Source: Chloroflexota bacterium
GTDB taxonomy: Bacteria; Chloroflexota; JAJPGV01
NCBI GenBank assembly: GCA_035299885.1
Contig: DATGVV010000460.1
Coordinates: 1 to 33,138 of the forward strand
Length of the DNA: 33,138 bases
Direction of reading: 5' to 3'
In this document: in pieces, positions 1-33,138 of the stretch
How positions within the stretch are numbered: position 1 is the first letter of the stretch
Layout of the letters: each line of letters opens with the position of its first letter
Translations under genes and position numbers: made by a program
Notes under the pieces: model-generated
What the model was told of the DNA's origin: nothing
The model's input: only the letters and a program-made list of their open reading frames with translations
Database searches by the model: none

Positions 1-1052
1 CTTCGGGCGCCGCTTCGGCCAAACCCGCGGCCTCTGGCGTCGCGGCGCCGTCGCTGGCCCCGGTGCCCAAGGTCACGCTGCAGCTGACGAAGCCCCTGCC
101 GGCGCTTAACCCGCCCTACACGGTGAAGGCGCGCGTCGGCAGCTCGCTTACGACGGCGCCTTTCTGGTACGCCATTGAGAAGGGCTACTTCGACCAGCTC
201 GGGCTCAAGTTTGAGGAGGTCCAGATCACGCAATCGGCGGACGTCACGGGGCCGCTGACGCAAGGCCAGATCGATATCGCCGGCGTAGCTTTCGCCCCCG
301 GCCTGTATAACGCCGTCAGCCGTGGCGTCGAGGTGCAAGCCGTGGCCGACAACGGCCAGCTGCAGCCGAACCTCGCGGGCTCGGCGGCAGTCGTCAAGAA
401 GGGCGAGCTGGCCAAATATGGGAACGATTGGTGCGCTCTCAAGGGCAAAAAGATTGCCGGCATGACAAATGTCGACGGCTTCTACGCCACGCTGCTGAAG
501 GCCCTGCAGAGCTGCAACTTGTCTGAAAAGGATGTGGACACGTTCCAGCCCGGTTTCGCTCAGGTCAATGCCGCCCTGGCCAATGGCTCGGCCGACGTTG
601 GCTTCAACGTGGAACCGTTCGTCAGCGCGGGCGTGCAGCAGGGCGTTGTCGAGATCTGGCATCAGGCGGATCAGGCGTGGGCCAACCAGCAGATGAACAT
701 GCTGCTGTACGGGCCGCAGTTCATCAAGAACAAGGACGCCGCGCTGCGCTTCATGGTGGCCTATATGGCTGGCGTGCGGGACTACGACCGCGACATCGCG
801 CCCGGTGGCGACGCCAATCAGTTGGGCACTGTGCTGGCCAAGCATCTGCCGGTCAAGGACCCGAACGCCTATTCCAAGATGATCATGATGGGCATCACCA
901 AAAACGGCGCGGTCAACACGCAAGCCCTCGGTGAGGAGATCCAGCTGTTCCAGAAGTCCGGCACCATCCCGCCTGGCCAGGTCAACCTGAGCTGGGTGAA
1001 CAACGACGTCCGCCAGGAAGCCTTGGACCTTCTCGGACCGGAGAAGAAGTAG
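1..1052 (+). CDS. ABC-transporter substrate-binding protein, NMT1/SsuA/TauA-like (5' partial)
   Basis: ORF track 63..1052. The frame stays open back to nt 3 and reads SGAASAKPAASGVAAPSLAP. This is the same Ala/Ser/Pro tether seen after the lipobox of the paralogue at 7294..8442, so GTG-63 is probably internal and the gene is cut by the window edge. Family call by eye only. Confidence 0.7.
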   Translation, partial: SGAASAKPAASGVAAPSLAPVPKVTLQLTKPLPALNPPYTVKARVGSSLTTAPFWYAIEKGYFDQLGLKFEEVQITQSADVTGPLTQGQIDIAGVAFAPGLYNAVSRGVEVQAVADNGQLQPNLAGSAAVVKKGELAKYGNDWCALKGKKIAGMTNVDGFYATLLKALQSCNLSEKDVDTFQPGFAQVNAALANGSADVGFNVEPFVSAGVQQGVVEIWHQADQAWANQQMNMLLYGPQFIKNKDAALRFMVAYMAGVRDYDRDIAPGGDANQLGTVLAKHLPVKDPNAYSKMIMMGITKNGAVNTQALGEEIQLFQKSGTIPPGQVNLSWVNNDVRQEALDLLGPEKK

Positions 1053-1574
1053 CTAGGCGCGGGCAATGTGGCGGGGCACGAACAGCCCCACCGGCAGGCG
1101 CTGGCCTTTGATGGTGAGCACGGCCTCAAGCACGCTAGTCTCGATCATGGCGGGGTCGTGAATAACCACATACGGGATATTGAGCCCGGCCAGGGTGGCC
1201 TCGCCCACCATACGGCTGGCGCCGTGATAGTCGAACTGCTCACCCAGCACGCGGTTGTGGCTGGCGATGATGAGCAACGGGGTGCGCTGCAACAGCCCGC
1301 GCGCCAGGATCAGGCCGGACATGCCCAGGCCCGAGCCCTCCATGAGGGCCACCGGCAGCTTGCCGCCGAGGTAGGCGCCCATGGCGACAGCGATGCCCTC
1401 ATCCTCGCGCGAACAGATGACCGTCTGGACGTCTGGGTCGGCCTCCAACAACTCGTCGATCGGTGAGAGCAGGCTGTCGGGCACGTAGACGGCGAAATCG
1501 ATTCCGGCCTGCCGCATGGCGCGATGGAAGGCCCGCGCGTTGTCCAGGTTATAGCCAGGGGCTGGCGTGCTCAC
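1053..1574 (-). CDS. TPP-dependent decarboxylase, N-terminal (pyrimidine-binding) half; ComD-like sulfopyruvate/phosphonopyruvate decarboxylase alpha subunit
   Basis: 173 aa. SREDEGIAVAMGAYLGGKLPVALMEGSGLGMSG fits the TPP-enzyme N-terminal domain with its catalytic Glu. Stand-alone size matches ComD. The GTG start overlaps the upstream stop (GTGA at 1571-1574). Confidence 0.75.
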   Translation of the reverse strand: MSTPAPGYNLDNARAFHRAMRQAGIDFAVYVPDSLLSPIDELLEADPDVQTVICSREDEGIAVAMGAYLGGKLPVALMEGSGLGMSGLILARGLLQRTPLLIIASHNRVLGEQFDYHGASRMVGEATLAGLNIPYVVIHDPAMIETSVLEAVLTIKGQRLPVGLFVPRHIARA

Positions 1575-3736
1575 GCCGGCGCCAGCTGCCGTTGTCTCAG
1601 CGCTACATGGACATCCTCGGCCTTCACCGGCAGGTGGTCGATTTTCACGCCCACCGCGTCGTACACCGCGTTGGCATAGGCGGCCGCGAAGGGCAGGTTG
1701 CTCAGCTCAGAGGTTTGCTTGGCGCCGTACGGTCCGGGGCCGGCATCATCGGTGATCAGCAGCAACTCGTGCTCGGGCACATCGCAAATGGTGGGCAGTT
1801 TGTACTCGTGCAGGCCCGCCGCCTCGACTAGGCCATCCACGATCCGCAGATCCTCCATGGCCGCCGCGCCCAGGCCCATTAGCAAGCCGCCTTCTATTTG
1901 GCCCGTAACACCTGTGGCGTTGAGGACCGTGCCCACGTCGTAGGCGCCGGTCACCTTACAGACGTGTACCTGGCCCGTCTCGGGGTCCACCTCAACCTCC
2001 ACCACCTGGGCCACGAAGCTGGTGGTGCTGGGCGGATGCCAGTTCTCGTAGCGGGCTTCAGCGGAAAGGGCGCCGGCCGCCCCGGCGTCGATTTTCTGGC
2101 GCAGCTCCGTGGCTGCTCGGAGCGCCGCCTGTCCGGCGCCGTGGGTGACCGCGCTGGCCGAGCTGCCGCGGTCCCACAACCCCGAATCTGTGCTCAGCAC
2201 CTCGACCCGGATGTGCTCCGGAGGCAGGCCCAGCTCGTTGGCGACGATCTGGGCCAGGATGGTGTGCGCGCCGGAGCCCTGGTCGAACACCGCGATCTGG
2301 AGCGTGACCTCGCCTCCGGCGTCCCGCACGACCCGAGCGGTTGACGCGCCCGGGCCGATGGGGCTCTGGCACAGGGCCAGACCGCGGCCCATGCCCGGCT
2401 TCTTGGGCTCGTCCCAACCGGATGCTCGTCGAACGGCGTCCAGGCATTCCCGCAGCCTGACCGAGGACCATGGCTGGCCTTCGATACCCATGTCCCCAGG
2501 CTGCACGCCGTTCTTCAATCGAAACTCGAAGGGACCCATGCCCAGGGCGCGCGCTAATCGGTCCATCTCGACCTCGCACGGAAACACCGTCTGCAGCCCG
2601 CCGGGCGCGCGCATATGGCCGCAGGGCACCGTGTTGGTGTAGACGATCTGGCTTTCGTAGGCGTGGTTCGGAATGCGGTACACGCCGTGGACGTAGTGCC
2701 CTCCGGCCAGCTCGGCGTTGGCTATCGGCTTGAAGCCGGCATAGGCGCCGCCGGCAAACGTGGCCTTTACGTGGCGGGCCACGATGGTGCCATCGCGCTT
2801 CAGCCCGGTGCGAATCGTCACCCACGCAGGGTGCCGCGGATCGCCGGCCTGCATGTCTTCGACTCCGGAGAGGATGATGCGCACCGGCTGGCCGGCGGCG
2901 CGCGACAGGAAGTAGGCCAGCGGCACATGCATGGGCGAACCCTTGCCGCCGAAATCGCCGCCAACATACAGCGGCTCGACGACGATGCGCTCGGGGGACA
3001 GTTCGAGATCGCGGGCCAGCAGCCCGCGCAGAACGAAAGGCGATTTGGTCGAGGCCCAGACCCGCACCGTCCCGTCCGGCTCGGCGGAGACGATGCAGCT
3101 GTGCGGCTCGATGTAGCCCTGGTGCTGAGCGGGCGTGCGATAGGTGTGCTCGAAGACCACGTCGGCCTCTCTGAACCCGCGCTCCAGATCGCCGCTGACG
3201 GTCAGCCGGTAGGAGCACAGGTTGGGGATATCGGGCAGCGGCTCGTCCGGCCAGCCAGGCTGGCGCAAATCGCGGCGGTAGCTGGCGAAATCGGGGTGCA
3301 GCAGCGGCGCGCCCGGTTTCGTGGCTGCGAAGGGGTCGAGCACGGCCGGCAGTTCCTCGTAGCCCACCTCTATGAGCCGCAGCGCCTCCTCGGCGGTCTG
3401 GCGGTCAACCGCCGCGACAGCCGCCACCGGATCGCCGATGAAGCGCACCCGGTCGGTGCACAGGACTGGCACATCGGCGATAGCTCGCCCGAACAGCGCG
3501 CCCCCGATGTCGGCACCCGTCAGCACCGCCCGCACGCCAGCAAGCGATCGCGCACGGCTGACGTCGACGCGCGCGATGCGAGCGTGGGGCCACGGGCCGC
3601 GCAAGATCGCGCCCCACAAGCAGCCAAGCACATCCACATCCGCCGTATAGGTCGCCTGGCCCGTGACTTTGAGCCGGCCGTCAACCCGGGGCACGGCGGC
3701 GCCAATTGTTGACTCGCCGTCCGCGTAGGACCTCAA
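1571..3736 (-). CDS. xanthine dehydrogenase/aldehyde oxidase-family molybdopterin-binding large subunit
   Basis: Tracked ORF is 1571..3895. PRVDGRLKVTGQATYTAD near the N-terminus and VGGDFGGKG mid-protein are typical of CoxL/XdhB-type Moco subunits. The first 53 tracked codons overlap the hydrolase gene. I place the start at TTG 3736, which shares bases with the hydrolase TGA (TTGA), giving 721 aa. Confidence 0.8.
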   Translation of the reverse strand: MRSYADGESTIGAAVPRVDGRLKVTGQATYTADVDVLGCLWGAILRGPWPHARIARVDVSRARSLAGVRAVLTGADIGGALFGRAIADVPVLCTDRVRFIGDPVAAVAAVDRQTAEEALRLIEVGYEELPAVLDPFAATKPGAPLLHPDFASYRRDLRQPGWPDEPLPDIPNLCSYRLTVSGDLERGFREADVVFEHTYRTPAQHQGYIEPHSCIVSAEPDGTVRVWASTKSPFVLRGLLARDLELSPERIVVEPLYVGGDFGGKGSPMHVPLAYFLSRAAGQPVRIILSGVEDMQAGDPRHPAWVTIRTGLKRDGTIVARHVKATFAGGAYAGFKPIANAELAGGHYVHGVYRIPNHAYESQIVYTNTVPCGHMRAPGGLQTVFPCEVEMDRLARALGMGPFEFRLKNGVQPGDMGIEGQPWSSVRLRECLDAVRRASGWDEPKKPGMGRGLALCQSPIGPGASTARVVRDAGGEVTLQIAVFDQGSGAHTILAQIVANELGLPPEHIRVEVLSTDSGLWDRGSSASAVTHGAGQAALRAATELRQKIDAGAAGALSAEARYENWHPPSTTSFVAQVVEVEVDPETGQVHVCKVTGAYDVGTVLNATGVTGQIEGGLLMGLGAAAMEDLRIVDGLVEAAGLHEYKLPTICDVPEHELLLITDDAGPGPYGAKQTSELSNLPFAAAYANAVYDAVGVKIDHLPVKAEDVHVALRQRQLAPA

Positions 3737-4563
3737 TGGTCCAGAAAGTCCAGCACCAGCCGGTTGAACTCGCCGGCGTGCTCCACCTGCGCCCAGTGGC
3801 CGCAATGGGAGAAGACGTGCATGCGCGCGTTCTGGAACGAGCGCAGCATCAGCAAACCCACATCCAGCGCTCCGAAACGATCGTCTGCGCCCCACACGAT
3901 CAGGGCGGGGCAGGCCACCTTGGGGAGCTGGCTGGCCAGGCTCTCGCCAGCGGGCGGATGGGCGGTCATCACCCTCACGACATCGGGATCGATGCTGGCC
4001 TGGTAGCGCTCCTCGAGGATGTCTTCGGTCAGGAAGGACGAGTCGTACAGCAGCGTCTGCAGCAGGGTCCGCAGCTTCTCGCGAGAGGGGCCCTCGCCCT
4101 TGTAGTAGCCGCCGATAAGCTTAATGCCTTCCAGCGGCATAGGGCAGAACAGGCTCGGACTGCCTGTGCCGCTACCGATCACCACCAGCTTACTGACACG
4201 TTCGGGGCTGTCGGTTGCGAGCTTGATGGCCACCTGGCCGCCCATCGAGTTGCCGACGAAATGCGCCTTGTCGATGCCCAGCTTGTCCATGAAGTCGCGG
4301 AAGACGTTGGCGCAGTAGGTCAGCCGCCCGCCCTCGATGATGACCTTGGCCGAGCCGCCATACTGCGGCATGTCGACCAGCAGCGCCCGGTACTTGGCCG
4401 CGAAGGCATCGGCGTTCTGCTTGAAGTTGCTCCAGCTGCTGGCTCCAGGGCCGGCGCCGTGGATCATGATCACCGGATAGCCGGAGCCAACCTCGTTGTA
4501 ATGGATTTTGATGCCGGCCGCCTGGATATCGCGGCTGGTGGCTTGCTCGCTGCTGATGGCCAT
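3733..4563 (-). CDS. alpha/beta-fold meta-cleavage-product (C-C bond) hydrolase, CarC/BphD/MhpC-like
   Basis: 276 aa. HGAGPGASSW oxyanion region and GNSMGG nucleophile elbow. The Asp in WGADDRF and the His in SHCGHW complete a Ser-Asp-His triad. GAGGAA Shine-Dalgarno about 5 nt upstream of ATG 4563. Confidence 0.85.
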   Translation of the reverse strand: MAISSEQATSRDIQAAGIKIHYNEVGSGYPVIMIHGAGPGASSWSNFKQNADAFAAKYRALLVDMPQYGGSAKVIIEGGRLTYCANVFRDFMDKLGIDKAHFVGNSMGGQVAIKLATDSPERVSKLVVIGSGTGSPSLFCPMPLEGIKLIGGYYKGEGPSREKLRTLLQTLLYDSSFLTEDILEERYQASIDPDVVRVMTAHPPAGESLASQLPKVACPALIVWGADDRFGALDVGLLMLRSFQNARMHVFSHCGHWAQVEHAGEFNRLVLDFLDH

Positions 4564-4592
4564 GGGATTCCTCTTCGAAGACTAGGTCTCCT

Positions 4593-5768
4593 ATGATGCA
4601 CATATTGGAAGAAGATGCTGTGCTGAGCACCGGCGGCAAGCCATGGCAGCCGTACCTCGAGGCGGCGCTCGGTTTTCGGAACCACTGGTACCCCGCCTGC
4701 TACAGCCATGAGCTGGCCGAGGGCCAGGCCCGCGGCGAGCAGCTGTTGGGCGAAAGGCTGCTCCTGAAGCGCATTGACGGCCGTGTGTACGCGGTACAGG
4801 ACCGCTGCCTTCACCGGGGCGTGGCCTTCTCAGTGCGGCCGGAGTGTCACAGCAAGAACACCATCAGCTGCTGGTATCACGGCTTCACCTATGACCTGCG
4901 CGACGGATCGCTGGTCGCGGTCATCACCGATCCCGAAAGCTCGCTGGTCGGCAAGCTCCGCCTGCAGACATACCCGGCGCAGGAGCACAAGGGCCTCGTC
5001 TTCGTCTTCATCGGCGACATGGATCCGCCCGAGCTGAAGCTGGACCTGCAGCCCGGCTTTCTCGACGCTGATCTGGCCATCCATGCCAACGGTGAGCGGC
5101 AGCTCGTCCACAGCAACTGGCGTCTGGCGGCGGAGAACGGCTTTGACGCGGCGCACATCTACATCCACCGCAACTCGCCGCTGATCCTCGAACAGCGGCG
5201 GCCGCTCCCGCTGGCCACCATCCCGGCTTCTCGCGAGGGGATGGTGGTGGCTGAGGACGGGCAGCCTAAAGGGGTGGTGAAAGGCCGCGGCGCACGCAAG
5301 CCGGTGTGGGAGGTGGAGATCGAGGGAGTGAAGGTCACGTCCCGTTTTCTGCCTGGCCCTGACACCCCGCGCACCTCGCCGGATACTTCCATGTGGCTGC
5401 CGTGCGGGCTCAAGGTCGATCCCTTTCCTACTGAGGGCATCATGCAGTTCGAGTGGTACGTGCCCGTCGACGAGCACAGCCACACCTATTTCGTGACCTG
5501 GGGACGCCGCACCACATCCGATGCGGAGGCTGCCGAGTTCTCGCGCGAGATCGAGGATCACTGGAAGGATCTGGTGGTGGATAAGTTCAACGTGGACGAC
5601 GTTACCGCCCGCGAGGCGATGGAGCGCTTCTACTCAGAAGAGGACGGCTGGCAGCGCGAACGGCTCTACCGTCCCGACCTCATCATTACGGAGTGGCGGA
5701 AGCTGGCCAGCGCCCATAATCGCGGTATCCAGCGGCTATCTGCGCCGCAGTCTGCCGGAGGTGTCTGA
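4593..5768 (+). CDS. Rieske non-heme-iron oxygenase, alpha-only CarAa (carbazole 1,9a-dioxygenase) / OxoO-like terminal oxygenase
   Basis: 391 aa. Rieske CLHRG...CWYHG and mononuclear-iron DAAHIYIH motifs. Blocks along the full length match my memory of Pseudomonas CarAa: LGFRNHWYP, RIDGRVY..DRCLHRGV, SNWRLAAENGFD, WLPCGLKVDPFP, MQFEWYVPVDE, AREAMERFY, WRKLASAHNRGIQ. Confidence 0.9.
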   Translation: MMHILEEDAVLSTGGKPWQPYLEAALGFRNHWYPACYSHELAEGQARGEQLLGERLLLKRIDGRVYAVQDRCLHRGVAFSVRPECHSKNTISCWYHGFTYDLRDGSLVAVITDPESSLVGKLRLQTYPAQEHKGLVFVFIGDMDPPELKLDLQPGFLDADLAIHANGERQLVHSNWRLAAENGFDAAHIYIHRNSPLILEQRRPLPLATIPASREGMVVAEDGQPKGVVKGRGARKPVWEVEIEGVKVTSRFLPGPDTPRTSPDTSMWLPCGLKVDPFPTEGIMQFEWYVPVDEHSHTYFVTWGRRTTSDAEAAEFSREIEDHWKDLVVDKFNVDDVTAREAMERFYSEEDGWQRERLYRPDLIITEWRKLASAHNRGIQRLSAPQSAGGV

Positions 5769-6701
5769 GTGCCACTAGAGCTGGGGCTGGCTTCCTCTCA
5801 CGCCCCCAGCATGTTTGCGCCTGTGGACAAGTGGCCGGCCATTTACGACATCCTGGCCGGCGCCGTCCCGGCCCCGCCGGAGCTGGCCAGCGAGACGCGC
5901 GAGGTCCTGGAGGGCTACGCCGAGCGCATCAAGCACGGCTTCGGCGTGCTGCAGCAGCAGCTGGCGGCCTACAAGCCCGACGCGCTGGTCATTGTGGGCG
6001 ACGATCAGAACGAGGTGTTTGGGCCAGCCTTCAATGCCTCGATGGCCATCTTCCTGGGCGAGGAGGTCTCGGGCTCGACAAGCATTGGCTTTTTAGGTGA
6101 GCCGCTGGACAAGAACCACCTCCACTTCCGCTGCCATCGAGAGCTGGCCGAGGTGCTGCTGGCCCGGCTGGTGGAGCAGGGCTTCGACCTGGCCTGGATG
6201 CGCGAGCTAAAGCCAATCAGCCGGCCGCTGGCTGGCATCGGGCACGCCTTCAGCCGGCCCGCCAACGCCGTCGGCGTGCGCGAGCTGGATATCCCCATCG
6301 TGCCCCTGTTCCTCAATGCCTACGACCATCCGATGCCATCCGCGCGCCGCTGCCACGAGCTCGGAAAGGCGATCCGGCAGGCATTCGACGGCCGGCCCGA
6401 GCGCATCGCGCTGTATGCCTCGGGTGGGCTGGCCCACGATCCACGCGGGCCCCGTTCAGGCTGGCTGGACGAGCCATTGGACAGGTGGGTGCTGTCGCGG
6501 CTTGAGGACGGTCGTGCGGCGGAGCTTACCAGTCTGTTCACCTTTGATTCGGACGCGGTCCGCAGCGGCACGGGCGAGATCCGCAGCTGGATCACCGCCG
6601 CGTCGGCGTTCGAGGGCCAACCCGCCACGGTCGTGGACTATATTCCCGCCCGGCATGCCGTCACCGGCCTAGCCTTTGCCTACTGGCCGGCCTCCGCCTG
6701 A
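5769..6701 (+). CDS. class III (LigB-superfamily) extradiol ring-cleavage dioxygenase, single-subunit MhpB/CarBb-like
   Basis: 310 aa. The GTG start is the nucleotide right after the Rieske TGA. LigB landmarks: ASSHAP, GIGHAFSRP, ASGGLAHDP, GTGEIRSW. No LigA/CarBa-like small-subunit ORF lies next to it. Confidence 0.8.
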   Translation: MPLELGLASSHAPSMFAPVDKWPAIYDILAGAVPAPPELASETREVLEGYAERIKHGFGVLQQQLAAYKPDALVIVGDDQNEVFGPAFNASMAIFLGEEVSGSTSIGFLGEPLDKNHLHFRCHRELAEVLLARLVEQGFDLAWMRELKPISRPLAGIGHAFSRPANAVGVRELDIPIVPLFLNAYDHPMPSARRCHELGKAIRQAFDGRPERIALYASGGLAHDPRGPRSGWLDEPLDRWVLSRLEDGRAAELTSLFTFDSDAVRSGTGEIRSWITAASAFEGQPATVVDYIPARHAVTGLAFAYWPASA

Positions 6702-6711
6702 CGGCCCGCCC

Positions 6712-7290
6712 GTGAACCGCATCGAGTGCATCGAGGTCTTCGCCAGGCTTCGAGGCAGGGCAATCGTCATCGTGAGCCCCGGCTACACCGGCCACGAGCT
6801 GGCCGCCGCGGGGCATGACGACGCGACCATCTACAACATGGACATGCCGTACAGCTCACCCTTGTGCCTGGGCCTGGCGTTGGCCTGCTCGCAGGAGCGC
6901 GTGGTCGCCCTGGAAGGCGACGGCTCCATGCTTATGGCGCTGGGTGTGCTGACCACCATTGGCCGCTACCAGCCCCGGAACCTGGCAATCATCGTCTTCG
7001 ACAACCGCCTCTATCTGACCACGGGCAGTGGCACTGTGCGGACAGCCGAGGTCGATTTCGCCGCCATGGCTCGCGCTGCCGGTATCGAGCGCTCATGCAA
7101 GGTCGAGGACATCTCCGGCTTTGAAGACGCCGCTCGGCAGGCTCTCACCGAGCCTGGGCCGTGGTTCATCTGCGCCTCGGTGGATGGTTCCGACCGCGGC
7201 GATCCGCGAGGCCGAGCACACCTCCCCGGCGACCTGGTCGAACAGGCCGTACTGTTTCAAAAGGCGCTGCGAGAGCGCCAGGGAGATTGA
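6712..7290 (+). CDS. TPP-dependent decarboxylase, C-terminal (pyrophosphate-binding) half; ComE-like beta subunit
   Basis: Tracked ORF is 6676..7290. I prefer GTG 6712, which is in frame and 10 nt after the upstream stop. LEGDGSMLMALGVLTTIGRYQPRNLAIIVFDN is the GDG-x(24-27)-N TPP/Mg motif. Confidence 0.75.
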   Translation: MNRIECIEVFARLRGRAIVIVSPGYTGHELAAAGHDDATIYNMDMPYSSPLCLGLALACSQERVVALEGDGSMLMALGVLTTIGRYQPRNLAIIVFDNRLYLTTGSGTVRTAEVDFAAMARAAGIERSCKVEDISGFEDAARQALTEPGPWFICASVDGSDRGDPRGRAHLPGDLVEQAVLFQKALRERQGD

Positions 7291-7293
7291 TGC

Positions 7294-8442
7294 CTACTGC
7301 TTGGCCAGCGCCTCGTGCAGCGGGCCATAGTCGACGATCTGCTCGGGTTTGAGGTCAGTCTTGGTGCCGGTGATCTCGGCTTGGATGTCCAGCGCCTGCT
7401 GAAGGCCCCGCGGCGAGGCTTCGAACGTGTCCTGCTCCAGGTTGGGGATCATCTTCTCGGCGGTGCGCTTGGCCGCATCGGGTGGCGCGCCGATGTACTT
7501 GACGATCAAGTCCCCCGTCTCGGCCGGGTGCGCCTTGATCCAGCGGTTGGCGTCGATCAGCGCCCGCAGAAAGCGGACGGTCTCGTCCCGATGGGCGCTC
7601 AGGTAGGACACGCTGCTGCCGGCGCCGATGTACGGCAGGTCCAGCAGATCGCCTAGGAACTGGATCTCATGAAATCCAGCCAGCTCAGCCTGAGCGTCGA
7701 AAGGCGGTGACACGACGGCCGCATCCACCTGGCCGGCGATCAGGTTTTGGTAGGTCAGGACAGTGCCGCCCGAGGACACGATGTGGACGTCGTTCTTGGT
7801 GAGGCCGGCCTTCTTGAGGCCGGTCTCCAGGTAGATATAGGGCGTGCTGCCCGCCTGGTTAGTGCCGACTGGCCTGCCTTTGAGCTGTGCCACCGAGGTG
7901 ATCTCCTTCTTGCCCACCAGCGTCCAGGGCGAGCGCTGCCAGGCGGAGAAGATGACCTTGAGCGGCAGCCCGCGGGTGGCGCCCTCAATGGCGTTCGTGG
8001 GCGCGTCGATGATGTCGGTCTCGCCTTTGGAGAGTGCGGTGATCGACACGCTGGGCGGCATCATGTACTGGGTGACCTTGATGTGCTGCTGCTGGAAGAA
8101 GCCCTGCGCCAGCGCGGCATAGTAGGGCATCTCGGATGCCGCCGGCGACGCGTAGCTGACACGAACGGGCGAGCCGTTGGGATCGCCGCCCGAGAACTGG
8201 CCGGTCGCCTCCGGTTTGCCCGCGGCGGGGCCACTGGCGCCCGCGCTCGCGGACGCCGCGGGTTTGGCCGGGGCTGGGCTCGAGGCCGCCACGACGCTGG
8301 GTTTCGGGCTCGCGGCTGCTGAGGCCGCCGGCTGCGCACCCGCGCTTGACGGGGCGGCGGCGGGCGCCTGCTGGCCGCACCCCGCCGCAAGCAGCAATAA
8401 GGCACCCACTAACGGCGTCAGCCGGCTCGGCGTAGTTCTCAC
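7294..8442 (-). CDS. lipoprotein, ABC-transporter substrate-binding protein (NMT1/SsuA/TauA-like)
   Basis: 382 aa. Signal peptide with lipobox LLLLAAGCG, then about 70 aa of Ala/Ser/Pro low-complexity tether, then an SBP body. GAGAGGTGAG Shine-Dalgarno upstream of GTG 8442. Paralogue of the CDS at 1..1052. Confidence 0.8.
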   Translation of the reverse strand: MRTTPSRLTPLVGALLLLAAGCGQQAPAAAPSSAGAQPAASAAASPKPSVVAASSPAPAKPAASASAGASGPAAGKPEATGQFSGGDPNGSPVRVSYASPAASEMPYYAALAQGFFQQQHIKVTQYMMPPSVSITALSKGETDIIDAPTNAIEGATRGLPLKVIFSAWQRSPWTLVGKKEITSVAQLKGRPVGTNQAGSTPYIYLETGLKKAGLTKNDVHIVSSGGTVLTYQNLIAGQVDAAVVSPPFDAQAELAGFHEIQFLGDLLDLPYIGAGSSVSYLSAHRDETVRFLRALIDANRWIKAHPAETGDLIVKYIGAPPDAAKRTAEKMIPNLEQDTFEASPRGLQQALDIQAEITGTKTDLKPEQIVDYGPLHEALAKQ

Positions 8443-8445
8443 ATC

Positions 8446-9399
8446 TCACCTCTCAAGCGATTTTTGCGCCGGGCGCACGTGGATGGCAAAATCGGCCACG
8501 CCGCGGGTCAGGTCGAACGCGGGCTTGTAGCCGAGGTCCGACTGGGAGCGAGTCAAGTCCAGCCGCTGCTCATGACGCCAAAAGGGCCCCTGCACCGGCT
8601 CCGGCAGGACCTCGACTTTGGCGCCCGGCACAGCCGCTCGAATGGCGGCCGCCACGTCCTCCGAGGTGGACAACCGGCCCGAGCCTAGGTTATATACCTC
8701 GTGGCGCAGCGGCCGCTCACAAGCAAGCATCACGCCAAAGGCTACATCCTCCACGTAGACGTAATCGTTCGTGCTCAGGACGCCTGGATCCAGCTGCACG
8801 GGCTGGCCGGCAAGCGCCTCCGCCAGCGCGGCGTGCATGGCGGGCCCAGCGGCGTCGCCGCCGGCGTAATGTCCTAGCCCATAGACCTGGGCGAAGCGGA
8901 GGATGGCGAACTCTAAGCCATACCAGCTGGCGAAGGCGGCCAGGATGCGCTCGCAGGCGATCTTGCTCGCAGCATAAAAACGAGTGCCCCCGATGGGGAA
9001 GTCTTCGGTGATCGGCTCAGCCGGCGACAGGTCCCAGCGATAGATGCCGAACGTGCTGGCAAACAGCAAGCGTTTGACCCCGCTGAGCCTGGTCGCTTCG
9101 GCGAGCGCCATCGCCCCATCGACGTTTGCGCTCATCCCGGCATGAGGATGCTCGTTGATGCGTGACCCGATCAGAAACGCCGAATGGAACACCACGTCGG
9201 GAGCGCAGCCGCGCATGCAGTCGATGAGCGTAGGCAGATCCCGGACGTCACCCTCGACGAGTTCAGCCGCGGACGTGATGCTGGCGATGTAGTCTCGGCG
9301 CGGCGCCACGTCATAGAGCACGGCCTTGTGGCCGCGCTCCGCCAGCAGGCGGGCCAGGTGACAGCCTACCAGGCCTGCGCCGGTGATGAAAATGTTCAC
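8446..9399 (-). CDS. NAD-dependent epimerase/dehydratase (extended SDR)
   Basis: 317 aa. N-terminal ITGAGLVGCHLARLL Rossmann motif and YAASK (YxxxK) catalytic motif. Confidence 0.85.
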   Translation of the reverse strand: MNIFITGAGLVGCHLARLLAERGHKAVLYDVAPRRDYIASITSAAELVEGDVRDLPTLIDCMRGCAPDVVFHSAFLIGSRINEHPHAGMSANVDGAMALAEATRLSGVKRLLFASTFGIYRWDLSPAEPITEDFPIGGTRFYAASKIACERILAAFASWYGLEFAILRFAQVYGLGHYAGGDAAGPAMHAALAEALAGQPVQLDPGVLSTNDYVYVEDVAFGVMLACERPLRHEVYNLGSGRLSTSEDVAAAIRAAVPGAKVEVLPEPVQGPFWRHEQRLDLTRSQSDLGYKPAFDLTRGVADFAIHVRPAQKSLER

Positions 9400-9411
9400 C
9401 GGGTGAACCAG

Positions 9412-10536
9412 CTAAACGGCTACCGCCATGCCGTACAGGGCGGCGCAGTTATCCCACAGGATCTTGCGCTTGTGCTCGTCCGCAATGGGCAGCTGCATGA
9501 AGTGATCGGCGGAGTGCGGAAAATGGGCGTCCACGTGCGGGTAGTCGGTGGAGTAAACGATGTTGTCGCTGCCCATGGCCTCGACGACCCACTTCACCGG
9601 GTGCTCCTCGGAATCGACCGACACGTAGCACTGGCGCTTGAAGTACGCGCTGGGCGGCATCGTCAGATCGGGCGACCAGACGTCGGCGAACATCTCGGCG
9701 TGCTCGTCGAGGCGCCACAGCAACCACGGCAGCCAGCTGCAGTTGCCCTCCAGGAAGGCAGCCCGCAGCTTGGGGTGGCGCTCCAGCACGCCGCCGCCGC
9801 ACATTGCCGCCAGGGCCATCATCTGCTCCACCGGGTGGGAGAAGGTGTGGCGCAGCATGAAGCTGGGCTCGAACTGCTCCCCCACCTGGCGCTCGGCTGA
9901 CGAGTTGGACTCGTGGAAGCCGACCGGCACGTCCAGCCGCTCGAGCGCCGACCACAGCGGGTCGTAGTAGGGGTCGTGCCAGTTGCGGCCGTTGACGACG
10001 TTGGCCCGCAGGAACACGCCGCGGAAACCCAGATCGCGCACGCAGCGCTCCGTCTCGGCTACGGCGTCGCCGACATCGAACGGCGAGATCATGCCGACGC
10101 CGATCAGCCGGTTGCGATCCGCCGCGCAGAAGTCATACAGCCAGTTGTCGTAGGCGCGTGCCAAGGCGGCAGCGGAATCGGGCGCCAGGTCACCCCGGGC
10201 CAGCGTGTGCAGGCCGCGGGTGGGGTACAGCAGGGCGACGTCGATGCCCTCGCGATCCATGGCCTCGAGCTGCACTTCGGACGTCCAGCCGCGCTCCTGG
10301 TCCGGACCGTAGCGGGCCTGGTCCTCGGCGAACTTGTGACCGCTGCGTGGGCCGGGCGGCTCGGCTGGACGTCCCCACGGCCGCCCCTCGGCATCCACCA
10401 TGGCCAGGTCGCGCACCCAGCGCTGAAGGCCGATGGGCGCCTGCTCGCGGTAGTCCGGCTCGGTGTAGCGCTGCCACAGGTCGGGCGGCTCCATGACGTG
10501 CATGTCGCTGTCTAGGATCCTGAAACCGTTCTTCAT
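9412..10536 (-). CDS. amidohydrolase-2 family metal-dependent hydrolase/decarboxylase (ACMSD/LigW/LigJ/lactonase-type)
   Basis: 374 aa. ILDSDMHVMEP N-terminal metal motif, FHES mid-protein and STDYPHVD near the C-terminus, as in PF04909-type enzymes. Confidence 0.85.
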   Translation of the reverse strand: MKNGFRILDSDMHVMEPPDLWQRYTEPDYREQAPIGLQRWVRDLAMVDAEGRPWGRPAEPPGPRSGHKFAEDQARYGPDQERGWTSEVQLEAMDREGIDVALLYPTRGLHTLARGDLAPDSAAALARAYDNWLYDFCAADRNRLIGVGMISPFDVGDAVAETERCVRDLGFRGVFLRANVVNGRNWHDPYYDPLWSALERLDVPVGFHESNSSAERQVGEQFEPSFMLRHTFSHPVEQMMALAAMCGGGVLERHPKLRAAFLEGNCSWLPWLLWRLDEHAEMFADVWSPDLTMPPSAYFKRQCYVSVDSEEHPVKWVVEAMGSDNIVYSTDYPHVDAHFPHSADHFMQLPIADEHKRKILWDNCAALYGMAVAV

Positions 10537-10537
10537 T

Positions 10538-11506
10538 TCATGCCTCCGGATGGGTGCTGATGTATTTGGCGGCCTGCTCGGCGTCCACGCCGGAAGTCCG
10601 CAGGCTGACGCCGGCGGCTTCCTCCTGGAGCTGGTAGGTCACGGTGTAGCCGGAGCCCTCGCCCCAGCCACGGTTGAGCGCTTCCACGATGATCTGCTCG
10701 ACCACGCTGCTGACCGGCAGCGGCACATCGAGCTCCCGGCCGAGCGCGGTAGCCAGGCCGATGTCCTTGCGCAGCAGGGTGAGCGTGAAGGTGGCCGGCT
10801 CGTAGCGGCCGGGAAACACGCTGCGTGGGACCTGGTCGTGGAGCATGTGCATGCGGCCGACCAAACCTCGCCGAACGGCCTCCCACAGGACACGCACGTC
10901 CACTCCGGCTTTTACTCCCAGCGACAAGCCTTCGGCGATGGCCTGTGTGACGCCGCAGCCAATGAGCTGATGGACGAGCTTGCAGATGCTGGCGCTGCCG
11001 ACCGGGCCGGTGTAGATGATCTGGTCGCCGTAGGCCGCCAGGATGGGCCGGATGCGCTCGACGATCGCCTGCTCGCCGCCGATCATGATCTCGTGGATGC
11101 CCGGCGGTGAGTCGGGCTGGCCGGCGCTGACCGGGGCGTCCATGGCCCAGGCGCCCTTCTCACGGAAGCGCTCGGCGATGCGCCGGATGAGGTCCGGCCC
11201 GCCGGTCGAGATGTCCAGGTACACGCCGTCGGGCCGGATACCTTCCAGCACACCGCCCGGCCCGAGGGCCGCATCTTCCACGATCCTCGGCGTGGGCAGG
11301 GCACTGATGACGACGTCCGAGCGCTCCGCGACGCCGGCCGGCGAGGCAGCGCGCTCGGCGCCCCTTTCGAGGAACGGGCGCATGGCCTCCTCGCGCGTGT
11401 CATACACGATCATCGGGAAACCGGCCGCCTGGATATGGCCAGCCACCGGGCCACCCATCTTGCCGAGGCCGACGAAACCGACCGTCTCCATGTGCGCCCT
11501 TATCAT
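10538..11506 (-). CDS. NAD(P)-dependent beta-hydroxyacid dehydrogenase (3-hydroxyisobutyrate dehydrogenase family)
   Basis: 322 aa. VGFVGLGKMGGPVAGHI dinucleotide fold at the N-terminus. An alternative ATG at 11491 (METVGFVGLG) has AAGGG 5 nt upstream and may be the true start. The stop is 1 nt from the next gene's ATG. Confidence 0.85.
   Translation of the reverse strand: MIRAHMETVGFVGLGKMGGPVAGHIQAAGFPMIVYDTREEAMRPFLERGAERAASPAGVAERSDVVISALPTPRIVEDAALGPGGVLEGIRPDGVYLDISTGGPDLIRRIAERFREKGAWAMDAPVSAGQPDSPPGIHEIMIGGEQAIVERIRPILAAYGDQIIYTGPVGSASICKLVHQLIGCGVTQAIAEGLSLGVKAGVDVRVLWEAVRRGLVGRMHMLHDQVPRSVFPGRYEPATFTLTLLRKDIGLATALGRELDVPLPVSSVVEQIIVEALNRGWGEGSGYTVTYQLQEEAAGVSLRTSGVDAEQAAKYISTHPEA
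11501..11506 (+). promoter_or_regulatory. -10-like hexamer TATCAT, 9 nt upstream of ATG 11516 (possible leaderless or near-leaderless transcript)
   Basis: Hexamer read directly. No SD lies between it and the ATG. Only 9 nt separate the divergent start codons. Confidence 0.3.
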
Positions 11507-11515
11507 GCACTAACC

Positions 11516-12388
11516 ATGGCCGACCTCAGTTTGGAGGACCTCGGCGCGCTGCTCGACGAGAAGCTGCGGCCGATTGCCACGAAGCTGGACGAGCACGCGA
11601 AAAAGCTGGATCAGCACGGCCAGCGTCTCGATGCTATGACGGCCGAACCGCGCCAGCGATCTCTGAAACCGCTGCTGGTGGCGTTTTCGGCCGTCGCGGC
11701 GGTGGTGGTTCTGGCGCTCGCCGGCCGCGTAGTCCTGGGGACCTTCAATGGCGGCGCGGGCCAGTCCTCGGCAGCTACGGCGCCACGGCTGCTGTACGCC
11801 GACGACTTCTCCAGTTCGGCGAACGGTCTCTTCCTGGAGGGTCAACGCGGAATAGCCACGCTGCCCGGCGATCGCGCGTCGGCGGCGTGGGACTATGCCT
11901 ATCAAGACGGTGCTCTGGTGGCGCACGTGACCGCGCCCAGCTTGCCGCTGCAAGGGCGAGTCATCGGCGGGGCTGCCCGAGCGGCCAATCGCCTCACCGG
12001 CGACTTCGCCTTCGAGGTCAAGGCCAAGGCCGCCACCTCGGCCGTGTACGCGTTGTACGGGCTGCGGTTCTTTCCCGGCAGCCGCGAGTTCGGCTTTGGC
12101 ATTCAGCCCGGCCAGAAGAGCTATCAGGTGTGGGAAATCTTCCAACCGCCGTTCCTGGTGGCGCGCAGTAACGCGGTCGAACCGGGCGAAGCGGAGAACC
12201 TGCTGCGGCTGGAGCTGCGCGGCAATGCCATGCGGCTGTTCATCAATGGCCAGGAGATCGATGGCCGCCAGGACGAAGCGTTCGGCGTCCGTCCGGCCTC
12301 GGTGGGAGTGCTGTTCGACACGCGGGCGATGCCCAACGAGGCTCCGGTGGAGATTCGCTTCAGAGACTTCAAGGTCTATTCGTTGTGA
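11516..12388 (+). CDS. membrane-anchored hypothetical protein: N-terminal coiled segment, one TM helix, C-terminal LamG/DUF1080-like beta-sandwich
   Basis: Tracked ORF is 11435..12388. The ATG at 11516 avoids overlap with the divergent gene. LLVAFSAVAAVVVLALAG is a TM helix. The C-terminal LRLELRGNAMRLFINGQEIDG resembles the concanavalin-like DUF1080 signature (by eye). Its stop overlaps the next start (GTGA). Confidence 0.6.
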   Translation: MADLSLEDLGALLDEKLRPIATKLDEHAKKLDQHGQRLDAMTAEPRQRSLKPLLVAFSAVAAVVVLALAGRVVLGTFNGGAGQSSAATAPRLLYADDFSSSANGLFLEGQRGIATLPGDRASAAWDYAYQDGALVAHVTAPSLPLQGRVIGGAARAANRLTGDFAFEVKAKAATSAVYALYGLRFFPGSREFGFGIQPGQKSYQVWEIFQPPFLVARSNAVEPGEAENLLRLELRGNAMRLFINGQEIDGRQDEAFGVRPASVGVLFDTRAMPNEAPVEIRFRDFKVYSL

Positions 12389-13356
12389 GCCAGGTGATCG
12401 CCTACCGCCTGCAGCCGTGGGAATTCGTCGATCGGCTCGTCTATGACATGTGTCCCAGCGGCTTCGAGATCGTGCCCCTGGCGAGGGACGCTTCGCCGGA
12501 GGATCGGGAGCAGAAGCTGGCCGGCGCGGATTTCCTGATGGGCTCGTGGGTGACCACCGCCGTGACGCTGACGGAGGCCGACTTCCGCGCAGCCAAGCGT
12601 CTCAAGCTGGTGCAACTCATGAGCGCCGGCTACGAGCACATCGACCTGGAGCTGGCCGCGCGGTATGGCGTGCCGGTGGCGCACTTTGGCGACGCCATGG
12701 CAAGCACCGTAGCCGAGCACACGCTGCTGCTGATCCTGGCCGTGCACCGGCGTTTGCTCCAGCTCGACGCGGCGGTCCGCTCGGGGAAGTGGCGCACGGG
12801 CGAGCCGCCGCTGTCCGAGCTGCGCGGCAAGCAGGTGGGCATTGTCGGCTTCGGGTTGATCGGCCGCGAGGTGGCCAAGCGCGTCCGCGCCTTCGACGCC
12901 GAGATCGCGTACTTTCAGCGCCACCGCCTGGACGATGCGGCCGAGCGAGCTATCGGCGTCCGCTACTTGCCGCTGGACGATCTGCTGTCGAGCAGCGACG
13001 TGGTCAGCCTGAACGTGCCCATCAGCAGCTCGACCCGGCACCTCATCGGTGCTCGCGAGCTGGCACTGATGAAACACGGCGCGGTGCTCATCAACGTCAG
13101 CCGCGGGGTGGTGGTCGACGAAGCGGCCCTGCGCGAGGCGCTGGAGCAGGGGCGTCTGCGCGGAGCCGGCCTGGACGTGTTGGAGCAGGAGCCGCCCGAC
13201 ACGGTTAACCCGCTGCTCAGGCTGGACAACGTGGTGTTCTCGCCGCACAACGCGGGCTCCTCGGTGGAGGTTTGGCCCCGAGTCGTGGCCGCCTCCTTCG
13301 CCAACATCGAGCGGGTCGCCCGCGGCGAGCCGCCTCAGAACCTGGCCCATAAGTAA
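12385..13356 (+). CDS. D-isomer-specific 2-hydroxyacid dehydrogenase
   Basis: 323 aa. GIVGFGLIGREVAKR NAD motif, NVSRGVVVDEAAL, GAGLDVLEQEP and SPHNAG (Arg/Glu/His catalytic set). Confidence 0.85.
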   Translation: MSQVIAYRLQPWEFVDRLVYDMCPSGFEIVPLARDASPEDREQKLAGADFLMGSWVTTAVTLTEADFRAAKRLKLVQLMSAGYEHIDLELAARYGVPVAHFGDAMASTVAEHTLLLILAVHRRLLQLDAAVRSGKWRTGEPPLSELRGKQVGIVGFGLIGREVAKRVRAFDAEIAYFQRHRLDDAAERAIGVRYLPLDDLLSSSDVVSLNVPISSSTRHLIGARELALMKHGAVLINVSRGVVVDEAALREALEQGRLRGAGLDVLEQEPPDTVNPLLRLDNVVFSPHNAGSSVEVWPRVVAASFANIERVARGEPPQNLAHK

Positions 13357-13514
13357 GACTGACAGGCTGCAAAATGCTAGGCTGAAGGCCTAGAAGCGAG
13401 GCCGAAATAGGCGTAAGCCGGCCCAGGCGGCCACGAGCCAGGCTGCCCTGCCTCGAGGAAATGGGCCGCCGATGGTTTTCGGCTGAACTTCTAAGCTGTA
13501 AGCGGAGGTTCGGC

Positions 13515-14735
13515 ATGGCAACCACCCAGGAACAGAACGAGCGACTGACCCGCGTCGGGCCCGGCACGGCGATGGGCGATCTGCTGCGCCGCTACTGGCA
13601 GGTGGTGGGCACCGCGACCGAGCTCGAGCAGGAGCCGGTGCAGCGGGTGCGGCTGCTCGGCGAAGACCTCACGCTGTTCCGCACCGAGCGCGGCGAGTAC
13701 GGCCTGGTGGACGAGGTGTGCCCACATCGCTGCATGTCACTGGAGTACGGCATTCCGCAGGAGGCCGGCCTGCGCTGCGCCTATCACGGTTGGCTGTGGG
13801 CGCCGGACGGCCACTGCCTGGAGCAGCCATTCGAGGAGACGGTCAACCCCGAAGCGCGGTTCAAGGACAAGGTCCGCATCAAGGCCTACCCGGCCCAGGA
13901 GCTAGGTGGGCTCATCTTCACCTACATGGGCCCGCGGCCCGCGCCGCTGCTGCCCCGCTGGGATGTGCTCGTCCGCGATGACTTGGACGCGGCCATCGAG
14001 ATTCACCCGCTGCCCTGCAGCTGGCTGCAGTGCATGGACAATTCCATGGACCCGGTTCACTTCGAGCACCTGCACGCCGTGTTCGGTAACTATCAGCGCA
14101 AGAAGCTGGGCATGCCGCCGGCTATGTTCCCGGCCAAGCACATCAAGATCGGCTTCGATCGCTTCGAGTACGGCATCATGAAGCGCCGCCTCCTCGAGGG
14201 CGAGCCGGAGGATATCGACGATTGGCAGATCGGTCACCCGGTGCTGTTCCCGAACACCCTGGCGGTGGGCGAAGAGGACCGGCCGATGCTCCAGATCCGC
14301 ATCCCGGTGGACGACACGACCACGCTCCACCTGCAGTACGTGACCACCCCGCGCGAGATGGGCGCGCCGCGCAAGCCGGTCCCGGTCGTGCGCCGGTCGC
14401 TGTTCGAGCCGGACGGCAAGATCTTGGCCGTCAACATCCCCAAGCAGGACGAGCTGGCGTGGGTTGCGCAGGGGCCAATCTCACAGCGCACGCGCGAGCA
14501 CCTGGGGGCGAGCGACGTGGGCGTGATCCTGTATCACAAGATGCTGCATGAAGAGATGGACAAAGTGCAGGGTGGACAGGATCCCCTCGGCACTGTGCGC
14601 GATCCCGCGGTCAACGAGCCAATGATCCGCATCCGGCGCGAGCGAGTTGGCTACGAGGCCTTCAAGGGCGACTTCGAGGAGGAGTGGAACGACATCGAAG
14701 GCGCGCGTTCCCTCTTCGCCGCGGCCAAGGCCTAG
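13515..14735 (+). CDS. Rieske non-heme-iron oxygenase alpha subunit (KshA/VanA/LigXa-like, alpha-only type)
   Basis: Tracked ORF is 13461..14735. ATG 13515 has GGAGG 7 nt upstream. CPHRC...CAYHGW Rieske motif and CMDNSMDPVHFEHLH iron site. Confidence 0.85.
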   Translation: MATTQEQNERLTRVGPGTAMGDLLRRYWQVVGTATELEQEPVQRVRLLGEDLTLFRTERGEYGLVDEVCPHRCMSLEYGIPQEAGLRCAYHGWLWAPDGHCLEQPFEETVNPEARFKDKVRIKAYPAQELGGLIFTYMGPRPAPLLPRWDVLVRDDLDAAIEIHPLPCSWLQCMDNSMDPVHFEHLHAVFGNYQRKKLGMPPAMFPAKHIKIGFDRFEYGIMKRRLLEGEPEDIDDWQIGHPVLFPNTLAVGEEDRPMLQIRIPVDDTTTLHLQYVTTPREMGAPRKPVPVVRRSLFEPDGKILAVNIPKQDELAWVAQGPISQRTREHLGASDVGVILYHKMLHEEMDKVQGGQDPLGTVRDPAVNEPMIRIRRERVGYEAFKGDFEEEWNDIEGARSLFAAAKA

Positions 14736-14750
14736 GCGCCTGCCTCAGAT

Positions 14751-16706
14751 TTAGCTGGCGTCCGGATCGGCCACGGCCGGGCTTGCCTGGGCGGCGCGAT
14801 CTCGCGGAGTCTGCGGCACGACCTCCGGGCCTTCCTTGGCGATCACGCTCAAGTTCACCGCTGAGCCGATCAGCGCCATGTGGCTGAAGCCCTGTGGGAA
14901 GTTGCCGAGCAGCCTATCCGTGGACGAATCAGGATCGATCTCTTCGGCCAGCAGGCCCACGTCGTTGGTGTAGCCGATGAGGCACTCGAACAGCTCGCGG
15001 GCTTCGTCCAAGCGCCCGCCGAGCGCGAGCGCGTCGACCAGCCAGAAGCTGGACAGGACGAACGTTGCTTCGGGCCCGGAGGTGATGAGCCCCTCGTGCG
15101 CCTCGTAGCGTCGCAGCAAGCCGTTGCGCATCAGGCGGCCGCGGATCGCGTCCACCGTCGACTGAAAGCGCGGATCCGTCGCGGGCAAGAAGCCATAGCG
15201 TGGCATGGCCAGCACGCTGGAATCCAGGTGATCGTCGTCGAAGGATTGGGTGAAGGCCTGCAGCTCTCGGTTGAAGCCCCGCTCCAGAATGGCTGTCCTG
15301 ATGTCCTCGCAGGCCTGCTGCCAGCGCGCCAAAGGCGCCTTCAAGCGGTGCTCCTGGGCCAGACGCAGCCCGCGATCCACCGCGACCCAGCACATGAGCT
15401 TCGAGTACACGAAATGGCGCAGGCCGCCGCGGACCTCCCAGATGCCGCTGTCCGGCTCCTGCCAATCGCCGATGGCCTGCTCTACCAGGCGTGACAGCAG
15501 CTGCCAGCTGCGGCGCGAAAGGCGGTTGGTCGGGGCGGGCACCGGCGTGTCGGGCGCCTCCTCGATGCGCCGGAACTGATGGGCCGCGTCCAGCACGTCG
15601 CCGTAGATGTCCAGCTGATGCTGGCGGTAGGCGCCGTTGCCGATGCGCACCGGCCGCGAGCCCTTGTAGCCGTCGACGCGGTCGAGTATCTCTTCGGACA
15701 GCTCGTGGCCGCCATCGATGGTGTACATGATTTGCGGGCGCGGCGTGGGATCGTTGCCGATGGTCTTGGCCAGCCAGCCGATGAAGTCGGTGCCCTCCTC
15801 GTGATAGCCGAGCGTGCTGAGCGCGTACAGCATGAGCGAGGCGTCCCGGAGCCAGGTAAAGCGGTAGTCCCAGTTGCGGATGCCGCCAATCAGCTCCGGC
15901 AGAGAGGTGGTGGGCGCGGCGACGACTGCGCCCGTTGGCTCGTAGGTCAACAGCTTGAGTGCCAGGGCCGAGCGCAGTACCGGCTCGCGATAGCGGCCGT
16001 CGTAGCGGCAGCGGGCGGCCCAGTCCTCCCAGTACTCGAGCGTGCGCTGCAGATCACGCTGGGAGACGTCGGGGTCAAGCGCCGCCTGCGCGCCGTGCTC
16101 GCTGCCCGCCAGGCTCAAGGCCAGCCAGGCCCGTTCACCGGCGCGGAGCTCGATCTGACCCCGCACCTCATTACCGTCGGCTGATCCGAGCTCGCACTTG
16201 CCGCAGTACAGCACCAAGTAGCGCCCACCATCCGTGGCCACAACGCCTTTGCCGCGGACTCCTGAGACCCGCGTCTGCGCGCGGCCGAAGTCGAAGGCCG
16301 GTTTGAAGCGGACCTCGACTGCGCAGCCCTGGCCCTCGGCCTCAACCAGGCGCAGGATTTGGCTGGTAGTGCCTACGTCGTGGCCCAGCCGCGACTGATG
16401 GCGGCGATGGACGGGCATGAAGTCGGTGATCCGCAAGCGTCCGCCGCCGAGCTGGAAGGTGGTCTCCAGGACGTTTGTAGGCCCGCGATAGCGGCGGCTC
16501 ACCTGATGTGCTTGTTGAGCAGGCGCCACGCTGAAGAATCCACCTTTGCGGGCGTCGAGGATCCGCCACAAGGCGGGTGAGGCATCGAACCGGCCGGGGC
16601 AGTACCAGTCGATGGAGCCGCTCTTCGAAACCAGCGCGGCGGTGTGGCAGTCGCCGATGAGCGCGTAGTCGGCAATGGGGGCGTAACCGTTCGCGTCAGA
16701 GCCCAC
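14751..16706 (-). CDS. glycoside hydrolase family 15 (glucoamylase/trehalase-like)
   Basis: 651 aa. N-terminal YALIGDCHTAALVSKSGSIDWYCPGRFDASP and catalytic-domain WDYRFTWLRDAS are typical of bacterial GH15. Confidence 0.85.
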   Translation of the reverse strand: MGSDANGYAPIADYALIGDCHTAALVSKSGSIDWYCPGRFDASPALWRILDARKGGFFSVAPAQQAHQVSRRYRGPTNVLETTFQLGGGRLRITDFMPVHRRHQSRLGHDVGTTSQILRLVEAEGQGCAVEVRFKPAFDFGRAQTRVSGVRGKGVVATDGGRYLVLYCGKCELGSADGNEVRGQIELRAGERAWLALSLAGSEHGAQAALDPDVSQRDLQRTLEYWEDWAARCRYDGRYREPVLRSALALKLLTYEPTGAVVAAPTTSLPELIGGIRNWDYRFTWLRDASLMLYALSTLGYHEEGTDFIGWLAKTIGNDPTPRPQIMYTIDGGHELSEEILDRVDGYKGSRPVRIGNGAYRQHQLDIYGDVLDAAHQFRRIEEAPDTPVPAPTNRLSRRSWQLLSRLVEQAIGDWQEPDSGIWEVRGGLRHFVYSKLMCWVAVDRGLRLAQEHRLKAPLARWQQACEDIRTAILERGFNRELQAFTQSFDDDHLDSSVLAMPRYGFLPATDPRFQSTVDAIRGRLMRNGLLRRYEAHEGLITSGPEATFVLSSFWLVDALALGGRLDEARELFECLIGYTNDVGLLAEEIDPDSSTDRLLGNFPQGFSHMALIGSAVNLSVIAKEGPEVVPQTPRDRAAQASPAVADPDAS

Positions 16707-16747
16707 ACTGGCACGTTAGCGCATCCGGTGCCAGCCGCGAATTGATC

Positions 16748-16775
16748 TACAATGGCTTTTGCGAATCAGTCGCAA
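16748..16775 (+). promoter_or_regulatory. -10-like TACAAT (16748-16753) followed by inverted repeat TTGCGA-N5-TCGCAA (16759-16775), a candidate metalloregulator operator
   Basis: Read directly. It lies in the 74-nt divergent region between the GH15 gene and the metal ABC operon, 6 nt before ATG 16781. Confidence 0.35.
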
Positions 16776-16780
16776 TAGAG

Positions 16781-17803
16781 ATGATGTATCGACTGCTCCT
16801 GACGGCCTGCTCGGCGCTGTTACTGGCCACGGCCTGTGGCGGAACTGTTGCTGCGCCCAAACCGATAGGCCCGCAGCTCGGCTGGAGCGATGAGCTGCCC
16901 GCTAACGGCAAGCTGAACGTGGCCACCACTGTAGCGCCGATCTCGAGCATCGTGCGTAACGTGGGCGGCGACCGCATCAACCTGCACGGCATCATCCCGG
17001 ATGGGACCGATTCGCACACGTTCCAGCCTGCGCCGGGGGACGCGAAGGTGCTGGCCAAAGCCGACATCGTGGTGCTCAACGGGCTGCATTTGGAGACACC
17101 GACGGAAAAGCTGGCCCGGGCGAACTTGAAGTCGGGCGCCGGCATCTATATGTTGGGTGACAGCGCCGTCAGCGCAAAGGAGTGGATATTCGACTTCTCG
17201 TTTCCAAGCGAGAATGGCGACCCCAACCCCCACCTGTGGATGAACCCGCAATATGCGCTCAAGTACGCGGAGCTTACCCGCGATTGGCTCTCGGAACGGG
17301 ACCCGAAGAATAGGCACTACTTCGGCGAAAACGAGCAGCAGTACGCCAGCAAGCTCGGGCAGGTCGACAAAGCGATCGAGATCGCGGTCAACTCGATTCC
17401 GCCGCGGAACCGGAAGCTGCTGACGTATCACGATTCGTTCGCCTATTTCGGGCGGCGGTACAGCATCGAGCCGATCGGCGCCATCCAGCCTTCGGACTTC
17501 GCCCAGCCGTCGCCACAAGAGGTGGGGCAGCTTATCCAGCAGATCAAGGCCGAGAAGGTGCCGGCCATCTTTGGCTCCGAGGTGTTCCCCAGCAAGGTGC
17601 TGGAACAGATCGCGCGGGAGACCGGCGCGCAGTTCGTCGACAAGCTGCGGGACGACGAGCCACCAGGCCCGCCGAACAGTCCGACCCACACGTATCTTGG
17701 GCTGATGCTGGAGGACGTGAGCGTGATGGCGCAGGCGCTGGGTGGCAATGCGGACTCGCTCAAGGGCATCGATCCGGCCGACAGCTTCGTGCGCTCTACG
17801 TGA
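16781..17803 (+). CDS. metal ABC transporter substrate-binding lipoprotein (TroA/MntC/ZnuA family)
   Basis: Tracked ORF is 16742..17803. ATG 16781 gives MMYRLLLTACSALLLATACGG (lipobox). Metal-ligand regions are GTDSHTFQP, DPNPHLWMNP and YHDSFAYF. There is no His-rich ZnuA loop, so Mn/Fe-type is more likely than Zn-type. Confidence 0.85.
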   Translation: MMYRLLLTACSALLLATACGGTVAAPKPIGPQLGWSDELPANGKLNVATTVAPISSIVRNVGGDRINLHGIIPDGTDSHTFQPAPGDAKVLAKADIVVLNGLHLETPTEKLARANLKSGAGIYMLGDSAVSAKEWIFDFSFPSENGDPNPHLWMNPQYALKYAELTRDWLSERDPKNRHYFGENEQQYASKLGQVDKAIEIAVNSIPPRNRKLLTYHDSFAYFGRRYSIEPIGAIQPSDFAQPSPQEVGQLIQQIKAEKVPAIFGSEVFPSKVLEQIARETGAQFVDKLRDDEPPGPPNSPTHTYLGLMLEDVSVMAQALGGNADSLKGIDPADSFVRST

Positions 17804-18657
17804 TCGAGCACGCTCATGGCGGGCATCTGCACCGCCACAGTCACGGCCAGCCGCTGGCCGTGCTGCGCGATGTGACCTGCTCCTACGGCGGCCCCGTTGT
17901 CCTGTGGGACGTGTCGCTGAGGATCGAGGAGGGCGCCTTCGTGGGGCTGGTGGGGCCCTCGGGATCGGGCAAGACGAGCCTGCTGCGCACCCTGCTGGGC
18001 ACCATGCCGCGGGTGCAGGGCCGGGTCAGCGTGATGGGCGCCGACGTGCGCCGCGGGCGGCCGCCGGGCGTGGGCTACGTGCCGCAAGTCGAAACGGTCG
18101 ATTGGAGCTTCCCGGTGACGGTGGGCGAAGTGGTTCGGATGGGCATCAGCATGAGCAGCACCTGGCTGCCATGGCCCAGCGCGGGCGAGCGAAAGGCGGT
18201 GGACGGCCTGCTGGAGCGGCTGGGCATTGGCGGCCTGGCTGGCAGGCACATCCGGGACCTCTCTGGCGGGCAGCAGCAACGCGTCTTCCTGGCTCGCGCG
18301 CTGATCGGCAAGCCGCGGCTGCTGCTGCTGGACGAGCCGACCAGCGGCATCGACATCAAGACGCGCGACGACGTGCTGCACCTGCTGCTGGACTTGCACG
18401 AAGAGGGCCTGGGCATCGTGCTGACGACGCATGAGCTGAACGGCGTGGCCGCCCACCTGCCGGAGGTGGTGGCGCTGAACGGCACGGTGGTGGCGCAGGG
18501 CTCTCCGGAGGAAGTGTTCACGCAGGGGACCCTCAAGCTGGTCTACGGCGCCGATTTGACGGTGCTGCACGAGAACGGCATGGTTATCATCGCCGACGCT
18601 CCGCACCAATTCCGCGCGGCCTTGGCATCGACGCGAAATGGGAATGGGCACTCATGA
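17800..18657 (+). CDS. metal ABC transporter ATP-binding protein
   Basis: 285 aa. Walker A GPSGSGKTS, signature LSGGQQQR, Walker B LLLLDEP. GTGA overlap with the SBP gene. Unusual His-rich N-terminus. Confidence 0.9.
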   Translation: MIEHAHGGHLHRHSHGQPLAVLRDVTCSYGGPVVLWDVSLRIEEGAFVGLVGPSGSGKTSLLRTLLGTMPRVQGRVSVMGADVRRGRPPGVGYVPQVETVDWSFPVTVGEVVRMGISMSSTWLPWPSAGERKAVDGLLERLGIGGLAGRHIRDLSGGQQQRVFLARALIGKPRLLLLDEPTSGIDIKTRDDVLHLLLDLHEEGLGIVLTTHELNGVAAHLPEVVALNGTVVAQGSPEEVFTQGTLKLVYGADLTVLHENGMVIIADAPHQFRAALASTRNGNGHS

Positions 18658-19598
18658 CCGTGCTGGTCGATCCCTTCCAGTTCGAGTTCTTCCGTAATGG
18701 GCTGATCGCGGCCACGCTGGTGGGCGGGCTGTGCGGCCTGCTCGGCGTGTTCATCGTGCTGCGGCGCATGAGCTACGTGGGCCATGGCCTGTCGCACGCG
18801 GCCTTTGGCGGCGCGGTGGTCAGCTACGTGGCCAGCTGGAACTTCTACATCGGCGCCGGCTTGTGGGGCTTCGTGTCGGCGCTGCTGATCAACTGGACGT
18901 CGCGCCGTCGTGGGATCGGCGCGGACGCCGCCATCGGTATCGTTACGACCTCCAGCTTCGCCTTCGGCGTGGCCCTGATCTCCCGGACGCGGCACTTCAC
19001 CCGGAACTTCGAGGCGGCCCTGTTCGGCGACATCCTAGGAGTCACCCGAACGGACCTGGTGGTGATTGCGAGCGTGGCCGCGGTGGTGGGGGTCGGGCTG
19101 TTCGTAGGCTACAAGCAGCTGCTGTTCCTGGCGTTTGACCCGGAAGTGGCGCCCGTATACGGCGTGCCGGCGTTTTGGGTGGACAGCGCCTTCGCCCTGG
19201 CGCTGGCGGCCACCATCGTGGTGTCGATGAACGTGGTGGGCGTGACGCTTATCGCGGCGGCGATCGTGATCCCGCCGATTACGGCGCGGCTGGTGACCCA
19301 CAGCTTCGCGCGGCTGGTGGGCCTGTCCGGTGTCATTGGGACGCTGTGCGGCGTGTTCGGCATGTACTTGAGCTACTACATCGACGTCTCATCCGGCGCG
19401 ACCATCGTGCTGCTGGGCGCCGCGGTGTTCCTTGTGACGCTGGGTGCATCCGCGGCCCGCGGGGCCAGAACCGGGCGGCGTATGCCAGCCCATCGTGCAG
19501 CTGCTGGTGCGATGATTGGCGAAAAGCGGAATCCCCGTGCGCGTGGCCCGCGTGCGGACCTCCTGGCACAATGGTCGGAGAAAGGAGCCGAAGAATGA
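18654..19598 (+). CDS. metal ABC transporter permease (ZnuB/MntC/TroC-like)
   Basis: 314 aa, polytopic hydrophobic protein. ATGA overlap with the ATPase gene. Basic C-terminal tail of about 50 aa. Confidence 0.9.
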
Positions 19599-20710
19599 GC
19601 GCGATACGAGTGCTGGTTGGCACGCGCAAGGGCGCGTTCGTGCTGACGTCTGACGGAAAACGCGAGCGGTGGGACGTGGCCGGGCCGCATTTTGGCGGCT
19701 GGGAGATCTACCACGTGAAAGGATCGCCCGCGGATCCGAACCGGCTGTATGCCTCCCAGAGCAGCGGCTGGTTTGGCCAGGTGATCCAACGCTCGGACGA
19801 CGGCGGCAAGACCTGGGAGCCGGTGGGTAACAAGTTCGAGTACCAAGGCGACACTGGCACGCACAAGTGGTACGACGGCACGGACCGGCCCTGGGAGTTC
19901 ACGCGCGTCTGGCATCTCGAGCCGTCGCTGACGGATCCGGATGCCGTGTATGCCGGGGTCCAGGACGCCGCCCTGTTCCGCTCCACCGACGGCGGCCAGA
20001 CGTGGCAGGAGCTGCCCGGGCTGCGCGGCCACGGGACGGGCTCTTCCTGGCAGCCGGGCGCTGGCGGGCTGTGCCTGCACACCATCATCCTCGACCCCAC
20101 GCATGCCGAGCGGATGTTCATCGCCATCTCGTCCGCGGGCGCGTTCCGGACGGACGATGGCGGCAAGACCTGGCGGCCGATTACCCGCGGCTTGCGATCG
20201 GAGTTCATGCCCGATCCCACTGCCGAGATCGGCCACTGCGTCCACCGCATGGCGATGCACCCCTCACGGCCAGGGGTGCTGTTCATGCAGAAGCACTGGG
20301 ATGTGATGCGCAGCGACGACGGCGGCGACAACTGGCACGAGGTCAGCGGCAACCTGCCCACGGACTTCGGCTTCACGATCGACGTGCACGCGCACGATCC
20401 CGAGACCATTTACGTGGTGCCGATCAAGAGCGACTCCGAACACTACCCGCCCGACGGCAAGCTGCGGGTGTACCGCAGCCGCAAGGGCGGGGACGAGTGG
20501 GAAGCGCTGACGAAGGGGCTGCCGCAGAGCGACTGCTACGTGAACGTGCTGCGCGACGCCATGGCCGTCGACTCGCTCGACCCGTGCGGTGTGTACTTCG
20601 GCACCACCGGCGGGCAGGTGTATGCCTCGGCCGATGCTGGGGACAGCTGGCAGCCGATCGTGCGAGACCTCCCTTCGGTGCTGTCGGTGGAGGTCCAGAC
20701 GCTGCCGTGA
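19595..20710 (+). CDS. cytoplasmic BNR/Asp-box repeat beta-propeller protein
   Basis: This is the in-frame C-terminal 371 codons of tracked ORF 19175..20710. ATG 19595 has AAAGGAG 7 nt upstream and overlaps the permease TGA (ATGA). Five SxDxGxxW Asp-boxes: [40 protein letters not shown]. No signal peptide. Confidence 0.85.
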
Positions 20711-21003
20711 TCCGCGTCGTGCTTCCGGCGCACCTGCGGACGCTGGCGCACATCAACGGCGAGGTGCAGCTCCAGATTAACGGCCAGGTCACGCAGGGCA
20801 CGGTGCTCGACGCGCTGGAGGCGTCATATCCGATGCTGCGGGGGACGATGCGGGACCAGCTCACGAGGAAGCGCCGAGCGTTCGTTCGGTTCTTCGCCTG
20901 CGAGCAGGACGTGTCGCACGATCCACCGGATACGCCACTGCCGGAGGCGATTGCGGCGGGCAAGGAGCCGTTTCTGATCGTTGGAGCCATCGCTGGCGGT
21001 TAG
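20707..21003 (+). CDS. MoaD/ThiS-like ubiquitin-fold (beta-grasp) protein with C-terminal Gly-Gly
   Basis: 98 codons hidden at the 3' end of tracked ORF 19867..21003. GTG 20707 overlaps the propeller TGA (GTGA). It starts [14 protein letters not shown] and ends [10 protein letters not shown]-stop, the layout of sulfur-carrier/Ubl proteins. Confidence 0.75.
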
Positions 21004-22243
21004 GCCCGCTCGGACGAAGGTGGTCATCGTCGGCGCGGGCTTTGGTGGGCTGAACGCGGCCAGGCAGCTCGGCGGCAAGCCGCTGGATGTGCTGCTGATC
21101 GACCAGCACAACTACCACCTGTTCCAGCCGCTGCTGTATCAGGTGGCCACTGCCGGTCTGGAGCCAGGCGAGATCGCCTACCCGGTGCGGCGCATCTTGC
21201 ACCGCTATGCCAACGTCGAGTTCCGCCTGGGGCGAGTGAGCCGAGTAGATGCGGCCCGGCGCTGCCTCGAGATCGAGGGCCGCGAAATCGGCTACGACTA
21301 CCTCATCTTGGCGGCGGGCAGCGACAGCAACTTCTTTGGCATCGAGCCGCTGGCGCAGCACAGCTACACGCTCAAGCACATCGACGGCGCGGTGCGGCTG
21401 CGGAACCACATCCTGAGCTGTTTCGAGCGCGCGGCGGTGGAGGAGGACGGCGCCAAGCGCGCTTCGCTGCTCACCTTCGTCATTGGTGGAGGGGGGCCTA
21501 CGGGCGTGGAGTTTGCCGGCGCGCTGGCGGAGCTCGTCGACATGCTGCTGCGGCGTGACTACAGGACCCTCGCCGGCGGTGAGGTCCGCATCCACCTGGT
21601 GGAGGGCGGCCCCGATCTGCTGAGCATGCTTCACCCGCGCCTGCGCCGCTCGGCGTTACGGGAGCTGCAGCGCCGCGGGGTGCAGGTCATGTGCGACACG
21701 CAGATCCGCGGCTACGACGGCCAGACGGTGGAGCTGTCCACTGGCCAGATGATTCCGGCGGCGACGCTGATGTGGGCCGCGGGCGTGCGCGCGGCCGACC
21801 TGGCCGCCACGGCCGGTGTCGAGCAGGCTCGCGGGGGGCGGCTGCCCGTCCGGCCAACCCTGGAGCTGGCCGATCATCCCGAGATCTACGTGCTGGGCGA
21901 CATGGCCTACTTGGAGGACAAGGGCAAGCCGCTGCCGCAGCTCGCTCCCGTGGCTATCCAACAGGGGCAGCTTGCCGCCGAGAACCTGCTGCGGCGTCTC
22001 GAGGGCCAGGTTCCGCGGGCTTTCCGCTATCGGGATAAAGGCACGCTGGCCACCATTGGCCGGCACGCCGCCGTGGGCGAGATTGGGCCCATCCGCGTTT
22101 CCGGCCCACTGGCCTGGTTCATGTGGCTGGGCGTGCACCTGATCCAGCTGATCGGTTTCCGCAACCGCGTTGCCGTGCTCCTGGATTGGGCCTGGAACTA
22201 CTTCCGGTTCGACAGCGCCATCCGGCTGATCACCAACGAATAG
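20981..22243 (+). CDS. ndh: type II NADH:quinone oxidoreductase (NDH-2)
   Basis: 420 aa. [35 protein letters not shown] and a second [11 protein letters not shown] dinucleotide motif. The start is uncertain. TTG 20981 has AAGGAG 13 nt upstream and overlaps the Ubl gene by 23 nt; GTG 21020 is the alternative. Confidence 0.85.
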
Positions 22244-22287
22244 GTGGCTCTCAACAGCTGATCCAGGTCCAGGGGCTGGCACGAAGT

Positions 22288-22313
22288 CCCTGGCGAAGCC
22301 CGGCACGCCAGGG
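22288..22313 (+). terminator. GC-rich hairpin CCCTGGCG-N10-CGCCAGGG, 45 nt after the ndh stop
   Basis: 8-bp perfect stem read directly. No U-tract follows, so intrinsic-terminator status is uncertain. Confidence 0.3.
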
Positions 22314-22359
22314 CCGCAATCGACAGAGCTCGTTACGGTCTCTGACATCACTAGGTGCG

Positions 22360-22413
22360 CTGGCAAACGCCGCACGCTCGGCTATGATGCCCTGTGACCG
22401 GGCGTTAACCCGG
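22360..22413 (+). promoter_or_regulatory. candidate promoter CTGGCA-17-TATGAT and leader hairpin CCGGG-N6-CCCGG before the NRAMP SD (AGGAGG)
   Basis: Hexamers at 22360-22365 and 22383-22388 and the hairpin at 22398-22413 were read directly. No experimental support. Confidence 0.3.
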
Positions 22414-22432
22414 ATAGGAGGACGATCGCGAT

Positions 22433-23799
22433 ATGCGGAAGATAAGGACGCACTGGCATCACGCCCACGAGGGGATGGTCCCGCACGATGTTAGTACAGG
22501 CGCAGCCTCCATTGCAGCGGCCATAAGGGCAGAGTCCAATGCCGTCAAGCGCGTTTTCAAGTTGCTTGGGCCAGGCCTCATTACCGGAGCTTCTGACGAC
22601 GACCCATCGGGCATAGGTACATACGCCGTCGCCGGCGCCTCGCTCGGCTTCGGGACGCTGTGGACTGCTCCCATCAGCTTTCCGCTGATGACGGCCGTCC
22701 AGTACATCTGCGCCAAGATCGGGCTGGTCAGCGGTATGGGGCTGGCGAGCGTCCTGCGGCGGAATTATTCGCGCGCGGTGCTCATTCCAGCAATCATAGG
22801 CCTGCTGGTGGCCAACACCATCAACGCCGGTGCTGACATCGGTGCGATTGCGGCCGGAATCAACCTGCTCGTCCCGATCCCGATCCTGTGGCTGATTGCG
22901 CCCGTTGCTGCCCTCATCATCGCGCTCGAGGTCCTCGGCTCTTATCGACTCATAGCGCGCGTCTTCAAATGGCTGACGATCGTCCTGCTGGGTTACATCA
23001 TTGCTGGCGTGATTGCTCGGCCAGAGTGGGGTGACGTGCTGAAGAGCACGTTTGTGCCCGATTCCAGCTCAACACGACCTACCTGGCGGCGATAGTCGCC
23101 ATTTTTGGCACGACCATCTCACCGTATCTCTTCTTCTGGCAAGCGAGTGAAGAAGTGGAAGAGGAAGAGGCCAGAGGATGGACCACGGTGGAGCAGCGGG
23201 AGGCCTCCGTCAGCGACACGGACCTCAAGAACGTTGCCTGGGACGTCAATATCGGGATGGCTTTTGCCAACATCGTCTTCTACTTCATCATCCTTACTGC
23301 CGCGACGACGCTGTTCAAGGCCGGGAAGACCGACATCCAATCAGCGGCCGACGCTGCTCAGGCTCTTGCGCCACTTGCAGGCAACGCGGCGACCATCCTG
23401 TTTGCGATCGGCATCATTGGGGCCGGCTTCCTAGCCGTGCCCGTGCTCACGGCCTCTGGCGCCTACGCGGTGTGTGAGGCGGCGGGTTGGAGCTATGGGC
23501 TCAGCGAAAAGCTCAGCAAAGCCAAGCACTTCTACATCGTGATCTTCGCCGCCACAGTTGTTGGCGTGCTCTTCAACTTCGCTGGCATCAACCCCACCAC
23601 CGCGCTCTTCTGGACGGCCATCATCAATGGCCTGCTGGCGCCCCCACTGCTGGTCGTGATTATGCTCATCTCGAACAACAAGGCTGTGATGGGCACCCGG
23701 ACCAATAGCTGGCTGTTGAACGTCCTTGGCTGGGCGGCAACGGCAATTATGTTCACCGCCGCGAGTGCGCTGATCGTGAGTTGGCGCGCCGGCAGCTGA
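22433..23799 (+). pseudogene. NRAMP-related divalent metal transporter, interrupted by a frameshift (as sequenced)
   Basis: Tracked ORFs 22433..23095 and 23155..23799 are two halves of one transporter (LGPGLITGASDDDPSGIGTY...). The second frame is open from 23035 and reads RFQLNTTYLAAIVAIFGTTISPYLFFWQASEEVEEE, continuing from ...KSTFVP in the first frame. One extra C in the CCC run at 23057-23059 would fuse them. Confidence 0.75.
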
Positions 23800-23826
23800 C
23801 CAGCCTGTGGGACAATCCTGCGGACG

Positions 23827-24852
23827 ATGAGCAAATTCCGGGTGGTCTACTGCGGCAGCAACAAGGTGCCGGTCGAGCTGATTACGCCGATCCTGGACGA
23901 GATCGAGGCCGAGCTGGTGCTGGCGAGCCCGAAGACGGATGCCGAGGTGGCGCAGGCGGGAGCCGAGGCGGACGGCATGATCCTGCACGGGTCGGTGCCG
24001 TTCACACGGGAGACGTTCTTCGCGCTCGAGCGCTGCAAGGTCGTGTGTCGCACCGGGGTGGGCGTGGACCGCATGGACCTGATGGCGGCGCGCGAGCGTG
24101 GCATCGTGGTCAGCAACGCGGCCGGGTGCAACTCGATCGAGGTTGCCGAGCAGACGATCGGGCTGCTGATCATGCTGGCTCGCAAGCTGGTACGGATGAA
24201 TCAGTACGCGCACGAGGGGCGCTGGCGGCGGCATACTGCCGAGCTGCACGAGTATCGCGGCCGCGTGCGCCGCATCACCGGCCAGACGCTGGGGATTATT
24301 GGGCTGGGGCACGTTGGGCGCCAGGTCGCGCCGCGGGCCAAAGGCCTGGGACTACGGGTGCAGGCGTACGACCCGTACGTCGCGCCTGAGGTTGCGCAAA
24401 AGCTGGGGGTCGAGCTGGTGAATCTCGAGCACTTGCTGAGCAGCTCGGACTTCGTGAGTCTTCATGCCCCGAGGACCAAGGAGACGTTCCACATCATCAA
24501 CCGCGACAGCCTCAAGCTGATGAAGCCGTCCGCGTGCCTGATCAACTGCGCGCGGGGTCCGCTGGTCGATACGGAGGCGCTGATGGAAGCGTTGCATGAG
24601 GACCGCCTGGCTGGCGCAGCCCTGGACGTTACAGACCCGGAGCCGATGCCCGGCGATCATCCGCTGCTTCAGTTCGACAACGTGATCGTCACCTGCCACA
24701 CCGGCGCCAACTCGGACGAGTCCTACGTCGACTGCCAAACGCATGCGGCGCGCGAGGTGGTGCGTGTCCTCAAGGGGGAGCCACCGCTCACCGAGGTCAC
24801 CGATCCGTGGCTGCTGGCCGAAGCGGCGGAAGAGGGCTTCGGCGGAGTCTAG
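23827..24852 (+). CDS. D-isomer-specific 2-hydroxyacid dehydrogenase (PGDH/CtBP-like)
   Basis: 341 aa. LGIIGLGHVGRQVA, NCARGPLVDTEAL, GAALDVTDPEP and CHTGA. Confidence 0.85.
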   Translation: MSKFRVVYCGSNKVPVELITPILDEIEAELVLASPKTDAEVAQAGAEADGMILHGSVPFTRETFFALERCKVVCRTGVGVDRMDLMAARERGIVVSNAAGCNSIEVAEQTIGLLIMLARKLVRMNQYAHEGRWRRHTAELHEYRGRVRRITGQTLGIIGLGHVGRQVAPRAKGLGLRVQAYDPYVAPEVAQKLGVELVNLEHLLSSSDFVSLHAPRTKETFHIINRDSLKLMKPSACLINCARGPLVDTEALMEALHEDRLAGAALDVTDPEPMPGDHPLLQFDNVIVTCHTGANSDESYVDCQTHAAREVVRVLKGEPPLTEVTDPWLLAEAAEEGFGGV

Positions 24853-24871
24853 CAGTGTGGCGCGGCGTGGA

Positions 24872-25255
24872 TTACTCTTGGCGCGCGCCAGCGAGATAGC
24901 GCTGGCGAAAGAAGAGTGCGCCGACACCCTGCCGGCCGTCTTCCGCCGTCTGGTGCTCCACCGTCTGCACCAGCGTGTTCGCGGCTGCTGAGCGGCGCCC
25001 CTGGTACCAATGGCGCTTCGCTGGCGGGGCAGCGCAGTGGCTGCAATCGGGGATGGCCGGGCTGAACACGACGTCCATGCGCGTGCCAGCCGCCGCTGCC
25101 ATGCAGCCGGGAACGAAGTAGTAGGTGTGTGCCGTGGGAGCGGGCAGCTGCTGATCGCATTGCAGGCCGCCACTGTCCCGTGAGATATCCTCTACGGAGC
25201 CACCCAGCAACATGGATTTTCCGGTGAGGTTCACGAGGGCGGCGATCATGAACAA
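24872..25255 (-). CDS. hypothetical protein (Cys-containing, no family recognised)
   Basis: 127-aa ORF. When written out codon by codon the third positions are strongly G/C, like the confirmed genes. No recognisable SD or domain, and the start is uncertain. Confidence 0.4.
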   Translation of the reverse strand: MFMIAALVNLTGKSMLLGGSVEDISRDSGGLQCDQQLPAPTAHTYYFVPGCMAAAAGTRMDVVFSPAIPDCSHCAAPPAKRHWYQGRRSAAANTLVQTVEHQTAEDGRQGVGALFFRQRYLAGARQE

Positions 25256-25345
25256 AAGCTCATGACATAACCGCCCAGTGGGGAAAGAGTACGGTCAAGG
25301 GGAACCCAATTGGTTTTTGAACAGCGCGCAATCCTGCCTCTCGTC

Positions 25346-25510
25346 ATGGGCACTCTGGCGGCGGGGTCGCTGGCTTTGGTGGCGGTAACGCACCTGCAGG
25401 CCAATGACCGCGCGGCAAAAGCCACGCCCACGCCTACGACAGTTCCAACCGTGACCGCCACCCGCGTCACCACGGTGACTATTGTGGTGACGGTAACGCC
25501 GTCGTCGTAA
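25346..25510 (+). CDS. hypothetical small membrane-anchored protein with Thr/Val/Pro-rich tail
   Basis: Inside tracked ORF 25310..25510. MGTLAAGSLALVAVTHL is hydrophobic, followed by TPTPTTVPTVTATRVTTVTIVVTVTPSS. G/C-rich third positions. It overlaps a convergent small ORF by 32 nt. Weak call. Confidence 0.25.
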   Translation: MGTLAAGSLALVAVTHLQANDRAAKATPTPTTVPTVTATRVTTVTIVVTVTPSS

Positions 25511-25682
25511 GGGCCAGCTCGGCCGCTTCCTCGCTGGTCGCTGGCAGCTGGTGCTTCGGGCAGAGCCAACCGTCAGCCGCGCGCTGCCAGCCCGCGGCCG
25601 AAGCTCGCTTGGAAGAGTCCACGTCGGTGGTCACCACCAGAAGCGTGTTGCATTCGATGCAGCCAATGAACACAGTTGGCAT
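25479..25682 (-). CDS. hypothetical small Cys-containing protein (possible zinc ribbon: GCIEC ... LCPKH)
   Basis: 67-aa ORF, 21 nt downstream of the zinc-ribbon gene on the same strand. Coding-like codon usage. No family recognised. Confidence 0.4.
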   Translation of the reverse strand: MPTVFIGCIECNTLLVVTTDVDSSKRASAAGWQRAADGWLCPKHQLPATSEEAAELALTTTALPSPQ

Positions 25683-25703
25683 GCGTCTGACTGAGAGCGG
25701 CGG

Positions 25704-26078
25704 CTAGTAGCGGCGGCCGCCCCGGCTCCCGTAGCCCGGGCTGGAGCTCTGCTGCTTGGTGTGGCAGTCCGAGCAATACACCGGCCGGTCGCCTCGGGGC
25801 ACGAAGGGCACTTGCGCTGGCTTGCCGCACTCGCTGCAGATGATGTCGGTCATGACCCGATCTCGCCCGCGGGAGCCCATTCCGCCGCCTTCGCGCCGCG
25901 CGCGCCGGCAATCCGGGCAGCGGCCTGGGGCGTTCGTGTAGCCCTTGTCAGCAAAGAATTGCTGTTCCGATTCGGTGAAGGTGAAATTGGTGCCACAGTC
26001 CTGGCACGTAAGGGTTTGGTCCGGCACGTTGGTGACGCTCCTAATGCTTTGTAAATCAGCTCCGGAGGCGTCCGCCAT
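25704..26078 (-). CDS. double zinc-ribbon protein (CxxC-x25-CxxC plus CxxC-x17-CxxC) with RGG-like tail
   Basis: 124 aa. The first ribbon is CQDCGTNFTFTESEQQFFADKGYTNAPGRCPDCR. The second, CSECGKPAQVPFVPRGDRPVYCSDC, has the exact CxxC-x17-CxxC spacing. Gly/Arg-rich linker and C-terminus (GSRGGRRY). Confidence 0.75.
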   Translation of the reverse strand: MADASGADLQSIRSVTNVPDQTLTCQDCGTNFTFTESEQQFFADKGYTNAPGRCPDCRRARREGGGMGSRGRDRVMTDIICSECGKPAQVPFVPRGDRPVYCSDCHTKQQSSSPGYGSRGGRRY

Positions 26079-26117
26079 GGCCTGGCCGGCAAACCTGAGG
26101 AATTGTGTGGACGGAGT

Positions 26118-26888
26118 CTAACACGCAGCCGGGCGATGGATCCGGGCCAGCCCAAAGGCTGACAGCAGCCGCAGATAGGCCCAGCCGACGTCGAATTCGA
26201 ACCAGCGAGCTTTGAACCTGGCTGAGGCGGGATCGGCGTGATGGTTGTTGTGGAGCTCTTCGCCACCGAGCCAGATGGCCAGCGGCACGATGTTGCGGCT
26301 GGTGCCCTTGATGTCGAAGTTGCGGTAGCCCGCGGCGTGGCCCACGCCGTTGACGATGCCCGCGGCCCAGAGCGGCACCCACAGCAGCTGACCCAACCAA
26401 ACCAGGCTCCCGCTGACGTGGCCAAACAGGTAGACGTCGAGAGCCAGCATGGCCCCCAGGCCGAGCCACGGCAGGCGGTGCACCAGGAGACGCTCGAACC
26501 AGTCGGTGGGGGCGCCGGTGCCGTACTTCTCGACTACGCCGGGCTCGCGCACAGCGCTCCGGTAGTAGAAGTAGCCCTTTAGGATGACGTTGGGCAGCCC
26601 CAAGCGCAGAGGCGAATGCGGATCGCCCTGGCGATCGGCGAAGGCGTGGTGCTTACGGTGGCAGGCGACCCACTCGCGGGTCTTGATCGCGGTGGAAAGC
26701 CACAGCCACGCTCGCATGCCCAGCGCGGCGGCCGGGTGCAGCGCGACGCTGCCGTGCGTTTGGCAGCGGTGAAGATACAGCGAAATGCAGGCGTTGGTGA
26801 GGTGGCCAGCCACAATCAGGAAGAGGAGCGGTTTCCACCACTCGCTGCCCCACATACCGAACGTGGGGAAGTGGCTCGCGTCCGGCAA
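26118..26888 (-). CDS. membrane fatty-acid desaturase (acyl-lipid/acyl-CoA delta-9-type)
   Basis: 256 aa. Three His boxes HRCQTH, HRKHH and HNNHH in the canonical order, with hydrophobic spans between. The start is either TTG 26888 or ATG 26855. Confidence 0.85.
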   Translation of the reverse strand: MPDASHFPTFGMWGSEWWKPLLFLIVAGHLTNACISLYLHRCQTHGSVALHPAAALGMRAWLWLSTAIKTREWVACHRKHHAFADRQGDPHSPLRLGLPNVILKGYFYYRSAVREPGVVEKYGTGAPTDWFERLLVHRLPWLGLGAMLALDVYLFGHVSGSLVWLGQLLWVPLWAAGIVNGVGHAAGYRNFDIKGTSRNIVPLAIWLGGEELHNNHHADPASARFKARWFEFDVGWAYLRLLSAFGLARIHRPAAC

Positions 26889-26889
26889 G

Positions 26890-27141
26890 CTAGCGCGTGC
26901 TCTTCAGCACTTGCAGCTTGAGCCAGGTGGTCTTCTCGATGGCTCGATCGGTACACGTGTAGACTCGCTGCGCGTTGCTGTCGGTGGAAAGGCGATAGAC
27001 GTCATGCGTAACCGGCTTGCCGCTGACACTGTCGACCCAGTCGCCATGCGGCAGGCGTTTGTGCAGCCGCTCCTGAGGCTCGGGGGAGGCGTGTTCGGTC
27101 TCCCCATCGAAATGACCGTTGACTAAGCGGATGGCTTTCAT
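26890..27141 (-). CDS. hypothetical small protein, coupled to the desaturase gene
   Basis: In-frame ATG 27141 within tracked ORF 26890..27195. AGGAG lies 13 nt upstream. The stop is 1 nt from the desaturase TTG. No family recognised. Confidence 0.45.
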   Translation of the reverse strand: MKAIRLVNGHFDGETEHASPEPQERLHKRLPHGDWVDSVSGKPVTHDVYRLSTDSNAQRVYTCTDRAIEKTTWLKLQVLKSTR

Positions 27142-27295
27142 TGTGGGCTGCAACTCCTGCGCGTACGTCCGGCAGAGTGAAGCCAAAGCGGCCACGGCAA
27201 CGTGGCGGTCCGCCCCTCCAGCACAGTGTCGAATCTATCGAAGGCTAACACGGCACATCAAGCTGCCGGTGCCTAAGAGCTATCCTTCGCCCACT

Positions 27296-27760
27296 ATGGG
27301 CGGGAAACGCGAAACAGCTCCAGCGGGCGATCCTCTTGCGCTGCTGCGCTACGAGCATCGAACGCTGGATAGCCTATTCAGTCAATTCAAGCTCCGCAAG
27401 GAGCACCAGGTGGCGCGGCGCGTGTGCAGCCACCTGGCGATGCATTCCAAGGTCGAAGAAGAGTTCTACCGTGAGGCGGAAACCATCCCCGAGCTTCACG
27501 GCAGGATCGACACCAGCCTGCGGGAACACCGCAGCCTGGAGGAGCTGACCCGGGCGATCCGCGGTTTGGATGATGGCGACGCGCTGAACGAGCAGATGCT
27601 GGCGCTGCAACAAGCCGTCGAGCAGCATGTTCGAGAAGAGGAGAGATCGGTCTTCCCGGCCGTCCTGAAGGCCGTGTCCAAGCACCGCATGCGGGAGCTT
27701 GGAGCTAATCTGAGAGCGACCAAAGAGAAGCTAACACCAACAGGAGAGCGCCATAAGTAA
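27296..27760 (+). CDS. hemerythrin-like HHE cation-binding domain protein
   Basis: ATG 27296 within tracked ORF 27119..27760 gives 154 aa. His/Glu landmarks are LLRYEHRTLD, HLAMHSKVEEEFY, LREHRSLEEL and VEQHVREEERSVFP. Confidence 0.75.
   Translation: MGGKRETAPAGDPLALLRYEHRTLDSLFSQFKLRKEHQVARRVCSHLAMHSKVEEEFYREAETIPELHGRIDTSLREHRSLEELTRAIRGLDDGDALNEQMLALQQAVEQHVREEERSVFPAVLKAVSKHRMRELGANLRATKEKLTPTGERHK
27743..27746 (+). promoter_or_regulatory. Shine-Dalgarno GGAG for infC, inside the 3' end of the hemerythrin-like gene
   Basis: 6-nt spacer to ATA 27753. This is the only SD-like element in the open part of the infC frame. Confidence 0.55.
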
Positions 27761-28286
27761 AGTCACACTCGTAAATGACCGAATCCGTTCCCGAGAGGTA
27801 TCGGTCATCGATCAAACAGGAGCCTCACTCGGGGTCCTGCCCCTAAGGGAGGCTCTCGACCTCGCAGCTGCCCGCGAACTGGACCTCGTCGAAGTCAATC
27901 CGACGGCAACCCCACCGGTCTGCAAACTGCTCGACTATGGGCGGTTCCAATTCGAGCAAAGCAAGCGGCAGCGTGAATCCAACAAAGCGCAGAAGGCCTT
28001 CACCCTCAAGGAGATCCGCTTCCGGCCGAACGTGGGCGACCACGACGTGGCGACGAAGGTGAAGAGCATCCGAGAGTTCCTCGAAGCGGGCGACAAGGTG
28101 AAGGTGGTGGTCCGCATGCGTGGCCGGGAGCTGGCCCATCCTGAGCGAGCCGGCCTGCTGCTCGATGCGATTGCCGAGCAGCTGAAGCCTCACACCGTGG
28201 AACGCCCCGCCCAGGCCGACGCGCGCACCAGGACCATGATCATCTCGCCGGCGAAATCGGCCAAGCAGGCTGCGTCCGTCACGTGA
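27753..28286 (+). CDS. infC: translation initiation factor IF-3 (non-canonical ATA start inferred)
   Basis: The ORF track shows only the C-terminal 84 aa (28032..28286). The same frame is open from 27735. It reads ISKVTLVNDRIRSREVSVIDQTGASLGVLPLREALDLAAARELDLVEVNPTATPPVCKLLDYGRFQFEQSKR..KEIRFRPNVGDHD, a complete IF3 N-domain and linker. There is no ATG/GTG/TTG in frame before 28032. ATA 27753 sits 6 nt after GGAG 27743-27746. Confidence 0.85.
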   Translation: MSKVTLVNDRIRSREVSVIDQTGASLGVLPLREALDLAAARELDLVEVNPTATPPVCKLLDYGRFQFEQSKRQRESNKAQKAFTLKEIRFRPNVGDHDVATKVKSIREFLEAGDKVKVVVRMRGRELAHPERAGLLLDAIAEQLKPHTVERPAQADARTRTMIISPAKSAKQAASVT

Positions 28287-28399
28287 AGCGCCTGAATTCG
28301 AAGGCGATCGCCGCGGGCTACAAGTCCGATCACGCCTTCAAATTTGGCATCACGGTGGCCCTTGCGCTGCTGACCCTGCTGGTGCTCCTGCACCTCTGA
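28283..28399 (+). CDS. possible 38-codon membrane micro-protein
   Basis: GTG 28283 overlaps the infC TGA (GTGA). It encodes VKRLNSKAIAAGYKSDHAFKFGITVALALLTLLVLLHL. Below the ORF-track size cutoff. Speculative. Confidence 0.25.
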   Translation: MKRLNSKAIAAGYKSDHAFKFGITVALALLTLLVLLHL

Positions 28400-28410
28400 G
28401 GCCGGGGCTC

Positions 28411-28632
28411 TTAGCGCCTTCTGCGGCGATCCTGGTCGGGTCGTTGCGGCCGTGGCGCGTCCCTGGTGAGCTCCTCCATGCGGCGATCGAAGGCCTCCCC
28501 CGCACTGCGCCGCTGAGCGTCGGCCGATCGTTCGCTGTCAAAATCGCGCGGAGGACTGGGCTTGTTTTCGGGGTCCTTGGTTTCAGGCATGCGGTAGAGC
28601 GTGGCAAGTCGCGTGCCAGGTGTCATGAGCAT
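28411..28632 (-). CDS. hypothetical small charged/disordered protein
   Basis: 73-aa ORF, with an alternative ATG at 28590. Rich in Arg/Asp/Pro, ending RRRRR. No SD or family recognised. Confidence 0.3.
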   Translation of the reverse strand: MLMTPGTRLATLYRMPETKDPENKPSPPRDFDSERSADAQRRSAGEAFDRRMEELTRDAPRPQRPDQDRRRRR

Positions 28633-28664
28633 TCGTTCATGGCGTTGCGTATAGTGGAACCACT

Positions 28665-29858
28665 TTGGGGCTCACGGCTGAGGCGCGGCGGCAGCGCTGG
28701 GACGTCGATCTGACGGCGACGGGCCCGGGCACGCCGGGGGGCACATTCTTGCGGCAGTTCTGGCATGCCATCGGGCGGGGCGAGGACTTGCCTGCTGGAC
28801 GCGCGGTGCCCATCCGCATCATGGGCGAGGACTACACCCTCTACCGCGGCATGAGCGGCAAGGCGCAGATCATGGCCTATCGCTGTCCGCACCGCGGGGC
28901 TCAGCTGCACCTGGGCGGGGTGGAAGACGACGAGCTGCGCTGCGTGTACCACGGCTGGAAGTACAACTGCACGGGCCAGTGCGTCGAGACGCCGGCGGAG
29001 GAGCCGGGCTTCGAGAAAAAGGTCAAGGTCCCAGTCTTTCCCACGGAGGAAGCATTTGGCCTGATCTACGGCTATTTCGGGGATGGCCAGCCACCGGCGT
29101 TCCCGCCGTATCCCGAATCACGCGGCGAGGGCGACGTCGAAGCCTGGCCGGTCGAACACGTCCCGTGCAACTACCTGCAGTGCTTCGAGAACAGCATGGA
29201 TGAGGTGCACGTGGCGTTCACACACCAGCCGGGCGGCTCACATGCGGCGCTGGCGCGGGACCTGCCGATCATCACCGCCGAGGAGACGGACTGGGGCATG
29301 CTGCGCTTCGGCACGCGCTCCGACGGCACAGTGCGCCACACGCTGCACTACGCGCCGAATATCGTGCGGGTGATCGTGCCTCCCCTCGCCGGCATGGACG
29401 GCATTGGTGGCTGGCCGGAGATCACCTTCCACTTCACGCCGGTTGACGACGAGAATCACCTGTGGGTGATTTCGGCCAAGGTTCTGGTGAACGGCGATGA
29501 GGCTGAGCGCTACCGCCAGAAACGAGCGGAGTTCTACGAGCGGCGAGCGGCCGCGCCGAGCGTCCGCAGCGTGGTGGACGAGATCTGGGCTGGCAGGCTG
29601 GCTTACGCCGACATCCGCCACCCCGAGCTGGCGATCGTGCAGGACATTGCAGTGCAGGCCGGCCAGGGGAAGATCGCCAATCGGAAGACGGAGCACCTGG
29701 GGCGATCCGATCGCGGCATCACGCTGTGGCGGCGCATCCTGGCGCGGGAGCTGCGCTTAATAGCGGAAGGGCGTCAGCCCAAGAAGTGGCAGCGGCCCTC
29801 GGCGGACGTGATCCCGGTCATCGGCGCCAACATCAGTCGGACGGTGGGGGCAGCCTAG
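28665..29858 (+). CDS. Rieske non-heme-iron oxygenase alpha subunit (paralogue of 13515..14735)
   Basis: 397 aa. CPHRG...CVYHGW Rieske motif and CFENSMDEVHVAFTH iron site. The N-terminal TGPGTPGGTFLRQFW parallels VGPGTAMGDLLRRYW in the paralogue. TTG 28665 is the only in-frame start after the upstream stop. Confidence 0.85.
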   Translation: MGLTAEARRQRWDVDLTATGPGTPGGTFLRQFWHAIGRGEDLPAGRAVPIRIMGEDYTLYRGMSGKAQIMAYRCPHRGAQLHLGGVEDDELRCVYHGWKYNCTGQCVETPAEEPGFEKKVKVPVFPTEEAFGLIYGYFGDGQPPAFPPYPESRGEGDVEAWPVEHVPCNYLQCFENSMDEVHVAFTHQPGGSHAALARDLPIITAEETDWGMLRFGTRSDGTVRHTLHYAPNIVRVIVPPLAGMDGIGGWPEITFHFTPVDDENHLWVISAKVLVNGDEAERYRQKRAEFYERRAAAPSVRSVVDEIWAGRLAYADIRHPELAIVQDIAVQAGQGKIANRKTEHLGRSDRGITLWRRILARELRLIAEGRQPKKWQRPSADVIPVIGANISRTVGAA

Positions 29859-29870
29859 GCTGCCGGCTTG

Positions 29871-30386
29871 TCAGCTGATGGCGATGACGCGGTACTGCGT
29901 CTGGCCACGCGGCGTGGTGACGGTGGCTTCGTCACCTGGTTTGCAGCCTAGGAGGACGCGGCCAAGGGGGCTTTCGTTGGAGATGCGACGGGCAGCGACG
30001 TTGGACTCCATCGAGCCGACGATGGTGTAGCGCTCCTCGGAGTCGTCCTCGCAAGCGAGTGTGACGGTTGAGCCCAGGGCCACCGTGTCGGTCGTGGTGG
30101 GGTTCTCGATGAGCTGGGCATGCTCGAGCTTGACCTTCAGCTCGCGGATGCGGCCCTCCATGAGCCCCTGGCGATCCTTGGCGTCGTGATAGGCGCCGTT
30201 CTCCTTGAGGTCGCCATCCTCACGCGCGGCCAGAATGGCCGACGCGATGGCGGGCCGGTGGACGCTCAGCAGGTCCTCGAGCTCGGCTTCGAGGCCAGCC
30301 TTGCCTGCGAGAGTCAGGTAGACGGGCCGTTTAGTTTCGGACTGGAGCTGGATGGTTCGCCGTCGGGTGGGGGTTCTCACACTCAA
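29871..30386 (-). CDS. greA: transcription elongation factor GreA
   Basis: 171 aa. Coiled-coil N-domain (LEAELEDL..RPAIASAILAAREDGDLKENGAYHDAKDRQGLMEGRIRELK) and a C-terminal FKBP-like domain. The start is TTG 30386 or GTG 30380. Confidence 0.9.
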   Translation of the reverse strand: MSVRTPTRRRTIQLQSETKRPVYLTLAGKAGLEAELEDLLSVHRPAIASAILAAREDGDLKENGAYHDAKDRQGLMEGRIRELKVKLEHAQLIENPTTTDTVALGSTVTLACEDDSEERYTIVGSMESNVAARRISNESPLGRVLLGCKPGDEATVTTPRGQTQYRVIAIS

Positions 30387-30403
30387 AGGGTAACGCGGGC
30401 CGG

Positions 30404-30422
30404 CCGGTATGCGGCATACCGG
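30404..30422. repeat. perfect 9-bp inverted repeat CCGGTATGC-g-GCATACCGG
   Basis: Read directly. It lies 18 nt upstream of the greA TTG (minus strand) and 145 nt downstream of the preceding minus-strand gene. It could be a terminator hairpin or an operator. Confidence 0.4.
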
Positions 30423-30566
30423 AGGACGCTTGGGCTATGGCCGCGGGGAATTAGCGAACCGGGCACGCAGTGAGTTTTGGATCGAACGTTGTCTAAGTGT
30501 GGTGGGACCCACAGGGGTTTGGCGACATAGCCACCGTGAGGCATCGCCGGGATTTGAGCGGGTAGG

Positions 30567-30905
30567 CTACCATCGGCGTCTCGGCGACCGCTCCGGCAGT
30601 TCCCACCAATCCCTTTCCTCCCCGTCTTGTCGCCACCACTCCAGCGTGCGCACCGCGAAAGTTGCCTGCTGGCCGGAAACCGCGCAGAACTTCCACAGCT
30701 CCCTCGCGGCCAGTGTGTAGTGGTGAACGATCCCATCGAGCTCGAACGCATCGATGCGCCCGGCATCATACTCTGCGAAGCCTTGCCGGATATGTTCGAG
30801 GAGGTCAGCCAGTCGAGCCTCGTGATAGGTCGCGAGCGTGATGCGGTCAGCGCGCCGCTTGGCCTTACTGGTGATCTCTGGCTGCGTTCCCCAGGGACCG
30901 TTCAT
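30567..30905 (-). CDS. hypothetical protein coupled to the pRiA4b-ORF3-like gene
   Basis: Tracked ORF is 30567..30911. ATG 30905 overlaps the upstream TGA (ATGA). Trp/Arg-rich C-terminus. No family recognised. Confidence 0.55.
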   Translation of the reverse strand: MNGPWGTQPEITSKAKRRADRITLATYHEARLADLLEHIRQGFAEYDAGRIDAFELDGIVHHYTLAARELWKFCAVSGQQATFAVRTLEWWRQDGEERDWWELPERSPRRRW

Positions 30906-31423
30906 CGCCAATCCCCTAAGATGGGCGGCAGATCGGCTCTGTGCGGGTCCCGCGGAGCTTTGGACTCGCCATCATCTCCATCCCAACGACGGCCATACTG
31001 GTCCGGAATCACACCCCAGCCCCAGAACGGGAGAGGCTTGTAGGGCACGATGCCCAGAATCGTCAGCGGATCGATGCGCTCCGTGCCCACGGTGCAGAGG
31101 TGCTGCCAATCATCTCCAAGGTCGAAGATGTAAGCGAATTGCTCACCCGGATTGAGCCGACTCAGGCGGACTCGTCGGATATCTAGCAGATGCTCGGGAT
31201 CCCAATCGTCGTCTGATGGCAAGCCTACGCGAGAGCCGTTCGCGAGCGTGAACTCGTGAAGGTGAGCACGGTCCCAGCGGGCGAATGCGTCATCAATGGC
31301 GGTGGCTAGTTCCTCAAACGTGTGCGAGCGGGCAGCCGCGAAGAGCCGGCCCGGCCTAGGCCAATAGTCTTCGCCGCGTCCACATATGAGCTCTACGCGC
31401 ACCGATAGCCAGGTCCTTCCCAT
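30902..31423 (-). CDS. plasmid pRiA4b ORF-3-like family protein
   Basis: 173 aa. WDRAHLHEFTL and FAYIFDLGDDWQHLCTV match the family signature (HLheF ... YxYDFGDxWxH) as I remember it. Confidence 0.8.
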   Translation of the reverse strand: MGRTWLSVRVELICGRGEDYWPRPGRLFAAARSHTFEELATAIDDAFARWDRAHLHEFTLANGSRVGLPSDDDWDPEHLLDIRRVRLSRLNPGEQFAYIFDLGDDWQHLCTVGTERIDPLTILGIVPYKPLPFWGWGVIPDQYGRRWDGDDGESKAPRDPHRADLPPILGDWR

Positions 31424-31598
31424 AAGCGCTATTGTCGATGCTTTGCCGTCTGGTTCGACAGAGACCGCGGCTGGGAAATTTCAGCCCTGCCCCTTGCTCG
31501 CTGGTGGGATCTTGGCGGCGGGCAGTCCATCGCCCGATCGGGTTGTGAGCGCACACAAGGCGCCAGCCACGAGAACCCAACATGAATAACCGATAGGT

Positions 31599-31604
31599 TA
31601 TAAT
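31599..31604 (+). promoter_or_regulatory. consensus -10 hexamer TATAAT, 5 nt upstream of the toxin GTG
   Basis: Read directly in the locally AT-richer divergent region between the pRiA4b-like gene and the toxin. No SD. Confidence 0.4.
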
Positions 31605-31609
31605 TAGCC

Positions 31610-31966
31610 GTGTCGTGGACGGTCACATATTACGAGACGGCCGCTGGTGTGAAGCCGGTCTTGGCGTATATCGACGCGCTCTCGGGCAAGGAGGCAGCCA
31701 GTGTCGTCCGCGCCATTCAGCGACTGGAACAATAGGGTGTCTCCTTGGGCATGCCGCATGTTCAGCCGCTTCAAGGCAAGCTCTGGGAACTGCGTAGCCA
31801 CGGTCCGAGTCAGCAGCACCGGGTGATTTACGTGGCTATCTCCGGCCAACGTCTGTTGCTGCTCCATGCATTTACAAAGAAGACGGCCCAAACGCCAAGG
31901 CGGGAGATAGCGCTGGCCGAGGAACGGTTGGCAGATTGGGAACAACGACGACAAAAGACGAGGTGA
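31610..31966 (+). pseudogene. Gp49/HigB-like (RelE/ParE superfamily) toxin with an in-frame TAG
   Basis: GTG 31610 opens MSWTVTYYETAAGVKPVLAYIDALSGKEAASVVRAIQRLEQ, followed by TAG at 31733-31735. The same frame then continues GVSLGMPHVQPLQGKLWELRSHGPSQQHRVIYVAISGQRLLLLHAFTKKTAQTPRREIALAEERL (tracked ORF 31745..31966). Read through, it is a full-length Gp49-type toxin. Confidence 0.7.
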
Positions 31967-31969
31967 ACG

Positions 31970-32272
31970 ATGACTGAGACAGAGAAGTATGTGCGAGAGC
32001 GCTCCCGGCGAGACCAGGAGTTCAAGGCCGCTATTGAGGAGACGGAGACTGCTCATGCGTGGAGCCTGGCCCTCATCCGAGCTCGGATCGATGCCGGCCT
32101 TACTCAGGCCCAATTAGCCGAACGGCTCGGGACACGTCAGCCCGCAATCGCGCGGTTAGAAGCCGCCCGGACCACGCCATCCATCAACATTCTCATGCGG
32201 TACGCAAAGGTTCTCGGGGTTCGCTTCGAGGTGGGCGGCGATCAGGTGGAGGTCGTGCGGCCAGCCGCTTAG
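31970..32272 (+). CDS. XRE-family helix-turn-helix antitoxin (HigA-like)
   Basis: 100 aa. ARIDAGLTQAQLAERLGTRQPAIARLE is an HTH_3 motif. The ATG is 3 nt after the toxin stop. Confidence 0.8.
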   Translation: MTETEKYVRERSRRDQEFKAAIEETETAHAWSLALIRARIDAGLTQAQLAERLGTRQPAIARLEAARTTPSINILMRYAKVLGVRFEVGGDQVEVVRPAA

Positions 32273-32458
32273 CCGCCGGTGCTGATCGCACGGCTATTCG
32301 GCCAACGGGTTTGACTCGCGAAGGGTGCCCCCGCTGGCTTTGAGTTCTGTCCACAATGATTAGGTGAAGAACCATCCGGGCGTCGTCGATATCATTATGA
32401 TCAAGCAAGCGGGGATCTACCGATCACGTACGCCGACATTTTGGCGCACCACGACCCC

Positions 32459-32487
32459 TTGACGTAATGACTCAGCTGAGGTAGAAG
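32459..32487 (+). promoter_or_regulatory. candidate sigma-70-type promoter TTGACG-17-TAGAAG upstream of the GAF sensor gene
   Basis: Hexamers read directly. AGGAG follows, 13 nt before ATG 32513. Confidence 0.3.
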
Positions 32488-32512
32488 TACCGCCCAGGAG
32501 ACGTCGTCCCCC

Positions 32513-33138
32513 ATGGGCAGAAGATCCTCAGCGGGCCGGGGTGCACAGCACCCCTGGAAGGCCGAAGCGGTCGCGCTCGCGGATCTTATCCGGCATGGGG
32601 TTCACGAGCGCAACCTCAACCCGCTGCTGTCCCTCCTCGCCGCACACGTCGTAGACGTGCTTGGCGCCGATTTTTCGACGGTAACACTCGTTGACGAGCA
32701 CGACGTGGCGCTCGTTAGAGGTTCTCATGGCGTCATCAGCGACGCGTGGACGAAACACACGCAAAGCCGGCGTACCGGCACCACCGCGCGGACACTCGCG
32801 GCGGGGCACACAATCGCGTTCGACGACATCTCTGACAGGAGTCAATATCCCGGTTCCAGGTTTACCCGCAATGGAGCGGAGGGGCCCGCACCATACTTGC
32901 GACTCCAATACCGATTCGTGATGGTCTGAGGGGGGTGCTGCATGCGGGCTGGCGCATCGTAACCCCTATCAGCACGCAGGAAACAAATATGGCCGAAACG
33001 CTGGCGGCGCTTGGTGGGATCATCGTCGACAACGCAAGGAGCCACCAAGAAGCGAGCAAACTGGCTGCATGGCTGAAAGCGATCGTCGACCAAATGCCGA
33101 GCGGCGTGGCCGTGGCCGATGCTCAGGGCAGCACCGTG
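32513..33138 (+). pseudogene. GAF-PAS sensor protein (3' partial), interrupted by a frameshift as sequenced
   Basis: Tracked ORF 32513..32929 carries the N-terminal GAF half (LLSLLAAHVVDVLGADFSTVTLVDEH...). The GAF core continues in the frame that is open from 32836. It reads GARTILATPIPIRDGLRGVLHAGWR...AALGGIIVDNARSHQEASKL, followed by a PAS-like start (LKAIVDQMPSGVAVADAQGSTV) running off the window. One extra base in GGGG/CCC at 32881-32887 would fuse the frames. Confidence 0.65.

Follow-up and report, generated by a model that had tools for sequence, protein, structure and literature searches.

Two genes for the halves of an apparent split TPP-dependent decarboxylase lie 5 kb apart, on opposite strands, in a 33,138-nucleotide stretch of Chloroflexota DNA (the whole of which is called the window here), and each stands at the end of a string of genes for aromatic catabolism. 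The locus raises three questions: whether the two products form one enzyme, whether their mirrored placement carries biological meaning, and which reaction the enzyme might serve. The features considered are as follows.

1..1052, plus strand: SBP1, an NMT1/SsuA-type solute-binding protein, convergent on alpha (Pfam NMT1, E 1e-14)
1053..1574, minus strand: TPP decarboxylase alpha half, the pyrimidine-binding TPP_N domain, 173 aa (PF02776, E 1e-7)
1571..3736, minus strand: Moco large subunit of a xanthine-oxidase-family hydroxylase, 721 aa from a TTG at 3736 (Ald_Xan_dh_C, MoCoBD_1, MoCoBD_2)
3733..4563, minus strand: meta-cleavage-product (MCP, C-C bond) alpha/beta hydrolase, opening the minus-strand string (NCBIfam)
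4564..4592, no strand: divergent spacer of 29 bp, with the perfect palindrome TCTTCGAAGA inside
4593..5768, plus strand: CarAa/OxoO-type homotrimeric Rieske oxygenase, opening the plus-strand string (PF11723, Aromatic_hydrox, E 6e-74)
5769..6701, plus strand: LigB-type (class III) extradiol ring-cleavage dioxygenase (PF02900, E 5e-20)
6712..7290, plus strand: TPP decarboxylase beta half, the pyrophosphate-binding TPP_C domain, 192-204 aa (PF02775, E 1e-16)
7294..8442, minus strand: SBP2, an NMT1/SsuA-type lipoprotein solute-binding protein, convergent on beta (PF09084, E 6e-21)
8446..11506, minus strand: a closely spaced group of three genes upstream of SBP2 (Pfam)

Gene order and junctions

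Pfam and NCBIfam assignments, together with the junction sequences, confirm the architecture described in an earlier, sequence-only reading of this DNA: alpha closes a minus-strand string of hydrolase, Moco and alpha genes, and beta closes a plus-strand string of Rieske, LigB and beta genes. The overlaps and spacing reported there are likewise present. The hydrolase stop overlaps the Moco start in TTGA, the Moco stop overlaps the alpha start by the four bases GTGA (a 4-bp overlap also seen in the Chloroflexota clade discussed below), and 29 bp separate the hydrolase ATG at 4563 from the Rieske ATG at 4593. The LigB GTG directly abuts the Rieske TGA, and a gap of 10 nt separates the LigB stop from the beta GTG at 6712, for which a TTG at 6676 is the alternative start. 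Although the longest Moco reading frame begins at 3895, a start at the coupled TTG (3736) better matches homologues of 708-750 aa. Each half is the terminal gene of its own string, since a convergent gene for an NMT1-type binding protein follows directly: 0 nt separate the SBP1 and alpha stops, and 3 nt the beta and SBP2 stops. Gene spacing is what suggests that both strings are operons, and the two may be co-regulated; no sigma-70-like or promoter-like site was found within or near the 29-bp spacer.

The SBP1 gene is truncated by the window edge, its frame remaining open back to base 3. A homologue with 79% identity also adjoins alpha on a related contig, L001, and weak homologues of SBP2 occur in several related loci. 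The three genes upstream of SBP2 encode an SDR/epimerase, an Amidohydro_2 protein (LigW/ACMSD-like) and a 3-hydroxyisobutyrate-dehydrogenase-like protein, with PtmU3, LigW and ACMSD as PDB matches. They may be accessory to the module, and conservation beside it was not seen in other loci.

Probable pairing of the alpha and beta halves

TPP_N and TPP_C are separate polypeptides here, with no middle domain, and the nearest solved structures for both belong to the heteromeric phosphonopyruvate decarboxylase RhiE/RhiF (alpha to RhiE, PDB 9iz3_A, E 2e-8; beta to RhiF, 9iz3_B, E 2e-10). RhiE/RhiF and ComD/ComE, the nearest solved and named relatives, are likewise split heteromers and have the catalytic Glu and GDG...N in common with the window halves. 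Alpha carries a REDEG motif in which the catalytic Glu57 is invariant, and beta carries a conserved EGDGS...N motif (GDG-X(~26)-N, Mg-diphosphate); the REDEG Glu and GDGS...N are at least 90% conserved in 52 loci, those with separated halves included. Across the same 52 loci, distances among alpha sequences track those among beta sequences (matrix correlation r = 0.91), and every locus showing both halves has one nearby alpha-beta pair. The family also contains beta-alpha fusions, such as P0200 (beta at 1-195, alpha at 242-406). These observations support the earlier identification of the ORFs as halves of one split enzyme, and the two products are probably subunits of a single heteromeric TPP-dependent decarboxylase of the RhiEF/ComDE type that would pair physically.

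Separate transcription, and a visible genome of just 33 kb, would be compatible with halves that are not partners, each pairing with a half encoded elsewhere or working alone. Such an arrangement is extremely improbable in view of the co-variation and the natural fusions, the co-occurrence of alpha and beta in every locus long enough, and the single alpha and single beta in the window, across which no second copy of either was found. In the lumichrome pathway, moreover, the subunit LumK is insoluble without LumL (PMC12746152).

The best named NCBIfam models would make the enzyme a genuine sulfopyruvate or phosphonopyruvate decarboxylase acting in sulfonate or phosphonate metabolism; JGI annotates homologues in this way, and the SsuA-family binding proteins flanking both halves fit the assignment. 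All scores, however, fall far under the equivalog cutoffs: alpha reaches 72.5 bits against TIGR03845 (sulfopyruvate decarboxylase alpha; cutoff 147.95), beta 102.2 bits against TIGR03846 (cutoff 221.5), and the scores against TIGR03297 are 41 and 99 bits (phosphonopyruvate decarboxylase; cutoff 312.5). Beta also scores 124 bits against NF004813. Identity to RhiE/RhiF and ComD/ComE is low, and whereas those enzymes serve phosphonate or coenzyme M biosynthesis, the conserved neighbours in the window are aromatic/heterocycle oxygenases. Genes for PEP mutase, Xsc (sulfoacetaldehyde acetyltransferase) and coenzyme M are absent among window ORFs, as are families of sulfolactate and sulfoacetaldehyde metabolism. 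We judge this assignment very improbable.

Distribution of the module

A tblastn comparison of the window proteins with 49 loci from GTDB and further metagenome loci recovered the set of alpha, beta, Moco, CarAa-like Rieske, LigB and MCP hydrolase in about 50 loci from at least eight phyla; in most of them the genes for Moco, Rieske, LigB and hydrolase lay no more than 10 kb away. ORF clustering gave the following locus counts: beta, 40; Moco, 35; LigB, 32; Rieske, 30; hydrolase, 25; and an M20-like amidohydrolase, 24. In Binatia and Verrucomicrobia the genes form a single operon in the order hydrolase, M20, Rieske, LigB, alpha, beta, SBP, permease, Moco. Besides the M20-like protein, frequent extras are an ABC transporter, a DHO_dh-like flavoenzyme and an isochorismatase-type hydrolase, and several Chloroflexota loci also contain FmdA_AmdA formamidase genes. 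Across phyla, the strongest linkage to alpha and beta is that of Moco, and both Moco and the transporter are linked to them more tightly than the hydrolase is. The module is best read as an uncharacterised catabolic set widespread among soil bacteria. On pRt932 of Rhizobium tumorigenes, genes for Moco, Rieske, amidohydrolase and guanine deaminase accompany a distant split-TPP pair.

Origin of the separated layout

That such halves are normally adjacent or fused holds across the collection: beyond the fusions found, 41 of the 52 paired loci have alpha followed by beta, adjacent and co-directional with 5-75 bp between aligned segments, and two loci have the order beta, alpha. Halves on opposite strands are confined to one Chloroflexota clade whose alpha is at least 65% identical to that of the window, and in the alpha tree these loci group together as a single clade. 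The clade contains at least four layouts, all with the halves on opposite strands. The window layout is common to one other contig type (L001/L002, alpha 88% identical) and is not present in 43 other loci. The separation of the halves is real and recurrent, yet it is a lineage-confined rearrangement; since it belongs to one clade with at least four layouts, it represents a derived shuffle rather than a designed mirror. Comparative genomics, the check proposed for the mirrored arrangement, thus shows it to be neither a one-off nor a conserved design.

A plausible sequence of events starts from an ancestral alpha, beta pair that would first have become convergent, with Moco and alpha reading toward beta and the hydrolase diverging from beta on its far side. 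The beta-hydrolase block would next have ended up ahead of Moco, and a cassette of Rieske (with or without LigB) would last have been inserted between beta and hydrolase. The window Rieske is 65% identical to alphaproteobacterial copies versus 36% to copies from its own clade, and the window LigB 55-57% identical to Binatia copies versus 27% to own-clade copies; in L001, LigB is missing at the corresponding position.

The sequence-only reading had proposed for the enzyme a meta-cleavage 2-oxo acid, such as a 2-oxopent-4-enoate derivative, and had argued that placing the halves at mirrored ends ties activity to both arms and forces their co-expression. The halves do end two tightly packed strings starting 29 bp apart, and L001/L002 match this layout. 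The layout is nevertheless just one of those in the clade, so the idea of forced co-expression adds only the trivial need for both subunits, and the spacer is not conserved: it measures 9 bp in L001/L002, which lack an insertion that makes up 20 of the 29 bp found in the window. A ring-fission acid is also not the best candidate substrate given the tighter linkage to Moco and transporter than to hydrolase, and a standard FAA_hydrolase-type hydratase and/or DmpG aldolase for 2-hydroxypentadienoate, the usual lower meta-pathway genes, accompanies the module in some loci, from Binatia, Dehalococcoidia and Alphaproteobacteria. The proposal as a whole is improbable.

Relation to known catabolic pathways

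The Rieske protein matches carbazole 1,9a-dioxygenase (E 3e-114) and 2-oxoquinoline 8-monooxygenase (E 2e-84) in the PDB; LigB matches gallate dioxygenase and MhpB (both E about 1e-11). For the hydrolase, NCBIfam gives HsaD (E 4e-80) and BphD (E 2e-72), and the PDB gives BphD (E 1e-70) and MhpC (E 2e-62). The CarAa-type oxygenase, LigB-type dioxygenase and MCP hydrolase are common to the window and the carbazole (car) pathway, the window hydrolase being of the BphD/MhpC/CarC type and MhpB of the mhp pathway standing among the top LigB matches; a Moco hydroxylase like that of quinoline 2-oxidoreductase (qor) is also shared. Unlike the window module, the car, quinoline/2-oxoquinoline (qor/oxo) and mhp pathways have no TPP enzyme. 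The CarAc/CarAd or OxoR partners of the car and oxo systems are absent at the window locus: no Rieske ferredoxin or reductase of the CarAc/CarAd type was found among window ORFs, where the sole flavoprotein reductase is NDH-2-like (20981-22243). The small and medium Moco subunits are missing too. The [2Fe-2S] (Fer2_2) and FAD (FAD_binding_5) subunits, which a Moco hydroxylase of the three-subunit bacterial type requires, are absent from the window and the Chloroflexota loci, whereas a Fer2_2 subunit adjoins Moco in just nine other loci and an FAD subunit in five; in Chloroflexota the genes for these partners may lie at another site in the genome.

The earlier remark that no described pathway was known to combine these enzymes has been overtaken by the 2025 description of lumichrome catabolism in Nocardioides simplex (PMC12746152). 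There a quinoxaline carboxylic acid is decarboxylated by LumK/L, a TPP enzyme built from two subunits of about 20 and 23 kDa in a 1:1 ratio; the xanthine-oxidase-like LumJ acts next, and then come a Rieske dioxygenase that opens the ring, an extradiol dioxygenase and hydrolases (PMC12746152). Compared by description and shared Pfam domains, the window module most resembles this lumichrome/quinoxaline breakdown pathway: a two-subunit TPP enzyme, Moco hydroxylase, Rieske oxygenase, extradiol dioxygenase and hydrolase appear in both. The Lum cluster carries several ring-amide hydrolases, and its decarboxylation comes before Moco hydroxylation. The differences are substantial. The window Moco is a large subunit only, while LumJ forms one fused protein of 140 kDa; the Lum Rieske is an alpha/beta two-subunit enzyme with its own ferredoxin and reductase, whereas the window enzyme is a homotrimer of the CarAa type and lacks neighbouring redox partners; the Rieske and extradiol families of LumCD and LumE are not those of CarAa and LigB; a P450 and the LumH/W/X/Y set occur in Lum and not in the window; and LumK/L, judging by the gene names, would be adjacent, whereas the window halves are on opposite strands. 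A GTDB scan with two alpha motifs returned no Nocardioides or Pimelobacter locus, and LumK is therefore probably no close relative.

Proposed function

We consider it somewhat probable, by analogy, that the locus encodes a Lum-like module, as yet uncharacterised, that would act on an N-heterocyclic carboxylate. Modelled on the order LumK/L, LumJ, LumABCD, LumE, the TPP enzyme would remove the carboxylate of an N-heterocyclic acid from an electrophilic ring carbon beside N, and the Moco enzyme would hydroxylate the C-H freed by decarboxylation. The CarAa-type oxygenase would then attack beside N and open the hetero-ring to give a catechol, which LigB would cleave, and the hydrolase would cut the ring-fission product. 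Against this reading stand the lack of Fe-S/FAD Moco subunits and of Rieske redox partners in the window, and the identity of the best solved Moco relative, the alpha subunit of 4-hydroxybenzoyl-CoA reductase (E 2e-97, with nicotine-pathway KDH next), which is not an N-heterocycle hydroxylase.

Tight Moco-alpha linkage would be explained equally well by a classical 2-oxo-acid decarboxylase acting on an aryl-glyoxylate, an aryl-pyruvate or an N-aryl-oxamate remaining once a ring has been opened, whose aldehyde or formamide product would pass to a Moco aldehyde oxidoreductase or a formamidase. The aldehyde oxidoreductases PaoC and MOP are among the PDB relatives of Moco, the formamidase genes of Chloroflexota loci fit, and the oxalamide (carboxyformamido) group of the Lum Rieske product is a 2-oxo-acid-like function (PMC12746152). 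Yet aromatic side-chain genes (a transaminase, a mandelate-type set) were seen in no locus, and beta matches benzoylformate decarboxylase weakly (E about 1e-3). The accessory genes encode ring-amide hydrolases (isochorismatase, M20, Amidohydro_1, DHO_dh), which suggest that the breakdown of a heterocycle comes ahead of decarboxylation, as it does in Lum. We hold the 2-oxo-acid explanation to be unlikely.

Extending the Lum-like reading, one may tentatively suggest, as a possibility only, the following taken jointly: an undescribed pathway for a natural N-heteroaromatic carboxylate in at least eight mostly uncultured soil phyla; a second, far wider family of TPP heterocycle decarboxylases; and, in Chloroflexota, a Moco enzyme working without Fe-S/FAD subunits, perhaps with the co-transcribed DHO_dh-like flavoprotein. 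Candidate substrates would be quinoxaline-, quinoline- or pteridine-type acids or a benzo-fused orotate-like acid.

Implications

Within the branches of one family, the subunit genes of an obligate heteromer can be unlinked, inverted, re-ordered or fused, and this locus warns against inferring design from one mirrored layout. The first report of TPP-dependent heterocycle decarboxylation dates from late 2025 and concerns one actinomycete. If the module works like Lum, such chemistry would be common in soil Chloroflexota, Binatia and Methylomirabilota, and likewise in Eremiobacterota, Verrucomicrobia and Alphaproteobacteria, and a defined six-gene core would be available for substrate discovery.

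Gene order of the locus

The locus belongs, in rearranged form, to a widespread catabolic module that is uncharacterised; here the two halves of a split TPP decarboxylase close two divergent strings of genes. Gene order was taken from an ORF listing with GC3 support together with Pfam and NCBIfam scans:

<1-1052, plus strand: NMT1-type solute-binding protein SBP1; the gene runs past the window edge
1053-1574, minus strand: TPP_N half (alpha) of the split decarboxylase
1571-3736, minus strand: molybdenum-cofactor (Moco) large subunit, xanthine-oxidase family
3733-4563, minus strand: alpha/beta hydrolase of the meta-cleavage-product (MCP) type
4564-4592: spacer of 29 bp between hydrolase and Rieske genes
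4593-5768, plus strand: Rieske protein, Aromatic_hydrox family
5769-6701, plus strand: LigB dioxygenase
6712-7290, plus strand: TPP_C half (beta) of the split decarboxylase
7294-8442, minus strand: NMT1-type solute-binding protein SBP2

The sequence-only reading had placed the halves at the ends of two tightly coupled strings on opposite strands, and ORFs, domain scans and the sequence read at each junction confirm this. Hydrolase and Moco genes overlap by TTGA and Moco and alpha genes by GTGA; the LigB GTG directly follows the Rieske TGA, and 10 nt separate the LigB stop from the beta GTG. Alpha and beta are both terminal because a convergent binding-protein gene abuts each. The Moco gene starts at the coupled TTG at 3736 rather than at 3895, the start of the longest ORF, while the beta start is ambiguous (6676 or 6712). 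The SBP1 frame stays open as far as base 1, and bases 1-62 encode an SBP2-like linker rich in Ala, Ser and Pro, so the gene, though listed as 63-1052, is truncated by the end of the window.

No further TPP_N or TPP_C gene was found in the whole window, nor do its ORFs encode any [2Fe-2S] or FAD partner subunit of Moco, or any ferredoxin or reductase that could serve the Rieske oxygenase. The window was also scanned with Rfam and for tRNAs without a match, so the binding-protein genes have no TPP riboswitch nearby. Oxidative catabolic genes are abundant in the region, among them two more Rieske oxygenases of another type with a LigXa_C-like C-terminal domain (13461-14735 and 28665-29858) and two D-2-hydroxyacid dehydrogenases (12385-13356 and 23827-24852). 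An Amidohydro_2 gene at 9412-10536, considered as a pyrone hydrolase like LumW or LigI, was rejected, its relatives being PtmU3, LigW and ACMSD-type enzymes. An Nramp transporter gene lies in two ORFs (22433-23095 and 23155-23799, covering profile positions 2-156 and 183-356) and is either a pseudogene or the product of a frameshift or assembly error.

Alpha and beta as probable halves of one enzyme

Strong, indirect evidence from sequence argues that alpha and beta pair physically as one enzyme. Across 52 loci with both genes, pairwise distances of alpha and of beta correlate with r = 0.91, and the catalytic Glu (REDEG, in alpha) and the GDGS...N diphosphate motif (in beta) are kept throughout the family. 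The closest solved structures are the two chains of RhiEF (9iz3), a heteromeric phosphonopyruvate decarboxylase. When 1.84 billion representative proteins were searched exhaustively, 133 relatives were found at E <= 1e-10, including proteins of 376-410 residues in which the alpha domain is C-terminal (P0200, P0201, P0205, P0211, P0214 and P0317); P0200, checked individually, fuses beta to alpha in that order, whereas fused phosphonopyruvate decarboxylases have their domains the other way round. That alpha and beta are not partners is, against this background, very unlikely. The beta-alpha gene order of two loci, L030 and L051, matches that of the P0200 fusion.

Kinship with known enzymes does not make the pair a genuine sulfopyruvate or phosphonopyruvate decarboxylase, a reading we regard as quite improbable: alpha scores 72.5 bits against TIGR03845 (sulfopyruvate decarboxylase alpha) and beta 124 bits against NF004813 and 102 bits against TIGR03846, all well under the family cutoffs, and gene context likewise fails to fit. 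PDB entries 9u8q, 9u8r and 9u8s, an unnamed heteromeric split TPP enzyme, are another instance of this rare architecture. They were considered as LumK/L of the lumichrome pathway and rejected, since a search with chain A, mostly rebuilt from alignment, placed the family in Kitasatospora, Streptomyces and Micromonospora and not in Nocardioides; the protein is 92% identical to a Kitasatospora protein and is probably a natural-product enzyme.

Separation of the halves within one Chloroflexota clade

Twenty-seven alpha homologues were aligned, a scan of one genome per GTDB species gave 49 loci, contigs encoding close alpha homologues gave 13 more, and the window proteins were placed on all loci by tblastn. 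Alpha is followed by beta, adjacent and co-directional with 5-75 bp between aligned segments, in 41 distinct loci from Methylomirabilota/Rokubacteria, Binatia, Verrucomicrobia, Alphaproteobacteria, Eremiobacterota, Armatimonadota, a 'Firmicutes' MAG and some Chloroflexota; two distinct loci (the L030 and L051 already mentioned) have beta before alpha, co-directionally. The halves lie on opposite strands in nine loci of the alpha tree, in L063/L064 and in one JGI contig without DNA. Every opposite-strand locus falls inside a single Chloroflexota clade of that tree, with alpha 65-100% identical to that of the window, in these layouts:

Layout a, DHO_dh>Moco>alpha> <beta / hydrolase> (the last two divergent): commonest in the clade (L005, L008, L010, L057, L060, L061, L063/64 and the P0039 contig)
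Layout b, alpha> NMT1> <beta / hydrolase> (the last two divergent): L003
Layout c, <beta <Rieske / hydrolase> Moco> alpha> <NMT1: L001/L002, alpha 88% identical to that of the window
Layout d, <Rieske / alpha> <Moco: L065/66, with no beta on the 4.9-kb contig

The window has layout c plus LigB between Rieske and beta, and L062 (89%) agrees with layout c over the extent of its contig. In some relatives, L060 and L061, the 3' ends of the convergent alpha and beta ORFs overlap, by 17 bp in L061 (8001-9078). L060 and L061 also carry a UbiD-family decarboxylase gene downstream of the hydrolase. The divergent beta/hydrolase pair is common to the whole clade, and the window layout can be derived from layout a by two changes, placement of the beta/hydrolase block ahead of Moco and entry of a Rieske (plus LigB) cassette between beta and hydrolase.

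Comparison of that cassette (4593-6701) by tblastn with L005 and L008, of the same clade, and with L031 and L021 suggests that it is foreign to the clade, swapped or acquired. The window Rieske protein is 65% identical to alphaproteobacterial copies versus 36% to layout-a copies, and LigB 55-57% identical to Binatia copies versus 27%. The spacer upstream (4564-4592) measures 29 bp versus 9 bp in L001/L002; 20 of the 29 bp are an insertion with no counterpart there and contain a perfect 10-bp palindrome, TCTTCGAAGA, which was dropped as a candidate shared operator because it is not conserved in L001. Given these lengths, promoters must lie in the neighbouring coding regions, unless the mRNAs are leaderless; a scan for promoters detected none within the 29-bp spacer or close to it.

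The separation of alpha and beta is thus real, found in independent samples and retained through much divergence, and it amounts to linkage loosened in one lineage rather than to a mirrored design that is conserved. The proposal that the mirrored layout serves to enforce co-expression is weakened, since layouts vary within the clade and the spacer is not conserved.

Composition of the module

ORFs of 48 loci were clustered and cluster representatives run through Pfam.

Gene families of the module, by number of loci
TPP beta: 40
Moco large subunit: 35
LigB: 32
CarAa-like Rieske: 30
TPP alpha: 27 (an undercount, some being missed by ORF picking)
MCP hydrolase: 25
Divergent M20-like protein: 24
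SBP_bac_8 binding protein: 22
Fused ABC permease: 22
ABC ATPase: 15
Fer2_2: 9
DHO_dh: 8
Isochorismatase: 7
FAD subunit: 5
FAA_hydrolase-type hydratase: 5
DmpG aldolase: 3

In Binatia and Verrucomicrobia the core is one operon, hydrolase>M20-like>Rieske>LigB>alpha>beta>SBP>permease>Moco. Nearest PDB entries to the window proteins are carbazole 1,9a-dioxygenase (E 3e-114) and 2-oxoquinoline 8-monooxygenase (E 2e-84) for Rieske; BphD, MhpC and HsaD for the hydrolase; gallate dioxygenase and MhpB for LigB; and 4-hydroxybenzoyl-CoA reductase alpha and the nicotine-pathway KDH for Moco.

Across phyla, Moco is the gene that most consistently shares a transcription unit with alpha/beta, and in the Chloroflexota clade Moco and alpha overlap at stop and start codon. 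No locus of that clade has a [2Fe-2S] or FAD subunit gene for Moco; in most, a class-2-like DHO_dh gene lies directly upstream with a 4-bp overlap (L005, L057, L061 and L063 compared). In other phyla, Fer2_2 and FAD subunits sometimes adjoin Moco.

The sequence-only interpretation as a whole is partly supported: the arrangement it described stands, while its explanation, a 2-oxo acid from ring fission as substrate and a layout enforcing co-expression, is unlikely, the presence of an ordinary hydratase and aldolase in some loci counting against it along with the variable layouts and spacer.

Proposed chemistry

The nearest described system is the lumichrome/quinoxaline pathway of Nocardioides simplex, reconstituted in 2025 (PMC12746152; ACS Cent Sci, November 2025). 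There, the ring-amide hydrolases LumH/I/M take apart the pyrimidine ring, and what is left is a quinoxaline carboxylic acid with a C=N-C(COOH) unit similar to a 2-oxo acid. This acid is decarboxylated by LumK/LumL, a TPP enzyme of two subunits at 1:1, LumK being soluble only when co-expressed with LumL. LumJ, an enzyme like xanthine oxidase, adds a hydroxyl to the carbon thus freed; a Rieske dioxygenase forms a catechol by opening the hetero-ring; and an extradiol dioxygenase cleaves the catechol before hydrolases complete the pathway (PMC12746152). Its authors state that, apart from this enzyme, two-subunit TPP decarboxylases were known only in the biosynthesis of rhizocticin and coenzyme M.

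All of the enzyme types of the lumichrome pathway have counterparts in the module of the window, although the Rieske and extradiol families differ, and the frequent accessory genes (isochorismatase, M20, Amidohydro_1, formamidase, DHO_dh) are of the kind that dismantles ring amides. From these shared features we infer the same pathway logic, by analogy rather than demonstrated homology. Alpha/beta would decarboxylate an N-heterocyclic carboxylate, Moco would hydroxylate the product, the CarAa-type oxygenase would attack next to nitrogen with ring opening, and LigB cleavage and C-C hydrolysis would follow. The Moco linkage fits equally well with 2-oxo-acid decarboxylation of the classical kind, its product passing to a Moco enzyme that oxidises aldehydes, or with an oxamate-to-formamide route, and this alternative is plausible, at a modest probability. 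Literature searches for a TPP enzyme in a kynurenate, quinaldate or quinoline cluster gave no relevant result.

A plasmid search with alpha found no relatives closer than about 35% identity. At that level, a distant split-TPP pair lies on plasmid pRt932 of Rhizobium tumorigenes (NZ_CP117262.1, 321737-340150), among genes for guanine deaminase, a BMP-family ABC transporter, Rieske oxygenases, an amidohydrolase, a 1048-residue Moco protein, a (2Fe-2S) protein and a GMC oxidoreductase; another plasmid relative sits in an unrelated CoA-type context. The company that the pRt932 pair keeps (Moco, (2Fe-2S), Rieske, amidohydrolase and guanine deaminase) shows an association broader than one family, and this cluster of a cultured organism may be experimentally tractable for studying the role of split TPP enzymes in N-heterocycle catabolism. 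The module as a whole may be a sign that TPP-dependent decarboxylation of heterocycles is common among uncultured soil bacteria.

Follow-up and report, generated by a model that had tools for sequence, protein, structure and literature searches.

In the window, by which we mean the whole 33,138 nt stretch analysed, one entire contig of a Chloroflexota bacterium, three genes at 3733..6701 seem on balance to supply the central, ring-opening steps of a catabolic pathway with at least seven genes, those in the window lying at positions 3 to 7290. Its substrate would be a carboxylic acid with a benzo-fused N-heterocycle, of the quinoline-carboxylate type. We infer catabolism of such an acid from the parallels to the lumichrome route and to the oxoO locus; kynurenate, quinaldate and quinoline-4-carboxylate may be named as candidate substrates. 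The enzyme families, the motifs, the linkage and the lack of canonical reductases at the base of this proposal are all observed.

Organization of the locus and its relatives

The three-gene module (3733..6701) recognized in a preliminary description is real, although its limits were drawn too narrowly; a molybdenum (Mo) hydroxylase subunit and both subunits of a TPP-dependent decarboxylase flank it, an M20 hydrolase gene lies beyond the contig edge, and these overlooked genes are the indicators of the chemistry. The three genes form the centre of a putative pathway that recurs elsewhere and most likely degrades a quinoline-like nitrogen ring acid; the features are as follows.

3..1052, + strand: NMT1-type solute-binding protein (PF09084), 5′ end beyond the contig
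1053..1574, − strand: alpha subunit of a TPP-dependent two-subunit decarboxylase, 173 aa (PF02776)
1571..3736, − strand: lone large subunit of a xanthine-oxidase-family Mo hydroxylase, 721 aa (PF02738/PF20256/PF01315)
3733..4563, − strand: BphD/MhpC-type meta-cleavage-product (MCP) C-C hydrolase, 276 aa
4593..5768, + strand: CarAa/OxoO-family alpha3 Rieske oxygenase, 391 aa (PF11723)
5769..6701, + strand: predicted single-chain LigB-fold extradiol dioxygenase, 310 aa (PF02900)
6712..7290, + strand: beta subunit of the TPP-dependent decarboxylase, 192 aa, with a GDG motif (PF02775); GTG start at 6712 from the gene model

There are two gene runs. As first described, the 391-aa Rieske ORF and the hydrolase ORF (4563..3733) are divergent with 29 bp between their starts, and a promoter scan found no sigma-70 site. 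The leftward run of hydrolase, Mo and TPP-alpha genes is translationally coupled, with a TTG start of the Mo gene overlapping the hydrolase stop and a GTG start of the TPP-alpha gene overlapping the stop of the Mo gene; in the rightward run the Rieske, LigB-type and TPP-beta genes are adjacent, and the LigB-type gene does begin, with GTG at 5769, on the base directly after the Rieske stop, ending at 6701. An independent assembly (L096, 99.7% identical to the window) reaches 2.4 kb farther left, where it encodes the M20 hydrolase and a CBS-like protein; the M20 gene adjoins the locus just past the contig edge in both L096 and C700. The solute-binding ORF, complete in L096 at 418 aa and with an 80% match in the corresponding position of L098, is a probable substrate importer.

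Kin loci, which are not independent of one another, were compared after dereplication and with at least 3 kb of flanking sequence, 13 of them from the close clade and 33 from other members of the family. The hydrolase gene adjoins the Rieske gene in 12 of the close loci versus 1 of the others, with corresponding counts of 10 versus 4 for M20, 8 versus 2 for Mo and 6 versus 0 for TPP genes, the last thus being absent from 7 of the 13. In L022 and L102 the order hydrolase, TPP-beta, Mo, Rieske is found on a single strand. The gene set is also found in Alphaproteobacteria and, as a single operon, in an actinomycete, three phyla overall; the Mo subunits of the alphaproteobacterial loci are only 28-35% identical and are not orthologues. 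A search of 401 actinomycete genomes with TPP-alpha only gave six matches, the best of them (43%) in G170, in which a single gene run holds TPP alpha/beta, ABC, Mo L/S/M, M20, BphD-like, LigB and PF11723 Rieske genes together with MhpD/F/E, a TrxB-fold reductase lacking CxxC and a 7Fe ferredoxin. In counts that were not dereplicated, an isochorismatase-family amidase is found in 19 of 85 close loci and in none of 75 others; for UbiD the figures are 5 and 0 in the same sets.

TPP alpha scores 72.5 bits against TIGR03845, under the cut-off of 148, and the pair is 36-39% identical over 87-89 aa to a lum-type pair, the comparison being with a look-alike cluster in G244 rather than with the lum genes themselves; this is barely closer than its match to a biosynthetic pair, at 30-32% over longer stretches. 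The Mo large subunit retains the C-terminal Glu motif, and genes for its S and M subunits are encoded elsewhere and not beside it. Its best PDB match is the alpha subunit of 4-hydroxybenzoyl-CoA reductase (2e-97), and the PDB matches of the Mo subunits were uninformative as to substrate, the best match being a reductase and not a quinoline oxidoreductase. The M20 family best matches 5-nitroanthranilate aminohydrolase in the PDB (5e-28). In L014 a true oxoO-oxoR pair (863 bits to 1z01) is followed by a gene of this same M20 family, 41% identical to the window-locus M20 and 53% to the alphaproteobacterial one; these proteins are candidates for nitrogen removal following OxoO-type hydroxylation. 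Paralogues abound in the genome (35 UbiD, 27 Mo-L and 21 LigB matches), and some locus neighbours may therefore be there by chance.

The three central enzymes

The reported similarity of the Rieske protein to CarAa is far above chance (E-value 3e-114, 47-51% identity; 249 bits to PF11723 against a cut-off of 24.4), and it is 38% identical to OxoO. Its Rieske ligands (C72/H74/C93/H96), bridging D185 and iron site (H188/H192/D336) are invariant across 70 aligned homologues, and none of the 17 PF00866 matches of the genome, which would mark a beta-subunit gene, is on C460. Formal alignment and phylogeny place the protein inside the PF11723 family and yet outside both named clades: in a 35-row tree the CarAa clade (100/94), a wider seven-row clade (96/99) and the OxoO group (100/100) all exclude it, an exclusion that rests on the support values of a tree with long outgroup branches. 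The two CarAa sequences are 61% identical to each other versus the 47-51% of the window protein. From these comparisons the protein belongs to a separate uncharacterized lineage inside the CarAa/OxoO alpha3 family; this lineage comprises 1,404 clusters at E≤1e-40 with no characterized member, many of them probably misnamed carbazole dioxygenase by automatic annotation. A paralogue, C231, is a closer relative of the G170 Rieske protein (45%) than the window protein is (30%).

The residues Ile262, Phe275 and Gln282 determine selectivity in CarAa (PMC9939785). Phe275 and Gln282 are kept in the window protein, whose G183, F278, Q285, F332 and N333 agree with the carbazole dioxygenase (CARDO) pocket, and Ile262 is replaced by T265, a Thr in 66 of the 70 aligned homologues; positions 275 and 282 are variable inside its own clade. 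T265 also aligns with OxoO Thr294, which we take to be a pocket position and which is thus common to both proteins, and OxoO Trp307 is replaced by Phe278.

The LigB-type protein keeps H11, H223 and E270 and has Q80, found in 78 of 78 homologues, where solved enzymes have an iron-binding His. Its predicted model (pLDDT 91.7) matches LigB (1b4u; Z 30.0, rmsd 2.5, 267 residues aligned), DesB (Z 29.3) and MhpB (Z 28.4; 23% structural identity). Its best score to MhpB models is 82.5 bits, where the cut-offs start at 286 (NCBIfam PRK13370); it is 27-30% identical to CarBb, and in alignment has a helical insert of about 28 residues that CarBb lacks and that is perhaps a built-in lid. DesZ-like single-chain dioxygenases have a DQ motif and an N-terminal insert. 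The window enzyme is, from its sequence, a single-chain His/Gln/Glu type that is neither MhpB nor CarBb. The earlier statement that no CarBa-like ORF is present holds, an HMM built from 55 LigA/CarBa sequences having no match at E≤1 in a six-frame search of the window and L096 (it has three elsewhere in the genome). The extradiol slot is interchangeable, with LigA plus a CarBb-type protein in 8 of the 13 close loci, and L098, 87% identical, lacks the LigB gene through a clean indel that places TPP-beta directly after the Rieske gene.

The hydrolase matches BphD (1e-70), MhpC (2e-62) and CarC (1e-26; 29-30% identity) in the PDB, and has the Ser-His-Asp motifs of MCP hydrolases (GNSMGG at 104, GADDRF at 225 and CGHWAQ at 254). 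It is BphD-like, and below the equivalog cut-offs of TIGR03343 (244 against 462) and of the HsaD model (269 against 400). The dioxygenase and hydrolase had been likened to an MhpB/MhpC pair, with which they share the LigB fold and the MCP-hydrolase family; both are under all equivalog cut-offs, the dioxygenase has its invariant Gln for a His ligand, and the hydrolase is nearer BphD, so an MhpB/MhpC pattern is not supported.

Electron supply

That the locus lacks a ferredoxin and a reductase is borne out in the window ORFs, the L096 left extension and the other 26 kb of the contig. The window has only three Rieske motifs, each within an ORF of roughly 400 aa and none a ferredoxin, and the sole flavoprotein among 35 window ORFs scanned, 14 kb away (20981-22243), is NDH-2-like and was rejected as an oxygenase reductase; no redox genes are found just past the window, in the L096 left extension or C700. 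Crude cysteine-motif scans gave mostly shadow-ORF noise. In the 13 close loci, ferredoxin genes are absent (0/13) and a reductase is found once (1/13); therefore nothing has been lost at the window locus, and the notion of a stripped car module is not supported, the Rieske protein also being of a separate lineage. In the KA1 car cluster, too, there is no annotated reductase within the 17 kb examined, and missing redox partners at a single locus are ordinary.

A genome-wide search did find canonical reductases to be absent, although this is the rule across the genome and family and not special to the locus. The genome has 97 Rieske matches (40-87 Rieske-domain proteins per genome in the host family), and among its 70 long Rieske oxygenases a ferredoxin is close by in two cases and a flavoprotein reductase in none. 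Queries with CarAd, OxoR and another FNR gave no blastp matches in the genome, nor did adrenodoxin-type CarAc, and PF14759 and PF00970 reductases are absent from all five family genomes. The single PF00175 match, C155, is fragmentary, comes from a contig of 1.6 kb, and is probably foreign given its atypical codon use (−0.05 per codon versus a median of 0.26). YumC-type reductases were also rejected, the best matches in the family (26-35%) being canonical CxxC proteins or a fusion; no TrxB-fold reductase lacking CxxC was found there, and full-length matches carry CxxC.

The 7Fe ferredoxin FdxA is present in all five family genomes, and a 7Fe ferredoxin occurs in the actinomycete (G170) and lum-type clusters. 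The predicted complex of an oxygenase dimer with FdxA scores 0.51 versus 0.00 for the best control (the controls included no Rieske ferredoxin), where the mark is reached by 116 of 157 solved pairs and 2 of 215 mismatched pairs, and at ≤0.60 by only 18 solved pairs plus both mismatches. Contacts agree at ≥78%, with partner pLDDT ≥87. The model thus gives weak support to FdxA binding as electron donor, and the conserved FdxA is the lead candidate. For the question of what supplies electrons to the dozens of Rieske oxygenases of Chloroflexota without such reductases, there are now specific candidates to test: FdxA C204, the Rieske ferredoxin C544 and the conserved flavoprotein C100. Genomes with dozens of Rieske alpha subunits, as many as 62, are described for SAR202 (PMC6946804). 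In Sphingobium B1 several oxygenases share one donor chain (PMC1847435); B1, unlike the window family, has a canonical reductase and ferredoxin.

Proposed pathway and alternatives

The solute-binding protein would take up the substrate, TPP alpha/beta would decarboxylate the heterocycle in the manner of LumK/L, and Mo-dependent hydroxylation adjacent to the nitrogen, with S and M subunits in trans, would give a lactam; these last two steps may be in swapped order. On the benzo ring, the Rieske enzyme would then introduce oxygen at the N-bearing bridgehead or next to it. Angular dioxygenation in the CarAa/LumCD manner, giving a catechol that carries an amide arm, and monooxygenation in the manner of OxoO are about equally likely. 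Nitrogen would be removed by the M20 enzyme through aryl-amine or amide hydrolysis, followed by meta cleavage (LigB-type) and BphD-type hydrolysis to 2-hydroxypentadienoate and a small acid. Electrons would come from a shared pool, the likeliest carrier being the conserved 7Fe FdxA or else a Rieske ferredoxin, and a non-canonical flavoprotein would reduce that carrier. The initial suggestions of a CarAa/OxoO-family alpha3 enzyme, a heteroaromatic substrate and electron transfer in trans are supported.

The first report of heterocycle decarboxylation by a TPP enzyme dates from 2025 and concerns a single pathway, which was reconstituted with TPP decarboxylase and xanthine oxidase acting before Rieske ring opening and, last, extradiol cleavage, and with a [3Fe-4S]/[4Fe-4S] ferredoxin (PMC12746152). 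The widespread window-type cluster is a candidate second use of it, and joins it to a CarAa/OxoO-family lineage without a characterized member. At the family level the two share the two-subunit TPP decarboxylase, Mo hydroxylase, Rieske and extradiol enzymes, and this identical enzyme logic, together with an M20 relative in the lum-type cluster G244 (32% over 201 aa), would suit lumichrome-derived quinoxaline or another two-nitrogen benzo-heterocycle degraded by a Lum variant with a CarAa-type oxygenase. We think this quite unlikely: the lum pathway has its own alpha/beta Rieske enzyme, P450, pyrimidine-ring hydrolases and pyrone route (PMC12746152), none of these enzymes was found in the window ORFs and L096 extension, nor a hydantoinase among the window ORFs scanned, the lum-type extradiol candidate is glyoxalase-fold, and the BphD-type hydrolase with MhpD/F/E (G170) would better suit a carbon-linked side chain. 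Some other benzo-fused heterocyclic acid (indole-, quinazoline- or benzazole-type) could be handled by the same logic, as the enzyme set defines the chemistry and not the ring, and the pocket is variable within the clade at positions 275 and 282; the association of M20 with oxoO and the shared Thr294 favour 2-quinolinones, and such a substrate is very unlikely. OxoO/OxoR (2-oxoquinoline 8-monooxygenase, proxy locus L014) is itself like the window system in family, Thr294 and adjoining M20, and unlike it in clade, in Phe for Trp307 and in its reductase.

The car system (carAaBaBbCAcAd of pCAR1 and pCAR3) shares with the window locus the PF11723 oxygenase with all metal ligands and most pocket residues, and an extradiol enzyme and MCP hydrolase downstream. 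The preliminary reading, in which a car-type upper half acting on carbazole or some other tricyclic or biaryl compound is combined with an MhpB/C-like lower half in a hybrid pathway and the TPP and Mo genes are bystanders, draws on this, on CarAa being the best solved match and on the hydrolase being closest to BphD. It too is quite improbable, and marginally the more so: the Rieske protein is in a separate clade with Thr for Ile262, the LigB protein misses the MhpB cut-offs, carBaBb, carC and carAc (like carAd) are not found around the Rieske gene, and the locus adds TPP, Mo and M20 genes, the TPP genes being coupled to both operons and clade-specific (6/13 versus 0/33). A last reading sees no single pathway here, only promiscuous paralogues shuffled in a scavenger genome and perhaps partly inactive for want of a reductase; the 97 Rieske matches and many paralogue families, the gene order and strand that vary among relatives, the LigB indel and the closely spaced divergent starts with no sigma-70 site would fit, yet the gene set is kept in three phyla, in one run in G170, with all catalytic residues intact, and this reading is very improbable.

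Within the favoured quinoline-carboxylate reading, a bolder version, which is unlikely as a whole, combines an undescribed route for tryptophan-derived or plant quinoline carboxylates (e.g. kynurenate) beginning with TPP-dependent decarboxylation with a host whose 40-87 Rieske-domain proteins, lacking an FNR-/GR-type oxygenase reductase, are fed by housekeeping 7Fe FdxA reduced via central metabolism (the C100 flavoprotein, or 2-oxoacid/aldehyde:ferredoxin oxidoreductases). Literature searches, with most subscription journals outside their coverage, returned no report joining Chloroflexota, Rieske, carbazole and oxygenase, and nothing on the window cluster under oxoO with amidase/aminohydrolase, 8-hydroxycoumarin or 5-nitroanthranilate aminohydrolase; a kynurenate review gives no catabolic genes. 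The G170 operon is a complete single-run version of the cluster, and is clonable.

Organization of the locus and its relatives

The genes considered here are arranged as follows:

1053..1574, minus strand, TPP alpha gene
1571..3736, minus strand, Mo-hydroxylase large subunit
3733..4563, minus strand, hydrolase
4593..5768, plus strand, Rieske oxygenase
5769..6701, plus strand, LigB-type dioxygenase
6712..7290, plus strand, TPP beta gene

The window is one complete contig of 33,138 bp. The three core genes are real and intact, and reading of the ORFs reproduces the features set out in the preliminary description, including the 29 bp between the divergent genes and the direct contact of the Rieske and LigB genes. 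The gene unit is wider than these three genes and also takes in the Mo large subunit, TPP alpha and TPP beta: the stop of the hydrolase overlaps the start of the Mo-hydroxylase large-subunit gene, whose own stop overlaps TPP alpha, and TPP beta follows the LigB gene. The reported lack of a CarBa-like ORF holds, as an HMM built from 55 LigA/CarBa sequences matches nothing in either the window or the 99.7 % identical assembly L096, and gives three matches elsewhere in the host genome (4.7 Mb, 79.7 % complete, 5.1 % contaminated). L096 reaches 2.4 kb further left and joins contig C700; this extension carries an M20 hydrolase and none of the redox genes that might have lain just beyond the left edge. 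The start codons of the divergent genes are 29 bp apart (4564–4592) and only 8 bp apart in the related locus L098 (6992–7001). A promoter scan found no sigma-70 site in the hydrolase/Rieske gap, and the promoters of both genes must lie inside genes. Two other relatives, L022 and L102, carry these genes on one strand, which suggests an inversion.

Neighbourhoods were compared among 156 loci with a match, from which those with flanks of at least 3 kb were kept and dereplicated at 90 %, leaving 13 close loci (at least 58 %) and 33 others.

Genes near the Rieske gene, close loci and other loci (kin loci are non-independent)
Hydrolase: 12/13 close, 1/33 other (partly circular, because the threshold favours close orthologues)
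M20: 10/13 close, 4/33 other
TPP: 6/13 close, 0/33 other
Mo gene: 8/13 close, 2/33 other
Ferredoxin: 0/13 close, 4/33 other
Reductase: 1/13 close, 1/33 other

The absence of redox partners, previously singled out, is ordinary at the locus level. With self copies included and without dereplication, an isochorismatase-family amidase is found in 19/85 close loci and UbiD in 5/85, each against 0/75 others; the second PDB match of the amidase is 3ot4/3uao, which we take to be the maleamate amidase NicF. Elsewhere in the window are two further alpha-only Rieske oxygenases (13461–14735 and 28665–29858; PF00355 plus a LigXa_C-like domain) without redox partners, and a BNR-repeat (Sortilin-Vps10-like) protein (19610–20710), a type that recurs in L103 (582–1655) next to the gene of a related Rieske protein. 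An Nramp transporter occupies two ORFs, 22433–23095 (profile positions 2–156) and 23155–23799 (183–356), reflecting a frameshift, a pseudogene or an assembly error.

The oxygenase, extradiol dioxygenase and hydrolase

The Rieske oxygenase matches PF11723 (249 bits), with E-values of 3e-114 to CarAa and 2e-84 to OxoO, and keeps all of its metal ligands in the alignment. The suggested kinship with CarAa and OxoO therefore stands as family membership; its placement within either group does not, since in an IQ-TREE tree of 35 rows, picked from 84 dereplicated sequences, it lies outside CarAa (clade support 100/94, or 96/99 for the wider clade) as well as OxoO (group support 100/100). Its nearest company there, with moderate support (84/81), is uncultured Chloroflexota and alphaproteobacterial sequences, and the closest titled homologues are from Chloroflexota (that of L022 being 73 % identical), which makes the host a probable member of that phylum. 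It is 47 % and 51 % identical to two CarAa proteins (themselves 61 % identical) and 38 % identical to the OxoO orthologue of L014, a protein scoring 863 bits to 1z01. Relative to the CARDO selectivity residues Ile262, Phe275 and Gln282 (PMC9939785), the equivalents of Phe275 and Gln282 are retained and Ile262 is replaced by Thr. This Thr is common to OxoO and occurs in 66/70 close homologues. A Thr at this pocket position may bind a lactam carbonyl.

The dioxygenase is predicted to have the LigB fold (model pLDDT 91.7; Z 30.0 to LigB, 29.3 to DesB and 28.4 to MhpB). Gln replaces the second iron His in 78/78 aligned homologues (78 of the 120 listed), and there is an extra helical insert of ~28 residues compared with CarBb, a combination that may be DesZ-like. 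The hydrolase matches BphD (1e-70) better than MhpC (2e-62) and then CarC (1e-26), its score lying under the BphD cut-off. The pair had been likened to MhpB/MhpC, a comparison we abandon given that these LigB features are unlike MhpB and that the hydrolase is nearer BphD. The extradiol slot is interchangeable between loci: it holds LigA plus a CarBb-type protein in 8/13 close loci and a single-chain LigB of the window type in L103–L106, and is cleanly missing its LigB in L098, whose Rieske protein is 87 % identical to that of the window. Elsewhere the host genome encodes another single-chain LigB paralogue of DDQ type (L186, 2604–3491; 58 % identical), which could substitute in loci that lack LigB, such as L098.

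Electron supply

The dependence on trans-encoded electron transfer proposed earlier is supported. Seven Rieske ferredoxins are found genome-wide, and profile searches of five genomes of the host's family detected PF14759 in 0/5 and PF00970 in 0/5, with PF14759 present as a control in 4/4 other hosts of the cluster. PF00175 is found in 1/5, as the only FNR-type fragment of the host genome (L175, contig C155); its codon use is atypical and its GC content 60 %, and it is probably a contaminant or recent arrival. There is no shortage of oxygenases, with 97 PF00355 matches in the host and 40–87 Rieske matches per family genome (five genomes, one 96 % complete). Earlier work describes Rieske expansions in Chloroflexota (PMC6946804) and donors shared by several Rieske oxygenases (PMC1847435). 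Within the limits of short contigs (N50 7.3 kb), one of the seven Rieske ferredoxins lies within 6 kb of 2/70 long oxygenase genes, and one of 13 candidate flavoproteins within 6 kb of 0/70.

Candidate trans donors are the Rieske ferredoxins, the 7Fe ferredoxin FdxA, found in 5/5 family genomes, and a GR-fold flavoprotein (contig C100) with orthologues in 5/5 (61–89 %), whose relatives include an aldehyde-oxidoreductase subunit (5e-43) and BphA4 (1e-25) and which scores under the AndAa cut-off. In the host, FdxA is encoded at 4878–5117 of contig C204, the flavoprotein at 396–1676 of C100, and two of the Rieske ferredoxins at 11849–12184 of C544 and 4730–5062 of C519. Modelled together with FdxA, a pair of oxygenase chains gave a score of 0.51 (best control 0.00), with contact agreement of at least 78 % and partner pLDDT of at least 87. 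The benchmark mark was reached by 116/157 solved and 2/215 mismatched pairs, but of those that reached it only 18 solved pairs, and both mismatches, scored 0.60 or less, and the model weakly suggests FdxA as the oxygenase partner.

Rieske ferredoxin genes adjoin Rieske oxygenase genes in L184 (2850–3185, host contig C544) and L179 (5945–6211, in G003), and another (C519; L180) sits within a suf operon. From neighbour labels read from sequences, two clusters possibly supply reduced ferredoxin: one resembles 2-oxoacid:ferredoxin oxidoreductase and includes a GltD-like Fe-S flavoprotein (L183, contig C646), the other resembles aldehyde:ferredoxin oxidoreductase and includes a flavoprotein (L182, contig C108). 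The flavoprotein at 20981–22243 of the window, which comes after the BNR gene and one small ORF, is of NDH-2 type and, judged by its profile, is no oxygenase reductase.

A proposed pathway

The published lum route takes a quinoxaline through decarboxylation by a TPP enzyme, hydroxylation by a xanthine oxidase, ring opening by a Rieske enzyme and extradiol cleavage, with a [3Fe-4S]/[4Fe-4S] ferredoxin (PMC12746152). With TPP alpha as sole query, 401 actinomycete genomes gave six matches, of which three were examined in wider context. The G244 cluster is lum-type and the G282 cluster looks biosynthetic. G170 carries the whole gene set as a single run (L197, 1–14854; L201, 11024–14600), with genes of MhpD/F/E type, a TrxB-fold reductase lacking CxxC and a 7Fe ferredoxin (FdxA) at its end; its Rieske protein is only 30 % identical to that of the window and nearer a host paralogue on contig C231 (45 %).

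The nearest PDB entry to the M20 hydrolase is 5-nitroanthranilate aminohydrolase, and the family also follows oxoO–oxoR in L014 (41 % identity). The pairing of a BphD-type hydrolase with MhpD/F/E points to a catechol that bears a carbon-linked arm, and would fit a quinoline-type ring better than quinoxaline. This argument, the M20–oxoO link, the amidase and UbiD counts and the parallel to lum lead us to propose, with a slight balance in its favour, that the cluster degrades a quinoline-carboxylate-like compound. Its steps would be decarboxylation and lactam formation, in either order, then benzo-ring oxygenation by angular or OxoO-like attack, nitrogen removal, meta cleavage and finally C–C hydrolysis. 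Counting against this pathway, the Mo subunits of loci from different phyla are not orthologous, TPP is missing from 7/13 close loci, and the host genome is rich in paralogues.

The G244 lum-type cluster includes a 414-residue M20 relative (L199, 2224–3468; 32 % identity over 201 residues), a candidate for LumF, a metallohydrolase still unassigned. L014, on a Cupriavidus plasmid, carries an unannotated oxoO–oxoR–M20–amidase run (1009–6223), which offers candidates for the reactions that follow 8-hydroxy-2-oxoquinoline.
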